From assembly GCA_964422855.1 (NCBI GenBank), contig CAYRCS010000001.1, forward strand, positions 4,957 to 68,956: a DNA stretch of 64,000 bases. The letters run 5' to 3'. Positions 1-64,000 of this stretch are shown here, in pieces. Numbering within the stretch: position 1 is the first letter of the stretch; each line of letters opens with the position of its first letter. The DNA comes from an uncultured Candidatus Peribacteria bacterium. GTDB taxonomy: Bacteria > Patescibacteriota > Gracilibacteria > Absconditabacterales > Absconditicoccaceae. The notes below the pieces were generated by a model, which saw nothing but the letters and a program-made list of their open reading frames with translations, was not told the origin of the DNA and did no database searches. The position numbers were made by a program, and so were the translations under genes.

Positions 1-1214
1 TTGCTTTCTGTTTGTCTGACAGATATCTGCGGAGCCTGCTGTACAGCCTGTTTTGGAAGATTTCTTTTCTTCTCCTCATCTATTCTTTTTTGTCTTTCTG
101 CACAAAAATCTGCATACATGTGATCTATTTTTTTCTTGAGGAAATATATATAAGTATCGATGTCAAAAAGCTTTTTGTCCAACTCCTTGTAGATATCATT
201 ATCCTCCAAAAGATATGCATCTTGTTTGATGGCTTGATCTATATAATGCAGACAATATTTTATATATTGTTGTTGTGCTTCTGTATAAAAATGTTTGGAT
301 TTGTATCTATGTTTTACAGAACTATTGAGTAATGGAAAGTGGGGCAACATACGTTGTACGTGTTGATCCATCTCTGCGGTAAGAGATGTATTTCAACCGT
401 AATACATATCCTTATGTGTAGCAAAAAAATGTTTTTTGGCATAAGATTCCAAAGCATTTTTTTGGTCTTCTTTGCATATACTGCGAGCAGCATCCTGCCA
501 ATGCTTGGCAAATCTTTCTATCAAAAACTGTTCATTGCAGGCTGCTATCAATGTGGTCTGTACTACACCATGGAGTATAACCTTACCTTCATCGCCATCT
601 TTTGTAGGAGCCCCTTGTTCCACATCTTGGATAACTCTTCTCGTTGTCTCTGGAAGCTCTTGATCCAACTCATCCAAAAGCGAAAGCATACATATCTGAT
701 TAAACGACTTACGCTTACAAATATCAAGCGTATCGTCACTTACCATAGTATATTTGTCCTTCATATGCTTGATAGCCTCATCTATATCTGATATACTATA
801 ATCATCAAAAAAAACCTCTCTGATATAATAGTGCATGGCTTTTTGTGCTCTCTGCTGCAAGACAAAAAGTAATAAGTCTTTATTCTGATCTATATAAGCA
901 TCCAAAAGTTGCTGATAATCTTCTCCTGTAAATCTAATGAAACGTTTGTATAACTCCTCTGATATATCTCCTGATGCGACATATAGTTTGTGTATGTATC
1001 TTTCGAGACCATCTATATGTGCAATAAACTTATTTGCTTGATCTGGCGTCACCGAAGTATCCAAAACTACGTGAATCTCTTGGACCCTATCAGGATCTTG
1101 TGCATCTCTTACTATAGTAAATTTGGATCTAGGAGTATTGCCTGGTTTCATATAGAATCTATGTAGGTACGAGTAAACACGGCATACTGCTGCACTCAAA
1201 ATTATGTGGACCAA
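1..1214 (-). CDS. hypothetical protein; its 3' end runs off the window (partial)
   Basis: Track ORF 393..1214 ends at TGA (393..395). The same frame stays open, with no TAA or TAG, down to position 1 under code 25. No recognisable motifs. The start is uncertain: TTG at 1214 or ATG at 1151. Confidence 0.5.
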
Positions 1215-1773
1215 TCTAGGTATTTCCTAGGTCAGGTCAACTGAATTAATTATTTTTTATTTATACATATTTTATATAAAATGTCAATCTTTTATGTAAA
1301 GAAAAAACTCTCTATAAGAGAGTTGGAAGAAGTGCATGAAAGGGGTATTTTTTTGTTCGCTGATACACCAACTTGAGGGTGTATACTGTTTTATTTTTAA
1401 TTTGTGTCATTGCACCAATGATCTCGGCACATACAACGAGGTACGTGCACACGTTTTTCATACTCCTCCTTCCTTACTCTATACGCAAGAAATCCTGCAT
1501 ATACACTAGGGAAAGAGAAAGGGAGATAAGCATATAAATAGGTTATAAGACCTATATCATGTACGCCAGGGATAGGTTGTCCATCTACCGAGTTTGATCT
1601 CGATACGTACACAATCGTTGGCCCAATGCGTACGATCATACAAAGAGGTCGAGTCTGTGTAGATCTGCATAAGGGACGATATGATTATCTTCCTCTACTA
1701 TGATGGGTCACATCACAGTACCTCAAGTATATAGTGCATGCGTCTCAAATGCAAAAAAATGATGACTTTTTTG

Positions 1774-1801
1774 TTGCAAAGAAATGTGGCTTTGCTATAA
1801 G
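1774..1801 (+). promoter_or_regulatory. putative sigma-70 promoter (TTGCAA-16 nt-TATAAG) upstream of ORF 1834 and glyQS
   Basis: Hexamers at 1774..1779 and 1796..1801 with a 16 nt spacer, read directly from the sequence. Confidence 0.35.
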
Positions 1802-1833
1802 TGTTTTTATTGTTTAGATAATAGTTGGCCTAC

Positions 1834-2109
1834 ATGGATCATGGAGATGTAGCAACGCTCAGAGCTGAGTGAGAAGGAATATGGCGCAAACTCAACTCAT
1901 ACAATGGGATGCTGGAGAAATACGAACAAGCATTGGCTGGTACTTTATCATTCAACTGATCTGTCGACGATATTAAAAAGGATAAACTCGCATTAGAAAA
2001 AGAGATTACAGAACTTATGACATCATCTACATCTATCATACAAACACTCAATCTTCAACCATATGATTATAAGACAAATCCAAATCCGCATCATGAACGA
2101 GCTAGATAA
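1834..2109 (+). CDS. small hypothetical protein (91 aa, coiled-coil-like)
   Basis: ATG at 1834 to TAA at 2107, with two in-frame TGAs. Preceded by a promoter-like element and lies directly upstream of glyQS. An antisense track ORF (1839..2051) competes with it. No homology recognised. Confidence 0.3.
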
Positions 2110-2136
2110 AACAATATTTATTACTTATGTTGATAT

Positions 2137-3588
2137 ATGACATTTCCACTAGATACGATAGTAGCTTGGGCCAAAAGAAGATGATTTGTATACCCAGGGT
2201 CAGATATATATGGCGGATTGGCAAATGCTTGGGACTATGGTCCGTATGGCTCCGTGCTCAAGAAAAATATAGCTGATGCTCGATGGAAATTTTTCGTCCA
2301 ACAACGTGATGATATGGTAGGTATGGACTCACAAATTCTCATGCATCCGAGAGTCTGGGAAGCCAGCGGACACGTCGGTAATTTCAATGATCCGATGATC
2401 GATGACAAGAAAACGGGAGAAAGATTTAGAGCGGATAAGTTGATAGAAGATAAGATCCAGCAAATCAGAGATAAGGTAGGTGAACAAGGAACAACTGACG
2501 CTGTGGTAAAAGTATATGGCGTACCAAACCTCATTCCAGAATCTTGGACTTTTGACCAGATGAAAGCATTTATCACTGCTGAGATACCAAACAATCCCAA
2601 CAGTAAAAAACACGATAAAGCAGACTGGACTGATGTGCGTAAGTTTAACATGATGTTTTCTACGCATCAAGGCGTGATCGAAAACGATGAGAGCAAGGTA
2701 TGGCTCAGACCAGAGACTGCACAAGGGATATTTGTAAACTTCAGAAATGTGACGGATACGACCAGGATGAGAGTACCATTTGGTATTGCACAGATTGGTA
2801 AGGCATTTAGAAATGAAATCACTCCTGGGCAATTCTTGTATAGAACTCGTGAATTTGAACAGATGGAGATAGAATACTTTGTCGAAAACGATCATGATAC
2901 AGCGATGGAGAGATTTGAAGATTGGAAGAGTGCATCACAAGAGTTTTGGAAAGATGTGGTCTGACTCAAAGCAGAAAATCTCAAATTTAGAGAACATGAA
3001 AAAGATGAACTAGCACACTACTCTGCTGGGACTTTTGATGTGGAATATCAGTTTCCATGGGGACGATGAGAATTACAAGGTCTAGCATATAGGACAGATT
3101 TTGATCTCAAGCAACATATGGAATTCTCTGGTAAAGATATGCAATACACTGATCCATATAGCGGCAAAAGATACGTACCTCATGTGATCGAACCAAGCTT
3201 TGGTTTATCCAGAACGGTGCTTGTAACCATGCTCGATGCGTATGATGAAGAAAAATATACCAATGGTAAATGAGAAGAAGAAACGCGCACGGTTGCTCGC
3301 TTCCACAAAACTATCGCTCCGATAAAATTCTGTGTCATCCCATTACTCAAGAAGGATCCAAAAATGGTCGGCATGGCAGAAGATATATATAGAAAGCTTA
3401 GCAAAGATTATATGTGTGAATTTGATGACAGCGGCAATATCGGTAAATGCTACCGCAGACAAGACGAAATTGGGACTCCATATTGTATCACCGTCGATCA
3501 TCAATCGCTTGAAGACAATACCGTGACTATCAGAGATAGAGATACGATGGCACAGGAGAGGATTTCAATAAGTGACATCAAGCTATAA
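2137..3588 (+). CDS. glyQS: glycine--tRNA ligase (class II, GlyQS type)
   Basis: Joins track ORFs 2218..2964 and 3364..3588, which share a frame, through in-frame TGAs (for example 2962..2964 and 3067..3069). The N-terminus [36 protein letters not shown] and the motif FPWGR-G-ELQG are typical GlyRS. TAA stop. Confidence 0.95.
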
Positions 3589-3660
3589 TACATCAAATCT
3601 GATTGACTTATTTTGGTATATAGATACTATTTTGTGAATTTATAGCGATTTTCCTATTGT

Positions 3661-5148
3661 ATGAGAGAACTCAAGATAAGTAAGTCTATCACCAATCGCG
3701 ATAGTGTAGCAATCGAAAAATACCTACAAGAAATAGGTAAGATCGATCTACTGTCCACTGAAGAAGAAGTAGAACTTGCTCGTAAGGTCCAAGCTGGAGA
3801 TACAATGGCTTTGGAAAAATTAGTCAAAGCCAATCTTCGTTTTGTCGTATCAGTAGCAAAACAATATCAAAATAATGGTATACCACTATCTGATCTCATC
3901 AATGAAGGCAATCTATGACTGACGAAAGCCGCACAGAAATTTGATGAGACTCGTGGATTTAAATTTATTACTTATGCTGTATGGCGAATACGTCAGAGCA
4001 TACTACAAGCTCTTGCTGATTATGGTCGTATGGTGCGTCTCCCACTCAACAAAATATGATCTATCTCCAAAGTAAATCAAGCTTCTTCTTCTCTAGAACA
4101 GAAATATGAACGCGAACCAACTCCTGAAGAAATTGCAGAGATGCTGGAGATGCCACTAGACGATGTTCAGGATACTATATATATAAATAGATGACGTCAT
4201 ACATCACTGGATGCACCAGTTGGTGGCGATGAAGACTCCACTTTTTCTCTCAATGATACAAATCTCGATCCGGATACACAAGCAGTCAAAGACGATCTTT
4301 TTGTTGCGATGGCAAACGATAGTTTCAACAAATCTATGCAACTTATTGTTAATCATGTATTTGCGAAAAAACCACAAACCAAAGATATCTTGTTTAGATT
4401 TTTTGGTATAGGACAAGAACATCCAGAAGGACTAGAAGATATTGGACTTAGATACAATCTTACTCGTGAAAGAGTAAGGCAGATAAAGGACGCATGATTA
4501 GCCAGACTCAAACCCATCTTGGCTCAAGGCAATATAGAAGATGTAGTGGAGAAACTTCGTCAACAAAGTGTCTTGCCTATACAGAAGAAAAAAACACAAG
4601 CTAGTATAGCACATACCTTTTCTATGGAGAAACCTCCAACAAAACGCGTGACTCCTCATACCAGTAAAAACAATAATGACATAGGTATATCATCTATACC
4701 AGACTCATGGCCTACAACGACATCTATCAACAATAATAATACAGCAATACATTCTATAGAAAATGAATCTAGGACACCATCTGCTGATGCTATATCTATA
4801 GATGAATATATGCAAATATATGCAAAAGATCTCCAAGAGATAGAGTTTGCCCTCCAAACCATGACTAAAAAACCTGGTAAACTAGCCCTAGATTATATGT
4901 ATGTTATACAGTGCGGCTTTCATATAGATAGTTATATATTGTTTTGGTATCTATGGAAAAAATATGATGATATACACACACTCAATACGATAGATAGAAA
5001 CTATCTGACAATGTTTATGAGTCTCCATGGCAAAATGCCAGATATCAAAAATATGTATGGTCAGGAAGAAGCACATCATGTTTACAGAACAATAGAAAAA
5101 GCTTTTGCCGTGATAGACAAAGGACTTAAGAATAGTGAGGATAAGTAA
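3661..5148 (+). CDS. rpoD: RNA polymerase sigma-70 family factor (regions 2-4) with a roughly 215-aa C-terminal extension
   Basis: Track ORFs 3661..3918, 4309..4497 and 4519..5148 share one frame and are separated only by TGAs. Motifs: [53 protein letters not shown]. There is no TAA or TAG before 5146. Confidence 0.85.
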
Positions 5149-5184
5149 TACATACGAATTCTATAATTATTTTTGTTCTATCCA

Positions 5185-5841
5185 ATGATAAATAATATAA
5201 TCAACCATTTCTATAAACTCATAGAACCTTTCAAAAGAACAAACAATACTTCAGATATCCTCCATCTTTTATCTAAGTCTATAAAACCTAGATCTTTTAT
5301 AGATAAAGATATTTTGCTCAATGATGTACATCATATCTTAGATGAAACGTGATTTTACACTTCATATGAGATCAATATATTTGAGCAACCAAGTGCTCAT
5401 CACCTGATTATAGTGGGCAATGTGCATGATGATAACGATCCTACAATTGACTATCCAAACTTTAAACACGCTAAAGCACTATATGAGTTGAAAAATAATC
5501 AAGAATTTATTTTTTCATATACTTATTCTGGACACCGCGATAAGTCAGATATTTTAGATGAATGACAAGCTGACTTAATTCATAAATTACAATGAAATTG
5601 ATTATGACTACAGATCATGGAAGCCATATATAAACAAGCAGCTCAAAAATGATATAAGTATGCTGTAGGCATGCATCTTTCTTCTAGATTAGTAAGATAT
5701 TTTTCTGATAGCAAACCATATAGAGTCCATATAGAAAAACTACCAATAGAAATACAAAATTATCTGACCGATAGCAATGATCCAGTAAAGCATAAAACGA
5801 CTGTTGCATTATTAGATAAAATTGATAGAATAAGTCAATAA
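5185..5841 (+). CDS. hypothetical protein (218 aa), absent from the standard-code track
   Basis: ATG at 5185 to TAA at 5839 is open under code 25 with 6 in-frame TGAs. It fills a 0.7 kb gap between two same-strand genes. No motif recognised. Confidence 0.55.
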
Positions 5842-5844
5842 TTT

Positions 5845-6963
5845 ATGTCTAATAATGACATGATCCACAAAGAGGATATCTATGCAGCATTTGGCAAAAC
5901 TGTGCCTGAAGAAACGCCTATAGAAGAGGTAGTCGCTGATCCTTTTGTAGATGATGAAAATATAGATGCCGAATCTCTTACAGAATTAATAGAGTCTGAA
6001 CCCTTGCTCGAATCTATCGATGCAACGCCGATTTCTCAGCCGTATGTATATGAGGACAAAGATACAGATTTACCTGTCCAAGATTATCGTCATTATGGAT
6101 TCTTGAGAACAACGATCATCATCGCTATCATCGTTCTAGGGTTTACTCTCTCGGCAGAACAGCAAAATATCATCCATCTGACATTGCAACACATAGTCCT
6201 CTACCCTCGATATCCACTTATCATCATTGCTCTCTCTTTGGGATTGCTTTGGTATAAATCATGGATCGGTAAAGCCGTCGGTGGACTTATCATACTACTT
6301 GTCGTTGCAGCTATGTCATATTTTGAATTATATGATAGTCTAGCTATCAATGACCCTGTGCAGACGAGCAGATCCCAGAGTTTGCGTCTTAGCGAAGCTA
6401 GTACAATCAATCTATATATACATGATACTGTAAGTACGATGAGTGTCGGGAAGTGAAATAGCAATGTCATCGATGCAACGCAAAGCGGTGAAAGATCACT
6501 TGATCTCTATACACAATCTTGAAGCATTTTTGTATCATGATCAAATACCTGGAATATCATCACCCTACCAGAAAGTTCTATAGCACTCTGACTCCCAAGC
6601 AACAAATCTATGTCTATCGCTAGCAAACAACTCCGATCGGACAATATATGGGATCTCAGCGATCTTCGTACAAAAAGTTTGCGTACGATTGGTGGATCTT
6701 TGGATCAGGAAATTATTGTACCAAGCATAGGTTCATTGGAATATCTCACTATACAAGCGCGATGGAGCGATCTAGATCTCACTATTCCTAGCGATATAGG
6801 TATAGAAGTACAATTGGATAACTGGATAGATACAAAGGAGCTTGCGGATTTGGAGCAAATCGATACAGACTTGTATCGTAGCAAAAATTTTGCGCAAACT
6901 GATAGACATCTCCGCGTACGTGTGGATAGCGTCTTCAGCTCCTTTACTCTCCATAGAGACTAA
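5845..6963 (+). CDS. membrane protein of unknown function (acidic N-terminus, hydrophobic helices, C-terminal domain)
   Basis: Track ORFs 5845..6456 and 6610..6963 share a frame and are joined through 4 TGAs with no TAA or TAG. Hydrophobic segments include TTIIIAIIVLGF, LIIIALSLGLLWY and GGLIILLVVAAM. Confidence 0.6.
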
Positions 6964-6966
6964 ATT

Positions 6967-7422
6967 TTGCTTACCATCACCAAGCACAAACGTGCCAATT
7001 TGGATTATGATATAGTGGATACCTATGATGCAGGTATTGTCCTTTTTGGGCATGAGGTAAAATCTATCAAAGCCAAAAGTGCAAACCTCGTGGATGCGAC
7101 AGCGTGATTTGTTGGCAAGGCTTTGTGGCTCTATAATCTCGATGTGCAATTGTACAAGAAAACAAGTCGTGTGATGGTGCCCGACTATGAACCCAAAAGA
7201 AAGAGACAACTCCTGCTCAATCAAAAAGAACTCGCAAAAATATCATCAGCACTGGATAGAAAGTGACTGACTGTCGTGCCCTTAGAAGTATATATTTCCC
7301 TCAAAGGCAAAATTAAGATCAAACTCGGTGTCGGAAAATTACGTAGAAAGATAGAGAAGAAACAGATATTGAAGGAAAAAGATATGGATAGACAGATGCA
7401 CAAGGAGATGAAGAATCACTAA
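6967..7422 (+). CDS. smpB: SsrA-binding protein SmpB
   Basis: No track ORF exists here because of TGAs. The code-25 translation [35 protein letters not shown]...[13 protein letters not shown]...[10 protein letters not shown]...[12 protein letters not shown] matches the SmpB family. Start is TTG at 6967 (or ATT at 6964). TAA stop at 7420. Confidence 0.9.
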
Positions 7423-7433
7423 GATCCATATTT

Positions 7434-8660
7434 CTAGTCTTTTACTTTTCTCAATATTTGATCTAACTCACGTGATATAAACTGTTCAGATTTTCTATAT
7501 GATGCTATTCATTTGTTGGCAAAATGTGGACTTGTTAGATTATTTACTACGCCGCTATACATCTGTACCATATCTGCTCATGCATGGAGCATATCGCCCG
7601 CAGACTGTTGCCATTCTGCTGGTCATTTACCTGCACCAATACCTCAAAGTCATACTATTTTTATGCTACCACCTGTATGTTGTTTGACAATAGCAACTGT
7701 CTCTAGTGATCTTTCATGCAAATTTTTGCCACTCATGCCTCATCTAGGATTTTTGTTATCATCCATTGGACTCAATCATTTCAAGTCTGTGTGTTCTTTG
7801 GCAGTATTTGTAGCTACTACTCCATCCATACCTAAATCTACAAATGTGTCCAACATTGATTTTGTCTGATCTACCGTATTGTCTTGTAAATGAGGATAAT
7901 TTTCTAATCGTTTTTTGTCATTACTTGTTACTGGACCTATCTTTGCAAGCATAGGTTTTGATTCTCCTTTTTCTTGAGCCAATTCATTACGTGCTTGTAT
8001 CAAAGGAGCAAGCAATTCTCTTACTTGTTCTTGGAGATTTTCTCCTGTATTTGGACAGCTTACATTGATGACAAATACTTTTGCATAATCCCACATATAC
8101 CTCATAGATATTTTGATATCTTCTACTTGTTCTTGGAGCTTTATGCCTGGTCTAGGTGTATTAGTAAAGTTTGCCCATACTGGAATATTTGGCATCATGC
8201 CATCATCTTCTCTCTGCTGAAATTGTGCAGCTGTTAATTCTGCTCACTGTTGTGGCAATCACATTTGATTGACAACGGTCAAACCACCTGTTTGATGATG
8301 TGGATATCTTCGAATTCTAGGCTTAGCATTACCTTGTCGTGGCTCACCCAATATACTTCCTACTTCGATATATCATACTCATAACGCTTCCCAAAATTTA
8401 AGTCCCAATGGTTGTTTGAGCAAACCAGCCGCTAGACCTACAGGATTTTTGTATGTAGTTCACAAAAACTCTGTCTCCAAAATTTTGTCATCTACATTGA
8501 GTGCATTGTATAATTGATTGATGATGACTGGGTTGGTTTCCAACTTTGGAGCCCACTCTTTTACTATCAGATCATGCATTCTTTCTGGATCTTGTCCGTA
8601 TATGTATGCGCCATTTGCTGCATTGTGTAGATGGCGAAGTGCGTGTGCTCTGATACTCAT
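7434..8660 (-). CDS. pyrD: dihydroorotate dehydrogenase (class 2-like)
   Basis: Track ORFs 8460..8660 and 7776..8198 share a frame. The TGA-joined translation contains YKNPVGLAAGLLK, IEVGSILGEPRQGNAKPRIRR, VINVSCPNTG and GGIGAGKG. TAG stop at 7434. Confidence 0.85.
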
Positions 8661-8682
8661 GTGGATGAAATTTTAGTAAAAT

Positions 8683-10020
8683 TTATGGTGTTTTTTTGAA
8701 TTGAAGATCTTGATGTTTCCAGATATTGTATACGCCACCATTGTAAAAATCTTCTATCGGACGATATTGTCCTCTTTCAAATGAAGCTACTGTTCCATTG
8801 CCTTGACCTTGGAGCGCACTATATAATTGCATCGCGTTTCCTGAGAGGAATTTTTGTAAGTTGCCATATGTTATAGTTAGTTCTGGATATCTTTTTGCAT
8901 CTTCAGATAATTGTAATGCGGCGGTCAAAGAAGCTTCTACCGTATGTCTATAATCTGCTATCCCTCCGGCTGCTTTTTCAAAAGTTTGAGGCGTAAAGAG
9001 ATCCTTCATATCTTTCCATCATCCTTGCTCTATAATATCTGCAAAATTGGTTGTGCCGAAATTGCTGAGGAAATAATCTTCCATATCAGATTTTGATCAG
9101 AAGCCCAATTTTTTGTACAAAGGATGAGGGGCATGATCGTTACCAAATACGATATTTACTCCAGGTTCATCGACACGAGCTATGAGTGATGCAAGCGACA
9201 AATTATTATGGATCGCTCTCAATCTAGGTTGGCATTTATATAGTGGATTGCCATATGGAGTATCAGGATGATACAAGTGATTTTCACGGTTTAGCAGCAT
9301 ATATTTTGCCCCTATTTCCATCCATACGTTTGCTTTGTTTCATTTGTCGAGAGCTTTCTTGTTGTGTCTGATTATAGATTCAGCTGATGTGATGAGGTTT
9401 TCATGAGCGACTACTATATCTACATTTGGAAATGCTTCAGCCAATGGTAAAACATTTGCTACCACAAAATCCAATGCTCCATCTGATTCGCCAACTCTCA
9501 AGGGCGTTTCTGAGTGAATTGTAAGAGTTTTGTTATATTTTTCACAAAGCTCAGCTGCTATTCGTAACGTCGATCATGGCTTAGGAGTCAATTTGGATAC
9601 CTCGTTTTCATTGCTTCCAGCATCAAAATTTGTAGTTACTTTATCAGGATAAATTTTGATACCTACTACATTTTGATGTTGTAGTGATGCTTCTATTTCT
9701 TCGTGATTTTTTTGGTCATCATTAATATTTACATGGACATACTGTTTACCCAAATTTATTGTATTTATTTCTGCAATATATTGTGAAACGCTATCTGGTC
9801 AGATAATACGAGGACTTGTATTTGGCATAAGAAAAACTGTATCAGTTCCTCCCATTCTCGCTTCTTCTACTGATGCAGCTGGCGTTATACCATCTTGTCT
9901 ATACTCATTTCGTCTACCGTGGCCGTGAGTATCTACTATGTTTACAAATGTCATACGATCTCCCTCTTTGAGTTCTGTTATTGGAAAATCTAAGTCATGA
10001 CTAGGAAAATTATTTGCCAT
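8683..10020 (-). CDS. pyrC: dihydroorotase-like amidohydrolase with a C-terminal extension
   Basis: Track ORFs 9799..10020, 9097..9321 and 8683..9009 share a frame. Motifs: VDTHGHGR, LMPNTSPRI, GIKIYPDKVTTN, LTIHSE, VVAHEN and VFGNDHAPH, resembling E. coli-type PyrC. Adjacent to pyrD. Confidence 0.8.
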
Positions 10021-10163
10021 TTTCTATCAACATTATAAAAAAACTGTGAGCAGTATTTTTTATTGTGATATATTTTATTTCTTTGTATGTTTTCTACATA
10101 AATCCTAGGTAATGTCAATCTTATTGCCTTTGCCTTTTGTCCCTTTTTTATTACACAACCATC

Positions 10164-10838
10164 ATGGCACAGATCAAAAATAGCAAAGAAATAGCTCTCA
10201 TTAAACACGCATGCAAACTCACGGATGCGATTTTTGATCGTATGAAGAGAAACTTTGTATGGGAAACAGAAAGAGAACTGGAACAATGGATTTTGGCGCA
10301 GATCAAAAAAGCTGGCTGTAAGCCAAGCTTTTCTCCTATCGTTGCGGCATGACCAAACGCAGCTCATCCACACTGGAAACCTAGTGATGCAAAGCTCAAG
10401 GGCTTTGTGGTGATAGATTTTGGTCTCGTGTACCAATATTATATGTCGGATATGACAAGAACTATCTATGTCGGAAACCCAACACAAAAAGAAGAAGATC
10501 TATACAATCTCGTCCTCCAAAGTCAGCTCGATGGCATCAATTTTATCAGACCAGGAAGGTCGTGTAAAGACTCCCATATCGTCGTGACAAAAACTCTCTG
10601 AGATCATAATCAATATTTCATCCACAGTCTCGGCCATGGCATCGGCACAAGGATCCATGAATGACCTCGTATCAGCCCTAGATCTAAAAAATATTTCCAG
10701 AAAAATATGTGCGTCACCGTCGAGCCAGGCGTCTATATCAAAGACAAGTTATGAATTAGAATTGAAGATACATGTCTGGTAACAGAAAATGGATGTGAAC
10801 AAATAACAAGAAGCACAAAAAGATTGTTGTGTTTCTAA
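10164..10838 (+). CDS. M24 family metallopeptidase (Xaa-Pro aminopeptidase-like, catalytic domain only)
   Basis: Track ORFs 10137..10352 and 10407..10601 joined through TGAs. Motifs: FSPIVAAGPNAAHPHW, VVIDFG..YYMSDMTRT, HSLGHGIGTRIHEGP and VTVEPGVY..G.RIEDT. Confidence 0.8.
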
Positions 10839-11101
10839 TCTTGTTGTGGACGACCAGAAAATCATCGTTCTTCTTTGGATCATCTTTCTCCTACAGTTTC
10901 TGCTAGACTTCCTTCACGGCTACTAGCTGACTTTGTCGTAAAAACATCTAGTATTTCTTTCTTCCCTCCTGTATAACAATTTGGTCATTTCATATCTATA
11001 CAATTAGTTTGGGTTAGTTGGTCTGTGCCGCCATAATTACCGATATCTCATTCATCCAAATTTTTAGGAATTTCTGCATTATTGCCACCAGCCATATCCA
11101 T
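10835..11101 (-). CDS. small hypothetical protein (88 aa)
   Basis: ATG at 11101 to TAG at 10835 under code 25, with 4 TGAs. Lies immediately downstream of the GT2 gene on the same strand. No homology recognised. Confidence 0.3.
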
Positions 11102-11105
11102 ATGG

Positions 11106-12203
11106 TTATCTATAAAAGAATTTCTTGTACAGCATCTCAATTGCGAGCCTTATGCTGTTACTATTTTTTTGTCATTTTTGTAAACTATAGTCTGTATAAT
11201 GAATATGTACCGGAATTTCAAGATATGACATACGATGTGCTACTATCTGCTCGTTGAGCTCATTGGCATAGTGCATGCCATCTGACTGCAGTTTAAATTT
11301 TTGGATGGCGACTAGAGACATCACTCTATAACCATTGTGTGGATCGGATACCTTATTGCTATACATCAAACGGACGACGACTTTTGCTATACCAAGTATA
11401 TATTTTCTGAGTGTGGGAATCTGATATGCAGCAGCTCCAGCTATAAATCTAGACCCTAGGTAGAGATCAACTTTTTGCTCCTGGATGGCCTTGGTAAAGT
11501 TTTTCATATCTGCTATATCCATCTGCCCATCAGCATCAAATCATACTACTCGCTTGATCTGGAGATCGGCGCCGTGTTGTTGCAAGAATGCAAAACCTGT
11601 CTTGGTTGCTGCTCATGCTCCTCTATCTCATCTATTGATAGCATGTCTGACATCTATGATCAATGCGTCAGGATATGTTGTTTGTTTCTCTTGGATGACA
11701 TCTTGTGTGGTATCTGTAGATCCATCATTTACGATGAGTATCTTGTTATATCATGCTTTGATTATATTTTCAATCACTGTACCAATCGTTTGTGCTTCGT
11801 TGTATGCTCTGATCAAGAATACAAAATCATCTTCGGGTTTGTTATTTTTATATTGTTCAATCTGCATATGATGCGTAGATCGAGATTGATCGACAGCCTG
11901 TTGTGTCACAAGCTTACTGAGCTGAGTGATATCTTTGGTGAGTCTGTTGTACAGGTCGATGAAAAAATAGAACAATAATATGATAGACGCATAGACGATC
12001 AGATCAGCACCTCTCGTTACACCAAAATATGTACCAAATTTATTGAGTAAGTCGATATCATATCCAAAAAGTGCGAGCACTGCTCCTCCACCGATAAATA
12101 CGAGAAAATGCAGCAAGGTAGCTTTTTTGCGTTTGTATAGGTCGATACCAAACAGCACAAATATAAGTGCTGCGACGATGATGATAAACTGGAGTAATGA
12201 CAT
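11106..12203 (-). CDS. family 2 glycosyltransferase fused to an N-terminal DUF2304-like membrane domain
   Basis: Track ORFs 11751..12203 and 11172..11522 share a frame. The N-terminus is a four-helix hydrophobic region (MSLLQFIIIVAALIFVLFGIDLYKRKK...GVTRGADLIVY). It is followed by GT-A motifs FVFLIRAYNEAQTIG, LIVNDGSTD and FDADGQ. Confidence 0.8.
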
Positions 12204-12209
12204 CGCAAT

Positions 12210-13484
12210 CTATAGACTATAAATCTTTCCCTGACGTTCGTCAGTTTTTACTACTTCGTATTCTGTATCAGATTTAATTTTGATGATATGTGTGATGCCT
12301 TTTTGTTGGGCGTATTTGATTTGCTTGAGGAAGTCTTCGGCTAGAGGAAACAACTCTATGACTTTGTTGTCTGCGTGATACTGTGCAATAATTTTTTGTG
12401 CAGTGTCTGCAAACTTGCCATCATTAACGATCAGATATGTCTGTGTTGGAGATACAAATGTTTTTTCTAGATCGTAATCTTCGAGCAAAATACTGAGCAA
12501 TCTACTGAGCCCAATACTTCATCCAACTCCTGAGAAGCTCTGCTTCTTGTCTATGAAGTCTGTAAGATTTGCATATGCTCATCCTGAACAGATACTGCCC
12601 AATTCTATCTTACCATCGACAAATGTTTCGAATACTGTGCCGGTGTAATAATCCAATCCACGCACGATAAATGGATCTATGATATAACTCACCCCTGCTG
12701 CGTCCAATTTTTGCGTCACTGCTTCAAGCTTATCCAAAGCATCTTGTGCTGCTGGTGACGATGCAGTAAATGATCTGAGTTGTGCTATATCTTTACCACA
12801 CAATACATTCAATATATCTATATGTGAGTCTTTTATCCCTAATTTGGTAAGTTCTTCTGCAAATTTTTCTTTGGCAATTTTGTGGTATCCATCAAATAGT
12901 TTTAATAGCGCATCGCGATCTTTGCCTGCTATAAGCTCTATCAATGCATAGGTAAATAATTTGTTGTTCACATGAAATTGTGATTTGATTTCCAATCCTA
13001 TCTGAGATCCTACAAACTCTATCGCTTTGGCAAGAGCGATGATACAGTCTGCATCATATATATCGTTGTATCATTTATCTTCTTTGCTCTTCCAGATCAC
13101 ATCGATATCTGCTTGTCGAAACTCTTTGTATCTCCCTTTCTGGTTTCTTTCGCCTCTCCAGACTGGTTGGATCTGGTAACGCTTAAACGGAAACGCTAAC
13201 TCGTTTTGTCGATCAAGTGCATAACGAGCAAATGGGACAGTAAGATCGAAGTGCAATGAATAATCTTTTGCGTCTTCTGGACCTTGCGCCATGCCATAGA
13301 GACCAAATATTTGTTTGGATGATTCTTCTCATCATTTTTTGAGTATGTTTGTATTTTCTACTGCAGGTGTCCAGATATGCTGATAACCGTACTGGGCAAA
13401 AGTTTGGGCAATGGTGCCGTAGATAGCATCAAAAATCTGTTGCTGTTTGGGACTGTACTCGGGGAATCATCCTGGGCGATACAT
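12210..13484 (-). CDS. hisS: histidine--tRNA ligase
   Basis: Track ORFs 13071..13292, 12579..12995 and 12210..12500 share a frame. Motifs: [48 protein letters not shown] and SICSGG. TAG stop. Confidence 0.9.
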
Positions 13485-13508
13485 ACTCTAATACAACAAT
13501 AATAAAAT

Positions 13509-14189
13509 TTAATCTTGAATAGTCTTGATACCAAAGACTTGGACTCGATAACCGTTTTTGTATGCCAATCACATATCTCTGAAGTTGGGATTAACGATAT
13601 TGTCTTTGTGAGCTGGGCTTTCCATCCATGCCTTCATCACCGCATCAGTATCGGTATATCACTTGGCAAGATTTTCACCTGCGAGAGCAAATGGATATCC
13701 TGAGGTTTTGATCCTATCTTCAAAGGTAACTCCTCCCTCAGTCGTATGACTAAAATCATCTGTTCTATCTATATATCCTACATAGAGTTCTGCTATCAAA
13801 CTCAACGTATCGTCTAGTTTGAGTGGCTGGAGATCGAGGTCTAGTCTAATTTCATTGGTCTTGTTTAATACTCCTTCTCTGATCTGTTGATAGAGCAATC
13901 ATTTGACACTGGTTTGATTGTTTTCTAGATTCTTTTTGAGATCAACAACGTGATCATTGACTGCATCAAGGATAGATTCAAATTTGGATGTATCAGATGC
14001 CTTGGATGATGCGGCTATGATCTTACTCTTGATACCTTCTCGTGTTTTGACTTGCTGTGCATAGGTCTGACTTGCCATAGATTGGTCTATTTTTTCTATA
14101 AGCGAATCTCGTTGCGATGCAGCGCTTGTGCTAGCAAATGTAAGGGTCGATGCTAGCACCAAAAGAATAAATTTTTTCATCAAACTCAT
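13509..14189 (-). CDS. secreted CAP/SCP-domain protein
   Basis: Track ORFs 13899..14189 and 13659..13898 are joined by a TGA. Signal peptide MKKFILLVLASTLTFAS. The C-terminal sequence GENLAK-G-YTDTDAVMKAWMESPAHKDNIVNPNFRDMG is typical of the CAP (YkwD-like) domain. Confidence 0.75.
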
Positions 14190-14200
14190 ATAGTAAAAGA

Positions 14201-16387
14201 CTACGACTGTAGAGCTTCTATGACTTGTGGGATAAACTCTTCCAATGGGATGCTCAAATATTTTTCACAATTTCTGACATGTTCTCTATCTACTCCTGCT
14301 GCGAATTTTTTATCTTTGATCTTTTTCATCACTGACTTTACTTCCATACCTGCAAATCATTCTGGTCTCATGAGTGAATACGCATAGAGCAATCACGACA
14401 ATTCATCGATAGCCGATAGATATTTTCTGATAAGCAAATCTACTGGCACTCCTGTCTTCTCTGTATAATGTGAACGGATATCATCGATCAATGTCTGTGG
14501 CAAATTAATTTCCGATACGATAGCATGGAATTCGTCTCCCAAATGTTTGTCAGCGTTTTTGCCGATATGATCTCGATCCACGTCATGGAGCAATCAAGCA
14601 ATATACCAAGGATCTTCATCTTGTCATAACTTCTTGGCAAAATATTGCATCACTTTACCTACTTGTTCACAATGCTTGCGTGTGTCGGTCAGATATTTGT
14701 CAGCAAGTTTTTGTGAGTCGGATATAGATGGGACATTTTCATATTTTACTGCTGGTGTGTTTTGTTGTGGAGTAGTTTTTGGAGTCATTGTTGGAGCGCT
14801 TTCTTCGTGAGTTTGTTCATGGATAGGTTTCATGAGTGGAAATAGTATAGAGTCTCTCAAGTTATCTTGTTGTGTCAGTAATGTTACCATTCTATCAATA
14901 CCCATTCATCGACCGGACTGCCCAGGCATACCGTACTCCATAGCGACAATAAAATCATCATCACCTTTGGTTGCTTCATCATCACCTTTTGCTACAGCAT
15001 CTGCTTGATCATCAAAATTTTGTTGCTGTAAAATTGGATCAACAAGTTCTGAATATGCTTTGATAACTTCCCAACCATTAACCACTACCTGGAACTGTTC
15101 TACAATATTGGCATCTGCATCACTTACACGAGCAAGCGGTTGCATAGTCTTAGGATAATTAGAGATGAACAGTGGACCCAATAATTGGGGTCTTGTTACT
15201 TTTTTGTATAGGTAATCTATCATCGTTGCTACTGTCTGCTCCTCTAATCCTACTCGATTATGCCCTTTTGCTTTGATATCTGATTTGAGTTTTGCTTCAT
15301 CACCTGGTTTGTATAAAGATACATCAATACCGCTATCATTTTTTACCTGTTGGATATAATCTATCCTCTTCCATGGGGTTGTGAAATCTACTTGTTTGAT
15401 ATTTCATTCTTTATCTTTTACTTGGATTTTTCTGTCTAATTTGAGTGTATCAAAAACATAATCAAACATCTGTTCCGTAAATGCCATATTTTTTTTGTAG
15501 TCCCAATATACCGCATAATGCTCTATTGATGTAAATTCTTGCAAATGCGATGGGTCTGATCATTCATTTCTGAAGTTTTTTGCTATTTCAAAAACCTTTT
15601 CTAGTCATCAGACTGTTGCAGTCTTAAGCGCAATTTCTGGCGCAATTCTCAAAAATACATCAATATCATAATCATTGTGGTGTGTTACAAAAGGCCTTGC
15701 CGCCGCCCCACTTGCTGCATTCCCTAGTATTGGAGTCTCTAATTCAGTAAATCATTGTGATCGATAAAATTCTCTAAGAGTTTTGACAAATTTGCTTCTA
15801 AATTGCATCCTCTGCAAACTATCTGTATTGAATATCATGTCTAGATATCTCTGGCGATAGGCATTTTCTGCATCCTCTCCAATACCATGCCATTTATCGC
15901 CCAATGGTCTGATAGCTTTGGTTAAGAATGTAAACTCTGGAGCAAAAATAGTCAATTCCCCCTTGTGGGTCTTAAATACTTCTCATTTTACACCTATAAA
16001 ATCACCCACATCAACATATTTTTCAAAAAATTTATATGCTGACATATCTCCTATATTTTTTTGTATTCCTTGATCTTGGGTATGTATCGCGCAGTTATCT
16101 TTATGAAGCATTATTTGTATAATACCTGTTTCATCTTGCAAACGCACAAATGTGAGTGCTCCATGTGTTCTGGTAAGCATAACCCTTCCAGCAGTAGATA
16201 TCTGGATATATGGAGATGGCACTAGTACTTCAGAGTCTCTTAATTCTTTGTTAGTATCAGCAAAATCAATAACTTGTTGTATTGTATGTATCTTGTCATA
16301 CTGTGCAGCATAAGGATTGATTCAAAGTTCTCTCAACTGCTGGACCTTGGCTATACGAACATCACGTTCTGATACTTTTTGGTTCAT
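14201..16387 (-). CDS. lysS: lysine--tRNA ligase (class II) fused to a C-terminal HD-domain hydrolase module
   Basis: Six track ORFs share one frame (15983..16222, 15752..15955, 14906..15223, 14624..14905, 14393..14593). I checked codon by codon that 15224..15751 has no TAA or TAG. LysRS motifs: [48 protein letters not shown] Pro/Thr-rich linker follows, then the HD module HCEQVGKV...LLHDVDRDH...SAIDEL. Confidence 0.9.
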
Positions 16388-16457
16388 GCGAAAAATATAC
16401 TATAAAATATCGGTTTATATCTAGCAAAAATAGTCGCTTTTGCAAGCGGAAGCAAGC

Positions 16458-17645
16458 TTATCTTGTATAGATGGTCTTAGCCGCAAAAGTTGTCCCTACC
16501 GTATATGCGTACTTCACAAAATCGGTATCCAATCAGAGCTTCTGCTGCCATATCTTGGCGTATGGTACTGCAGTAGCACTAATAGTGATATATGGAGACA
16601 CTTGATTATCGAGCTCATCAGCAACGTATAGTGGATTTTTGTTTGGACTAATCTGTATGGATCGATCTATGATAGATATATCATCTTCGGTCAATTGAAC
16701 CCATCCATCATATATATCTATTGGTACGTACATATCGGTATATGGTGCACCAACAGCTATTCCTGAACAGATAAATCATTGATCGGCATCACAAGCCCAT
16801 GTATCGATATCTCCATCGGCAACGCCACCTGCTTCATTTGTTTGATTGTGCTCACTACCTGCGTCTATTCCCTTGAGTCTCAATATCTCGATGATAAAAT
16901 GCTGTTCTGGCTCACTAATGATATTATCCCCATTTCGATCTCCGCTTGCAATCATACGACGTCTGATGTACAGTCTTTGTGTATCATTATTGTTGATAAG
17001 ATATATTTCCTGTATGCCAGTATCTGTTATGGCTGATGGCCCGTCTCTGGTCCATGTTTCGTTACCAAATTCTATTATTCATCATGTCCCATCTGCATCT
17101 CCTTGGACATCCCAGGATTGTCTAGCATATTGACCGTAGGATTGATAATACGTCCCACTGGTGGGAAATAAGTGTGCTATATTTTCTATTTGGTTCACAC
17201 ATCATTCGCCGTTGAGCATACCATTGGATTGGATAACATAATCGGGATCCAATGGACTAAGCTGATCATCAGTCGAACTACAATAATAGAGTCCATGTCT
17301 ATCGTATGATCACAATGTTGGGATACTATTATAATTACCGTATGCAGTAAATACTCCACATATACCATCTTCTCAGACATCTCGTTGAGATCACAGAGAC
17401 TGATCACATCCAACCATAGATCTAGCTCGATATTCTTCGTAATCGATCGTATAATCTTGGCTAAATTGGTTTATCTTCTCATATAAATAATGCATCCCTT
17501 GGATAACTGATTGTCTGGCTTGGATACGATTTTTGACGATATACGCGTTTTGAAGCAATGAGAAAACTATCGCAAGTAATATCCCCAATGCGGCGACTAC
17601 TACTACCATCTCCAATAGACTATATCCTCTCGTATGTTTCATCAA
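16458..17645 (-). CDS. type IV pilin-like protein (prepilin N-terminal methylation motif), 395 aa
   Basis: The N-terminus MMKHTRGYSLLEMVVVVAALGILLAIVF matches the G-[FY]-[ST]-L-x-E prepilin signature plus a hydrophobic helix. Track ORFs 17391..17645 and 16533..16733 share a frame and are joined through many TGAs. TAA stop at 16458. Confidence 0.75.
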
Positions 17646-17653
17646 CTCCTAGC

Positions 17654-19237
17654 TTAGGCGCTGATGTAAATGAGTACTGCCTCCTTGATCTGTTGCAACA
17701 CTGATCTCGTAGATCCTGATGCTCTATCTATCTTGGATTCCAATGTAGTGATCGCTCCTGACAATATTTGTTTGAACCTAGTTGCATCTCATGACTTGTT
17801 TGCAAGTTTTTGCACAACAGATACAAATGGATTGCTGGACTCTATAACTTCTTCTTCTGGGATTGTAGGTTCGAGAGAAATACCCATAGCCTGGAGCATG
17901 GCTGCTGCGCTTGCCTGGATAGTTTTGGTTACTGCTTTGTCATATAATAATTGTGCGTTAGTTATGATACTTTGCTTGAGTGCGTCTTTTTCTGCTCATG
18001 CTGAGAGTTTATCATAACTCGCTTTTTGCTCTTGGAGATTGGTAAGATTGTCTGTCTGTTGCCCACCCTTATCTACTCGTGCACTATATTGATCTGTAGC
18101 AAACTTCTTGAAATCTGCTTCATATGTCTGCATCCCTTCACCATACAAATCTGCCAAAGTAGTAGCTATAGCGTCTTTGATATCTGCAGCTGCGCCACTT
18201 GATGACAATGCATTTGTCCCTTTTTGGAGTTTGGATTTGACAGATCCTATGTGTGCTAATACGACTTTCATATATACATCCAAATCTGTGGTAGTGGTAG
18301 CTATAGATGTACAATTGATGGCGCCATCTTTGTAATATGCTGATTGGATATCTGCTATCTGTTTTTCTAATTCACGATACAATTGTACGTCGTACCATTG
18401 GCCGACAACATTGTCGATCGCATCATCAAAATCTAAGCCATATAATTTAGCAGTCTCATCTTGTCTGGCTTGGAGTAACTCTATGTAGCCTACGAGGTTT
18501 GTAGATCTCTTGGTTTGATTGCTTACTATAAGCTCAATCTTAGTAGCCAAAGCATCTTGTGCTACTTTTTTTTGATCATTGAGGATATCGAAAATATTAC
18601 CTTGCTGTGCCAAGTATTGTGCGTTAAATGTAGTCAATGTCTCTTGTAACTCTGCATATGATGATGCAATCTTGTCCAACTGTGTGATCTTGATATTCAT
18701 ATCTGCGAGCAATCATGAATTTTGTTTTGCATACTCCGCTACTGTTTCTTTTCTATCAAGTGCTTGATCGTTGTATGTGTTAAATAATTGCAATGTCAGC
18801 GCATTGTAAATATCACCAAAGGTATCTATCTGTGCGTTGACGCTCGCATAATCTACCGTCAAACCAAGGTTGTATTTGTCTATCATCCCTTTGAGATCAA
18901 CGTATTCACTCAATAATTGATTTCTGAGTTTACTCTTATCTGCATCCAGTGCCGTAAGCAGTGGCTTGCTATCTATAACCCCAAGACATGCTAAGCTTTT
19001 GAAATTAGGATCATTATCCACAGACAATCCTGTCGCAGTCTTGATATATCCTGAGTATGCTTTTTCTAATGCATCGAGTGCATCTTTTTTTTGCTTTTCT
19101 AATTTCTGCGAAGTAGTAAGCTGCGGTGTAGTGGTTCCTGTGCTTGTAGATCCCGTATTGGCACTAGCCATACCTACAACAGTAAGTGATAGACCCAATC
19201 AGAGACACATCAGTTTGATAATACCCTTGTTTTGCAT
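17654..19237 (-). CDS. secreted helical protein of unknown function (527 aa)
   Basis: Track ORFs 18713..19198 and 17996..18712 are joined by TGAs. ATG at 19237 gives the signal-like N-terminus MQNKGIIKLMCLGLGLSLTVVGMASA. Stops 8 nt upstream of the pilin start, which has an AGGAG Shine-Dalgarno sequence. Confidence 0.65.
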
Positions 19238-19385
19238 ACTACATAAGAAAAAAGTAAATACAGAATATATACTTGTCTGCGTTTTAGTATTTTATATGTG
19301 CTTTGCAAGTTGCAATTGTCGCCCAGAAGTCTAATTACGTGTATAATTACTCGTGTATGATGTTTTTATTTGACAAAATGCGAAA

Positions 19386-19976
19386 ATGAGCCTAATTCCT
19401 ATGGTAATTGAAAAATCTAAGCAAGGTGAAAGAGCATACGACATATATAGTAGATTGCTCGAAGACAGAATTATATTTATTGGTGAAGAAGTACACGCAC
19501 AGATGGTAAACACTATCGTAGCGCAGATGTTGTTCTTGGAGAAAAAGGATCCAGACAAGGATATCATATTATATGTAAACACTCCTGGTGGTGAAGTATA
19601 TAGTGGTATGGCTATCTACGATGTGATGCAATATGTCAAATGTGATGTACAAGTAGTATGTGTCGGATTGGCCGCATCTATGGGAAGTATCTTCATGGCT
19701 GGTGGAACCAAGGGCAAGAGATTTGCTCTCCCACATAGCAAAATCATGATCCATCAACCATTGTGAGGTACACAAGGGCAAGCGACTGATATCATTATCC
19801 AAGCAGAAGAAATGGTAAAAGTAAAAACAACACTCACCGGTGTCTTGCAAAAACATACAGGACAAAACCTCAAAAAACTCCAAGATGATATGGAAAGAGA
19901 TAAGTGGATGACTGCCGAAGAAGCTGTAGAATACGGCTTGATCGATGCTGTTATCTATCCAAAGAAGAAGAAATAA
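19386..19976 (+). CDS. clpP: ATP-dependent Clp protease proteolytic subunit
   Basis: Motifs [31 protein letters not shown] and [15 protein letters not shown]. The TGA at 19764..19766 sits at a conserved Gly. TAA stop at 19974. Confidence 0.95.
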
Positions 19977-19996
19977 CATATACTATAATCCACAAA

Positions 19997-20025
19997 AAGA
20001 GCGTCTTCGAAAGACGCTCTTTTTA
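19997..20025 (+). terminator. rho-independent terminator after clpP
   Basis: Perfect inverted repeat AAGAGCGTCTT/AAGACGCTCTT followed by a T-run. Confidence 0.7.
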
Positions 20026-20038
20026 TTATACCGATTAA

Positions 20039-20066
20039 TTGACTTTCGTGTTCTTTATTGTATAAT
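20039..20066 (+). promoter_or_regulatory. putative sigma-70 promoter (TTGACT-16 nt-TATAAT) for cdd and the downstream PPDK-like genes
   Basis: Hexamers at 20039..20044 and 20061..20066. Confidence 0.5.
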
Positions 20067-20094
20067 ATTTTGATTTATATACCGCTTGTGTGCA

Positions 20095-20655
20095 ATGAAC
20101 AAATATACCGTTCCTGCCTTTGAAGTATCAATCTATCCTTTTGCTAGCGCTACCAAAGACACACAATCATTGTTTCATCATGCTATAGAAGCGAGGAAGA
20201 AATGAGACCAACCTGTATCCAAATTTCATGTATGAGCAGCCATACAAGTAAGTGGTTGTGAAGAAAAAATCTATCTCTGAGCAAACTGCGAAAATGTTAA
20301 TTTCAATGGATCTACGCATGCCGAACAGTGTGCTATAAATGGCGCATTGATGAAGAAGTCTAATGATCAATATGGAAGTATGATCATAGAATCTATAGCG
20401 GTGGTAGGTGCTATGGATGACGTACATTTTGGTGATATTACAACTATGACACAAGATCGCTTATCGACAATGTTGCAATGAAAAACACTAGAAGAGATAA
20501 TGGATAGTTTTTGTACTCCGTGTGGGCACTGCAGACAGATCATAGCTCCTTATAGTAATGTGCAGACTCAGGTACACCTGCTCAATCCTCAATGAATGAT
20601 CGCGCAGTTGCCGTTCAAAAATCTCCTTCCTTTTCCTTTTTTACAGATTAAGTAA
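20095..20655 (+). CDS. cdd: cytidine deaminase
   Basis: No track ORF exists because of TGAs. The code-25 translation contains the zinc motifs THAEQCAI and PCGHCRQ. TAA stop at 20653. Confidence 0.85.
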
Positions 20656-20751
20656 ACGCTATTTATTTAGGATAATATTCTATTTACTCCACCATTGCAA
20701 GCCACCTACATTTCACTACAACACATAACAATTTATCCTCTACTCGTGGCA

Positions 20752-23700
20752 ATGTGAGCGATCAAACGATTCAAAGATATATCTTCAGCAGATGTAGGTA
20801 GCTGTGGTGGTAAATGAGCATCTCTTGGTGAATTAATGAGAGCCTGATTTCCCTTTGCTGATGGCTTTGTCCTCACGATAGAAGCTTTTGGTAAAAATCA
20901 TGATGAGTGGGCAGATGCTGTCTATGCAGCATATGATCAACTCAATACACAATACATAGCAGTCAGAAGTAGTGCGACCAAAGAAGACGGAATGGATGAT
21001 AGTTTTGCATGACAATTTGATACGTACCTATTCGTCAATAGAGAAACATTGATCGAGCAAATCATGGAATGTCACAAGTCCATCGACTCCCCTCGTATCA
21101 TCGCATATTGCGAGTCTAAAGGAATCAATATATCAGAAATCAAAGTAGCTGTGGTTATCCAAAAAATGATCAATAGCGAAGTAGCGGGTGTGGCTTTTAC
21201 CGTCAATCCTGTGACCAACAATAGAGATGAAATCATGATGGAATGATGATTTTGACTGGGAGAAGCTGTCGTATCAGGAATGATCACTCCGGACAATTAT
21301 ATTTGGAGTAAAGCTAAACAATCTATCACCGATAAGAGCATTAGTCATCAAACAAAGAAGCTTGTATTGGATATGAGTAAGTGAGGCACTATAGAAGAAA
21401 GCGTCGAATCGACCATACAAGAGGTACAAAAATTATCAGATAGTCATATCACGCAGCTTGCACAATTATCAGAAAAAATAGAACAACACTATGGCAAGCC
21501 AATGGATATCGAATGGGCTCTGGAAGATGGTAAACTCTATATCTTACAGGCTAGACCTATTACTACGCTTGTGACACAAATACCACAGACAAATATCGTC
21601 CCACGAGAAAAAGTACTCCAAAGAAATTTCCCTGTATTGGGATATACAACCGGAGCATATTATGAATTTCATGGGATACATTTATGACCCGTAATATGGA
21701 AACGTGATCGTGAGATCATGGCTACGTATCATGTACCACAAGTTTTTCTGATACAAGATCCGAGAGCATACTATACGACCAATGTACTTGATATTATCCA
21801 AGATATCAATGAGGATTTTGAAAAATCGACCGATCAATACAATCAAGAAATATATAAAGCAGTGCGTATCGAACCAGGCAATAGCTATGATGACTTAGCA
21901 GCCCTCAGTGAGATCCACAAACTCAGCTATGGCTTGATGCTTTTGTGATTTGATCTGGTGATAGACATCAAATCCTACATCGATAAACTCGTGCCTGATC
22001 AGTCCGCATCATTTTTGTGATTTCTCGAAACACCTATACAAAAAACTGCTATCCAACGCGAACAGCATGCCATCAATGCGATTAGAAAAAACAATGCACA
22101 TAACGACACGATAGAGCTCGAACAACTTACCTATGATTTTGGGTATATTCATCAAGATTATCTTGGCGAAGCTTGGACTGTAGAAAAATATAAAGAGCTA
22201 TTGGCTCAAGAAGATGCGCTCACCTCTCATATGGATGAGTCGTACGATATCAGTCACCTGTCGGAATACGAACAGCGACTTATTCGCATGTTCAAGAAGA
22301 TGGTCTATATGTATGAAGAATGAAGAAACGCGATGGTCAGATGTATGCGAGCGATCAACAAAACAAGCAAAAAACTTGGCATCGATACAGACAAAATTCT
22401 CTATATGACGGTATCTGAATTTGAAGAAATGTGTCAGAAGCAAGACAAAAATCTCATACTATCTGACGAGCTCTTGGCAAAGAGAAAAGAATGATTTGTG
22501 GCTCATTTTGATAATGGCATATATACCGAATATACTGGAAAACAAGAAGTAGAAAAATTTTTGTCAGAGACGGGTATTATGCATTTCTGGGACAAAAAAA
22601 ATATAGCAGTAGACGAATTAAAGTGAACTGTAGCATTCCCATGATATGCTATAGGAAGAGCTCGCTTAGTCTTTGATCAAAAAGATGCAAATGCCGTACA
22701 AGAATGAGAGATACTTATATCTCCCATGACGCAGGTAGAGTTCCTCTGATGAATGCGTAGATGTGGCGCTATCGTTACCGATGAATGAGGCATCATATGT
22801 CATGCAGCAATCGTCGCTAGAGAATTTGGGAAGCCCTGTATACTCTCTGCTAAAGATGCAACGAGCGCTATCAAAAATGGGGACTTGGTAGAAGTAGATG
22901 CCAATATGGGAGTGGTAAGAATTGTGGAGAAGTTTCAAGATAATCTATTGGCGAAGGCGCGAAAGAAAAATCGAGCAGGTCGATGGAGTTTGTTGTCATG
23001 CTATTATTTTGGCAATCATTATACGCAATCTCTCCAAGAGAAAATGGGAATATCATTGGAAGAAGCCATCATAATAGTGCACAAATGATATAGCGCATGT
23101 TATTTCCTCGAAGAACACAAGAAAAAATTTGGGACGCACTTTGCAAAAATGGCTCAAGAAGATACTACTCTTCTACAGTGATGGTCTGATAAACTTATAG
23201 AAAATACTGACATCATACTTGGGACGATCAAAGAACTCATGGGAAAAAACTTTGAAGCCGGAGATATGGATAGATTTTTGGAAGCATTCTACAACTACTC
23301 AGTCTATCATCGTATCATTAAAGTCTCTGTAGACTATCTTAGTGCTGATATATTGAGTACTGCTCTCTCTCCATTTGAGAAGGCTCGTGTATACGCAGAG
23401 CCTGTCTATGAAAATACTGAAGTGTATATGAGATATGTAGCGGATGCTTTGGGCAAAAAACATAGTATAGCTTCTGAGTTAATATTAGCGACAAGTCCAG
23501 AGCAATTTGCAGATATATTGGTATGAAAAATACCTGATATAAGTGTATTGCAAAATCAATTTGAGAGTTCTGTCTTCTATATCCATCAAGGAAAAACCCA
23601 ATATATTTCCTGATCTAGCGCACAAGAATTTGAACAGAAACTCACTGCAAAAAACGAAGCACAAGAAACGATCAGTGGCCAAACTGCATATCCAGGTAAA

Positions 23701-25503
23701 GTACAATGAAGAGTAAGGATTGTCCTTGATCCTAAACCTGATACAGTTTTTGAAAGATGAGATATATTGGTAACTGGGATGACCAGACCCGAGTATCTAC
23801 CATTGGTAGAAAAATCTGCTGCCTTTGTCACTGATGCAGGATGAATCCTCTCTCATGCAGCAATCACTGCCAGAGAATTACACAAACCTTGTGTTATAGG
23901 AACAGAAGTAGCGAGCAAGATTTTGCAAGATGGAGACTTGGTAGAAGTAGATGCTGACAGCGGGACGGTGAAAATTTTGGAAAAATCTGATAAAAAAAAA
24001 GATAGTGCCGAGATCTGGCAGGATTATCTAGGACAAAAACTCAAACATATGGGTATCCGATGAGGAATTTGTCCACTCGATATAGGTACTTGGTATCCTG
24101 TAGAAGTGATGGAAAACTTGTACCAACTTTTCTGAGCATATAGCTCATCAGCGGTCATCTGTGACCTAAGACAAGAGATACCTACCCAATGGGTATTTCT
24201 CAAACAAAATGGACTGGATGGTTTTGGTCAGCGTGTTGATGAGATCAGAAAAAATGATCCACAGTGATTTGGCAAACTTTTGGTGAGAGTCTATGATACC
24301 TTGGACGAGGTAAAAAAATATTTTGTATCGCAAGATATTGGATCAATAAAAAATCTATCGGATATGGATCTAGCTCAGCGTTTTGTAGATTATAGAAGCC
24401 AGGTACATAAGCTTAGTGTGTACGATCAGATTGTATGGCGCAATGAAACATACTTGGATAAGCAACTCCATGAAAACATACAATCGCTTTGATTGCAGCC
24501 AAATACTGAAGAATACAATAAGGTATTGTTTGCTCTCATCATGCCACTCAGACCATCGACGGTGATGGAAGAAGAACAATCTGTGGTTAATTATGCTCAA
24601 TCCATACAACAAAGTAAAATATCACTTGCACAAGCAGCCATAGAACTAGCAGAACAATTTGGTTGGCTGCCAGCATTTGTAGCTGGTGATGAGTGGTGAT
24701 CAGATCACTACACTCCTCTATTAGAGAAATATATATCTAGATCTTCTGAAGACCTTGCTACAGCGTCACAGAAATATGTTGATCACACGACATCTACACA
24801 AGCTTTGATACACGAATATACCAAGCAGTATACTATATCTGATGCCGTATTGCAGATATGTAGTGATTATGCTCTAGCTATTGACTCCAGAAATGAAGCG
24901 GAATATTATCTTGGATTTGCAAGGAGATATCTCAGACCGGTTTGTCAAACTATCGCTCAGAGATTGTGAGTGAGTGAGGAAGAGTTGAGATTACTCTATG
25001 AAGATGAAGTACCACAATGCATGAGATGAGAAAAAAATATACATGATATTTTGGCAACCAGAAAATGAAGCTATACAGCATATTGCTACGATGCACATAC
25101 GCAAAAATCCTATACTTTTGATGGCGATGTTGCTAAAGCATTTTTGGAACACTGTAAGTCTACACAGGAAGAAAACAAAAAATCGATACATGTCGCGGCA
25201 AGCAAATGAGTGGCTCAGTGAGTAGTAAGAGTTCTCCATGGGCCATATGAAAATGATAAAGTACAGCCATGAGACATACTCATAACACAATCCACAACCG
25301 TTGATTATCTCCCAGCGATGAAAGTATGTGGTGCAATTATCACCGAGGCAGGATGACTTACCTGTCATGCGGCAGTAGTAGCTCGTGAATTGTGAGTTCC
25401 ATGTATCGTATCGTATGCATGAGCGATGACGGAGTTTAAAGATGGGGATCTGATAGAGGTAGATGCGAATACTTGTCTTATCACAACAATAAAAAGAGCC
25501 TAA
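20752..25503 (+). CDS. 1583-aa multidomain phosphotransferase: PPDK_N ATP-grasp domain plus three units of central domain and PEP-utilizer phosphohistidine swivel domain
   Basis: I read frame 1 codon by codon from 20752 to 25503 and found no TAA or TAG, and about 40 in-frame TGAs. ATP-grasp motifs: VGSCGGKGASLGEL, VRSSATKEDGMDDSFA-G-QFDTY, AVVIQKMINSEVAGVAFTVNP, GGFGLGEAVVSG, DIEWALEDGKLYILQARPIT. Swivel domains lie at about 22621..22935, 23671..23985 and 25195..25500. Each has GG-x-x-[SC]-H-A-A, with His codons at 22801, 23854 and 25366. Confidence 0.8.
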
Positions 25504-26945
25504 TGACACATCGGAAAAAAATCTGGTCCAAGAGATACTCACTGAGACTGTGAGAAAATTGGTGTTATGGTACCCAGCAATTTAGAGAATTGTTTGGTGT
25601 AGATTTTCCTGATCAAAGGATTTTTATAGATCAAGGATTTGGAACTGGGTATGTAGATACAGAGCAACTAAATACCTCCATGAATATAATATTAGAGAAA
25701 ATATATGCAGAGTGATTCGCAGCATTTTTTGAAGAAAAATGAGTCCCGGTATTTGAGAATTTTCTATCGTATTGCACTAGCTTACAAGATATACATTTTG
25801 CTATATATACCAATGATGAACTCATAAAACAGCTTCGCGAATTTCTCATACAAGAAGATAAATGGATGCATTATATGTGGATTATTTTCTTGCTGGATGA
25901 AACACTGACCTATCATTTGCAAAAAGATTTGTCAGAAAAATATCCTGCCAACGAACATATAAATATCATACAAGCACTCCTCTCTCAGAATAAAAAAACT
26001 GATGCTCTCCAGCACAAGATAGATACGCTCCACATCATGGCAGATAGAGAAGAAGGAAATATAGATCAAGATATTTTTAAGCAAAGGCTTGCTGCATTAA
26101 CGCACAAATACGCATTTTTTGCAACACTCAATATGGATGAAGGTCCTCTAGCTGCAAACTATTTTTCTCAACTCGTAACAGAGCTTCAGAGTAAATGATC
26201 TGCATCTGCACAACTCGTGGCAATCCAAGAATCAGAAGAAAACAATACGACATTGTCGCAAGAAATTTTGGACAAACACAAGGATGATAAAAATTTATCC
26301 ATACTCTTGGAAGCCTGCAAAAAAGTGTGATACTATAGAGAATGGAGAAACGATATCAGACAGAGAGCATATTTTTATGTTCGCGGATTTTATATCGAGA
26401 TCGGAGAAAGATTTGGGCTAGATATTGATCAAGTAATTTATCTCACACGTGATGAAATCCAACAATATCTGACAGCTTGAACGCTATGGAGGGACCTTGC
26501 TATTATTACACAGAGAAAGGAACATTCACTATTGGAGCAGATAGATGGAACCATATGTTATGTTTTTGATCCTGTAGAAATAGAGAAGCTCACACCTACA
26601 ACAACCGATAATGCACAACATACAGTCAAATGAACAGTAGCATATCAATGACTCGTTACTGGAACTGTTAGAATGATTCGTGATATCACTACAGACAAAG
26701 ATACTTTCAACAAAGGAGATATACTTGTTGCGACGACGACAAATCTAGCCTTTATTCCTCTCATCACCCAAGCATCAGCAATTGTGACGGATGAATGATG
26801 ACTGCTCAGCCATACTGCCATCGTAGCTCGTGAACTCAAGATACCGTGTATTGTAGGAACTAAGAATGCAACGCAGGTACTCAAAAGTGGAGAAACGATC
26901 ACCGTTGATGCTAACAAAGGTTTGGTCACAAGCCACAACTTATAG
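25503..26945 (+). CDS. 480-aa protein: central domain plus PEP-utilizer swivel domain, with no ATP-grasp domain
   Basis: Its ATG overlaps the upstream TAA (TAATG at 25501..25505). I read frame 0 through by hand to TAG at 26943. C-terminal motifs are KGTVAYQGLVTGTVR and [27 protein letters not shown] (His codon at 26811). Confidence 0.8.
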
Positions 26946-26963
26946 TGTACTTTGTATAAATAC

Positions 26964-26991
26964 TTGACATTTTGCTATTTTTGAGTATAGT
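26964..26991 (+). promoter_or_regulatory. putative sigma-70 promoter (TTGACA-16 nt-TATAGT)
   Basis: Hexamers at 26964..26969 and 26986..26991, upstream of the ATG at 27022. Confidence 0.5.
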
Positions 26992-27021
26992 TTGCTAAAT
27001 TATTTATTTTCCTTTTTCTCT

Positions 27022-27750
27022 ATGAGTGAAAGATTGCATACCATCATCGGATCGAGACATTCTAAGCACCAAAATGATATTCCTACTGTAGATGGGCTTG
27101 AGGAAGTTAGAGCAAATGCTGCTCAGATCAAACATGCAGTGCCTGCAAATATACTCAACGCTCAGACAATAGGTACAAACAAAAACAGAACACAAGTAAC
27201 AGCAAAAGAAATTGCCAATACTTTGGGGGTGCCTGTAAGTGAAGTTCAAATCAAAGATTGGCTCAACATCAATCCAGAAAAAAGTCCTGAAAACATTAAA
27301 AAAATTTTGGGCGTCATAGATAAGCAGTATGAAAACGACCCAAGCGTCAAAGCTAATGGATACTCTGATGGGCTAGTGTATCAGATACAACGTAATATGA
27401 TATGCGACATAGAGACAAAGGAAGATGTGGATGTGAGACCTTTTTCTAGATTTACAGCAAACAAACTCTATCAAACAATTCAAATGATCAAAAGAAACCC
27501 TACATATTCTAACCTTAGTATTGGTGGAATACATGGTGGGCGATGGCTTGAGACTGTGCTCTATACTTTTCGAGGAGAAAATATGCCTACAGCTTGGGAA
27601 GGTCAGATTAGAATGGGAGAAATGTTTACTATGCATGTAGATAAAGATACTGAAACAGGCAAAGTATCGCTCGTTGTCAACTATAGAAATGAAGAACGCT
27701 CTGTTTCGGAAGATGATATGAAAGCAGCTATAGATAAACTTCCAGCATAG
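27022..27750 (+). CDS. hypothetical protein, tentatively histidine-phosphatase-superfamily-like
   Basis: Track ORF 26992..27750; ATG at 27022 is preferred. The segments IIGSRHSKH, RTQVTAKEIA and IGGIHGGRWLE loosely resemble the RHG and HG elements of the phosphoglycerate-mutase-like fold. No TGA codons. Confidence 0.45.
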   Translation: MSERLHTIIGSRHSKHQNDIPTVDGLEEVRANAAQIKHAVPANILNAQTIGTNKNRTQVTAKEIANTLGVPVSEVQIKDWLNINPEKSPENIKKILGVIDKQYENDPSVKANGYSDGLVYQIQRNMICDIETKEDVDVRPFSRFTANKLYQTIQMIKRNPTYSNLSIGGIHGGRWLETVLYTFRGENMPTAWEGQIRMGEMFTMHVDKDTETGKVSLVVNYRNEERSVSEDDMKAAIDKLPA

Positions 27751-27754
27751 TTTT

Positions 27755-28906
27755 CTACCCAATACTCTTCGCCTCAAGTGTCGCCAGATAGGTGGGCTTG
27801 AGGTTTTTTTGTAGAAGAAAATCTTTTGGGGTTTTGATATCGGCGGTAGCGTTGAAATCAGTGTATACCTTGGCCATAGTCTCAGCGAGAACCTCGACAC
27901 AGTTTACTTTACTGCTATCCTCTTTCTTGATACCGACCTTATTGTTCAGTCCTCCAGTCAAACCAGCGATAGCAGCTCCTTCATCATATTCTTTGCCCAT
28001 TTGATTTGCTCTGATATCCTCTACTGTCTTAGTCAATCAGGTCTGAGTATCAGTAGATACTCATGATAGGACCAATATATCAGCCGCAGTATATCACTGC
28101 AGATATGTATCAAGTCTTACTTCATCGACACCACTCTTGCCATCCACACCGATCGTCCCTGTAGAATGAATGATATATGGTATACCGTTTTCTATCTTAC
28201 TGACGATCACCGAATGCATCCAAACACTGTTGGTAGCTTCTTGGATACCGGCTGTAGCAATCTTGTGAGCGGGACCCGACTCTGATGCGCTTACTTTATC
28301 TCATTTATTGAGAAGCAATATGTTCCCTGGCTGTAACTCATGCTGTAAGCATTGTCGTGGAGCGCTAGGTTCCAATTCTATTTTCTTGGTTTTTTTGTAA
28401 GCATAATCTTTGGCTAGGCTCAAAAGATAGGTGTATTTGAGTTTCTTATTGTAGTTACTCGTCGTATTGATCTTTGCATCCATGTCGTGGATATAGTCTT
28501 GTAGTTGCGCATCATCCAAGGACGCGAAATCTATATCATCATCCAAATTTTCATATTTGTCCAAGCCTGTTTTTTCTGCATCTTTGAAAAATATACCACT
28601 CAACCAACCTATGATCTTACTGGCTGCATCGACATATTTCTTTTCCTGCACCAATTGCTGAACTTCAGTAAAAGTCTGATCTTGTCGATCCTCTGCATCT
28701 TGCTCTCCATCTATCTTATCAAAAACTTTCTTGAGCTCTGGATCGAGTACATCATCTGCCAATACATCTAATTTCTGATCAGTATCTACCTTGACGAGTA
28801 GCTCCTCTGCCGCTTTTTTGATATCAGGAGAAACTGGGACTTGCTCGGTCTCTGGTATTTTTATTTCCTCTTTTTTGTCGATCTTATCAGGCATGACCTT
28901 CATCAC
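27755..28906 (-). CDS. protein with an acidic N-terminal region and a C-terminal YiiX-like permuted papain (NlpC/P60-type) domain
   Basis: Track ORFs 28301..28906 and 27755..28036 share a frame. The order WMHSVIVS...IIHSTG...GKEYDEG...KVNCVEVL places His before Cys, as in permuted NlpC/P60 hydrolases. The call is tentative. Confidence 0.5.
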
Positions 28907-29516
28907 TTCGATCTAAAATCATCATGTACATCTTATCTAGTTTTTTGTCTAATTTATGCAATAATTCGTTATTCTCATAGATATGAAACCCAGCTTTTTC
29001 ATAAAGCTTTTGTGCAGGCATCAAGGCGTCATATTTTTTGCTATTGACGCACAGAAGACACTTCCTGGCTGGGAAATGTTTTTTGGTATAATCGAGTAAT
29101 GTATCTAGTAATTTGAGAGAAGTTCCGGTCCCTCTATATAAGGGATCTGTATATACTCCAGCTAGAAAATTGTAATCCATATCAGATGTCCCATCTGGGA
29201 AAACCAAACCTTGTATTATCGTCATAATCGCTACGAGTTTATCATCGACATACACTCCCATCGTCTTTCTATCGGGCTTAGCCAATCTTTCTATCCATTC
29301 ACGATCTTCTCTTTCGTTCTCTTGTTCATAGCTACCGCCAAATGCTTCTGGAGTATCTTGTAATCATTCCAATCTTAATCTTTTATATTCTTCCCAATTA
29401 TTTGGTCACAATTCTCTTATTTCTGCGTGCTGTTGCAATTTATCTATAGAAAATGCTATGGATTTGTTTTGATATGGTTGGTTGTATGATGAAGCTGGGG
29501 TATTAATCATAGTCAT
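28884..29516 (-). CDS. GNAT family N-acetyltransferase
   Basis: Track ORF 28887..29285 extends upstream through TGAs to ATG at 29516. The motif VYTDPLYRGTGTSLKLLD resembles a GNAT acetyl-CoA-binding loop. One extra Gly codon precedes the TAA at 28884. Overlaps the downstream gene start by about 20 nt. Confidence 0.7.
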
Positions 29517-29569
29517 TATGCCGTGTATAAATATATGATAATTATATGGGCACATGCACAATAATGCAA

Positions 29570-30613
29570 CTAATAATCAAATATTTCTAATCGTTTCTGA
29601 ACCTCTGGATGTTTGGATATATCTTGGAGTGTATTGTGAAATCGACTGTTGCGCTGGACGAGATTAGTATCAATATTTTCCAATAATTTTATCATCTCAG
29701 TCTGTTTATATCATTTTTTGTTTACCATACGTATATCGTGTACTTTTTGCGTTTTATCATGCATATCATGAGCTGCTTGGACAAAAAAATCAAAATCTTT
29801 TTTGATGGCATCAGGCAACAAAATATACTGACTTGGTATGATCGCTAGATATGTATTATACTGATCACAGATGGATTGGGTATAGTTACTTATAGATATA
29901 CCTATCATATCCTCAACAGTAAGGTCTGCAAATGGGGTTCCTGGATGATGTATCCCATGGAAATTTTGTTGCTGTTCCTCGAGAAATGCATCATCAGTAT
30001 ATAGTTTGGACAATCATAGAATAGATCTTGCCAAAAGCCTGTAACGCAACACATTATATTCTTTGTTCTTCATATCTTTCTGCATACCATCAATGAGATG
30101 AAGTACTTTTGCAATATCCGCTTGTGTGATAGCTATAGCATTTTCTAATGGATTGTCGCCAACTGTGAGCGATATTTTATTTATCTGCCTAGGAATCTCA
30201 TATGAATTTGTATATGGAGCACGACCTACCATCTGTAGATCTACAGTAGTAGGAGATGTTTCTTGCACAATAATTTGTGTACCTGGTTTGCCGTCATCTC
30301 CAACAAAATAGGATATTCTCCCTGGAGAAAAGGCGTTTTTTCATTTTTTGGGATGAGCATCGCGCAGTACATTACCTAGATTTGCAACCAATGTCATATT
30401 GTTGGGTCCATGCCTATATGGCATACCCAGTATCATTGTAGTGTTTTCATATGTCCCTTTATTTTCTGCTGTTTCAATTGTTGGATATGTAGCCTTAGTT
30501 GTCTCAATAAAAATATCATTCACATGTATATGTGTCCAAGAATGATTGATAATAGTATTCTTATCTTCACTTCTGTATATATTTTCTCGTCATAGGGTAC
30601 TACTTTCTGGCAT
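29570..30613 (-). CDS. hypothetical protein (347 aa)
   Basis: Track ORFs 30341..30523, 30014..30268 and 29711..30013 share a frame. ATG at 30613, TAG at 29570. No motif recognised. Confidence 0.55.
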
Positions 30614-30740
30614 CTTCCCAATCTCATAAACATTGACATTTTAGATTTATAGATATTTTTAGCAAGAGATTGTCGAGCTAAGCTATTGCAATTTATCTAT
30701 AGACTGATAGTCTTCGTTTTGTTATCTCCAAGGTTCCAAA

Positions 30741-32411
30741 ATGACTCCATATACTATCCAATACGACAACGAAACTGAAGATCTGCTTACCAGATTGCTC
30801 AAAATAAGAAATATCGACTGTGCGATAGATGATTTTCTGGATCCAAGTATTGCCACCTATTGGACCAATCCATTTTTACTCAACGATATGGACAAAGCCG
30901 TCCAAAGAATCATCACTGCACTCAAAAATGATGAACATATTTCTATCTTTGCCGACTATGATGTGGATGGCGTTACGTCCAGTTTCCTCTTGCATACATT
31001 TTTCACAAGATTCCTCAAATACCCCCATGTTTCTGTGCATTATCCTGATAGACTCAAGGATGGTTATGGTATCAAAAAACATCATATCGATAGTATAGCC
31101 GCATCTGGGCACAAACTTATCATTACGGTCGATAATGGCATTACTGCTGTTGAAGAAGCTCTCCATGCCAAGTCTCTTGATATCGATCTGCTCATCACTG
31201 ATCATCACGAAGTGTCAGAGAAAGGTGTGCCAGAAGCATATGCTGTCGTCAATCCGCAAGTATCTCCTCAATATGCTTTCAAGTGACTGTGTGGCGCTGG
31301 TGTGGCATTTAAGCTTATCTGTGCCATGATGGAGACATCTTCCTGGGACAAGGAAAAGAAAAATATGACCTTTATGTATCTCCTCCCTATCGTCGCTATA
31401 GCAACGGTGGCAGATTGTGTCCCTTTGGTCAAAGAAAATAGAGTCTTGGTCAAGAAGGGACTCGAACAGATAAACAAAAACCGTAATGGAATACCTAAGT
31501 CACTCAAAGGTTTGTTGGATTATCTCAAGATAACCAAACCTATCGATAGTTTTCATATCTGATTTATGATAGGCCCCAGAATCAATGCTGGAGGTAGAGT
31601 TGGTAGTCCACATGATAGTCTCAATATCTTACTCAAGACTGGTGAAGAACAGCTTGCCCACTTGGATAAGCTCGAAGGGATGAATACCGAGAGAAGAAAA
31701 CTCCAAGAAACTGCATACAAACTCGCAGAACAACAAGTGGATCATGATGAAAATATCCTCATCGCTGTCCATGATGAGTTCCATGAATGAATTATAGGAA
31801 TAGTCGCTGGTAGATTGGCAGAAAAATACAATAAGCCGACCGTTGTCATGAGTATCAATCGTGAAGAAAATAAAATCGTAGCCAGTCTGAGATGACCGGA
31901 TTATTTTCACGTGATGCATATGCTCAATGAAGTAGGAACATTGCTTACCCGTTATGGCGGACATAAGCAGGCCGGAGGCATGAGCTGTCCTTATGACCAA
32001 GTAGATCAAGTGATAGCAAAAATCTATGCATATGGACGCGCACATGTTACTGATCTAGATCTCCTCAAAAAATTGACAGTAGATACAACTATCCAAGAAC
32101 ATGAACGACTTCCTGAAACATTGGAAAAAATAAGTAAACTAGCTCCTTTTGGGATTGGCAATGAAGAGCCTGTTTTTCTCATCAAAGGCCTACAGATTGC
32201 CCATATCGAAAAAGTCGGGACGAGAGGCAATGGCCATCTCAAACTCCATGCACATCTCGGAACCAAGAAGATTACCAGTATGTTTTGGTCCAAGTGACAC
32301 CATCTTGATCAACTTAAGAAAGGTACAACAGCTGATGTTATCGGGAAAATAAGAGCCGACGACTTCAACGGCGGCTATTTCATCGACGGGGTGGATTATA
32401 TTATAGAGTAA
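30741..32411 (+). CDS. recJ: single-stranded-DNA-specific exonuclease RecJ
   Basis: Track ORFs 30741..31286, 31302..31562, 31566..31790 and 31911..32297 share a frame. DHH motifs: IFADYDVDGVTS, ITVDNGI, ITDHH, GPRINAGGR and GGHKQAGG. Confidence 0.9.
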
Positions 32412-32428
32412 TTTTTGGCTAAGTTATG

Positions 32429-32456
32429 TTGAAAAATATTGACTTATCTGTATACT
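32429..32456 (+). promoter_or_regulatory. putative sigma-70 promoter (TTGAAA-16 nt-TATACT)
   Basis: Hexamers at 32429..32434 and 32451..32456. Confidence 0.4.
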
Positions 32457-32501
32457 GATTTTTCACAAACAAAAACAATCGTAAACCAAAAACGTGCAAC
32501 C

Positions 32502-33035
32502 ATGGGGAAAAAGCAACAAACAAACGGCAATGGCGGCCTCACAACAGCCAAAGGATTTAATCAGGAACTTGATTTGCCTCCACAGGTAACTCACCGATAT
32601 TCTGATGATGAACTACTTATTTTCAAGGACCTTATTGACAAAAAAATAGAGGAAATTAAAGATAATATTGAATCATCAAAACAAGAAGATTTGAGTGAGC
32701 TCTTGCCTTGGCAAAAAGAGACTGTGATTCAGTCTAGAACTCGGAGCGAAAACCAGATTAAAAAATTGGAATTAGCTTTGAGCCGAATCCAAAACAAGAC
32801 CTATGGTATTTGTTCGTCTACAGGGAAACTTATCCCAAAAGAACGCCTACGCCTGCAACTCACTGCCACCAAAACAGTAGAAGCTGAAAATATGGCACAA
32901 AGACCAGGTTTTAGTGGTCCGAAAGAACCAAATGCAGTTCCTTTCAATCAAGAGTTGGACATCAACAATTCTGATGACTGAAAGTTTATCAAAAAAATGT
33001 GTGCGCCGGATTTCCGGCCACCTTTTTTGTTATAG
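32502..33035 (+). CDS. DksA/TraR-like protein with a degenerate zinc finger
   Basis: Coiled-coil region plus RIQNKTYGICSSTGKLIPKERL, a DksA C-terminal pattern with the Cys residues partly lost. The TGA at 32979 adds an 18-codon tail that runs through a terminator-like hairpin to TAG at 33033. Confidence 0.55.
33005..33029. terminator. weak bidirectional terminator-like hairpin (GCCGGA/TCCGGC flanked by A and T runs)
   Basis: Inverted repeat at 33005..33018 with TTTTTT at 33023..33028. Lies between convergent genes and inside the code-25 tail of the DksA-like ORF. Confidence 0.35.
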
Positions 33036-33476
33036 AGATATATACTGTCCCATAAATATGCCCTTATTGGTGAAGCCAAATTTTTCGTAGTATGGAATCA
33101 TTTCTGCATCACAGTCGAGTATGATTTTGTAACAATGAGCGTCTTTGGCTGCTTGGATAGAGTGATTGATAAGCGCACTTGCTATCCCCTGTCCTTCGTA
33201 TCATTTTTTGGTAACGACATCTTCCAGATGTCCGGCAATTTTTGCCCCTCTGATAAACTTCTGTTCGATCATGAGAGAAATTGAGCCAACTAAATGGCCA
33301 TCGTCGTGAAGAGCTACATATATATGCGTATCTTGAGCGTTAATTTTTTGCAAAACTTCTTGTGCTTTTTCGAGAGAAATTACTTCAGTTGGCACAAGAT
33401 TGTTTAATGTTTCTATAAAATCATCGAGATGTGAAGTGAGTATGTCAGATGTGAGTTCTTCTATTTTGAAAGTCAT
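33030..33476 (-). CDS. GNAT family N-acetyltransferase (148 aa)
   Basis: Track ORF 33201..33476 extends through a TGA to TAA at 33030. The motif KK-G-YEGQGIASALINH resembles a GNAT Q/RxxGxG/A loop. Confidence 0.75.
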
Positions 33477-33484
33477 AGTCAGTA

Positions 33485-35257
33485 TTACATATAAAGTATA
33501 TCATCCCACGGTGTTCTATACAATCCTTCGCCCAATCTTTTCTGGTCAATATGATGACCGATGAAGCCAATAGATCTAGCCAATTCAAATAGTGCGTTAA
33601 ACAAATCCGCATCGATATACGTTTGCATATCATCTGCTGACATCTTCATGGATGCCATCATATCCAGCAACATAGCTGCGATATGACCGTCTACGTTGAG
33701 TATGAGGTTTGGTTTTTTCATCGTCGTGAGTGCTTCTACTTCTTTAGCAAAAGTGATATGTTTTTGTGAAGGAAATTTTTTGCTGAGTTTGAAGAGTATG
33801 TCACATCTCTTATCTGGATTGTAGATTGATTTAATTTTATGTCCGATACCTGGGATGAGAACTCCTTCTTTTTTCATCGTATCGATAAATTGTTTGGCTG
33901 TTTGTTTGTTAGTGACTGCTTGGAAGAAATACTGCCCTGCGCCAGAAATCGCTCATCCAAAGCGTGGTCCTATCGTTAACAAACCTGATGCCAAACTACT
34001 CACGACGTCCTTACCGGCTCTGGCTGTGACGATGGCGTTGCTTGCTCAACTCACTGCTGGACCGTGATCTGCGGATAAGATAATCGCAGTGTTGATAAAA
34101 TCGAGTGCATAGTCAGGCAATTGTTTCTTAAATCGGAGATGTCCGATCACATTTGCAATGCTGCCTTTTTTGACGAAATCAGATATATTTTTGCCGTTAT
34201 ATGTAAGCTCGTCTCCTCTCTCATCGGAAATCGTAGATGTAATGACAGTCGCACGACGTGACGCGAGTGTCGCTAATTTTTTCTGAACTCATGCATCATC
34301 TTTTTTGGTCATAGAAATTTTGAGAGAACTAAATACTTTGCCTATCGTTTTACCAAAATCATCAAATGACTTCGGGACAAAAGCTCCTTGCTGTGCAAGA
34401 TATTTGTTTTTGAAACTTGCTGTCTCGCGTTCTGCGTTTGCTTTGGCTCCTGCATGACCAAACTGCACATCAGATTTGATTTTTTCGGCTGCAGTACCTG
34501 CTGCTCGAGCCACGAGTGGTTTCTTGATCTTCTTGGCTTTGATCATATCTGCGATCATGTTTTCATCTTCATTTCCTACTTCTCACAATAGCACAATCAT
34601 TTTGATCTCAGGATTTTTCTCGTATCGCGAGATGACTTGCTGAAATGTCGTCATCGGATATCTATCTCATCCTACTTGGATCGCAGTATGTACGCCATCA
34701 GTGACCTTGCTGATCACACGACACAGCTCATTCATCATACCACCGGATTTGGTGACTAATCCGACTGATCCTGCTCTATATAACTTAGAAGCCATGATGT
34801 TTTCCATCGATCCACCTGTGTTACCTACACGCAATGCACCTGCTACGATACCACCAACAACTGATGGACCTATCAAATTGATGTTATATTTTTTGTTGAG
34901 AGCAATAATCTCTCTGGTATCTTTTTCGGGGATTCATTCTGCTACGGTAAACATATTTTGAAATAATTTGGTTTCGAGTGCTTCTTTCACAACGGCTGGT
35001 GCTGTACGATGTGATGCGAAGTTGATCAGTGTATCAAAAGGTGCGTATTTCTTGAGATCGCTCCACTCATTTACCTGTGGGACAAATATTTCTTTGTCGC
35101 CAAAAAATACCTTCTGCGGTTTGCATTCGTTATCAGAGACCATGATGGCTTTGACGCTGGGATCACGCCCACAAAGAAAATCATAGTCCAGCATACGCTG
35201 CAAGACATCGACGTGATTGCCGTAAAATATACAATATGATGATGAGGAGAATTTCAT
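33485..35257 (-). CDS. aclA: ATP-citrate lyase large subunit (CoA-ligase plus citryl-CoA lyase domains)
   Basis: Track ORFs 34934..35257, 34667..34876, 34289..34558 and 33485..33877 share a frame, and I checked the gaps for stops. Motifs track ACLY closely: [31 protein letters not shown] (catalytic His), [36 protein letters not shown] and [10 protein letters not shown]. Confidence 0.9.
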
Positions 35258-35259
35258 GG

Positions 35260-35943
35260 TTATTTTCTGTTAATAATAATTTCAGAGACTTCGATATTTT
35301 TTGGAAGAGAATACAATTGTCGGACTAATGCTGCGACTTGTTCTGGGTCTATAAATATAGATGTATTTTCATTGCCTGTAATGATACTCATCTGTTTTTG
35401 TCTGCCCTTTTTACCTGTATTACCTGGAGTTTCCATACCTCCTGGATGGACACCGATTACTCTACATTTTGTTTTCTTGAGCTCTACTTGGAGGTTCTCG
35501 GTAAATCATCTCAATCCTCGCTTGGCACTACTGTATGCTGTAAAGTGTTCGTATCATTTAAATCAGATAGTTGCGCCTATATTGATAATGTCTGCTTCAT
35601 TTTTTTTGATGTTTTTGATAAGTCAGGTTGTGAGTACTAATGGAGCCAATAAATTTATTTTCATCGCTCGATCTGCGCTATCGAAATCTATATCATCAAT
35701 TTTTTCTGCTTTGCCATCACCTAAGTTATTTATCAAACATGCAAAGTCTGAGTGATCTCTCTGTATCTCCTCTACTGCAAATTGCAGTCACTCTTTGGTT
35801 GTAAGATCTGTAATTATATGTGCAATATCGAGGTCAGACTTGGTTCTGGAAATTCATACCACATCACATCCATTTGCCAAAAATTGCTTAGCCAAAGCAT
35901 ATCCCAATCATTTACTTACTCCTGTGATGATAATTTTTTGCAT
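35260..35943 (-). CDS. short-chain dehydrogenase/reductase (SDR)
   Basis: No track ORF exists; it has 7 or more TGAs, including the Gly-rich loop. The code-25 translation is MQKIIITGVSK-G-LGYALA...NIGATIG...YSSAKRGL. I checked the frame line by line for stops. Its ATG abuts the aclB stop, and its TAA lies 2 nt before the aclA ATG. Confidence 0.8.
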
Positions 35944-37131
35944 CTAGAGTTTGATATTACTAAATATCTCTGTCAGATAATGATCTGCATCTTGGATGAC
36001 ATAAGGAATCTTGTTTTTTTCACAGACTTTTGCGATCATCGCAAGGCCTTTGATATCGTTGATACCTCCACGACGAGCGAGGATATGGATATTTTTTTTA
36101 CGAAGTTTGTCGGCATATTCGTCTATCAGATCTGCGAATGGTTTACAGAGTGCATCGATACGTGTGAAGTTGGCTATTCATCAGACAAGGCAGAGATACT
36201 GCTTCTTGGCTGTATTTGCTAGCATCAAATCCAAGATTGTTTTCACATACGCTCTATTGCTATCTTCGTCTGGGTTCCCTGATAATTCACCATAGTTGGC
36301 TACTTCATCGAGCAGTCATTTGTTGGAAAGGGTATCCATCGTGATCACGGACGCTCCTCCACCTCATAAGATAAGTCGGATACGACCCGTGGGATTGATG
36401 ATAGTGAGTTTGAGACTTGCGCCTGTTTTTTCGTCCACGGCAGCGATATATTCTTCTGCGGGATAGGATTGTGTGCCAAATGGCTTAACTCGGTCGATAT
36501 GTTTTCGTTCTGGCTGTCTATATGTTTCGCAATTATCGACCTTTGCCACAGTGTCCAATAAATGAATGTTGCCTTTGGCATCAAAGACAAAAGGATTGAT
36601 CTCAAGATACGCAAAGCCGTATGATCTGTATGCTTCCAATACCTTAATGACAAAATCATGGAGTTTTTTGGGAACTTTGACGAGGTCTTTAGTGGTTAGT
36701 GAGGCGATTGGAGAAATTTGTATCTCTGTCACTTTGGACCAATTTTCCTCTACTTCTACGCCTCATTCGGTGCTAAAGTATATAATATCAGCGTCTCTAG
36801 TGGATTTGATAGCGAGATAGTACTCTTCCTGGTGTGGGACAAATGGTTCTACGAGGAAAGTATGGAGCTTGTCGGTCACTCCTTTGATAATGAAATTCTT
36901 GTTCGCATATTTCTGGACTCGTGCTGCGAGTCATTTGGCGTCTAATTTGACCCCAACCAATCATAATTTTCCTCTTTTACCAAACAGTTGATCAGGCTTG
37001 ATAACCCGCTGTCAGGCTGGGATGGCTTTGAGATCTGCTGTATTTTGTACCAGATACCCTTGATATTTTTGCCCCAGATGGGCGAACACAATCTTCTTGG
37101 CATCATATTCGCGGATGGCGACTTGAGACAT
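35944..37131 (-). CDS. aclB: ATP-citrate lyase small subunit (ATP-grasp)
   Basis: Track ORF 36364..36732 extends both ways through TGAs, and I checked the frame line by line. Motifs: VIKPDQLFGKRGKLGLVGV, FLVEPFVPH, LEINPFV, AEEYIAAVDEKTGASLKLTIINPTGRI, GGGGASV, ANYGELSG, IANFT and ARRGG. Confidence 0.9.
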
Positions 37132-37197
37132 AGACCGTATTTTTAGTATAAATCATACTTCCCATCAGCTATATCGTTTTGGGTATTTTTTACAAAT

Positions 37198-37233
37198 AAA
37201 AAAAAGCCGCACCACCGAAAACAGTGGATTGGC
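37198..37233 (-). terminator. terminator-like hairpin plus U-run downstream of the small ORF and upstream of aclB
   Basis: On the minus strand: GCC..CCAC / GTGG..GGC stem with an internal loop, followed by T8. Confidence 0.4.
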
Positions 37234-37258
37234 AAACAAATGTGTGTGCACAAAAGCG

Positions 37259-37396
37259 TTAAACTGCTTTCATGGTAGTGATGAGCTTCTGTGTACGATG
37301 CTCACCGTTTCTTTCGACAGGTACTCCGTTATCTAACCACTGACGAGTAGCTAAATCATACGTGAGGTTAAACCTTGTTTTTGGTTTTTTTTTCAT
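37259..37396 (-). CDS. small basic hypothetical protein (45 aa)
   Basis: ATG at 37396 to TAA at 37259, translating to MKKKPKTRFNLTYDLATRQWLDNGVPVERNGEHRTQKLITTMKAV. It is followed by its own terminator-like hairpin. No homology recognised. Confidence 0.3.
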   Translation of the reverse strand: MKKKPKTRFNLTYDLATRQWLDNGVPVERNGEHRTQKLITTMKAV

Positions 37397-37506
37397 GGGT
37401 CCGATGATATATAATGTTATTTTATAATCAATATGTACTTTGTCAATCTGTTGTGCTTGGCGTATGGCCCAATTTCTACTCTTTGGAGGACCCCTGGAGT
37501 ATAATA

Positions 37507-39603
37507 ATGGTATATTTACTCATCATGGTCCTTATGAAAACATTACGTATTGGTATACTTATCGGGTTTATAGCCTCACAAATGCTCCAGCCTATGGTCT
37601 GGGCTACTGACATCAATGATGCGGATGTAGATCCTGCACTTATCCAGCAAGCCGTAAACTCTTCCTTTACTACTGAAGAACAAGCAACTGAAGTCGATGC
37701 TCCTACGGAGACGGCTATTGCTGATTATGAAGTAGAGCTCGATGAAGATAGTTTGGCTTTTGATGCGGATAGTGCCGCTAGCAAACTCAGAGATTTGCAA
37801 GCATCGGTTGATATCATCACTGAGCAGCTTTTCAAACTTGATGAACAACAAAGAACCGAATCTGGATCTATCTCTGATAGCTATAGAGAAACCAGAACGG
37901 AGATCGTCAATGTGATCAATAACATAAAATCTACAACCAATGAAGTAGAACAACTCCTCAGAAAGACTGCTATCTACCAAAAACAAATAGAAGAATTTGG
38001 TGCCAAAGTAACAGGAACAAGAGGTGACATAGCAAATCTCAAGATCTATCTTGCGGATTTCTCTGCAGCTTTGTACCAAGCACAACAGCATCTGTATACC
38101 GAAGATGGTAGCGAAATAGATGACGTCAAACTCATGATATACTCAGACAATATCGCTCGTACTATAGCAAATGACCAACTCATTACCTCTATGGTCAAAG
38201 AGATGACCGATGGTATAAATACTTTGGAAGTTAATGAAGATAAACAACTTGATACACTCAAAAAACTCACACAACTCAGAAACCTTGCGAGAGCAAACAT
38301 CTCTATATACAACCAAGAATTGGACAAGTTAGAACAAAAAAGAGACTATCTTGGACAGTTTATGGAATTGTATCAAGGAGATACATTCCTCTCTCCAGCA
38401 GGTATTGACGAGATATTTCAAAATAGAAAATCTGTCTTTAAGGCAACCAATACATTGTTGGACAATATAGAATCAAAAAAATATGGTGTTAGTTTTGATA
38501 TCGCTGGATCATTGGCAAAACTTGCAGAAAAAGAAACAGATAAGCTCGAGCACGTGATTGCATGGCCAGTGTATCCTGTAGAAAAGATCAATACTTTCTT
38601 CTGAGATGAAAAATTTAGAGAAGACAATGGCTTCCCACACTGGGGAATCCAGATAGAAGCTGCACAAAAAACTCCAGTCTATGCTGCTCGTGATGGTGTC
38701 GTATATCATGTGACCAATAATGACGGTATCGGTATTAACTGGATGATGGTCATCCACACTGACGGCTACGTCTCAGTCTATACCTATATGAATACATCTG
38801 TCGTAAAACCTGGTGACATAGTGCAAAGAGGACAATTGCTTGGCTATAGTGGTGGTGAACCTGGAACCAGAGGCGCTGGTTTTGTCTCTCCTGGAGCCAA
38901 CCTTACCTTCTCTATCTATAGAGATGGCGAAGCCCTTGATCCACTCAAGTTATTGGATCTGGCAGTAGTAGCTGACAAAGACATGCTTCCTAATGAATAT
39001 CACATCAAATTCCTCAGAGATAAATACGCAAGACCTATCGATATTACTGACTTAGCATTTGCTGAAGGAGAAACTACTGATGATAGAGCTATTGCATTCC
39101 TCAAGAGTTATGGAGTTGGTATCTATAGATCACTTACCTTCTGGAACAATGCAGTCAAAGATACCAACATCGATAGAGATGTAACTATCTGTATTGCCTT
39201 TGCCGAATCTACACTTGGTAGATATCTATCAACTGATGGTAATATCGGTAACGTCGGTAACAACGATAGATGAGATAGATTTGCCTTTGGTGGTGCATTG
39301 GCAGGTGCTAGAGCGATTGCTCAGACACTCAACAACCAACACTTGGGTGATTATCATACCATCATACAATTATCTAGATACGGTAATGAAGATGGTAAAA
39401 TCTATGCCTCATCTCCTATCAACTGGCAGACAAATGTTACGAAGTGTTTGTCGCAGATTAAATGATTTTATGCTCCAGAAGACTTCCCGTTCAGAACAGC
39501 CCCAAATCCAAATAAAGACAACATCCCTGAAAACGATACACCAGCCGCAGCTAAGTTTGATTGGGAACAAGTGAAAGTTGAAGGAAAACCTGTAAGCAAA
39601 TAA
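37507..39603 (+). CDS. secreted coiled-coil M23 (LytM) peptidase with a C-terminal lysozyme/transglycosylase-like region
   Basis: Track ORFs 37414..38604 and 38710..39273 share a frame. Signal-like MKTLRIGILIGFIASQMLQPMVWA (alternative start at 37534). M23 motifs: HWGIQIEA, IHTDGYVSVYTYM and GQLLGYSGG. Later ICIAFAESTLG resembles a lysozyme-like catalytic Glu motif. TAA stop at 39601. Confidence 0.8.
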
Positions 39604-39610
39604 AAATAAA

Positions 39611-39636
39611 AAAGCACCCTGACCGGGTGCTTTTTA
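39611..39636. terminator. bidirectional rho-independent terminator between the M23 gene and glmS
   Basis: AGCACCC-TGACC-GGGTGCT flanked by A- and T-runs. Confidence 0.7.
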
Positions 39637-39640
39637 TATG

Positions 39641-41461
39641 TTATTTAACTGTTACGCTCTTCGCTAAGTTTCTGGGCTTATCAATATCTTTGCCAAGATG
39701 GTCTGCGGTGTAGTATGATAAGAGTTGCCCTACGACCGCACCCAAGAATGGATAGAGCGCTTCGATTGTCTCTGGGATAGTGATATGTCGATCTGATACA
39801 ATTTCTTGGTCTGAGATACTGAGTATTTTGCCTTTTCTTGCTTTAACTTCTTGGATGGTCGAAAGATTTTTTTCGTACATCGCATCGTGTGGCACGAATA
39901 CTATGGTTGGAATTTTTTCGTCGATCAATGCCAATGGCCCATGCTTGAGTTCTCCTGCCGGATAGGCTTCGGAGTGGAGATAGGTAATTTCTTTGAACTT
40001 CAAGCTAGACTCAGTAGCGATAGGAACATGATAATGTCTGCCGAGGAAGAAGTAGTCTTTGTATGCTGACAACTCTTCTGCTATAGATTTGATAGCATCG
40101 GTTTGATCGAGTATCTGTTCTATCAATGAAGGAATTTTTTCTAACTCGGTGAGTATCTGCTCGTATTGTTGGTTGTCCAAATTTCTCTTGCGACCCAAGT
40201 AGAGAGCCAAGAGCAATATACAGGTAATCTGTGCAGTAAATGCTTTGGTCGATGCAACACCGATCTCTGCGCCAGCTCTCGTAAAGAGACCATGATCGGT
40301 CAGACGCGAAATGGTAGACCCAACAACATTGACTATACCAAACGTCTTGCCTCACTTGGATTTAATATATTTGAGACACTCGATACTATCAGCGGTCTCG
40401 CCGGATTGAGAGATAAACACATAGAGCGTATCATCAGCAATATTGATATGTTTGTATTCATATTCGGATGCTATCTCGCAATACGAATCTACTCATACCA
40501 AATTTTGCATCCAGTATGTCCCCAATCGTCCTGCATTATATGATGTTCCACAACCCACGAAAACGATCTTCTTGAATTGCTCATCCTGCATACCGTGAAA
40601 TGCTTCGGCCATCAAAACATTTGTATCAAAATTGACACGTCACTTACAGATACGTCTGATGATAGCTGGTTGTTCAAATATCTCCTTGAGCATAAAGTGC
40701 TTGTAGTCACCTTTGGATGCTTGGAGAGCATCAATATCCATGATCTCAAAATTCTTTTTCATAGAGACTCCATTGGATTTGATGATATATTCGTTGCCTT
40801 GGACATGAACTAAGTCGCCGTCTTCCAGGAAGAACAATTGCTCTGCATAACCGGCTAATGCTTGTTTATCTGAAGAGAAGAAGAAATCGTTTTTGGCGTT
40901 ATAACCAAAAATAAATGGACTACCCAGTTTTACCCCTATCATCTCACCTGGTGCATAATCACTGACGATCAACATCGCATATGCTCATCTAATTTGTGTG
41001 AGGCATTTTTCTACTGTCTCGAGGAAGTTTCCTGTCCAGTTTGCATCGAGTAAATTTGCAAATACTTCGGTGTCTGTCTCTCCGTAAAAAGCATATCCTT
41101 TGGCTATAAGGTCTTGTTTGAGTTTGTGATAATTTTCGATGATACCGTTGTGGACGACGTAGAAGTGGCCATTTTTATCGTGGTGTGGATGGGTGTTCTC
41201 GTCCGTAACTCCTCCATGTGTCGCCCAACGCGTATGTGCGATACCCATCGTATAGTTGGCATCGTGTGGTACTTGTGCAGTGACTTTGGCAGCTAGGTTG
41301 GATACTTTGCCCACTGCTTTGAATGTTTTGATATCTGCAGCTTGATCAGATACTCGCATACCTGCAGAATCATAGCCACGGTACTCGAGTCTTTCCAATC
41401 CATGTAACAAGATCTTTTCTGCACTATTTTTGGCTCATTTATATCAAAATATACCACACAT
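39641..41461 (-). CDS. glmS: glutamine--fructose-6-phosphate aminotransferase
   Basis: Track ORFs 40985..41410, 40640..40975 and 39641..40216 share a frame. N-terminus MCGIF-G-YKG (TGA at 41444..41446). C-terminus ...LAKSVTVK. TAA stop. Confidence 0.95.
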
Positions 41462-41487
41462 ATATCGTTCATTATCCTAAATAAATA

Positions 41488-41988
41488 TTACAATCCCGGA
41501 AGCGTTGTTATCAAAAAATGCACTACTGGATCTACATCTACTCCATAGACCAGAGCTCATCATAATGCTCCTATATATGTCACTGCTATAAGTCCAATAA
41601 CTGCTAGCACAATATGGAGATATCGTTTTTTGATGTATGTAATAAGAAGATCAAGATAGTGTGTGACTTTATATTTTTGTATAATACTATCCCATCTCTG
41701 TACAATATAATCCCATACATATATAGCCGCATTGATACCAAATACTATCGTAGTTATATTCGCAAATAGTTCATGCATTTCGAGTAGATCTGTTTCTCCG
41801 ATCTGATCTGCTGCCATTTCACCTGTACTCAAATCAATTTGTGCACCTATTCGTCCAGCTACAAGCAATACTGTCTTCACAAGATGCCATGGTGAATCAA
41901 TATCTTTTTTGGGAGTACATACTTCGATCACAACATATAAGACGAAAAATGCGATAGGGAAATGTACAAATAATGGATGGATATTCAT
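41488..41988 (-). CDS. DUF2231-like integral membrane protein
   Basis: MNIHPLFVHFPIAFFVLYV is the typical DUF2231 N-terminus. Track ORF 41560..42030 extends through two TGAs to TAA at 41488. Confidence 0.6.
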
Positions 41989-42013
41989 ATCTATAGATAA
42001 TGAATAAAAATTA

Positions 42014-42574
42014 CTACAGTGGACATGCAAATGTCTTTGCTAACTCCGTCAATGGCTGTTGGCCAGGGCTATTGATTCACATGCCGACTCGCGTTGGATA
42101 ACCGGTAACCTTGGCGGCCTGACATTGTCATGGAGAAAGATCGCAATCGACATAACGAATCGATGCAAATGCATCGCCAAATAATTTCTTCTGGTTTTGG
42201 CAGTGCGGACATCGTTCGGTACCATACATGATTACCCCTTTTTGGGACAAACACAAGGCCAATGATTCTGCCTGAAAAATGTCAGCTACCGACTGGAGTA
42301 TTGCTCTTGTGCGATAATTAAATGTAAGTTTGGGACCCTGCTCGATAGTACGCACTAAGGCAACAAGTGTTTGTTTTGTTGTGTCTGTTTTGGAAGCGAT
42401 TCTGGAAGCAATCATATCTGCAAAAGTATGATCTGATTCAGATAATACATAAGAATCTATACTTGTTTGGATGCATTTTTTTTGTTGGTCTCCTTGGAGA
42501 GTTGGGCAATCAGTGGCATAGGACAATCCCGGCAGAGCAATCAATGCCAATAGCATAAGAAAAATCTTTTTCAT
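42014..42574 (-). CDS. secreted thioredoxin-fold protein (CPHC motif)
   Basis: Signal peptide MKKIFLMLLALIALPGLSYA. Contains YGTERCPHCQNQK. Extends through TGAs to TAG at 42014. Confidence 0.65.
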
Positions 42575-42594
42575 CGATCCTAGGGATATAAAAC

Positions 42595-44070
42595 TTATCT
42601 AGTGATGTTGAATCCGTTTGGTGTATCTTCGATATACCATCACTGCTGTGCGAGATTTTCTCTGATCATATCGGCAAGTTTGTAGTCTTTATTTTTCTTG
42701 GCTTCGACGCGTTCTTGTGCCAATGCAGTAATTTCTGCTGGTATCACGAGCTCCTCTGCTTCTTCAAACAATCCGAGCTTCAAAACATTGTGTTCCCATC
42801 GTTCTAGTACGACAAACAATTCTTCTATATCAAAGTTGAGGATATCTTTACTCGCAACTCACAAATGATAGTGGATATGTGCTAGTGCATTTGGTGAGTT
42901 GAGATCGTCGATATATTCGGTGATAAGTTTTTGGTGGAGTTCTTTGACAAAGGGATCAAGCAATTGTTCGCTCAATAATTCTGCAGACAATGTAAGCAAA
43001 CTAGATCCCATCGATCACTTCTTGTCTTTGATGAGTGATTGTATTTTTTGCTTGAGATTTTTTCTGGTGCTTTTGGCAGCTTCGAGATGCTCTCGAGTGA
43101 AGTCTTGAAAACTACGATAGTGTGCGCTAAGGAAAAAATAACGCAGATCCAATGCATCAAATCATTTTTTTTCTAATCAGGGAAGACTGAGATCGTCGCC
43201 CGCTGATTTTGATACTTTTTTGCCGTCGATATTGAGAAACTGTGAATGCATCCAGTAATTGACCCACTTATGCTTATGTGCAAATGAGCATTCGGACTGA
43301 GCTATCTCGTTGGTGTGATGGATGGATATATGATCTACCCCTCCTGTATGGATATCAAAATGATCGCCAAGCGTGGCTTGCGACATGGCGCTACATTCTA
43401 TATGCCAACCTGGGAATCCTTTGCCTCGTGGAGATTCTCGTTCCATCTGTCTTTGTTCACCGACTGGAGAAAATTTCCAGAGTGCGAAATCTGTAGGATT
43501 TTGTTTGCCTGCGTCGTCTACTCTCTCACCAGAGCTCAATCATTCGAGGTGTTTCTTATAATTTGGTCACATGAGTTTGCCGTAGTCATCGATCTTGGCT
43601 GTATTCATATATATACCGTCTCCGTCAATTATATAGGTCAATCATTTATCGACCAAGGTCTGGACGATCGCTATCTGTTCGGGGATGTAATCAGTTGCTT
43701 TGGGGTGTTGGTCGAACGATATATGCAATTCGGTCAAATATTTTTTGAAATTTTCTTCATATTTCTTGGCTATATCTCGTGCGGACAATCATTCGCGACG
43801 AGCGCCTTTTTCCATCTTGTCTTCACCATGATCACCATCGTCCGTGAGATGTCCGACATCAGTGATGTTCATCACATGCTTCACGTTGTATCCACAGACA
43901 TGTCTGAGCACATCTCCCAAAAGTCCACAAAAAGCAAAATATCTCAGATTACCCACATGTGGATCACTATAGACGGTAGGTCCACACGAATAGACGCTAA
44001 CGAGCTTGGGATCAATAGGTGTAAACAGTTCCTTATTACGAGTGAGTGTATTGTAGATCTGGAAGTCCAT
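42595..44070 (-). CDS. cysS: cysteine--tRNA ligase
   Basis: Track ORFs 43789..44070 and 43177..43539 share a frame. Motifs: [15 protein letters not shown] (HIGH), [21 protein letters not shown] and KVSKSAG (KMSKS). Confidence 0.95.
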
Positions 44071-44149
44071 GATGATGCATATATTAAATATATGTGGTAT
44101 ATATAGATATGGGGTGGGGAAATGCTAGGATTTTTTTCTCTAATGTTTT

Positions 44150-44177
44150 GAGCTCCCTACCAAAAAGTAGGGAGCTC
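44150..44177. other. perfect 11-bp stem hairpin (GAGCTCCCTAC/GTAGGGAGCTC) at the left edge of the TGA-free island
   Basis: Read directly from the sequence. Lies 15 nt downstream of the stop of ORF 44193..44582 (minus strand). It has no flanking U-run on that strand. Confidence 0.5.
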
Positions 44178-44192
44178 AGTTAGATAATACAT

Positions 44193-44582
44193 CTACAGCT
44201 TCAGGAAATAGCCGCCATATCGAGTTTGTATAAATCTTAACTTCTTAAGATACACACATAATTCGATAAACAGTTCTGCTTTTGCAAGAGATCCTGTTTT
44301 TTCCTCTAATTCTTGCTCAAGCTGCCATCTATTAAGAGACGATTTAGGAATTAGAGAGGCCAGTGCGGCATCTACCTCGTCTGATAATGCAATAGCCGCT
44401 TTGTGGTCCACAACAAATGTTTTTGGTCTGGGAGATAGCCAGTGCCAAATATGCCACCAACGCTTAGGAGGCAATGTAAACAAATTTGAGGATACGGTGA
44501 TGGTTTCTGCTGTGTGGGATTGGCCTTGGCCAGCTTCCCATATAGCTGTTTCGATTTTTTTTAGTAAATTCTTCATAGGCAA
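44193..44582 (-). CDS. hypothetical protein (129 aa), TGA-free, Trp-rich
   Basis: Intact track ORF with a TAG stop. Its GC content is higher than the window average. Divergent from the permease gene. Confidence 0.5.
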   Translation of the reverse strand: MPMKNLLKKIETAIWEAGQGQSHTAETITVSSNLFTLPPKRWWHIWHWLSPRPKTFVVDHKAAIALSDEVDAALASLIPKSSLNRWQLEQELEEKTGSLAKAELFIELCVYLKKLRFIQTRYGGYFLKL

Positions 44583-44641
44583 TGTTTTTGTTTAGTATGC
44601 TGAGTGTACACATAAAATGTTATGTTTCAATACATATTTCA

Positions 44642-44669
44642 TTGACTTTTATCTTGTTTTGACTATAAT
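44642..44669 (+). promoter_or_regulatory. putative sigma-70 promoter (TTGACT-16 nt-TATAAT) for the permease, giving a roughly 150-nt leader
   Basis: Hexamers at 44642..44647 and 44664..44669. Confidence 0.5.
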
Positions 44670-44821
44670 ACGTTTTGGTCAGATGGTCCTTAACAGATTT
44701 ATCACAAAACTCCTGATATTGCGCTTGGCAATGTTATGGTTTTATTAAACGCCAAGCGCAAAAATCATTATAAAAATAACCAGGGATCTACAAATCTCTA
44801 CAAAAAACAAAAAGAAAAATT

Positions 44822-46273
44822 ATGAAAAAGTATCAAATCCCCGAGGACCAGAGAAATCTGGTTGCTGCCGTTAGATCGGCGGCTATTGTATTGTTGGTAG
44901 GGTTTCTTGGCTATCTTGCCGACCCTGTTGCAATCCTCAACGCCTTTTTTCCCATCATGGTGTTAGCGATAGCCCTTGGTGGAAGTGTGCCTAAGTTACA
45001 ACACTTCTGGCACAAGAACTATCCTGTAATACTGCTGTCACTGGCTTTTGTATGTGCAGTTGCTTGTATCCATGCTGGATATAGCGGCTATACGTATTCA
45101 GCTATGTATGGCTATGTAGGATTTTTGTTGAGTGTGCTTCCTGCCCTTGCACTCGGCAAAATTATGTATTTTAAGGGTGGAGAGGCCGGCTATGCCTCCC
45201 CTAAACAAAACCTTACTATGTTGGTAATTGGTATGTTGATGGGAAATATAGTAGGAACTGCTGCTGTAGTAGCAATGCTTGGACCTACCTGGATACGGGC
45301 CAACCGTAGTCATTGGAAGAACCATCACTTTGCTTTCTTTATGTTACTGGTATTGAACATGGGCCCTGCCTTTGTTCCTACTGGACCGCCTTTACTTGCT
45401 GCTCTACTTAAGGGCATCTCTCCAGATTTCTGGTTCATCAATGGCTATTATGCATTGATAACTATGGTATGTTTGGTTGTGGTGTTTTACTTAGTAGATG
45501 CTCATAGTTTTGACAAGCCCAAGAAGCAAAAGCTTGGGTTGTCATTTAGCGGTGCAAAGTACTGGCCTGCACTTGTGATGTTTTTATTCACCACACTTAC
45601 GATTGGAAGAGGTTTGCCGTTTGATAGCAGCATTACCCCGACTTTGAATAAGTGGCTATCAAGTGTTACTTCGAGCAAGTTTGTTCTTGACTCAAGTATC
45701 GACTTGATACGGTGGGCAATACAAATCATTGTGTTGGCTTATGTGCTGAAGGTAGCGTGGAAAGTAAGTACTGAGGCTCGCAAGAGTTTCGGTAGCTATA
45801 GCTGGAGTTTCTTCTCGGTAAGTAACAAAGAGTTGGTTGTTGTATTCTTGGCACTGTTTATCGCTTTGCCTCCCATCGAACATGCTGCTGCCCACTTTGT
45901 GGAAGCACATCCGTTGGGCACAACAACCAAGGCGTTTGCCATCATGGGCTTTAGCTCTGTGGCAGATAACTTTATCGCTTTGTTACTTGGTATGAGCTCA
46001 GAGATGGCTCAGCAAGGTTGGACAGACCCTGCCTCTTTGGAAACACTTGGCCGGACTTCCCTAATTTTAATGGGAATGTTTGCTATGTATGGCGGTGCGT
46101 TGACCTATATAGGCAATGCACCCAACCTTAGTTTCCTTGAGTACTACCGTGAAATTCGTCAGGCAAATCCGAATATGCCTGAGGAAATGTCGTTTTTCGG
46201 ACTTACTGCCAGGATGATGCCGTGGGCTGTTTTAGCTTCACTTATTTGTCTTGGTTTAACCTATATTCTGTAA
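44822..46273 (+). CDS. polytopic permease, tentatively ion-transporter (ArsB/NhaD/CitMHS-like) superfamily
   Basis: Uninterrupted 483-aa track ORF with about 11-12 hydrophobic segments and a TYIGNAPNL motif. All 36 Gly residues use GGN codons and there is no in-frame TGA. GC is about 47% in the first 100 nt, against about 37% in recJ. Confidence 0.8.
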   Translation: MKKYQIPEDQRNLVAAVRSAAIVLLVGFLGYLADPVAILNAFFPIMVLAIALGGSVPKLQHFWHKNYPVILLSLAFVCAVACIHAGYSGYTYSAMYGYVGFLLSVLPALALGKIMYFKGGEAGYASPKQNLTMLVIGMLMGNIVGTAAVVAMLGPTWIRANRSHWKNHHFAFFMLLVLNMGPAFVPTGPPLLAALLKGISPDFWFINGYYALITMVCLVVVFYLVDAHSFDKPKKQKLGLSFSGAKYWPALVMFLFTTLTIGRGLPFDSSITPTLNKWLSSVTSSKFVLDSSIDLIRWAIQIIVLAYVLKVAWKVSTEARKSFGSYSWSFFSVSNKELVVVFLALFIALPPIEHAAAHFVEAHPLGTTTKAFAIMGFSSVADNFIALLLGMSSEMAQQGWTDPASLETLGRTSLILMGMFAMYGGALTYIGNAPNLSFLEYYREIRQANPNMPEEMSFFGLTARMMPWAVLASLICLGLTYIL

Positions 46274-46318
46274 CCATCTGACCGTGGTTCTGACGTGAAT
46301 TTCCGTCCAGAATAGAAA

Positions 46319-46350
46319 GGGTGCTGCTGTTTCAGTAGTGCCCTTTTTTT
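46319..46350 (+). terminator. rho-independent terminator after the permease
   Basis: GGGTGCTGCT / AGTAGTGCCC stem (with G-U pairs) followed by T7. Confidence 0.6.
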
Positions 46351-46414
46351 GTTCTTGTAAAATCTGCTTACAAGACTATAGATGATAATGTATTTTTAGT
46401 CTTTCACATACCAT

Positions 46415-47164
46415 ATGAAACAAAATGTCTTATTTATCCTCGCTATCCTCCTCTTATCAGGAAGCTTGGTCTATATTGGTCAACAATTGAGTAATTCTGG
46501 TTCCAACCCGATGGGTATGAGCAATACCGTTTCTGTAGCAGGCGAAGGCAAGACAAAAGTAGCTCCAGATACAATGCTTATCAGTTTATCAGCCACAGAA
46601 TTATCTAAGACTACTGAAGAAGCTCAGAAGGTAGTAAATACCAAACTTGCTCAACTCAGAACTATCTTGCAGACATTTGAGATACCTGACGACAAGATCG
46701 CCACACAACAACTCAGTGTCTATCCAGAATATGACCGATCCGATGGTAAAAATACCATCATCGGATACAGAGCAACACAAACGCTTGATGTGCGTGTGAC
46801 TGGAGACAAATATGAAGACAAAGGCGCACAAATTATCGATGAAGCAAGCAAAATTGGTGGGATCAGTGTCTATCAAACATCATTTATCGTCGATGATATG
46901 GATGCAGCATTGCTCGTAGCTCGTGAAGCAGCATTTGCTGATGCGAAGACCAAGGCACAACAATTGGCAGATCTTGCTGATGTGGATCTTGGTGATCCTG
47001 TAACTATCACTGATCAAAGTTATCAAAACTATCCTATGCCTCCTATTATGTACGCTAAAAATGAGATGGCTATGGATGCAGGAGGAAGTATATGATCCAC
47101 ACAAGTCAATCCTGGAGAGACGGAAATTACTGTCAACCTCCAAGTTATATTTGAACTCGAATAA
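46415..47164 (+). CDS. SIMPL (DUF541) domain protein, secreted
   Basis: Track ORF 46415..47095 extends through a TGA to TAA at 47162. Signal anchor MKQNVLFILAILLLSGSLVY. Contains GYRATQTLDVRV and the C-terminal ITVNLQVIFEL pattern of the SIMPL family. Confidence 0.8.
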
Positions 47165-47183
47165 TATCACAATAGTTTATACT

Positions 47184-47210
47184 AAAAAAGAGCCTTCGAG
47201 GCTCTTTTTT
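47184..47210. terminator. bidirectional terminator between the SIMPL and DUF192 genes
   Basis: AAGAGCC-TTCG-AGGCTCTT flanked by A6 and T6. Confidence 0.7.
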
Positions 47211-47213
47211 ATA

Positions 47214-47678
47214 TTACTCATGAAGCGTAAATATGTCTCATACATCTATAGCATATTTCTCCATCGTCCCAGCATTAGCTTCAAGCGCATACGACGCAAG
47301 TCATGTATAGGTATACAATGGACACTCTGGCGTACGACATGGTTCTGCTGACACATAATGCAAGACCTCAAATCATGAACCCAATCGTACAATATCCAAT
47401 GGGATCAAGGTATCCTTCATCCAGAAGCTTGCTTTTTTGGGTTCATCAAAGACAAAAAGCATTCACTCTTTTTTGCCAAGTGATGTGCGGTGCATGAGTC
47501 CATCCCTGAGTTGGATAGGAGTATCAGCAATATCTACTATAAAGCATACCGTATCTGTACAGAGCTGTGGCCTTGTGTCTAATCATATTATATCTGGCCT
47601 AAAGATAGCTACAAATATAGTAGCGATCAACAAACCCAATCATCCTGTTGCCGACGCAGCTCGTATACTATGTTTCAT
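47214..47678 (-). CDS. DUF192 (COG1430) family protein
   Basis: The code-25 translation contains DGLMHRTSL..GMLFVF...FWMKDTLIPLDIV...ALEANAG, the DUF192 signature. ATG at 47678, TAA at 47214. Confidence 0.75.
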
Positions 47679-47739
47679 TGTATTTGTGGATGATAAATAT
47701 AGCATATATCTAGTTTTTTTAGCGTAGCAAACAAGTGCG

Positions 47740-48186
47740 ATGTGGAGTATTGTAGCGATCAGCGACAGTGACAAGCACTTTGCTAGTGCGGTGGCTGAGT
47801 ATATGAAGAGATTGAGTAAGTCTGTGGAAATCCTTGATATCAAACCATACAAACACGATAACCCTGCTTTTGTCATAAGCAAAGAAACACAGCAGATCAA
47901 AGAAATACTCCAAAAAAAATTTGCACAGCATTACAAAATACTCCTCAGCAAATCGGGCAAAGACCTCAAGACCGAAGATCTGTGATTGGTTTGCAACAAA
48001 CATACCAATATAGTTTTCATTATATGATGACCGTATGGACTGGATGAGGAAGAACTCAAGTCTGTCGTAGATACATCGATATCGTTTGGGAAAATTACGA
48101 TGCCTCATGGATTGGCAAAGCTCGTCTTACTCGAACAGATATATAGAATAGAAACTATCCAGAGTGGGAAGAAATATCATTATTAA
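47740..48186 (+). CDS. rlmH: 23S rRNA (pseudouridine1915-N3)-methyltransferase RlmH
   Basis: Track ORF 47740..47985 extends through TGAs. Contains FIIGGPYGL...SFGKITMPHGLAKLVLLEQIYR, the SPOUT RlmH C-terminal motif. Confidence 0.85.
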
Positions 48187-48244
48187 ACCACTATAGACTT
48201 TTGTTGATAAATAGATATGATCTTTTTTCACCAAAATCAAAATT

Positions 48245-48772
48245 ATGAACAAAATCATCTCTACAACCAAAAGTAGTGTGTTTGTAGGAATTGGAATAAT
48301 GATAGGCTTATGTACTGCAGCTTCTATTGATGATATGGTAAGCTATGGTCTGATATTTATGCAGCTTCTTTCTCTCGGAGGGATTGGTGCGTATGCTGTG
48401 ACGGTTATATTTTTACCGCATCTTAACAACAAACCAGCATCTGAAGACAAAAGATTACTATATGCTCAAGTATCATTGATAGCGTCCGTAAGTATCTCGG
48501 TATATGTCTTGTACATATATCATCTAGCCTACGTTGACCGTACTCTGATTATGAGTACGCTCTTGTCGCTATGGGAGTATTTACGAGCTGAAAATCTGTA
48601 TACTGCTGATAAGCAGTGGAAAACCAAACTCAACAATATCATTTCAATCCAATTCATCACACTACTTCTAGCCTCCTGCCTACCGATAGGTTTGCAATTG
48701 GCTCAACAATTATGGATAAAGGTGCTCACGTTTCTGTGAGCGCCTTTTATAATTTCTCAAAAAGTTCAGTAA
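48245..48772 (+). CDS. integral membrane protein of unknown function
   Basis: Track ORF 48245..48739 plus an 11-codon read-through tail. Four to five hydrophobic helices. Confidence 0.5.
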
Positions 48773-50000
48773 TAATGGTGTTGTATACATCCATACCCTC
48801 ATCTTGCAATACCAAGGTATCTTCTGCATAAAATACATAATCGTTGGCCATCCGCTCCTCTAGTTTCTCTGCCCAATCGCTGACAAACAAATCAGCATAA
48901 GATGAAACATGTTGCAATCCATGTGACGTTCTCAGTGCAAGAAATGCTTTTTCGATACGATAATCTTGTTCGTCCAGTGCTTGGATAGTCGATGCGTCAA
49001 TATATTCTCATCTACAAAAATCTGCGATAGCTTTGGTATTGGTCCAACGAACTGCTTGGGCTCATTGTTGCGGAGCAAAAGATACTAGATCTCCAGTCAG
49101 ACACGATGAAGCTGATGTACCAAAACCTATGTAATTTCCCATCTCTCGATAGGTATTGTTGTGGATGCTAAGTTTGCCTGGCATAGCAAAATTTGAGATC
49201 TCATACCTCCCATATCATGCATTGATAACCGATTGTTTGAGGGCCTGAAATTCTTCGTATACTGCATCATCATCACCATATCTACGAAGTCACAATCCAT
49301 CCTTGATATGTGTGGTTTGTTGGATTTGTTGGTTGTATCGATCACTGCCTGGAAAGAGCTCTAGTGTATACAAAGATATCCCATCGGCCATGCCGCTGAG
49401 AATTAATTTTTGGAAAAAATGTCGTCTATCTGCATCTCGTAATATACTCTGTCACTGCGCATCGGTATTTCGTTTGCCAAAGGCAATGAAGTCGAGATTG
49501 TATATATTGTTGATCTGTTTGATGTTGCGTAATTTTCTGAGAAAGTCGCAGATGGCTGGAAATGAATATAGTCTGCCAGATTCCTGCAAGACCTCTTCGT
49601 CAAATGTCTGGATACCGATACTTCGTCTGATCCTACCAAAGGTATGATAACGACGTGTTATGGTTTCAATGATGCTTAAAACTTCATCTTGCGGAAATGG
49701 GTTGCACTCGATCGTGAGCTCGACCAACAATTCTATGTCGAAATGTGCACTAATAGTATCAATAATCTTGGCCAAATTGTCTGCGCCAATACGCGTCGGG
49801 GTCCCGCCGCCAAAATATATGGTATTGACCTGCGGCTTATTCATCTTGGTCCCTCGTTCGGCAATTTGTTTGCAGAGAGCTTCTACATAGGGATCTATAA
49901 GCTTACTTATCGCATCTTTCCCATCAATCGGCAAAACATTGAACGAACAATAGCCGCATTTTTGGTCACAGAATGGGATGTGGATGTAGAGGGATAGCAT
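48747..50000 (-). CDS. hemW: radical SAM HemN/HemW-like protein (oxygen-independent coproporphyrinogen oxidase family)
   Basis: N-terminus LYIHIPFCDQKCGYCSF (CxxxCxxC) and YFGGGTP. Track ORF 49452..50000 extends through TGAs to TAA at 48747. Its 3' end overlaps the convergent gene by 26 nt. Confidence 0.85.
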
Positions 50001-50102
50001 AAAAAGATTATAGTTTTATGACACAAAAATGCACGAGATTATCTTGGATTGTGTGATTGACATTTATCGGTTATTTCATACACTACATATACTTATTTGG
50101 AT

Positions 50103-52244
50103 ATGTTGATAATGAGCATATTGGATGATATTCGGCTAAATAATAGCATATCGTTGGAACAGGATGATGTAGATGCTCCTGATACTTTGCGTATAGTCAT
50201 AAGAAACGGGAAAGATAAACTGCGCATGATTCTTACAATCGATCCTCATGTAATAGCCACGGAAAAAAATACAGAGACGCAAATAGTGTATGACATCCGC
50301 AAAGACCAAACCATAGAGCGTCTCAGTAGTATACAGAATGCTCTGTCAGACTATATGGATGAATATCCCAAGCAAAGATCCGAAATGCTCAAGGCTTTGG
50401 CAAAATTCCCTATGCTTACTAGCCATATCAAAACCAGCAAAATAGCTCTAGCCACAACTCTGTCTATGGAAGATATCCATACGCATATGTCTATACACCT
50501 GGAGAAGATGGATACCTATATCGCCGAGCTCAAACATATGCAAGCAACTCGATCCACACAACATATCAACTACAATACCATTTCTCATACATACAAGAAA
50601 CTAAAGAGTCAGTACAAAGCAGCCTCAGAACTTAATACTAAGCCTACTGATAAATCTGCTCCATATTGGGAACAATTAGGCGTCTTATATAGAGATAATT
50701 TAGGTAGTTTGGTACAATTGGATAAAGAAGAGAAAAAAATACAAGACAGTATCGACAAACTCTACCAAGAGATAGAACAGATACGCAGAGATCAATCGTT
50801 CATAGCAGAGTTTGATTCTCTATCGGCCGAAGCATGATCTGATAAAGCCGAGCGTAAATTGTTTATGAAAAAACAAGATATAGTCACATACAAATGAGAG
50901 TTTGCACAACGTATACAGTCAGCTGAAGATAGAATAGCTCTTCGCAAAAGTGATGAACTCCCATTCTTAAGAGGAATGCGCGTTGTGATAATCGAACAGC
51001 AGGAAGATTATATCAATCAGTTGGTAGTGCTGCACAAACCTGCAGAACACATACAAACCAACATACAGGACTATACCAAAAACTTAGAATCTCAAACTAT
51101 AGAACATAAAAAATCACAGCGCGAAACAAATAAGTATGCTCGCCAGATAGATGCATTTCGTTATACCAATAAAATACTAGATCTCATGCATTATGAGAAA
51201 GCATTTATCGATACAAAGATGACTGCACTCAACAGTAATGCTACAACAAAAATACTCTATATACTTGAAGAATTTGCGAAGATACCTTCTGAGTATACAT
51301 CCCTATTGAGTATAAAAGAAAGATCCATCTGCTATAATCGCTTGTTAGATAAGTCCAAAAATGCAAAAAATAGTCAAACTCCTGCTGCTATTAGTAACAA
51401 TGGTCGCAATAAATTATCTTTCTTGATCGATAAGGATTTTGTATCTATCAGCCAAAGAAAACCCCGTCTCTATGAAGCTAAAGAACAAATGCATCAATCT
51501 GATAAACAGATTGGATCGCTACAAAAAGATTTGTCTGGTATAGACAAATGATTTAAAGGAACCGACAAAAATTCTGATGCTCACAAACAGGCACGCAAAC
51601 CATATACTGATCAGATAGATATACATGAGAAGCTGATCAAACAAATGAAAAATGAAATGAAATTAATCTTGCAAAAAATCATTAGAGATTATGAAAATGC
51701 AGATCATCGCACCAAAGAATTGCGGAAAAATATCAACAAATATCAACAGCTTATACTCAGTTCTAGACTACAACTCAAGGGCATGCTGGCATCAGATAAG
51801 TCTACACAAAAACCAACTCATACGATAGATCTGCATAAACTTTCACAAGAGGTCTCTCAAAAGGAGGAGGCTCTACAGTTTGCTGAACAAGAGAAAACTA
51901 CAGCAACTGACAATCGATATAGCCATATCCTACACATTCATGATACCATACTCTTGGATGCCGAAAACTACATTCAAAAGATCATATCATCTATAGAAAA
52001 TTTTGAATCCAAACCTACTTCTGGAGTGGCCAAAGAATTGAGGATGACTTGATGAGACAAAGTATTCCTCCAAAGAAGTTATACTCTATTGGATGCTTTT
52101 ATCGAAAGATTTGAATCTCTATACAAACTCACAGAACTGACACTATCACCTCCTAGCGATCTCCAACAGGACGAAAATATCAAGTGACTCAAACTCGATA
52201 TAAAAAATACTTTAAAAAACATAACTCCCTATCGTAAGTCTTAA
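50103..52244 (+). CDS. large coiled-coil protein of unknown function (713 aa)
   Basis: Track ORFs 50097..50837, 50976..51551 and 51645..52052 share a frame, and I read the gaps through (TGA only). Rich in Lys, Glu and Gln with heptad-like sequence and no signal peptide. TAA stop at 52242 overlaps the uvrB stop. Confidence 0.65.
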
Positions 52245-53833
52245 GGTTGTTCATCTACTACAACCTCCTCTCCTCCTGCTCCAAAAACTGCTTCTAAGTC
52301 TTCTTTGGACTTAGCTTCATAACCGTCTAGATAAAAATCTAGATGTGGTTTTTTCTGTAATAACTTATCCAAACTTTCTGTGAGTATATTGTAGTCCCCT
52401 GCTTTGGGATAAACATATGTCAATGGATCGATCAAACCTGTCGGACGGATCACTTGCTGGGCGATAGTTTTGGATAATTCGAGTTCGTATACGGCTGGCG
52501 TTGCAGAGACAAACAAGGTCCTGGCTCCTTTTTTGGTCTTGCTTGATAATTGTTCGAGGTGATTTTTTTGACGTGCTTTGAGTTTGACTGGATCTTTGGC
52601 CAAAAGTTGGATATGTGCATCTGATTCAAGATTTGCTTCACTCATAGCAGCAGCATCTGCTACTATCTCATCGATAGGTCTGAGACCCATTGTTACTTCC
52701 AATTCTTCAAAACGTAATGGTCTATGATCAATTGCTGATGGTAATCTAAATCCGTATTTGATGAGATTGGATTTTCTGGATCTATCGGCTTGTGGCATAG
52801 CTCTGAGCTGCGGGATCGACATATGTGATTCATCCGCGATCAGCAGCATATCATCTGGGAAATAGTCGAAGATAGTATTTGGTGCTTCACCCGGCAAACG
52901 ACGATCAAAGTAGAGAGAATAGTTTTCGATACCATTGGTAAATCCTGTTTCACGGATCATGCGGATATCGTACATCACTCTTTTTTTGATCCTCTCTGCT
53001 TCCACAAACATCTTGGCTGCTTCGAATTCCTTGACTCTGAGTTCCATCTCAGCTTCCATCTGCTGCAAGATGAGTTCTATATCTTCTATGTCTTGCAAGT
53101 ATTGTGTTGCTGGCCAGAGCATTGCTGACTTACTAGTTTCTAAGTTTTCGAATGTAATGCCATCTTTTTTCTCGATGTATTCCAATGTCTCCTCGTTGAA
53201 ACGACATCTATACACGCACTGCTCTGTTGAGGAATAAATATCTAGCAATTCTCCTCTAAAATCAAACATACCAGCCTCGATCTTGGACTGTACTGGCTTG
53301 TACTGCATCTTGAGGAGCTGTCTCTTGAGAAGTGTAAACTCGTATGTCTTACCTACTTCGAGGACCAATGTGTAATCTTGGAAAAATTGCTTCTGTCCCA
53401 AACCATATAATGCTGATACCGATGCTACGACTATCACATCTTGCCTGGAGAGCAATGAGGCCATTGTTGCAAGTCTGTACATCTCGATTTCTTTGTTGAT
53501 CGTTGCTTCTTTTTCGATGTAGACGCCTTGTTCTGGAAGATAGGATTCTGGTTGGTAGTAATCGAAATATGATACGAAATAGTGGACTGCATTATTTGGG
53601 AAAAAGTGCTTGAACTCTGTAGCAAGCTGTGCGGCCAATGTCTTGTTATGAGAAAGCACCAAGGTAGGTTTCTGGAGTTTTTGGATCACATTTGCCATGG
53701 TAAATGTCTTACCTGTACCTGTCGCACCGAGCAATGTTACCGACTTCTGATCAGCGTCATATGCATCCAATATTGCCTTGATAGCTTCTGGCTGATCTCA
53801 AGCTGGTTGGTATGAGGATTGGAGTTGAAACAT
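52241..53833 (-). CDS. uvrB: UvrB-like excinuclease subunit, truncated inside helicase domain 2 (530 aa; possible pseudogene or split gene)
   Basis: N-terminus MFQLQSSYQPA-G-DQPEAI, then GATGTGKTF, DESH and FVSATP..RPTGLIDP. The ORF ends at a genuine TAA about 55 codons after RPTGL. Helicase motifs IV-VI and the UVR domain are absent. Confidence 0.85.
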
Positions 53834-53857
53834 CAGACAACAGATTGGTGATAAATG

Positions 53858-54058
53858 TTATTTACCAAAGCATGAACCTACGTACTTATCATTTTTATCG
53901 ATGAATATTTCTTCTTCCCTATTAGTTCAATTTATTATATTGCTGTTGATCTTTTTGGTGATAAGCGTCTTGCCTAGCTCACATACAATTGCTCATAGAT
54001 GACAACCCTTTTCCTCCTTCTTGATAGCAACACAATTAGTATCTACTTCTTCTCTCAT
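53858..54058 (-). CDS. small hypothetical protein (66 aa) upstream of uvrB
   Basis: ATG at 54058 to TAA at 53858 under code 25 (2 TGAs). Hydrophilic with 4 Cys. A competing plus-strand hydrophobic ORF starts at 53901. Weak call. Confidence 0.25.
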
Positions 54059-54156
54059 TTTTTTGCTCTTATACCTAAACATAAGCCGTATGATAATGTT
54101 TTTGGTCGATGATGCAATGGGATTGCTTCAAGCATGCACACAAAAGCATCTAAAAT

Positions 54157-54185
54157 TTGACAAAAACAATCTTTTGTGATATAAT
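54157..54185 (+). promoter_or_regulatory. consensus sigma-70 promoter (TTGACA-17 nt-TATAAT) for the LRR surface protein gene
   Basis: Hexamers at 54157..54162 and 54180..54185. The ATG at 54200 follows. Confidence 0.6.
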
Positions 54186-54199
54186 TGGGTATACTTTAT

Positions 54200-57100
54200 A
54201 TGTCTGATACCTGTATTATGTCGACTCTTAGCCACAAAATCTCTCAAGCTTTATGGAATGATTACTTCCAAGCCACTAAGTGGGCACATCATCATACGAT
54301 GATGGTCTTGGGATGACTTATCATAGCTGGTACCATGTTATCATGGCAAGCAACCAATTTCTTGGATGGAGCAACGCACGCAGACTGGACGCCTACCTGG
54401 TGTCAGGACAACAGCGGATCACTCCAAATCCCTGAAAGCGAATGTGATGTCTTGCTCGACCTCTACCTAGCTACCGATGGGGATAACTGGTACAATAGTA
54501 TTAACAATAACAATAAGTGGTTCCAATGAGATGGTTCCAATATATGTTGGAGTAACTGGTATGGCATATCAGGCTGTGAACGAAGCATGATAGATGGGAA
54601 ATATCATATACAGTCTATAAATTTGGATAACAATAATTTATCGTGAACATTAGCTGCAAGCATATATACACTCCCAAACTTATCTCAGCTATATATCAAG
54701 GATAATCCAAATCTAGATGTTGATATTGATGATCTAACCCAATCTATATATGCATCTAATTATACTGCCATCAACATCAGTAACAATATAATCTATGGAG
54801 ATATCACACAGTTCTCAAATCTGTCCAATCTAGAATATCTTGATGTTGGATGTTATTGGAACGCTCCTGCTGGTAATTGTAGAGCAACTGGAGACACATC
54901 ATTTGTGCCATCCTTGCCAAATCTCTATGCTATCAAAGTCGGATACAATACAGGATTTACTTTTGATCTATCCGACTTGTCTGGGAGAACCAATATCAGA
55001 GAAATTTTTGCATTGGAAACATATATAGTCGGTGATATGGATGTATTAGCATCCAACACAGGTATGACCACTCTCGATTTGGGTTGTTGGGAAATATACT
55101 GGGGTGGGAGATGTAATGTGTCAGGCCATATGAGCACCTTGACCAATATGATGGATCTTCAGTATCTATCGTTGGATGGATTGCTGAATATAGAAGGGAC
55201 ACTAGAACCTTTGTATAACAAAACACGCCTCAATGCTGTAGATCTTAGCCACAACTCTTTGACTGGTATCATAGGAACTGGGATAGGAAACCTAACTGGT
55301 TTGTGATGACTCGATCTTGATGACAATCTGCTCGAGTGAACACTTCCTGTAGAGATGTATAACTTAACACAACTTACTGATCTCTGGATCGAAGATAATC
55401 TTTTGAGTGGAGCATTGCTAGACTTTAGTCTCTTCCCTGTACTCGAATGACTACATATTGGTAAGAATAGTGATATAGATTATAGTAATGTATGGGATAT
55501 GGTCCTGAATTATAATTTAAGAACGCTCGATATAAATCAAGCAGATATTGGATGAGAGATCCCTGATATATGGGATGATTTTACCAATCTTACGGAACTT
55601 GACTTAGGATTTGCTAGGCTGAGTGGACCAATGCCAGCAAGCTGGGCATCGCTTACCAATCTTCAGGACCTCGGAATTCATTTTAACAACCTAGAAGGAC
55701 CGATTCCTAGTTTCTTAGATGATCTCCAATTGGATCAAGGTAAATTTCAAATAGAATCAAACTGTCTAGATACTGATGTGAGTGATAACAACTTATTCAA
55801 CTATCTCCAAGCACATGCACAATGATGGAACAACCAACTCAACTGTAGAGCTAATGTAGAAGTAGAAGGATCTTTGGATGAGAATGGATTGGTACCAGGG
55901 ACTTGTTCGACATATACTATAGCATATGAAAATCTCTGACCACAGAAGGCAATTGATCTAGAAATTGCACAAATTTTTGATGAAAATCTCATCATATCTG
56001 GTAGTGTCCCTCCATACTCTACTGGATTGGTAGGTAGAACATATGGAACTCTCGACGACCCATGTTATGTCAGTGGAACACAATATGGAACAGGCCCTTA
56101 TTATGCATGGCTTGACAATCTTATGGTGACAAATTATGAGATCCCATCACTATACTCTCTAGCTGTATATCAATGAGGATTTACTGGTGCACAAGGTACC
56201 ACTGAGCTTGATCTCGTTCTGGATACATTCTGTCCATTTATATTTGGGACTGACGATCATTCTTTGTGTTTCTTGTTGTTTGGATCAAGTTTTGCTGATG
56301 TAGATCCTAGCTGTGGAACTGGTGGAGAAGCTGGATATGTACGAGATCTATGAACAGTAGCAGATGGATGAACTGGATCTATAGAAGTAGAATTGTGTGT
56401 CCCTGAAGATCTTACTGGTAGCGTATCATTCTCTAGTAAGGTATCTACAGTAAGTACCAATGAAAACGAAGAAAGTCGCGATGATAACTTCCAATTTATG
56501 ATACAAAACCCTGGTGATGATGAAGTACTCTGATGTACTGATCCCGATGCCGACAACTATGATCCATTAGCTACTGATGATGATAACTCATGTGAATATC
56601 CTGAGGATAATGGTGGCAACAATGGAGGAAACAATACAAACAACCGCAATAGTGGGCCAAATATTGTAAAAGACAAATGCCTCCCAAATCCTCCTGGGGA
56701 TAAAAGCTCTAGCTACTATGATGGGGAATGTGATGATACCTCACACAATAGTGCCGATACTTCAACAGTAGAAGAAGAGTTTGATCCGAAATCTTACCTC
56801 CCAGATCTTACTGATGTCAGAGACTATGTTCGTGATCTACCAGCAGGTACATCTGTAGATGTCGAGCAAATCAAAGCATTCTTGTTTGCTAAGAGATCAA
56901 AATTAACCAATATGATGGACTATATGTCATTTAGACCAGATGAAGATCTTACAAGATGAACGTGGGCAAAATTCTTGGTAGCGTTTATAGAAAACGTACT
57001 CCAACAAGAAGCTGATGCTAGTAGACTCAAGCTCTGTAGCAATGCGTATAGCGATATAAGTGGTCTATGAGATATCAAAGACTACATCATCAAAGCATGT

Positions 57101-57385
57101 ATGCACAAGATCATGTGATTGGAAAATAATGGAACCGATCCTCTCTCTACATTTAATCCTCATGCTATTCTTACAAGAAAAGATCTCGTAACAACTGCTA
57201 ACAGATTTATCAATGGCAATAGAGATGATGGAGTGTTCCCATACCGAGCTAAACATATGCAAGTGATGAACGATATTGGGCTGATAAGAAATACCGATCC
57301 AGAAATCGTTGAGTCTAGAATGAATGCCATCACTATCCTCATGAGAGCACTAGAACAATACGATGAACTCTTTGCAGATAAATAA
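54200..57385 (+). CDS. large cell-surface protein: N-terminal anchor, leucine-rich repeats (plant-type-like), Asp/Asn/Gly-rich linker, SLH-like C-terminal repeats (1061 aa)
   Basis: I read frame 2 line by line from 54200 to TAA at 57383, finding TGAs only. It has an LRRNT-like cap (ECDVLLDLYLATDGDNWYN...W.GISC) and repeated LxxLxLxxNxLxGxIP units. The C-terminus (YSDISGLGDIKDYIIKA...FNPHAILTRKDLV) resembles S-layer homology repeats. Confidence 0.8.
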
Positions 57386-57400
57386 AGAATAATTGTAATC

Positions 57401-57430
57401 AAAAAAGCCCCGAATATTCGGGGCTTTTTT
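57401..57430. terminator. bidirectional rho-independent terminator (perfect palindrome AAAAAAGCCCCGAATATTCGGGGCTTTTTT)
   Basis: Read directly from the sequence. Lies between the convergent LRR gene and rplI. Confidence 0.8.
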
Positions 57431-57450
57431 GTGTAATGAAATATATATTG

Positions 57451-58062
57451 TTATTTTGCTTTCTTTGTAGTCTTAGCTTTTGCTGGAGCTGCCTTTGTAG
57501 TAGCTTTAGCTGCTTTTTTTGCAGGTTTTTCTTCACTAGCTTCTGCAACAACTTCTTCTGTTTTTTCTTCTTTTACTTTAGCTTCTTCTTCACCAACTAC
57601 TTCGACACGAACTTCAGCTTTGAGTTCCTTGTAGATAAATGGCACGATATATGAACCAGGTTCTGTAATCTTCTTCTTCATCTTGAAGAGGTGTGTTTCT
57701 GTATCGATGCTGTATTTGTCAGCTATTTCTTTCACGATATCTTCTTCATGTACCTTAGCATACAATGTACCTTCTTTGTTTACTTTTCTGGTGATAGTAA
57801 GACCATCATCAGCTTGGATCTTAGCAAAGAGATTTTGTAGACTAGAAGCCTTGTTTGATCTTTCTTTGTCAGCAGCTTCCATCTTTTGCTTGTAGTTGTT
57901 TAAGTTTACTGACGTAGCAAGGATAGCGATAGCCTTTGGCAACAAAACATTTCTAGCAAAGATTGGCTTTACCTTTACTTTCTCGTATTTTTCTCCTAGA
58001 TGCTTGTCTGCATGAAGCAATATAACTTCTATGTGAGCATTTTTTGAACTTCTCTTTGGCAT
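57451..58062 (-). CDS. rplI: 50S ribosomal protein L9 with an acidic then Lys/Ala-rich C-terminal tail
   Basis: IEVILLHADKHLGEKYEKVKVKPIFARNVLLPKAIA matches the L9 N-domain. The tail is EEKPAKKAAKATTKAAPAKAKTTKKAK. Confidence 0.9.
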   Translation of the reverse strand: MPKRSSKNAHIEVILLHADKHLGEKYEKVKVKPIFARNVLLPKAIAILATSVNLNNYKQKMEAADKERSNKASSLQNLFAKIQADDGLTITRKVNKEGTLYAKVHEEDIVKEIADKYSIDTETHLFKMKKKITEPGSYIVPFIYKELKAEVRVEVVGEEEAKVKEEKTEEVVAEASEEKPAKKAAKATTKAAPAKAKTTKKAK

Positions 58063-58150
58063 TGGGAAAACAATTTTTCACTAAATAAAAATAGCACGTG
58101 GGGTGTTTATAGTAATTTGAGGGCTTTTTGCAAATCGTTTTGTAAGATTG

Positions 58151-59341
58151 TTACCAGGCTCTCCTCCCATCCCTGAGTTCATAGGTACGGTAGACTCCTC
58201 GCAGCATTCCAAATACACCCAATATAGAAAAGATAGGTACATATATCCATGAAAATGGTATCACAAGAAGCACCTTTCGTAGCGTGCTTCGTCTCTTCAT
58301 ATATGGGAAAACATAGGGCAATGAGAATATGGTATATCCTATTTTTGTTGAAAATGCCGCCAATATGCTTTGTGCATACATACCTACGATCAAGACAATG
58401 CTTTTTCTCAAGGTCATGATATCTATAAGATTGACAAATAGTTGTCGAACCACTTCAAATGATAATAGTTGCTTGTAAAGTCCGTAGGACATTGTCAAAA
58501 ACAAGCCGTTTACCAAGAATGTAAATAGCACATGAATAGGATTCTTAATCCATACCCTCCAGTGTTTGCTAAAGCATTGGAAACCACCGCTATTTCGTCT
58601 CATTTTTTGCTTGATCCAAACCAAGAAAGTATCTGGTACGTGCGATCTGACTCCTATGTGGCTTTGTTCGACACGTCGACCGTGTTCGTTGAGCTTGAAT
58701 GCCATGTCCATATCCTCTACTATAGCATTGATGGAGTATCCACCAACTTCTCTACAAGCGGCAGTTTTGACTGCCATACATCATCATCGCAATGAGATGG
58801 TTGATCACACATTGTAAGCTCACTGGATGAGGGCGAGCATATGGTATTCTATGGCTAACATAGATGGAATAATTCACTTATTTGCTGGGATATAATAACA
58901 ACTTACCCCACCTACTTTCTCGTCAAATTGGAATCTGGCAAGCATATCTCATAATGCTCTAGGATTGATGATAGTATCTGCATCGATCACTACCATTATA
59001 TCGTGTTGGACATGCTCTAGGGCATGATTGATAGATGCAGCTTTACCTCTATTTTCTGGATTATTAATAACGGTAAAATGATATTTTTTTTGTAACAGCT
59101 CCATGTTTTCTGCAGAATTATCGGTGCTTTTGTCATTTACGACAATAAGTTCCAAAAGATCATGATCATACGAGTCATATATACCTTTGATAGTCTGTTC
59201 GATAGTATCTCCATCATTGTAACAAGGGATCACGAAACTCAATGGGACCTTGTCTGCAACAGGTCTTTTACGATAAAAATCATAGGCAAAAAAACCTATA
59301 ACGATAGCATAAAAAACGACCAAAATATATAGTATAACCAT
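58151..59341 (-). CDS. membrane-bound family 2 glycosyltransferase (processive-synthase-like)
   Basis: Track ORFs 58949..59341 and 58151..58777 share a frame. Motifs: VIPCYNDG, VVNDKSTD and VIDADT. The C-terminal half is polytopic. Confidence 0.8.
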
Positions 59342-59347
59342 ATGGAT

Positions 59348-59737
59348 TTACGCAATATAAGAAATGATGGTTTGTTGGATAGCTTGCATAGCTTCCGGAG
59401 TCTCGGTATGTGCACTAGCACCTTCCATATCCGAAGCTTGTTGGATAGGGATCAGGTGGTAGTGGAAGTGTGGCACATCTAATCCTATGATCAAGGTGCC
59501 TACTCTCTTGCAGTTGGTGGCTTTTTGGATGGCTGGAGCCAATTTTTTGGCTGCCTGGAAAACCGCACTATAATAGGGTTCTGGGACATCCATAAAATTA
59601 TCTATTTCTACCTTGGGAACTATCAATGTATGGCCTAAGGTATGTGGCCTAATATCCAAGAAAGCAAATATATGCTCATCTTCGTATATCTTGTAGCAAG
59701 GGATCTCTCAGGCTATAATTTTGGAAAATATGGTCAT
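59348..59737 (-). CDS. HIT family (histidine triad) nucleotide hydrolase
   Basis: [29 protein letters not shown]...GHTLIVPK...HFHYHLIP (HxHxHxx motif). Confidence 0.85.
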
Positions 59738-59817
59738 ATTGCCGTAGTGGGGAATAAATATTAGTTCGTATGTACTCAATCGCTCATTTTTTGCAAAGTG
59801 CTTTTGTGGGCAAATAT

Positions 59818-59845
59818 TTGACTTTTTATTTTTTGTATATATAAT
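59818..59845 (+). promoter_or_regulatory. putative sigma-70 promoter (TTGACT-16 nt-TATAAT)
   Basis: Hexamers at 59818..59823 and 59840..59845, about 25 nt upstream of the ATG at 59870. Confidence 0.5.
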
Positions 59846-59869
59846 TATGTCATTTATATATACTATGGG

Positions 59870-62122
59870 ATGAAAAAACGATTGGGGGCTGCCCTTCTTG
59901 CTTGATCTATGTTTATCGACTGATGTAAGGATGGAGATCAAAAACACACAATGAATACAAGTATACCCGATCTGCATGCAGTTCTCGATATGAAGATACA
60001 GGATTCTGATGTTGCTGAATTTGAAGCATATACTAAAGTCATGGATGACTACTACCTAGCCAATCACTATATGGATAAAAATAATCTATCTGAGTTTATT
60101 GTAGATTTTAAGGAAATATTGCCTCTGTATATCAAAGAATCTAGACTTGATCCATCCAAAACAAGCAAAAGCGGTGCCCGTGGTGTCGCTCAGATGAGAG
60201 ATATAGCTTTTGATGAAGTAAAAAACGTTATCTGAAAAAAAGAATATGATAAAATTCCAGCAAAATATAGAGATCTAACCGGCTCGATGATATATTATTC
60301 TCATATAAAAAATACTATTATCAAGAAAACTGCCGCTACGGATGATGCAACTATCATTCATTTTACCTATGCTGCGTACAATCTAGGGATTGGTAATTTC
60401 TTGGCATTATATGAAAAAGCTGACAAACCGACTACATGGGAAGGTCTTGTCGATGAAGTTACTGATATATTGGATATTAGTGATGCACATACCGATACAG
60501 TAGATCCATCATACAATGTTGCTAATTATACGGATTGGTTTGCCGATAAGCAATTTGATGAAAAAAAATTATATACTATTGACACAAAACACGAGGTCCC
60601 ATGATCTAAACTCAAAGAAACGGTGAGATATGTAGAAGTTATAGATGCTATGGCACAATCTCTAGCAGACAATATTTGAACTATATATGCTGTCGTGCAG
60701 GTAGATGATGACAAACCATTCAATCCCGTTCTTGCATATATGAAAAAACTACAAACTGAGTGACTAGTCAAAGAATGAAATCTCTGAGGTTTGGTCCATC
60801 ATATAATGGTAGATAATGGAATCACTGATCACTCACCACATATTAGTAGAGACACTATAGAAATAGATCAATCACTTGTGGGACCATATCTTATAGATGC
60901 AGAGATACAGAAATTTGCGTACAAAAAAGTTGATTATACACAATGACATTATTATCGATCTATCCTTCAAGAAGTCTTGCATACCGATACATTTGTCGAT
61001 CTACTCGATATTAAGCAAACACAAGTATATAAGTCTAGTATTGCAGACAATGATGGCGATGTGGAGGATGCCTGAGAGATAGCTTTTGGTGTTAGGCAAA
61101 CAATTGATGAAGCAATCATCTATTTGAACTATGCGAGAAGATCAAATTACGATCTCAAAAACAATGAGTATCTCTTACTCCCTAGTACAGAATTTGTTGA
61201 TCGATATAGCGAAAATCGCGAAAGACTATCTCCTATAGTGAGCAAACTTATCGCCGATGATACAGGCAAACCAGACAAAGACGTAGATATAGAGGACAAG
61301 GCTGTTAATATAGTCTCATGATCTATTTATGCAAATCCATCCTTTGATCAGTTTGCTAATAGAGTCTTACCTGCTCCTGAAAAAAGAGTTAAAACGCATC
61401 AGTTCTTCAACGAGACATTAAAGACTGCAAAAGAAACAAACGGAGTATTTACACCACAGTACATCATATTGCATCATACAGCATCTATGATAGACGAAGA
61501 TAAAAAGTGATATGCTAAAATAAATGCACATTTTTATGTAGATAGAAATGGAGAAATATATCAAAGTATGCCAAACAAATGAATTCATGGCAAGAAAAAA
61601 ATACACTTAGGTAGCCTCCCAAAACTCAATCATGCTGGAAAATGAAATGGAGCTTATGCAGCACTATGGGATGGTGATGCGAATATAACATACAAATCTA
61701 TCTGAATTGAAATTGAAAACTCAGAAAAAGATCAGAATGTTGCTATGACTTCTGCTCAATATACTGCACTTACTTGATTGTTATGAGAATTGTCATCTAC
61801 ATACAATATACCTGAAAAAAATATCATTACCCATTCAATGGTATGAGTCACTGGAGTGAAAATTAAAAATAAGATCAGCTATCGTAGATGAAGAAAGGAA
61901 GATCCTTGGGGATTTGATCATACCAAAGTTGGCATGAAAACAGACCCATTTGCACAGCTTGATAAAGATGTTGTAAGCGGTAAGGTCGCTTCAAATATAG
62001 TCTATATCAAGAGAGATCGACAGCGTCGCAACACATCTATCGGCAAAGATGCAAAAAATAAGATTATAGACAAAATGACCTATGGACTAAGGGTTTCTGA
62101 AAAGAAATCAAAAAAGAAATAA
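59870..62122 (+). CDS. putative lipoprotein with an N-terminal lytic transglycosylase (SLT) domain and a C-terminal N-acetylmuramoyl-L-alanine amidase (Amidase_2/PGRP) domain (750 aa)
   Basis: Track ORFs 59951.., 60287.., 61124.. and 61934..62122 share a frame. The frame is also open upstream to ATG at 59870, giving MKKRLGAALLAGSMFIDGC (signal peptide with a lipobox-like end). SLT motif: ESRLDPSKTSKSGARGVAQM. Amidase motifs: YIILHHTAS and IEIEN. Confidence 0.8.
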
Positions 62123-62127
62123 TACTA

Positions 62128-63639
62128 TTAATACTGTATAAACTTATCGTCCAATCATTCGTAGAAACTTTTGATTCTGAAAATATCTCCTTTGCGGACT
62201 CACGCGTCTTGGAGTATTTGGAGGGAGCCTCTCGATTCCATAGTTTTCCAAAAATGCATTTCTGCTTCATCGTTTCATCGCATCGTGGTGAAGACCATCT
62301 TGGTCATATCTGGATCAGCTACATATCGTACTTTACAAAATCTTGCATCGACTTCTTCGATAAATTTGTGTTCTACGAGATATGGAATAGTTCCTTCTGT
62401 GATGTCTTTGACAAAAGTCTGTACTTCTTCTGTAGCTGCGATGGGAATATAGGTAAATGGGATATCCGTCGCCAACTCCATCGTATGTGCAAGACTATGC
62501 ATCCATGCGTCCATACCATGGTGTGTGGCTGCTGAGATGACAAATGTCGTGTGCAACAATATATTGTCAGTAAGTTTTGCCTTACTTTGTTTCTTGGCGT
62601 ATTTTTTGATGATCTCTCGAAGAGCATGTTTGTATTCATTGACAATCTCGTCGTCATTGATGAGGTCGTACTTGTTTATAACGATATGCAATATCTTGGT
62701 CATAACGGGAGTTTTTACTTTCCCTTGATTGGTAGAAACAACGAGCTTGATAGTTTCGTTTACATCATCTGGAACGATATCTACTATAATTTCTTTGGTA
62801 TCATCACCGATATAGTCGGTAGCGCCAAAACGTTTTTTGATATATGAAATCAACTCATCCATCAATATGGTGATGTCTGACATTCCTGCTTCATATCTAC
62901 TTGCATCGACGACAAACGCCAATACTTTGGACTTCAATATATGTCTGAGGAATTCATTACCTAGTCATTTGCCTTCGGCTGCTCATTCGATAAGCCCTGG
63001 AACATCCATCATATTGAATCTCTTGCCGTGGACTTCGATCGAACCTATATGTGGAACCAATGTTGTAAACTGATAATCGGCAACCTTTGCTTTGGTCGCT
63101 GCCAATGTATTGATGATACTACTCTTGCCAACGCTTGGCGTACCAATCAATGCAACATCAGCCAATAATTGCAACTCAAGAGCAAGCTCTCTCATATGCC
63201 CTGGTTCGCCCAATGTGGCAAAATTTGGATACTGGTGCACAGAGTCTTTGAAGACCATATTACCATATCCCCCATCTCCTCCACTTGCAGCTACTCGTTC
63301 TTCGTTGTGTTGTGTAAAGTGATGTAAGATTGCTTTGGTAGCTTTGTCTTTTACGATCGTACCTACTGGCACAGTGACATACATATCCTCAGCGTTGGCG
63401 CCAAATTGATCTTTGGATCTCCCTGGTTCTCCTGGATTTGCTTTGTAATTCTTGATATATTTGAATGCGAGCAAGGTATTTTCATCTTGTGATGCACGCA
63501 AAATTATAGAACCACCGCGGCCTCCATTTCCACCTGATGGACCGCCAAAAGGAACACCAGACTCACGTCTAGCTGATACTACTCCATTACCTCATTTACC
63601 TGAAATGACTTCTATCGATACGTGATCCAAAAATTGCAT
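62128..63639 (-). CDS. obg: GTPase Obg/CgtA
   Basis: Track ORFs 62983..63501 and 62275..62937 share a frame. N-terminus MQFLDHVSIEVISGK-G-GNG...GGNGGRGG. G motifs: GTPSVGKSS, DVPGLIE-G-A and NKYD. An OCT-like C-terminus follows the TGA at 62275. Has an insertion of about 45 aa between G3 and G4. Confidence 0.9.
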
Positions 63640-63704
63640 ATACTCTATTAAGATAAACTTCAGATGTTATATGGAATCCTAGTTAAATTGCTACTTATTT
63701 ATCA

Positions 63705-64000
63705 GTCGCAAAGGGTTTTTCATAGTAGAATTCAATCCATTCTCTAGGAAGATCTTTTTCTACAGCATAGATGTTTACTCCTGGTTTGTTGACGAAGCCA
63801 TGGTCTGCTTTTGTAAACAATACTGCTATATCCAGTGCTTTGTTCTTATCGTGCATTTCGTAATATTGATCCATAATATCATTGAGGGTTCATCACTTAT
63901 CGATGAGATCGTCTACTATAAGTACATTCAAATCATCTATATCAAATTCTCAAGGACCATCAATAAATTCACTCTTTTTCTTTATGTGCGTCTTAGTATC
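63705..64000 (-). CDS. purine phosphoribosyltransferase family protein; its 5' end lies beyond the window (partial)
   Basis: The code-25 translation contains VLIVDDLIDK-G-G-TL, a PRPP-binding motif with two TGA Gly codons. TAA stop at 63705. Confidence 0.75.

What the first reader, a model, noticed from the sequence alone, without database searches (positions are those of the whole stretch)
14201..16387. Lysyl-tRNA synthetase is fused to a C-terminal HD-domain hydrolase
After the canonical class II LysRS C-terminus (GIDRMV..ILFPLMK) the frame continues through a roughly 45-aa Pro/Thr/Gln-rich linker. It then enters a roughly 165-aa HD module (H...LLHDVDRDH...D) before the TAG at 14201. Only TGAs interrupt the frame.

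Established knowledge: class II LysRS enzymes are major producers of diadenosine tetraphosphate (Ap4A), and some HD-domain proteins (the YqeK family) hydrolyse Ap4A.

Inference: the fusion could couple synthesis and removal of Ap4A or related dinucleotides, or act on another nucleotide by-product. I do not know of a described LysRS-HD fusion.
Basis: partly seen in the sequence, partly recalled or inferred. Interest (0 to 1): 0.65.

Follow-up and report, generated by a model that had tools for sequence, protein, structure and literature searches.

The report
Lysyl-tRNA synthetase with tethered HD phosphohydrolase
In this recoded (TGA = glycine) candidate-phyla-radiation bacterium, the enzyme that charges tRNA with lysine carries a catalytically intact metal-dependent phosphohydrolase on a flexible tail. 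The same pairing has arisen at least three times in bacteria and has not been described, and it points to clean-up of nucleotide by-products such as Ap4A at the place they are made.

Summary
Window 14201-16387 (- strand) is one 728-aa ORF read with genetic code 25 (12 in-frame TGA codons, mostly at conserved Gly columns). It has three parts:
- a complete class II LysRS (residues 1-521);
- a disordered Pro/Thr/Gln linker (522-547);
- a 181-aa HD domain (548-728) that passes Pfam HD and HDIG cut-offs.

The junction holds no TGA and is open even under the standard code.

The fusion is not an artefact. All 120 best database hits carry it, and standard-code Peribacteria and a Microgenomates MAG have the same single ORF. 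WWE3 has the two genes adjacent. A Chitinophagales lineage has the reverse order, HD-LysRS. Relatives also insert NUDIX, HAD or DUF2000 domains between LysRS and HD.

The HD belongs to a large uncharacterised family (about 3,000 clusters at 50% identity) and is not YqeK. It does keep the six-residue H..HD..H..H..D motif that is diagnostic of a two-metal site.

The best reading is a tethered nucleotide pyrophosphatase that removes LysRS by-products (Ap4A/Np4N). This parallels the NadD-YqeK fusion of mycoplasmas. The substrate is inferred, not shown. I found no paper describing the fusion. I rate it a new variant of a known kind, of moderate to high interest.

The parts
14201..16387 (-). Whole lysS-HD gene: 728 codons plus a TAG stop, read with code 25 (TGA = Gly)
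   Evidence: The 12 TGA codons are at 16322, 15983, 15752, 15608, 15605, 15560, 15404, 14906, 14624, 14594, 14393 and 14357 (low coordinates). Nine sit at columns that are Gly in every aligned standard-code homolog, and the other three are mixed. P0121 is a 98% identical 728-aa protein from another assembly.
15929..16198 (-). OB-fold anticodon-binding domain of class II LysRS (residues 64-153)
   Evidence: PF01336, 53 bits. AF2 pLDDT above 90.
14831..15868 (-). Class II catalytic core (residues 174-519), including motif 2 FRNE (15563-15574) and the C-terminal GIDRMV...FPLMK
   Evidence: PF00152, 245 bits. NF001756 516 bits and TIGR00499 463 bits, both above their cut-offs. Catalytic motifs are invariant in 83 fusion proteins.
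14747..14824 (-). Flexible linker [26 protein letters not shown] (residues 522-547). In relatives this is where NUDIX, HAD, DUF2000 and DUF559 domains are inserted.
   Evidence: AF2 pLDDT below 50 for residues 521-543, and pTM 0.65 for the whole chain. No TGA or other stop in the linker. Gap lengths of 16-462 aa between LysRS and HD in relatives.
14204..14746 (-). HD-domain phosphohydrolase module (residues 548-728), all-helical
   Evidence: PF01966 31.4 bits (cut-off 22) and TIGR00277 29.7 bits (cut-off 27.6). AF2 model of an 82% identical proxy: pLDDT 98, pTM 0.93. Family of 3,067 clusters (at 50% identity) at E<=1e-10.
14402..14674 (-). Predicted two-metal site: H572 (14672-14674), H601-D602 (14582-14587), D604, H615 (14543-14545), H640 (14468-14470), D661-E662 (14402-14407)
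   Evidence: Invariant in 47 family members and in 83 fusions. The pattern H..HD..H..H..D is the motif a review calls diagnostic of a dinuclear HD site (PMC8177086). That these residues bind metal is inferred from the motif; it was not tested.
14285..14326 (-). Family signature [14 protein letters not shown] (residues 688-701), a conserved basic patch
   Evidence: K688, K691, K693, F695, A696 and R701 are invariant in the fusions. A role in phosphate binding is inference.

Best explanation
The gene encodes a bifunctional enzyme: a normal class II lysyl-tRNA synthetase with a catalytically active, two-metal HD phosphohydrolase tethered to each subunit by a disordered linker of about 26 aa.

Shown here:
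- Both modules are intact and under purifying selection.
- The tether is flexible.
- This HD family has been joined to LysRS repeatedly and in both orders.

Inferred:
- LysRS makes lysyl-AMP. When tRNA is scarce, the adenylate is attacked by ATP or another NTP and gives Ap4A/Ap4N (and Ap3A with ADP).
- The tethered HD cleaves the polyphosphate bridge of these dinucleotides, or of Np4 caps that LysRS can add to RNA in vitro.
- This keeps a toxic or signalling by-product low in a cell with a very small genome.
- It parallels the NadD-YqeK fusion, where an HD diphosphatase removes erroneous dinucleotides made by the adenylyltransferase it is fused to.
- Relatives with extra NUDIX and/or HAD domains in the linker would extend the same nucleotide clean-up.
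For: 1. Real single ORF with both domains above curated cut-offs.
2. Conservation: 120 of the 120 best hits carry the C-terminal HD.
3. Single ORFs without any TGA occur in standard-code Peribacteria (L007-L013) and a Microgenomates MAG (L037). In WWE3 (L020) the two genes are adjacent but separate.
4. Independent fusion in the reverse order: HD-LysRS in a Chitinophagales MAG (L089, 716 aa) and in the P0324 cluster (8 members, several contigs).
5. The HDs of L037 and L089 are closest to standalone HDs, so there were at least three separate fusion events.
6. H572, H601, D602, H615, H640 and D661 are invariant in 83 fusions. This is the dinuclear motif shared with YqeK (PMC8177086).
7. The best sequence-profile hit in the PDB is the YqeK Ap4A hydrolase 8jja, E=0.003, over the N-terminal region only.
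8. NUDIX is inserted into the same protein in several lineages, and one protein is LysRS-HAD-NUDIX-HD. Nudix enzymes are the other known Ap4A hydrolases (PMC13627108).
9. The module is acidic (pI 5.8; family median 5.5), unlike RNA-binding appendages.
10. Precedent: NadD-YqeK (PMC9426524).
11. LysRS is a main Ap4A producer (PMC13627108) and caps RNA with Np4 in vitro (PMC10148737).
Against: - The substrate is untested.
- The module fails the YqeK family model (12.5 bits against a cut-off of 70).
- It has no close structural neighbour. The best TM-score is 0.56, and all Foldseek E-values are 0.016 or higher.
- The hits are spread over functionally different HD enzymes: GlyRS-beta HD, PgpH, alarmone hydrolases, YqeK.
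- The Arg just upstream of the first His, said to be conserved in HD phosphohydrolases (PMC8177086), is not invariant here.
- The same six-residue motif also occurs in HD oxygenases.
- Standalone members in other phyla show no conserved neighbour that points to nucleotide metabolism.
- I could not test whether genomes with this HD lack apaH/yqeK.
- DUF2000 and DUF559 inserts do not fit a nucleotide theme in any obvious way.
Confidence: 0.45

Rival explanations
1. The HD acts on tRNA rather than on free nucleotides. It would be a phosphoesterase that heals damaged tRNA-Lys ends (2',3'-cyclic phosphate or 3'-phosphate removal), like the HD domain of bacterial CCA-adding enzymes, so that LysRS can recharge repaired tRNA.
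For: - The top Foldseek hit by E-value is the HD domain of bacterial GlyRS beta, including the tRNA complex 7yse. That domain approaches the acceptor arm (PMC8464048).
- Some relatives insert DUF2000 between LysRS and HD. From memory this domain is related to peptidyl-tRNA hydrolase 2; I did not verify that here.
- A trigger factor-HD protein, P0347, hints at a translation context.
Against: - The module is acidic (pI 5.8) and sits on a floppy tether with no confident docking (pTM 0.65).
- The GlyRS-beta match is weak (TM 0.48-0.56), and that domain has lost its HD dyad whereas this one keeps every ligand.
- NUDIX and HAD co-fusions fit small-molecule chemistry better.
- P0347 is a single-member cluster and may be a chimera.
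Confidence: 0.15
2. The HD is a second-messenger hydrolase ((p)ppGpp/pppApp small alarmone hydrolase, or a c-di-AMP phosphodiesterase) placed on LysRS to link signalling to charging status.
For: Foldseek hits of the same weak strength to PgpH (TM 0.54-0.56) and to small alarmone hydrolases RelH/7qoe (TM 0.52-0.53). Weak HD_4 and HDOD profile hits.
Against: - HD_4 (the RelA/SpoT type) scores E=0.17, far below its cut-off.
- Phosphodiesterase-type HDs use H..HD..H..HH..D, whereas this family has a single His at that position (PMC8177086).
- No known chemistry links these messengers specifically to LysRS, yet the fusion is specific to LysRS in every lineage found.
Confidence: 0.1
3. The HD hydrolyses another product of the activation step, either inorganic pyrophosphate or nucleoside tri/diphosphates (pulling amino-acid activation) or misactivated aminoacyl-adenylates (proofreading).
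For: - PPi is the co-product of lysyl-AMP formation (established knowledge).
- The HAD insert in relatives is most similar, well below cut-off, to phosphoglycolate phosphatase and pyrophosphatase PpaX (55-58 bits).
- The HD enzyme YpgQ, a nucleotide pyrophosphohydrolase, appears among the fold hits.
Against: - No HD-type inorganic pyrophosphatase is listed in the superfamily review.
- All aaRS make PPi, yet only LysRS is the partner.
- YpgQ-type enzymes are mononuclear, while this family has the dinuclear motif.
Confidence: 0.12
4. The HD is a non-catalytic structural or regulatory appendage (as in GlyRS beta), or the apparent fusion is an assembly or annotation artefact.
For: A degenerate, non-catalytic HD domain exists in bacterial GlyRS beta (PMC8464048).
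Against: - All six metal ligands and the basic signature are invariant across 83 fusions at about 55% mean identity.
- The ORF is continuous under either code at the junction.
- The fusion recurs in well over 100 clusters at 90% identity from independent assemblies, and in standard-code genomes.
Confidence: 0.03

Closest known systems
NadD-YqeK fusion of mycoplasmas (JCVI-Syn3A JCVISYN3A_0380; PMC9426524)
   Same: An adenylyl-transferring enzyme is covalently joined to an HD diphosphatase, in organisms with very small genomes. The HD removes dinucleotide side products of its partner. In related lineages the two genes are also found as neighbours rather than fused.
   Different: The partner is an aminoacyl-tRNA synthetase, not NadD. 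The HD belongs to a different, uncharacterised subfamily (TIGR00488 not met). No biochemistry exists for it.
YqeK (COG1713) symmetrical Ap4A hydrolase
   Same: HD superfamily, about 180-190 aa, with the extended H..HD..H..H..D motif for a two-metal site and identical spacing from the first His to the HD dyad (H21/H50/D51 in both YqeK and the proxy P0003). Best sequence-profile match in the PDB.
   Different: Sequence similarity is limited to the first ~50 residues. The structural TM-score is about 0.45. The spacing of the later ligands differs, and the C-terminal KDKxFAAxVxR signature is specific to this family.
HD domain of the beta subunit of bacterial (alpha-beta)2 GlyRS
   Same: The only established case of an HD-fold domain built into a class II aminoacyl-tRNA synthetase, and the top Foldseek hit by E-value (7eiv_C, 7yse_C).
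   Different: The GlyRS HD has lost the His-Asp dyad (Ser-Lys in E. coli) and serves tRNA acceptor-arm binding or allostery (PMC8464048). Here all ligands are invariant and the domain is an external tethered module.
LysX (MprF-LysRS fusion of mycobacteria)
   Same: A class II LysRS fused to a second catalytic domain that uses or handles a LysRS product. The NF002821 model aligns to the LysRS part.
   Different: LysX carries a membrane lysyl-phosphatidylglycerol synthase at the N-terminus. The score here (413 bits against a cut-off of 742) shows that only the LysRS half is shared.
Bifunctional Rel/SpoT enzymes
   Same: Synthesis and HD-dependent hydrolysis of a stress nucleotide combined on one polypeptide (functional analogy only).
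   Different: Different synthetase fold and a mononuclear HD (HD_4; E=0.17 here). In LysRS, Ap4A synthesis is a side reaction.

Membership tests
Class II lysyl-tRNA synthetase (LysS) | Full-length match to the curated LysRS models above cut-off | tested here: met
   NF001756 516.5 bits (cut-off 468). TIGR00499 463 bits (cut-off 427.6). Both cover residues 7-521.
Class II lysyl-tRNA synthetase (LysS) | N-terminal OB anticodon-binding domain plus a class II core with conserved motifs 2 and 3 | tested here: met
   PF01336 at 64-153 and PF00152 at 174-519. FRNE, R499 and the other core residues are invariant in 83 homologs.
HD superfamily (PF01966 / TIGR00277 HDIG) | Profile match above the gathering score | tested here: met
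   PF01966 31.4 bits (cut-off 22) and TIGR00277 29.7 bits (cut-off 27.6) for the isolated module. 67 of 71 family members match PF01966.
HD superfamily (PF01966 / TIGR00277 HDIG) | Conserved H...HD...D metal ligands on an all-helical fold | tested here: met
   H572, H601-D602 and D661 are invariant. The AF2 model is all-helical with pLDDT 98, and every Foldseek hit I recognised is an HD-fold protein.
Dinuclear HD enzymes (H..HD..H..H..D) | Two additional invariant His between the HD dyad and the last Asp | tested here: met
   H615 and H640 are invariant. Motif as defined in PMC8177086. Actual metal content cannot be tested with these tools.
YqeK / COG1713 Ap4A hydrolase (TIGR00488) | Match to the equivalog model above cut-off | tested here: not met
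   12.5 bits against a cut-off of 70.15, E=0.098.
YqeK / COG1713 Ap4A hydrolase (TIGR00488) | Close structural similarity to solved YqeK structures | tested here: not met
   TM-score 0.45-0.47 and rmsd about 11.7 A to 8wmy, 8jja and 2o08.
YqeK / COG1713 Ap4A hydrolase (TIGR00488) | Symmetrical hydrolysis of Ap4A to 2 ADP | not testable with these tools
   Needs an enzyme assay.
RelA/SpoT-type (p)ppGpp hydrolase (HD_4, PF13328) | Profile match above the gathering score | tested here: not met
   12.1 bits against a cut-off of 27.2, E=0.17.
HD-GYP / PgpH-type phosphodiesterases | H..HD..H..HH..D motif (double His) | tested here: not met
   Single His at the corresponding position (SH640Y; consensus xSHx). 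Motif from PMC8177086.
GlyRS-beta-type non-catalytic HD | Degenerate HD dyad | tested here: not met
   The dyad H601-D602 is invariant here, whereas E. coli GlyRS beta has Ser393-Lys394 (PMC8464048).

The most novel reading that the evidence does not exclude
This uncharacterised HD family (about 3,000 clusters at 50% identity across Patescibacteria, Bacteroidota, Gemmatimonadota, Balneolales/Rhodothermales, Planctomycetota, Chloroflexota and others) is a third, so far unrecognised family of symmetrical dinucleoside-polyphosphate (Ap4A/Np4N, possibly Np4-cap) hydrolases, beside ApaH and YqeK. LysRS-HD, with its NUDIX/HAD-bearing variants, would then be a self-contained synthase-hydrolase for this alarmone, comparable in logic to bifunctional Rel enzymes.
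Probability: 0.3. Interest if true: 0.75.

Novelty: new variant of a known kind. Interest (0 to 1): 0.6.

Why it matters
Aminoacyl-tRNA synthetases are among the best-studied enzymes, and I found no description of an appended, catalytically intact phosphohydrolase on a bacterial LysRS.

The repeated, independent fusion works as a 'Rosetta stone'. It assigns a partner (LysRS) and a testable substrate class to a large HD family that currently has only generic annotation.

If the substrate is Ap4A/Np4N, it would show how at least the candidate-phyla-radiation lineages that carry the fusion dispose of this stress nucleotide and of Np4 RNA caps. Whether those lineages lack ApaH and YqeK was not tested here. 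It would also give a second example, after NadD-YqeK, of a small-genome organism attaching a clean-up hydrolase to the enzyme that makes the side product.

Practically, the public records I saw name these 700-1,180-aa proteins only 'lysine--tRNA ligase', and many are truncated by standard-code gene calling. The architecture is therefore easy to miss.

Tried and rejected
- **Hidden stop or frameshift at the junction.** Rejected: the junction is open under both codes, and independent assemblies agree.
- **YqeK membership.** Rejected on the model score and on fold comparison.
- **Sequence search of the PDB with the single module.** Nothing meaningful. The profile search gave only weak N-terminal hits.
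- **Foldseek against the PDB.** No close neighbour, so no function transfer.
- **Conserved neighbours of standalone HD genes in other phyla.** Clustering ORFs from 82 loci gave only antisense shadow ORFs, plus an endonuclease III-like gene next to the HD in 14 loci, mostly Gemmatimonadota/Longimicrobiales. Two look-ups (Algoriphagus and one JGI contig) were uninformative.
- **Neighbours in the window.** A CAP/SCP-like secreted protein, hisS, a glycosyltransferase and a pilin-like gene show no functional link.
- **NUDIX and HAD inserts.** They could not be assigned to a specific subfamily; all NCBIfam hits are far below cut-off. DUF2000 had no significant PDB hit (2gax, E=0.22).
- **Full-length AF2.** It gave no confident docking of HD on LysRS (pTM 0.65), and no coordinates are available to inspect an interface.
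- **Structure prediction with the code-25 translation of the window.** P0003 (82% identical) and P0121 (98% identical) served as proxies.
- **Promoter and terminator scan.** At chance level, with no internal signal in the linker.
- **tRNA search.** No tRNA genes in the window, so no tRNA-Gly(UCA) to support the code directly.
- **The YqeK discovery paper (PMC7186459).** Not held.
- **Phyletic complementarity with apaH/yqeK.** Could not be computed with the capped locus tools.
Full report
**1. The observation**

On the minus strand, window 14201-16387 translates as one frame of 728 codons ending in TAG, broken only by 12 TGA codons.

TGA reads as glycine here:
- The TGA codons fall inside the hallmark Gly positions of LysRS (ELGINPY, VGGLEKV, FRNEG).
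- In an alignment with five standard-code homologs, nine of the 12 columns are Gly in every homolog. The other three are mixed.
- Reading TGA as sense doubles the number of ORFs of 150 aa or more in the window, from 46 to 94.

The window therefore uses genetic code 25, as in Absconditabacteria (SR1) and Gracilibacteria. The closest named database proteins come from those groups.

Residues 8-521 match the curated lysine--tRNA ligase models above their cut-offs: NF001756 at 516 bits and TIGR00499 at 463 bits. Residues 548-728 match Pfam HD (31.4 bits, cut-off 22) and HDIG (29.7 bits, cut-off 27.6).

The junction does not depend on recoding. The code-11 ORF list already shows an open frame at 14624-14905. 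That frame spans the LysRS C-terminus, the linker and the first 40 residues of the HD module. The DNA there reads cleanly.

An independent assembly encodes a 98% identical protein of exactly 728 aa (P0121).

**2. Anatomy**

AlphaFold2 on P0121, with 83 fusion homologs as the alignment, gives confident LysRS and HD domains joined by a disordered stretch (residues 521-543, pLDDT below 50). The overall pTM is 0.65, so the HD is tethered rather than docked.

The HD module alone, modelled from the 82% identical P0003 with 71 homologs, is an all-helical domain with pLDDT 98 and pTM 0.93.

Across 83 fusion proteins with about 55% mean column identity, these HD residues are invariant: H572, H601, D602, D604, D606, K610, H615, H640, D661, E662, K688, K691, K693, F695, A696 and R701. 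The LysRS catalytic motifs are invariant as well. Both halves are therefore under selection as working enzymes.

The pattern H..HD..H..H..D is what a review of the superfamily calls diagnostic of a two-metal site. Among the phosphatases that review lists, it is described only for the Ap4A hydrolase YqeK; the HD oxygenases also have it (PMC8177086).

The module is acidic: pI 5.8, with a family median of 5.5.

**3. Distribution**

*C-terminal fusions.*
- All 120 best hits to the full-length protein carry the C-terminal HD. The names I saw are only 'lysine--tRNA ligase' or 'lysyl-tRNA synthetase'.
- Many database copies are cut at TGA by standard-code gene calling. This explains hits such as P0002, P0009 and P0011, which hold only the LysRS tail plus the HD.
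- In GTDB genomes the same single ORF, with no TGA needed, occurs in Peribacteria (L007-L013), in L010 and in a Microgenomates MAG (L037).

*Separate genes.*
- In a WWE3 genome (L020) lysS and the HD gene are adjacent but separate.
- In two code-25 genomes (L005, labelled only Patescibacteria group, and L006, Gracilibacteria) and in Peribacter UBA6535 (L016) the HD is a standalone gene.

*Reverse order and family size.*
- A profile search of 1.84 billion cluster representatives (50% identity) finds 3,067 family members at E<=1e-10.
- Among them is P0324, with the reverse order HD-LysRS. Its cluster has eight members on several contigs.
- A Chitinophagales MAG (L089) encodes the same 716-aa HD-LysRS as one standard-code ORF. 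Other Chitinophagaceae have the HD alone.

*Independent events.* Nearest-neighbour comparison shows that the fused HDs of L037 and L089 are closest to standalone HDs, not to the Absconditabacteria or Peribacteria fusions. I therefore count at least three independent fusions, in both domain orders, plus one conserved adjacency. I saw no other recurring fusion partner. The single exception is a trigger-factor chimera that may be an artefact (P0347).

**4. Variants in relatives**

The linker is a hot spot for insertions:
- LysRS-NUDIX-HD (P0129, P0135, P0173, P0198).
- NUDIX inserted after the OB domain, plus the C-terminal HD (P0164, P0171).
- LysRS-DUF2000-HD (P0179, P0203, P0373).
- LysRS-HAD-HD (P0197, P0361).
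- LysRS-HAD-NUDIX-HD (P0218, 1,178 aa).
- LysRS-DUF559-HD (P0208).

The NUDIX and HAD inserts cannot be assigned to subfamilies. Their presence still shows repeated recruitment of nucleotide and phosphate hydrolases onto this LysRS.

**5. What the HD is not**

- It fails the YqeK equivalog model (12.5 bits against 70) and the RelA/SpoT HD_4 model.
- It lacks the double His of phosphodiesterase-type HDs.
- Unlike the HD domain of GlyRS beta, it keeps its catalytic dyad.
- Foldseek against the PDB finds only distant HD folds, with TM-scores of 0.56 or less and E-values of 0.016 or more. The hits are led by GlyRS beta, PgpH, small alarmone hydrolases and YqeK.
- No member of this family has a solved structure detectable by sequence search.

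**6. Mechanism**

Established knowledge: LysRS forms lysyl-AMP. Without tRNA it transfers AMP to ATP or other NTPs to give Ap4A/Ap4N, and it can add Np4 caps to RNA in vitro (PMC13627108; PMC10148737). Ap4A is removed by ApaH, by YqeK (an HD enzyme) or by Nudix enzymes (same sources).

In mycoplasmas, an HD diphosphatase (YqeK) fused to the adenylyltransferase NadD hydrolyses erroneous dinucleotides made by its partner (PMC9426524).

By analogy, I propose that the tethered HD is a dinucleoside-polyphosphate or related nucleotide pyrophosphatase that clears LysRS side products. The grounds are the two-metal motif, the acidic surface, the NUDIX/HAD co-fusions and the partner specificity.

Shown: the fusion, its conservation, the intact active-site motif and the flexible tether. 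Inferred: the substrate and the physiological role. I put the specific Ap4A/Np4N reading at about 0.45. I put the broader statement, an active phosphohydrolase functionally coupled to LysRS, at about 0.85.

Rivals are set out in the Rival explanations section with their evidence:
- tRNA end healing;
- alarmone or cyclic-dinucleotide hydrolysis;
- PPi, NTP or adenylate hydrolysis;
- a non-catalytic appendage.

**7. Novelty**

Five full-text searches found no paper describing a LysRS-HD fusion. A current aaRS domain catalogue mentions no HD domain or hydrolase at all.

The architecture exists in public databases but is unremarked there. It combines two known kinds of domain in an undescribed way, so I rate it a new variant of a known kind. 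Interest is 0.6. It would surprise an aaRS specialist moderately, and it makes the function of a large orphan HD family directly testable.

Noticed in passing
window 14843-15870 versus L001 2913-3904: A sister genome (L001, CAZEYI010000020.1) is syntenic with window 11106-18778 at 81-87% nucleotide identity, but the LysRS catalytic core alone has no nucleotide match. At protein level the N-terminal domain is 76% identical, the core 38% and the HD 97% (P0132; the same pattern holds for P0155 and P0233). The window's own core is typical of the clade. The sister lineage therefore seems to have swapped only the class II core by recombination.
   Followed up: partly
whole window 1-64000: The window uses genetic code 25 (TGA = Gly). 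Under code 11 only 46 ORFs reach 150 aa, against 94 when TGA is sense. Many database homologs show W or a truncation where Gly is expected, because they were called with code 4 or 11. ARAGORN finds no tRNA gene in the 64 kb.
   Followed up: partly
relatives P0129, P0135, P0164, P0171, P0179, P0197, P0203, P0208, P0218, P0361, P0373 (not in the window): The LysRS-HD linker, and in some proteins the OB/core boundary, hosts inserted NUDIX, HAD, DUF2000 or DUF559 (endonuclease-like) domains. P0218 is LysRS-HAD-NUDIX-HD at 1,178 aa.
   Followed up: partly
L089 3001-5151 (Chitinophagales MAG CAZBAP010000002.1) and the P0324 cluster: The reverse domain order, HD-LysRS (715-716 aa), occurs in a standard-code Bacteroidota lineage. 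Neighbouring Chitinophagaceae have the HD as a separate gene.
   Followed up: yes
P0347 (533 aa, NCBI UPI0004B37117): Trigger factor N-terminal and PPIase domains are followed by what looks like the tail of a DUF2000 insert and then this HD module. It is a single-member cluster, so it could be a real rearrangement or an assembly chimera.
   Followed up: no
L016 about 3930-4470 (Ca. Peribacter sp. UBA6535): The HD module is 77-84% identical to the fused Peribacteria modules but is encoded as a standalone gene. It starts right where the linker would end, and there is no lysS within 4 kb. This is an apparent gene fission.
   Followed up: partly
window 16458-17648 (-) and 13509-14189 (-): The gene upstream of lysS-HD begins with a type IV pilin-like leader (RGYSLLEMVVVVAALGILLAIV). 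The downstream gene encodes a signal-peptide protein whose C-terminus looks CAP/SCP-like. hisS follows at 12210-13487. These are read by eye from the translations; no profile search was run.
   Followed up: no
14 loci incl. L022, L024, L026, L038, L043, L045, L047, L057, L060, L066, L076 (mostly Gemmatimonadota/Longimicrobiales): In these lineages the standalone HD gene lies downstream of a gene of about 216 aa that looks like endonuclease III (Nth). In most of these loci the two are directly adjacent. The link is limited to these lineages and is not seen across phyla.
   Followed up: no

What the first reader, a model, noticed from the sequence alone, without database searches (positions are those of the whole stretch)
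20752..25503. A 1583-codon ORF joins one PPDK_N ATP-grasp domain to three consecutive central-domain plus phosphohistidine-swivel units
I read the frame codon by codon and found only TGA interruptions between 20752 and the TAA at 25501.
- The first ~300 aa are a canonical pyruvate-phosphate-dikinase/PEP-synthase nucleotide-binding domain.
- Three units follow. Each has a divergent, mostly helical central region of about 245-400 aa and a PEP-utilizer mobile domain.
- Each mobile domain has an intact GG-x-x-[SC]-H-A-A phosphohistidine motif (His codons at 22801, 23854 and 25366).

In known relatives, such as PEP synthase, the YvkC-like PPDK_N-plus-swivel proteins and rifampin phosphotransferase, one ATP-grasp domain serves one substrate domain and one swivel His. 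I am not aware of a described 1:3 arrangement in a single polypeptide.

Inference: this could be a multi-substrate small-molecule phosphotransferase, in which one ATP-loading domain charges several swivel domains that each deliver phosphate to a different central pocket.
Basis: partly seen in the sequence, partly recalled or inferred. Interest (0 to 1): 0.88.

Follow-up and report, generated by a model that had tools for sequence, protein, structure and literature searches.

The report
Multi-headed small-molecule dikinase, cassette-built
One gene in an ultra-small (CPR) bacterium joins a single ATP-loading domain to three different substrate-pocket-plus-phosphate-carrier modules, with a fourth module encoded just downstream; this looks like an uncharacterised many-headed relative of rifampin phosphotransferase that turns out to be common in CPR bacteria and DPANN archaea.

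Summary
Window 20752-25503 (+) is one 1583-codon frame with 40 TGA and no TAA/TAG before the final TAA. TGA codes for Gly here (genetic code 25). Pfam finds one PPDK_N domain and three PEP-utilizers swivels, with His at 22801, 23854 and 25366.

ORF2 (25503-26945) starts on the stop codon (TAATG) and is a stand-alone central+swivel protein.

Structure models match rifampin phosphotransferase (RPH) over the whole N-central-swivel length. That holds for ORF2 directly and for C1 via a 50%-identical homolog. There is no PEP/pyruvate TIM barrel, so the database label "PEP synthase/PPDK" is wrong.

The 1:3 layout is not unique. Of 330 relatives, 61 are N+3 swivels, 75 are N+2, and some reach N+6. All named sources are CPR bacteria or DPANN archaea.

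Central+swivel units behave as cassettes. The same type occurs stand-alone, as N-C-S, or inside chains at any position. Close relatives of this organism differ by whole units.

Best reading: a multi-headed RPH/HpeHI-type dikinase in which one ATP-grasp domain charges several swivel histidines, in cis and in trans, each serving its own pocket. Substrates are unknown. I found no published description. It is a new variant of a known kind.

The parts
20752..21591 (+). N: ATP-grasp nucleotide-binding domain (PPDK_N), aa 1-280
   Evidence: Pfam PPDK_N E 7.4e-75. The RPH ATP-site residues K22, R117 and T136 correspond to K21, R72 and T91 (alignment; PMC4844700). The N domain of the homolog model superimposes on the RPH ATP-binding domain 5hv6 at TMt 0.90 and matches HpeI 9goj at 35% identity. 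dN/dS against the L004 ortholog is 0.05.
21592..22614 (+). C1: central region, 'G-type', aa 281-621; RPH-like substrate-binding domain
   Evidence: It is 48-51% identical to unit 1 of P0003. The P0003 model (pLDDT 91.7) aligns to full-length RPH over about 910 columns, E 2.9e-36. About 36 residues are invariant across phyla, many of them charged. It is homologous to C3 and to the ORF2 central region (hhalign 97.8-97.9%). dN/dS is 0.10.
22615..22932 (+). S1: phosphohistidine swivel domain, His684 (CAT at 22801)
   Evidence: Pfam PEP-utilizers; motif TDEGGIICHAA; dN/dS 0.05.
22933..23664 (+). C2: short central region, 'D-type', aa 728-971
   Evidence: Its family has 30 or more members, including the stand-alone form P0223. 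It is confidently modelled in P0003 with the same strand/hairpin, helical bundle, hairpin topology. Profile homology to C1 and C4 covers only the last 60-75 aa. The RPH Arg-Glu segment is absent from the alignment. dN/dS is 0.07.
23665..23985 (+). S2: phosphohistidine swivel domain, His1035 (CAT at 23854)
   Evidence: Pfam PEP-utilizers; motif TDAGGILSHAA; dN/dS 0.06.
23986..25176 (+). C3: central region, rare 'L-type', aa 1079-1475
   Evidence: hhalign to the ORF2 central region gives 99.8% over 329 columns, and to C1 97.8%. Only 3 close relatives were found among 330 proteins. It is absent from the closest ortholog, L004.
25177..25500 (+). S3: phosphohistidine swivel domain, His1539 (CAT at 25366); the TAA stop follows at 25501-25503
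   Evidence: Pfam PEP-utilizers, best stretch aa 1505-1574; motif TEAGGLTCHAA.
25503..26945 (+). ORF2: separately encoded fourth unit (C4 aa 1-385, S4 aa 386-480, His437); its ATG overlaps the upstream TAA (TAATG)
   Evidence: Pfam PEP-utilizers E 1.3e-26. The AF2 model of P0121 has pLDDT 90.1; P0121 is the same protein with 10 G>W changes from a code-4 translation and 1 real substitution. Foldseek's best hits are six RPH-Lm structures aligned over the whole unit, TMq 0.55-0.60, E about 1e-11. RPH Y665-R666-E667 aligns with Y278-R279-E280. A stand-alone C-S gene follows the multi-unit gene in the same way in L010, L011 and L012.
27022..27750 (+). ORF3: 242-aa protein of a tiny family, possibly a divergent histidine phosphatase; association with the dikinase locus is tentative
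   Evidence: Its homolog follows the dikinase gene directly in L004. Only 13 hits exist among 1.84 billion representatives. R12, H13, R56, T60 and H171 are invariant. The best PDB profile hit is the PGAM-type phosphoserine phosphatase 4ij5, E 0.023, with weak His_Phos_1 and His_Phos_2 hits. His_Phos_1 genes recur in related loci.

Best explanation
The locus encodes a multi-headed small-molecule dikinase of the rifampin-phosphotransferase (RPH) / HpeHI type.

Proposed mechanism:
1. The single N-terminal ATP-grasp domain binds ATP and transfers its beta-phosphate to the conserved histidine of a swivel domain (ATP -> AMP + Pi + His~P).
2. The charged swivel swings back to the RPH-like substrate-binding domain immediately upstream of it.
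3. There it phosphorylates the bound acceptor.

Three such central+swivel (C-S) modules of different sequence types (G, D, L) are fused behind the one ATP-grasp domain. A fourth module, ORF2, is translationally coupled and is presumably charged in trans, as HpeH is charged by HpeI. Each module is an autonomous cassette with its own specificity, so the locus would phosphorylate about four different acceptors from one ATP-loading site.

What is shown: the domain identities, the folds, the motifs, the modularity, the conservation and the distribution. What is inferred: that the one N domain charges all heads, that the acceptors are small molecules, and that they differ between heads. The substrates are unknown.
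For: - Domains: one PPDK_N and three PEP-utilizers domains in the big ORF. A fourth PEP-utilizers domain is in ORF2, and there is no other N domain in the 64-kb window.
- No PEP-utilizers_C TIM barrel was found.
- ORF2 model (pLDDT 90.1): RPH-Lm aligns over the whole C-S unit, whereas PPDK, EI and pyruvate kinase align only on the swivel.
- Model of the co-linear homolog P0003 (N-G-S-D-S, 50% identical to aa 1-1085, pLDDT 91.7): full-length RPH aligns at E 2.9e-36, and the N domain matches 5hv6 (TMt 0.90) and HpeI.
- C1, C3 and C4 are homologous over their full length.
- Catalytic residues: the ATP-site residues are conserved. The swivel motif is intact in all four units. The RPH Arg666-Glu667 dyad is conserved in ORF2. 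In C1 and C3 the acidic residue and a shared R-N pair are conserved.
- Cassette behaviour: the G-type and ORF2-type units occur stand-alone, as single N-C-S proteins and inside chains. At least 16 central types occur at any position. The closest swivel belongs to a same-type unit in another protein for 416 of 581 units, and to the same protein for only 6.
- Unit turnover: the L004 ortholog (N 93% identical) is N-X-G-D and lacks both L and ORF2. A 99%-identical strain carries an extra stand-alone unit. Saccharibacteria carry six separate tandem C-S genes. L013 has at least nine units in one locus.
- Purifying selection on N, C1, S1, C2 and S2 (dN/dS 0.05-0.10).
- Trans-charging precedent: HpeHI, CreHI and PpsAB (PMC12167813).
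Against: - No biochemical, proteomic or expression data exist for this protein.
- The structure tool rejected the code-25 translation, so the models are of a 50%-identical homolog (P0003) and of a G>W-substituted copy of ORF2 (P0121).
- pTM for the two-unit model is 0.56, so the inter-domain geometry is unknown, including whether S2 and S3 can reach N.
- C2 (D-type) is only partly shown to be homologous and lacks the RPH Arg-Glu segment in the alignment.
- C1 and C3 lack the Arg666 equivalent.
- No central region matches any curated family, so substrate class is pure inference.
- Another N-domain protein may exist elsewhere in the genome.
- One GTDB hit is labelled Gammaproteobacteria (L008), so restriction to CPR/DPANN is not established.
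Confidence: 0.62

Rival explanations
1. Only one head is a working kinase. The other C-S units would be regulatory, decoy or phosphoryl-buffering modules, for example a His-to-His relay or a phosphate reservoir, and would not be independent catalytic heads.
For: C2 lacks the segment holding the RPH Arg-Glu dyad, and C1 and C3 lack the Arg666 equivalent. The inter-domain geometry is unresolved (pTM 0.56). Histidine-phosphatase-like genes recur next to these loci and could act on His~P, as SixA does (this is my own knowledge of SixA; neighbours).
Against: Every unit type also exists as a stand-alone protein or as the sole unit of an N-C-S protein, which argues for autonomous activity. All units are under strong purifying selection, central regions included. 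The G-type region has about 36 invariant, mostly polar residues, as expected of a pocket.
Confidence: 0.12
2. The acceptors are macromolecules or cell-envelope polymers (glycans, proteins, lipid-linked intermediates), as with glucan water dikinase, and not diffusible small molecules.
For: Glucan water dikinases use the same ATP-grasp plus swivel-His chemistry on a polymer (PMC13553574, abstract only). Conserved charged residues in the G-type region do not resemble RPH's hydrophobic drug cleft.
Against: No carbohydrate-binding or other targeting domains were found. The fold match is to the RPH substrate-binding domain, not to GWD. All characterised proteins with this central fold act on small molecules: RPH, HpeH, CreH and PpsA (PMC12167813, PMC4844700).
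Confidence: 0.1
3. It runs in the ATP-forming direction, harvesting phosphoryl groups from host-derived high-energy phospho-metabolites to regenerate ATP from AMP and Pi, as PPDK does in some anaerobes.
For: PPDK and PpsA chemistry is reversible (established knowledge). CPR and DPANN organisms have very limited energy metabolism; for example, Gracilibacteria are reported to lack glycolysis apart from PEP-to-pyruvate conversion (PMC11452946).
Against: Reversal is thermodynamically feasible only with enol- or acyl-phosphate donors. Characterised RPH-type enzymes make ordinary phosphate esters (PMC4844700, PMC12167813). Nothing in the sequence data speaks for this direction.
Confidence: 0.05
4. 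It is what the databases call it: a PEP synthase or pyruvate phosphate dikinase of central carbon metabolism, or a rifampin phosphotransferase proper.
For: JGI names the near-identical protein P0001 'phosphoenolpyruvate synthase/pyruvate phosphate dikinase', and some relatives 'rifampicin phosphotransferase'. The top NCBIfam hits are PEP synthase models.
Against: There is no PEP/pyruvate-binding TIM barrel domain. All NCBIfam scores are below the curated cut-offs: PEP synthase 537.6 vs 598 and 509.1 vs 739.75, RPH 396.3 vs 999, PigC 385.4 vs 1300. Those scores come only from the N domain and the three swivels. The central regions are about 15% identical to RPH.
Confidence: 0.02
5. Artefact: an assembly chimera or collapse, or a string of separate genes or pseudogenes read through because TGA was wrongly taken as sense.
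For: Under table 11 the region breaks into ORFs of under 100 aa.
Against: TGA sites fall on conserved Gly columns. The whole window gives long ORFs only if TGA is sense. Three independent assemblies agree. Standard-code homologs have the same fusions as single ORFs. dN/dS is 0.05-0.10. The units are too divergent for a repeat collapse.
Confidence: 0.01

Closest known systems
Rifampin phosphotransferase RPH-Lm (PDB 5FBS/5FBT/5FBU, 5HV1-3; PMC4844700)
   Same: Same domain order, ATP-grasp then helical substrate-binding domain then C-terminal His swivel. Same folds for all three. The ATP-site Lys/Arg/Thr and the swivel His motif are conserved. The Arg-Glu dyad is conserved in ORF2.
   Different: RPH has one substrate domain and one swivel per ATP-grasp domain; here there are three in cis plus one in trans. 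The central regions are only about 15% identical to RPH. The NCBIfam RPH score is 396 against a cut-off of 999. Nothing suggests that rifampin is a substrate.
Two-component small-molecule dikinases HpeHI, CreHI and phenylphosphate synthase PpsAB (PMC12167813)
   Same: A stand-alone central+swivel protein (HpeH, CreH, PpsA) is charged in trans by a separate ATP-grasp protein. ORF2 and the many stand-alone C-S relatives have that architecture. The N domain of the homolog model matches the HpeI crystal structure 9goj at 35% identity.
   Different: Here the ATP-grasp partner is itself fused to three further C-S units. The known systems pair one N with one C-S, act on phenolics in aromatic catabolism, and occur in Actinobacteria and Proteobacteria, not in CPR or DPANN.
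PEP synthase (PpsA) and pyruvate phosphate dikinase (PPDK)
   Same: Homologous ATP-grasp and swivel domains, and the same His~P swivelling chemistry.
   Different: PpsA and PPDK have the order N-swivel-TIM barrel with a PEP/pyruvate-binding domain, which is absent here. Scores are below the equivalog cut-offs.
Prodigiosin ligases PigC/RedH/HapC and Bacillus YvkC-like PRK06241 proteins
   Same: Same single-unit N-central-swivel layout within the RPH-related family (NCBIfam hits).
   Different: Scores are far below the cut-offs (385-435 against 866-1350), with no match in the central regions. All of these have a single head.

Membership tests
RPH/HpeHI-type small-molecule dikinases | PPDK_N-type ATP-grasp domain with the ATP-positioning Lys/Arg/Thr | tested here: met
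   Pfam PPDK_N E 7.4e-75. K21, R72 and T91 align with RPH K22, R117 and T136 (PMC4844700). In the homolog model the N domain matches 5hv6 at TMt 0.90.
RPH/HpeHI-type small-molecule dikinases | Swivel domain with T/S-x-x-G-G-x-x-x-H carrying the phosphohistidine | tested here: met
   Three PEP-utilizers stretches plus one in ORF2. Motifs are TDEGGIICH, TDAGGILSH, TEAGGLTCH and TDEGGLLSH.
RPH/HpeHI-type small-molecule dikinases | Helical substrate-binding domain of the RPH RIF-BD fold placed directly before the swivel | tested here: met
   ORF2 was tested nearly directly: the model of P0121, the same protein apart from 10 G>W changes and 1 substitution, aligns with RPH over the whole unit, TMq 0.55-0.60. 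C1 was tested through the 50%-identical homolog P0003. C3 was tested by full-length profile homology to ORF2 and C1. C2 is inconclusive: only its last 60-75 aa are homologous by profile, although its modelled topology is similar.
RPH/HpeHI-type small-molecule dikinases | Arg-Glu dyad (RPH Arg666-Glu667) in the substrate domain for the second phosphotransfer | tested here: inconclusive
   ORF2 has Y278-R279-E280 aligned to RPH Y665-R666-E667. C1 has E522-E523 and C3 has I1377-D1378 at those positions. All three share an R-N pair three residues downstream. C2 has no aligned segment.
RPH/HpeHI-type small-molecule dikinases | One ATP-grasp domain per substrate domain and per swivel, as in all characterised members | tested here: not met
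   There is 1 N to 3 C-S in the polypeptide, plus 1 C-S in ORF2. This is the feature that makes it a new variant.
RPH/HpeHI-type small-molecule dikinases | Dikinase chemistry: ATP + acceptor -> AMP + Pi + phospho-acceptor | not testable with these tools
   Requires enzyme assays.
PEP synthase / PPDK (the database annotation) | C-terminal PEP/pyruvate-binding TIM-barrel domain (PEP-utilizers_C) after the swivel | tested here: not met
   No such Pfam hit at E up to 1. Each swivel is followed by a helical central region or by the stop codon.
PEP synthase / PPDK (the database annotation) | Score above the curated NCBIfam equivalog cut-off | tested here: not met
   NF005057 scores 537.6 against 598. 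TIGR01418 scores 509.1 against 739.75. TIGR01828 scores 150.7 against 843.45.
Rifampin phosphotransferase proper | Score above the NCBIfam RPH equivalog cut-off | tested here: not met
   NF041857 scores 396.3 against 999. NF000283 scores 277.1 against 1700. The central regions are about 15% identical to RPH-Lm.
Known anti-phage defence systems (considered because of mobile-element neighbours in related loci) | Match to a PADLOC-DB model | tested here: not met
   No hit for P0003, P0129 or ORF3. P0028 gave only a spurious E 0.0046 hit.

The most novel reading that the evidence does not exclude
CPR bacteria and DPANN archaea share a cassette-built phosphorylation platform. One ATP-grasp 'charger' would serve a changeable set of up to nine or more substrate-specific heads per locus, fused or free-standing. 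The heads are swapped between lineages and even between strains, and are often paired with divergent histidine phosphatases. Such a platform would let ultra-small symbionts with minimal genomes phosphorylate many host-derived metabolites or toxins at the cost of a single ATP-loading domain, whether to trap, activate or inactivate them. The chain architecture would be a kinase counterpart of modular enzymes, with specificity encoded by exchangeable units.
Probability: 0.35. Interest if true: 0.78.

Novelty: new variant of a known kind. Interest (0 to 1): 0.64.

Why it matters
1. It extends the small-molecule dikinase family. Members characterised so far have one substrate domain and one swivel per ATP-grasp domain, whether fused (RPH) or split (HpeHI). 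This adds a third, multi-headed form that breaks the 1:1:1 rule, and it raises a concrete mechanistic question: how does one ATP site serve several swivelling carriers?

2. The form is common and evolutionarily dynamic in CPR bacteria and DPANN archaea, two groups whose physiology is largely unknown. Large, conserved, strain-variable genes in such small genomes are likely to matter for their symbiotic lifestyle.

3. These genes are routinely labelled PEP synthase, PPDK or rifampicin phosphotransferase. They lack the PEP/pyruvate domain, so metabolic reconstructions and resistome counts for CPR/DPANN that rely on those labels are probably wrong at this point.

4. The cassette types give a ready-made set of at least 16 candidate specificities for enzyme discovery.

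Tried and rejected
I therefore modelled the co-linear homolog P0003 and the code-4 copy P0121 instead.
- The central regions alone matched nothing credible in NCBIfam.
- There are no tRNA genes and no Rfam families in the window, so no suppressor or Gly-tRNA(UCA) evidence is available.
- PADLOC gave no defence-system match.
- The viral-contig scan with the ORF2-family alignment returned only swivel-level matches, which are ordinary PpsA/PPDK-like genes, mostly from giant-virus bins. It was uninformative.
- The GTDB scan with the G-type alignment gave only 5 loci, too few for a taxonomic census.
- ORF3 against X1 by BLAST showed no significant similarity. ORF3 alone against the PDB gave nothing.
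- Recent internal duplication as the origin of the three units is rejected. The swivels are 38-50% identical, and their nearest relatives lie in other proteins.
- Assembly collapse or chimera is rejected.
- Seven literature searches and two targeted paper checks found no description of multi-swivel dikinases. One further search attempt failed on term syntax. The library is incomplete, so this is absence of evidence only.

Full report
**1. The observation.**
Translating window 20752-25503 (+) gives 1583 sense codons. The only table-11 stops are 40 TGA codons, and the first TAA or TAG is the TAA at 25501. By my own arithmetic from base composition, a run that long without TAA or TAG has a chance of about 1e-34 in 38.6% G+C DNA.

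TGA is a sense codon throughout the window, because long ORFs appear on both strands only when TGA is read through. It encodes Gly. Of 26 TGA sites that can be aligned to homologs from standard-code organisms, 19 lie on columns where Gly is the majority residue. The background rate is 55 of 1076 columns, and no TGA site lies on a Trp column. One invariant Gly of each GG-x-x-x-H motif is itself a TGA. This is genetic code 25.

JGI holds a near-identical protein, P0001. It differs by 40 G-to-W changes, because TGA was read as Trp, and by 8 real substitutions.

Pfam finds one PPDK_N domain (E 7.4e-75) and three PEP-utilizers stretches (E 3.9e-67).

**2. It is not an artefact.**
- The three swivels are 38-50% identical in protein and below 70% in DNA, so there is no recent repeat to collapse.
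- The same gene lies on three independent assemblies, one JGI contig of 117 kb and two Logan contigs, at 98-99.5% nucleotide identity.
- Homologs in organisms that use the standard code carry the same fusions as single uninterrupted ORFs.
- Against the closest ortholog, the Peribacteria-labelled MAG L004, dN/dS is 0.05 for N, 0.10 for C1, 0.05 for S1, 0.07 for C2 and 0.06 for S2. dS is near 1, so these ratios are approximate.

**3.
The next ORF, 25503-26945, begins at an ATG that overlaps the TAA (TAATG). It encodes a 480-aa protein with a 385-aa central region and a fourth swivel (PEP-utilizers E 1.3e-26, motif TDEGGLLSH). A six-frame code-25 scan finds one N domain and four swivels in the whole window. 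The locus is therefore N-(C-S)3 plus a translationally coupled C-S.

**4. What the central regions are.**
By sequence they match no curated family, so I turned to structure prediction. I therefore modelled two stand-ins:
- P0121, which is ORF2 with 10 G-to-W changes and 1 real substitution.
- P0003, a standard-code protein with the co-linear architecture N-G-S-D-S that is about 50% identical to aa 1-1085 of our protein.

The ORF2 model has pLDDT 90.1. Its six best PDB matches are all rifampin phosphotransferase from Listeria, aligned across the entire C-S unit (545-564 columns, TMq 0.55-0.60, E about 1e-11). PPDK, enzyme I and pyruvate kinase match only the swivel.

The P0003 model has pLDDT 91.7 and pTM 0.56. 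It aligns with full-length RPH over about 910 columns (E 2.9e-36). Its N domain superimposes on the RPH ATP-binding domain at TMt 0.90 and matches the HpeI crystal structure at 35% identity.

Profile-profile comparison shows that C1, C3 and the ORF2 central region are homologous over their full length (97.8-99.8% probability). The short C2 shares only its last 60-75 residues with them, although the model gives it the same strand/hairpin, helical bundle, hairpin layout.

**5. Catalytic residues.**
- RPH's ATP-positioning residues Lys22, Arg117 and Thr136 (PMC4844700) align with K21, R72 and T91 here.
- All four swivels have T-x-x-G-G-x-x-x-H, the motif described for HpeH (PMC12167813).
- RPH's Tyr665-Arg666-Glu667, which is essential for the second transfer, aligns with Y278-R279-E280 of ORF2.
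- At the Arg666-Glu667 positions, C1 has E522-E523 and C3 has I1377-D1378. All three share an R-N pair three residues further on. C2 has no counterpart in the alignment.
- The G-type region (C1) has about 36 invariant residues across phyla, many of them charged. That pattern suits a binding pocket and not a linker.

There is no PEP/pyruvate TIM-barrel domain. Every NCBIfam score lies below its curated cut-off: PEP synthase 537.6 against 598, RPH 396.3 against 999, and PigC 385.4 against 1300. The annotation as PEP synthase or PPDK is therefore not tenable, and the protein is not an RPH proper.

**6. The architecture is widespread and modular.**
All 120 best database relatives carry at least two swivels: 58 NSSS, 43 NSS, 8 NSSSS, 6 NSSSSS, one NSSSSSS and a few permuted forms. 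Over 330 proteins from three searches, the tally is as follows.

| Architecture | Proteins |
|---|---|
| S | 91 |
| NSS | 75 |
| NSSS | 61 |
| SS | 58 |
| NS | 23 |
| NSSSS | 8 |
| NSSSSS | 6 |
| NSSSSSS | 1 |

Every source that names an organism names a CPR bacterium or a DPANN archaeon:
- CPR: Paceibacterota, Peregrinibacteria, Moranbacteria, Parcubacteria, Saccharimonadales, Microgenomates, Kerfeldbacteria and Komeilibacteria.
- DPANN: Nanoarchaeota, Woesearchaeota, Micrarchaeota and Diapherotrites.

One GTDB record is labelled Gammaproteobacteria (L008), and I did not resolve that.

The central regions fall into at least 16 sequence types in two length classes, about 240 aa and about 340-400 aa, and each type is found at any position. 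Our protein is G-D-L, and 80 of 121 proteins have all-different types. The G-type and ORF2-type units occur as stand-alone C-S proteins, as single N-C-S proteins and inside chains. Swivels travel with their central regions. For 416 of 581 units the most similar swivel belongs to a same-type unit in another protein, and for only 6 does it lie in the same protein.

**7. Turnover between close relatives.**
- L004 (N 93%, G 84% and D 83% identical) is N-X-G-D. It has an extra unit X after N, it has no L unit and no ORF2, and the ORF3 homolog follows its stop codon directly.
- A 99%-identical strain has a 2.6-kb insertion between ClpP and the cytidine deaminase, at window position ~19988-19993. The insertion carries another stand-alone unit (X2) and a His_Phos_1-like gene (X1).
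- In Saccharibacteria (L007), six C-S units are separate tandem genes.
- L013 holds a five-unit protein plus four tandem stand-alone units.
- A stand-alone C-S gene abutting the multi-unit gene, as in our window, recurs in L010, L011 (Woesearchaeota) and L012 (Paceibacterota).
- Several loci sit beside integrases, transposases, recombinases, or Fic, RhuM or ParE genes. No PADLOC model matches.

**8. Mechanism proposed.**
By homology with RPH and HpeHI, the ATP-grasp domain transfers the beta-phosphate of ATP to a swivel histidine. The swivel then returns to its own substrate-binding domain and phosphorylates the acceptor. Characterised enzymes pair one ATP-grasp with one C-S, either fused (RPH) or separate (HpeHI, CreHI, PpsAB). 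Here one ATP-grasp is followed by three C-S cassettes, and a fourth is made from a coupled gene. Trans-charging is established for HpeHI (PMC12167813), so service of several heads, in cis or between molecules, is plausible.

- **Shown:** domain identities, folds, motifs, cassette behaviour, selection and distribution.
- **Inferred:** that all heads are charged by this N domain, that the acceptors are small molecules, and that they differ between heads.

The physiological role is open. It could be trapping or activation of host-derived metabolites, or inactivation of toxic compounds as in RPH. The strong cross-phylum conservation of the G-type pocket favours a common metabolite for that head. 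The strain-level gain and loss of other heads favours accessory functions for those.

**9. Literature.**
Seven full-text searches and two targeted paper checks returned RPH, HpeHI, MarK, HapC/PigC, a zearalenone kinase and VadK. They also returned one CPR resistome survey that merely counts rph-like hits (PMC8651080). Nothing described several swivels behind one ATP-grasp domain. The library is incomplete, so this is not proof of novelty.

**10. Verdict.**
The thing is a new architectural variant, multi-headed and cassette-built, of the known RPH/HpeHI small-molecule dikinase family. It is widespread in CPR and DPANN organisms, mis-annotated in databases, and not described in the literature I could search.

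Noticed in passing
window 27022-27750 (+); homolog in L004 directly after the dikinase gene: ORF3 (242 aa) belongs to a tiny family, with 13 hits among 1.84 billion representatives. R12-H13, R56, T60 and H171 are invariant, which is the R-H...R...H pattern of the histidine-phosphatase superfamily. The best PDB profile hit is a PGAM-type phosphoserine phosphatase (E 0.023). Unannotated neighbours of dikinase loci in other lineages also begin with a strand followed by RH[GSA], and annotated His_Phos_1 genes recur there. This may be a kinase/phosphatase pairing, but it is not established.
   Followed up: partly
window ~19988-19993 (between ClpP 19386-19976 and cytidine deaminase ending at 20655); L001-L003 positions 630-3243: A strain 99% identical in DNA has a 2.6-kb insertion here. 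It carries a 336-aa His_Phos_1-like gene (E 1.9e-5) and a 491-aa stand-alone central+swivel gene (PEP-utilizers E 2.7e-22). This is strain-level gain or loss of a dikinase head.
   Followed up: yes
whole window: TGA is a sense codon (Gly, genetic code 25) across all 64 kb. There is no tRNA gene and no Rfam family anywhere in the window. The closest GTDB relative of the dikinase gene (L004) is labelled Candidatus Peribacteria and also reads TGA as sense.
   Followed up: partly
window 14201-16387 (-): A 728-aa lysyl-tRNA synthetase (tRNA-synt_2 E 1.2e-72 plus the anticodon OB fold) carries a C-terminal HD-domain extension (E 2.3e-6). This is an unusual fusion that I did not examine further.
   Followed up: no
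window 16458-17642 (-) and 17654-19237 (-): A 394-aa protein has a type IV pilin N-terminal methylation motif (N_methyl E 1.5e-5). Next to it is a 527-aa protein with a signal-peptide-like N-terminus (judged by eye, not tested) and no family match. They may be pilus or surface components.
   Followed up: no
L013 (JGI 3300048691 contig, locus 6001-20022) and L007 (Saccharibacteria MAG CAZGCO010000006): These loci are extreme cases. L013 has a five-unit protein followed by Fic and RhuM genes and four more tandem stand-alone central+swivel genes, so at least 9 heads. L007 has six separately encoded tandem heads and no ATP-grasp domain within 13 kb.
   Followed up: partly
L010, L011, L013, L014: Multi-unit dikinase genes in other lineages lie next to mobile or accessory-island genes. 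These include an rve integrase, a DDE transposase, Bro-N, a ParE toxin, Fic, RhuM, a resolvase or recombinase, and a reverse transcriptase with a trypsin domain. No known defence system matched in PADLOC.
   Followed up: partly
L008 (CAYYDR010000001, 677-kb contig): Two tandem stand-alone G-type-related units lie on a contig whose record is titled 'uncultured Gammaproteobacteria bacterium'. Either the label is wrong or the family reaches beyond CPR and DPANN.
   Followed up: no

Follow-up and report, generated by a model that had tools for sequence, protein, structure and literature searches.

Whether a gene that lacks in-frame TGA codons, in a genome that reads TGA as glycine, was acquired from an organism with the standard code is the question raised by a permease found within a 64,000-nucleotide stretch of DNA (hereafter, the window). 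The host belongs to the Absconditabacterales (SR1) and uses genetic code 25 (TGA = glycine). Open reading frame (ORF) coverage was 108 kb under code 25 compared to 39 kb under code 11, five of the six TGA positions in GlmS aligned with glycines of Escherichia coli GlmS, and the TGA codons of the cysteinyl-tRNA synthetase (CysRS), for which the top matches carry the names Absconditabacterales or SR1, aligned with glycine at conserved positions. Amongst the other genes of the window of at least 150 aa, TGA accounted for a pooled 22.7% of glycine codons (median, 19%; 5th–90th percentile, 6–40%), compared to the roughly 10–40% given for neighbouring genes in an initial annotation. The TGA share was lower in genes of higher GC (Spearman, −0.36), with gene GC in the window averaging 38.7% (standard deviation, 2.6; n = 45). 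The null distribution for the TGA and codon statistics was drawn from these 64 kb of the genome.

As the initial annotation had observed, all 36 glycines of the permease are encoded by GGN (GGA, 11; GGC, 13; GGG, 2; GGT, 10) and none by TGA. The probability of 0/36 was 9e-5 under a plain binomial model, 0.0034 under a beta-binomial model with gene-to-gene heterogeneity, and 0.014 in a GC-adjusted logistic model, while a comparison of TGA to GGA alone gave 0/11 against 0.48 for the rest of the window (P about 7e-4). By itself, the absence of TGA is suggestive and of moderate significance only (P about 0.003–0.014 per gene), and it is not decisive for a single gene out of about 45 in the window or about 1,000 in a genome. 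The GC content of the permease (44.6%; z = 2.3) ranks first of the 45 genes, a modest elevation. The 47% GC reported for its first 100 nt was reproduced, but the accompanying figure of ~37% GC for recJ was mistaken, as recJ has 41.4% GC; it is located at 30741–32411, and the gene adjoining the island is cysS (Table 1). Stop codons of TAA or TAG, also proposed as a mark of the foreign genes, are present in the permease and in a divergent ORF (ORF129), but end every gene of this genome and cannot serve as a signature.

Table 1. Coordinates and properties of the permease locus and its flanking genes within the window.
Feature	Position	Strand	Properties
cysS (cysteinyl-tRNA synthetase)	42595–44070	−	Native left flank; 9 in-frame TGA; PDB CysRS matches, E = 8e-80
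Hairpin, perfect 12-bp stem, 6-nt loop	44149–44178	.	Fold z = −5.9; no T-run on either strand; unique in window
ORF129	44193–44582	−	129 codons; 0 TGA; 5 Gly; stop TAG; likely start ATG 44576, giving 127 aa
Sigma-70-like promoter of permease, TTGACT-16-TATAAT	44642–44669	+	11/12 matches; consensus scan only
Stable hairpin, GC-rich 11-bp stem, in ~150-nt permease leader	44719–44761	+	Leader fold z = −2.5
Permease, CitMHS_2 (PF16980), IT superfamily	44822–46273	+	483 codons; stop TAA; probable horizontally acquired gene
Intrinsic terminator of permease, 16-pair stem and T7 run	46314–46355	+	Stem 46314–46348; fold z = −6.6
SIMPL-domain gene	46415–47164	+	Native right flank; codon z = +1.2; 1 TGA

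Synonymous codon usage, with glycine excluded, identified the permease as the strongest outlier by far (z = −7.8; next gene, −3.6), and a uniform-codon model described it better than the host codon model did. Its preferences are unlike those of the host in kind, including AAG (76% in the permease compared to 29% in the host), CGG (27% to 1%), CCA (4% to 53%), CTC (3% to 26%), and GTC (0% to 25%), and the direction is no simple GC shift. In tetranucleotide composition, the four 1-kb segments that deviated most within the 64 kb all fell on the permease (z up to 4.7), while the flanks were native-looking and composition was native again from about 46.3 kb onward. The sliding composition and codon-usage scans that had been proposed as a check place the permease as the top tetranucleotide anomaly and codon outlier of the window. 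A comparison of the codon usage with 80 genomes that carry homologs gave no informative match (best fit, −1.20; uniform model, −1.246); that none of the 80 was matched better than the uniform model was counted against transfer. Two other leads were set aside: a second TGA-free and compositionally odd gene (57451–58062) encodes ribosomal protein L9, which has a K/A-rich tail, and is not another island, and high expression of the permease was unsupported, its codon usage being unlike that of L9 or any other gene.

Gene order was compared to that of three code-25 relatives (L007, L008, and L011; ORF coverage, 0.14–0.25 under code 11 and 0.93–0.95 under code 25), which have in common UvrB...rSAM-SPOUT-DUF192-SIMPL|CysRS-GlmS...M23. 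In these relatives the orthologs of CysRS (56–60% identity) directly abut those of the SIMPL gene (46–48% identity), at a distance of 163–255 bp compared to 2,344 bp here with the permease in between, and tblastn under code 25 detected no trace of the permease in any of the three. On this syntenic evidence, the permease is an insertion relative to the three relatives. As their spacers are mutually conserved, the relatives probably form one clade, distant from the host given the CysRS identities, and because the three permease-less genomes seem to be one clade, one gain and one loss are inseparable by synteny alone. In two more distant relatives, L012 and L013 (A. praedator), gene order around cysS is not conserved, and they therefore provide no outgroup polarisation of gain and loss. 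Insert boundaries drawn by eye from resemblance to the uninterrupted spacer of the relatives were rejected, with local alignment scores no better than those of shuffled controls. Amongst close strains, contigs from at least five samples (source samples include ERZ27249658, SRR30862820, and SRR5571004) revealed no presence/absence polymorphism; the island is present in every strain sampled, fixed and invariant except for a single intergenic SNP (44633). Elsewhere in the window, tracts at 39.6–41.65 kb that are roughly 9% divergent were ascribed to recombination with another lineage.

The permease gene looks intact. Its product matches Pfam CitMHS_2 at 102.2 bits (gathering cut-off, 25.7; E = 3.5e-29; model positions 12–412 of 448) and retains all 29 family-invariant residues, including TYIGNxxN, DN, and GPP. 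The AF2 model (pTM, 0.80) had its best Foldseek matches in Pho90, NaDC3, VcINDY, and YdaH (TM about 0.45–0.5). These results point to a predicted elevator-type secondary transporter of the IT superfamily (CitMHS_2/‘UIT6’/NhaD-like) that would be functional, the substrate presumably being an inorganic ion or small anion coupled to Na+ or H+. No NCBIfam model, and hence no equivalog, matched, and the name NhaD-type Na+/H+ antiporter is a database label only, carried by homologs 25–30% identical to the permease. The likeness to the CitMHS_2/‘UIT6’/NhaD-ArsB-like permeases, which covers the Pfam match, the invariant residues, a similar length, and the predicted elevator-type IT fold, is tempered by divergence. 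The permease sits on a long branch, with 25% identity to the family (23–27% to the CitMHS_2 members) compared to about 39% among the members themselves, and it is without the kdp or AA-permease-Usp neighbourhood in which the best-scoring homologs occur.

Searches of about 15 billion proteins returned a closest non-self match of 87 bits and 29% identity, with none above 37%. Every homolog detected belongs to a standard-code taxon (≤29–37% identity), too distant for placement of a donor clade. The nearest carriers are standard-code genomes, namely genomes of 57% GC with kdp operons and members of the Verrucomicrobiota, Bacteroidota, Ignavibacteriota, and Planctomycetota, and a GTDB scan, among the matches listed, likewise recovered relatives at 23–35% identity in standard-code phyla. 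Code-25 genes are recognisable in the database searched by a W-for-Gly signature, and this was present in 0 of 244 homologs. Neither a word-indexed search of 5.8e9 clusters nor an exhaustive phmmer search against 1.84e9 representatives identified a donor, and neither detected an SR1 or Gracilibacteria homolog. A scan of JGI metagenome contigs recovered only the identical permease gene, blastn against plasmids and phages found no similarity, and PHROGs and NCBIfam gave no match. The proposed homology check returned standard-code nearest homologs but not the donor clade, and this absence of any identifiable donor or donor clade was counted against a transfer. Its divergence from the family is also hard to reconcile with a very recent transfer, except where the permease came from an unsampled lineage that is divergent in its own right.

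The initial annotation had described a two-gene island bracketed by hairpins. The second gene, ORF129, looks coding and is free of TGA, an absence that is of no statistical weight, but it is an ORFan whose sole protein-database match is itself, with no match in Pfam, NCBIfam, or PHROGs. Most gene callers passed it over, it has no gene call in L001–L005, and its AF2 model was uninformative (pLDDT, 50). Its coding score (0.052) is inside the native in-frame range, it ranks first of 48 ORFs in permease-like codon usage, and the Markov log-odds at 44351–44650 reach the 99th percentile, moderate evidence for an ORF that appears coding and somewhat permease-like in composition. Co-transfer with the permease is plausible, and ORF129 is possibly a small regulator that was brought in with it.

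Both hairpins exist, with extents revised from an 11-bp hairpin at 44150–44177 and a terminator at 46319–46350 (Table 1), but they are ordinary transcription-unit ends rather than boundary repeats of an island. By its position, the left hairpin would close the ORF129 transcription unit at its 3′ end, insulating cysS, and the insert may begin near it on the left; on the right, the terminator is situated near the limit of the atypical segment. The leader hairpin is a possible operator or RNA regulator, with no Rfam match in the window or the leader. The SNP that distinguishes strains occurs near this hairpin, and a weak divergent promoter-like site is present at 44630–44603 on the minus strand. 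In its atypical GC, codon, and tetranucleotide composition, its absence from syntenic relatives, and its discrete insertion between conserved genes, the locus resembles classical genomic islands, but it differs in having only about 2.2 kb and 1–2 genes and no tRNA target, integrase, IS element, or direct repeats. No integrase or transposase was found at the island, there was no tRNA in the window, and flanking direct repeats were limited to short matches at chance level; these absent mobility signatures were counted against a transfer.

The proposal that the permease is a foreign gene from a standard-code donor was borne out by the codon usage outlier, the top tetranucleotide anomaly, the insertion relative to three relatives, and the standard-code nearest homologs. 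Very probably, the permease was acquired horizontally from a standard-code donor into this code-25 SR1 lineage, with the direction, the code of the donor, and the relative recency inferred. The donor would have read TGA as stop. The DNA would have entered the Absconditabacterales lineage after the split from the nearest sampled relatives, at the short spacer that separates the divergent cysS and SIMPL genes. The promoter, leader, and terminator of the permease likely arrived along with it, and ORF129 possibly did so too. Such a gene would be translatable at once in the recoded host, because a standard-code gene has no in-frame TGA and this one supplies its own TAA stop. The absence of TGA-encoded glycine and the non-host codon preferences would persist because the synonymous sites have not yet drifted to host equilibrium. 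The term ‘recent’ attached to the transfer in the initial annotation was not sustained, with no donor closer than 29–37% identity, a long branch, and an island fixed in all strains sampled. A bolder version, that the gene has been caught shortly after crossing the genetic-code boundary from a standard-code lineage that is deeply divergent and still unsampled, and that may be the organism on which this SR1 bacterium lives or preys, is rather unlikely.

Improbable, and already disfavoured, is the alternative that the permease is an ancestral SR1 gene lost in the clade of L007, L008, and L011, its unusual TGA and codon content reflecting chance or gene-specific selection (e.g., on translation of a polytopic membrane protein). 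With the relatives seemingly one clade, a single loss and a single gain are equally parsimonious, the TGA share declines with GC (GC-adjusted P = 0.014), and long branches are typical of fast-evolving CPR proteins. However, the codon outlier does not follow a simple GC shift, and among the other membrane proteins of the window (GRAVY above 0.4), codon z ranges from −3.5 to +1.4 and TGA is present. Long residence should also have brought host synonymous composition and TGA from the 11 GGA codons, and no homolog was detected in other code-25 lineages among the about 15 billion proteins.

An origin in another code-25 lineage, or in its mobile element or phage, with rare use of TGA appears quite improbable. 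Frequent gene transfer between CPR members has been reported (PMC8406219), no donor was found, and the divergence of the permease is usual for CPR proteins, all of which fit this origin, but no homolog had the signature of a recoded genome and no phage or plasmid similarity occurred at the DNA or PHROG level. Further, 0/36 would be unlikely for such a donor because heavy TGA recoding was seen in each of the three code-25 relatives and genes in the window use TGA for 6–40% of glycines. Though the composition of the island differs from that of its flanks, an assembly or binning artefact, in the form of a chimeric contig joining SR1 DNA with that of another organism, is extremely improbable, as identical junctions and flanks occurred in at least eight independent contigs from at least five independent samples and assemblers (98.4–99.9% identity) and the genes on both sides continue the conserved SR1 gene order.

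Acquisition from a standard-code donor is in keeping with what has been reported for SR1. Vampirococcus lugosii has 126 HGT genes and an HGT-derived type III CRISPR-Cas system, and the study describing them considered whether the difference in genetic code might hinder HGT (PMC8080830). Both cases involve foreign genes from non-CPR donors in a small TGA-to-Gly recoded SR1 genome; the V. lugosii cases rest on phylogeny with identifiable donors, compared to composition, synteny, and TGA absence with no resolvable donor clade for the permease. With HGT into SR1 already documented, the permease is a confirmatory case, clean and unsurprising. No paper in the literature searched used TGA-free status explicitly as an acquisition marker.

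The TGA-to-Gly recoding of SR1 is no block to incoming genes, provided that the stop codon of the gene is not TGA, and a very reduced metabolism that depends on a host has gained a predicted transporter of ions or anions. Where phylogeny is uninformative, acquired genes in a recoded genome can be picked out by their TGA content together with their codon usage. Extended genome-wide across the Absconditabacteria and Gracilibacteria, the per-gene TGA share of glycine could serve as an inexpensive measure of the relative age of acquisitions and might hint at donors or hosts. If the reading of a gene caught shortly after crossing the code boundary were true, the state of GGA-to-TGA conversion would be a ‘recoding clock’ for dating acquisitions in code-25 genomes, and TGA-free genes would be leads to the as yet unknown organisms on which these epibionts live.

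Six-frame ORFs of at least 100 aa amounted to 108 kb with TGA read as sense, compared to 39 kb under the standard code (code 11). When glmS and cysS were translated with TGA as X and aligned to solved structures, 5 of the 6 TGA sites in glmS stood opposite glycine in E. coli GlmS, and those in cysS stood opposite glycine at conserved CysRS positions. Together with the closest non-self CysRS matches (54–59% identity), which carry the labels Absconditabacterales, SR1 and Absconditicoccus praedator, these alignments indicate that the window comes from a code 25 (TGA read as Gly) SR1 lineage with no close relative sampled. The public protein database translates this lineage with TGA as Trp (code 4; for example P0121, a protein of the lineage), such that TGA-encoded glycines are rendered as W in predictions for this code 25 genome and the ‘self’ identity of CysRS is thus 98%. 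This rendering, in P0121 and other proteins of the lineage, is a systematic annotation error, and W-for-Gly was used as a marker of recoded origin. A 1602-aa ORF with 40 in-frame TGA (38% of its Gly) carries the PEP-utilising-enzyme mobile-domain motif G[IL]xxHAA[IV]xARExxxPC three times, an unusual triple architecture.

The initial annotation had described a TGA-free island of two genes, with correct coordinates and codon counts: neither the permease (483 codons, 36 GGN) nor the divergent ORF129 (129 codons) contains TGA; as ORF129 has only 5 Gly, its lack of TGA is uninformative. In the 44 other window genes of ≥150 aa, 22.7% of glycines are encoded by TGA (median 19%), and the probability of 0/36 TGA in the permease is 9e-5 (plain binomial), 0.0034 (beta-binomial absorbing gene heterogeneity) or 0.014 (after correction for the negative GC–TGA trend). 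The permease uses 11 GGA and no TGA, compared to a TGA/(TGA+GGA) of 0.48 in the rest of the window, and it tops the 45 genes in GC content (44.6%; z = 2.3). The ~47% GC reported for its first 100 nt was reproduced (47%); recJ, used there for comparison at ~37% GC, measures 41.4% and lies elsewhere, the neighbouring gene being cysS. By themselves, TGA absence and GC are no more than suggestive, as a genome of ~1,000 genes could hold a few native genes that match them.

In a synonymous-codon test that left out Gly codons and was conditioned on the amino-acid composition of each gene, permease choices were 7.8 sd less likely than expected under the host model (next most deviant gene, −3.6). The differences from the host are qualitative and go beyond a simple GC3 shift (Lys AAG, 76% vs 29%; Glu GAG, 58% vs 26%; Pro CCA, 4% vs 53%; Val GTC, 0% vs 25%; Leu CTC, 3% vs 26%; Arg CGG, 27% vs 1%), and a uniform-codon model fits the permease better than the host model. 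No other hydrophobic protein in the window had a comparable codon deviation. Of the 1-kb tetranucleotide windows in the 64 kb, the four that deviate most all fall on the permease (z up to 4.7), with native composition upstream of ~44.2 kb and again past ~46.3 kb. The second strongest tetranucleotide anomaly (57.0–58.4 kb) holds the second gene of ≥150 aa without TGA (0/5 Gly). This gene encodes ribosomal protein L9, extended by a long tail rich in K and A, and has typical codon usage (z = +1.1); low complexity explains the signal, and transfer was rejected.

The nearest relatives with long contigs (L007, L008 and L011; CysRS 56–60% identity, clearly code 25) keep the order UvrB ... rSAM–SPOUT–DUF192–SIMPL / CysRS–GlmS ... 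M23, with divergent SIMPL and cysS genes separated by 163–255 bp, compared to 2,344 bp in the window. These spacers are conserved among themselves, and neither the permease nor ORF129 had a tblastn match under code 25 at the three loci. Synteny is gone in the more distant L012 and L013 (A. praedator). As L007, L008 and L011 probably form one clade, synteny alone permits one gain or one loss. Three small TGA-carrying genes in the window (41488-42574 and 48245-48772), two of them hydrophobic, are missing from the syntenic L007 and L008 loci; 48245-48772 is a moderate codon-usage outlier (z = −3.5), and this neighbourhood seems prone to gene-content change. At least one ATP-citrate-lyase-like gene (Ligase_CoA/Citrate_synt-type, by eye) lies on the far side of the M23 peptidase gene in the window, the ACL-like genes of the three relatives being located between glmS and M23, a difference that points to local rearrangement.

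A word-indexed protein search with the permease returned nothing beyond the self cluster above 81 bits, exhaustive phmmer against 1.84e9 representatives gave a best non-self match of 87 bits at 29% identity (none >37%), a JGI contig scan recovered the identical gene only, and no donor was found among ~15 billion proteins. The best-scoring homologs examined (loci L006, L009 and L010) adjoin kdpABC/kdpDE in standard-code genomes of 57% GC. The best 80 GTDB carriers listed (23–35% identity) belong to Verrucomicrobiota, Bacteroidota, Ignavibacteriota, Planctomycetota, Proteobacteria and Firmicutes, with no Patescibacteria among them. None of 244 homologs had more than one W (TGA being shown as W) across 21 columns where Gly is conserved, so that the family has no detectable presence in other recoded lineages. 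This distribution, together with the compositional tests, points firmly to gain rather than loss, from a standard-code donor, and bears out the core of the initial annotation, a foreign gene from a standard-code source. Of its further claims, recency, the two-gene island and the bracketing hairpins are at best partly supported, and a donor in the host or prey of the organism is conjectural. A code 4 donor is unlikely, as all 11 Trp codons of the permease are TGG.

An identical permease protein was recovered from at least 5 samples, on 8 or more contigs that all show the order glmS–two small genes–cysS–gap–permease–SIMPL–SPOUT–rSAM, and the strain contigs are 98.4–99.9% identical to the window, with a single intergenic SNP in the island. 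This constancy and near-identity exclude an assembly chimera, and the island has no presence/absence polymorphism across these contigs. Compared to strain contigs L001, L003 and L004, glmS and the next gene contain ~9% divergent tracts, and 13 SNPs cluster where the SIMPL gene ends, with ~99.8% identity elsewhere and a single SNP in the 5.2 kb that separates tracts and cluster, island included; the tracts and the cluster resemble segments imported by homologous recombination from a relative of ~90% identity.

The insertion is placed after the split from relatives at ~59% CysRS identity and before diversification of the sampled population. Permease synonymous sites are clearly away from host equilibrium, given a GC3 of 0.45 vs 0.35 in the host, no TGA despite 11 GGA, and codon preferences opposed to the host's, which speaks for a recent acquisition as measured by the pace of synonymous turnover. 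Protein divergence and the absent donor match pull the other way: median identity is 25% between the permease and its family, compared to 39% among family members across phyla. Under an old acquisition followed by fast protein evolution, amelioration would be expected; a divergent, unsampled standard-code donor lineage would be the simplest reconciliation of both lines.

The permease matches Pfam CitMHS_2 (PF16980; E = 3.5e-29), keeps 29/29 family-invariant residues, and has a confident structure model (pLDDT 78, pTM 0.80) resembling the elevator-type IT-superfamily proteins Pho90, NaDC3, VcINDY and YdaH (TM about 0.45–0.5). These features make it most likely a working secondary transporter, coupled to Na+ or H+, for an inorganic ion or small anion; the database label of homologs, ‘NhaD-like Na+/H+ antiporter’, is putative.

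The 750 bp upstream of the permease hold a hairpin, the minus-strand ORF129, a weak promoter-like site on the minus strand, and a near-consensus promoter on the plus strand. The leader has no Rfam match, and its hairpin could be an operator or RNA regulator. The two hairpins said to bracket the island are real and strongly folded, but are best read as ordinary transcription-unit ends near the insert edges by happenstance. No direct repeats, integrase or tRNA occur at the insert ends, and homology of the island flanks to the relatives' spacer is no better than chance. As for the second gene, ORF129 scores as coding (0.052; native in-frame 5th percentile, 0.025; out-of-frame 95th percentile, −0.087), comes first among 48 ORFs in similarity to permease codon usage (z about 2.6), and Markov log-odds (permease versus host) place its 5' half at the 99th percentile, but it is an ORFan (database match to self only; no Pfam, NCBIfam or PHROG family) skipped by most gene callers, with an unusable AF2 model (pLDDT 50). 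The chances are about even that it was co-transferred with the permease, perhaps as a divergently transcribed regulator.

Coordinates of features in and around the permease locus
Feature	Position	Strand	Remark
1602-aa ORF	20695-25503	+	
recJ	30741-32411		
ATP-citrate-lyase-like gene	33485-35257	-	within 33485-37305
Divergent tracts	39600-41650		
glmS	39641-41461	-	
Small genes	41488-42574	-	
cysS	42595-44070	-	
Perfect 12-bp hairpin	44149-44178		fold z = −5.9
ORF129	44193-44582	-	
Intergenic SNP	44633		
Candidate permease promoter	44642-44669	+	TTGACT-16-TATAAT
Permease leader	44676-44821	+	~150 nt, downstream of predicted promoter
Leader hairpin	44719-44761	+	stable, GC-rich; fold z = −2.5
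Permease	44822-46273	+	
Permease terminator	46314-46355	+	fold z = −6.6
SIMPL gene	46415-47164	+	
SNP cluster	47080-47120		
Small gene(s)	48245-48772	+	
Ribosomal protein L9 gene	57451-58062	-	

In the SR1 organism Vampirococcus lugosii, 126 HGT genes have been reported and TGA recoding has been discussed as an obstacle to gene exchange in both directions (PMC8080830), and continuous proteome remodelling through transfer has been reported in these lineages (PMC8406219). The absence of TGA from the permease is an expected corollary of a standard-code origin and no new phenomenon, and the locus represents a clean, small example of the foreign-gene acquisition already documented for SR1.
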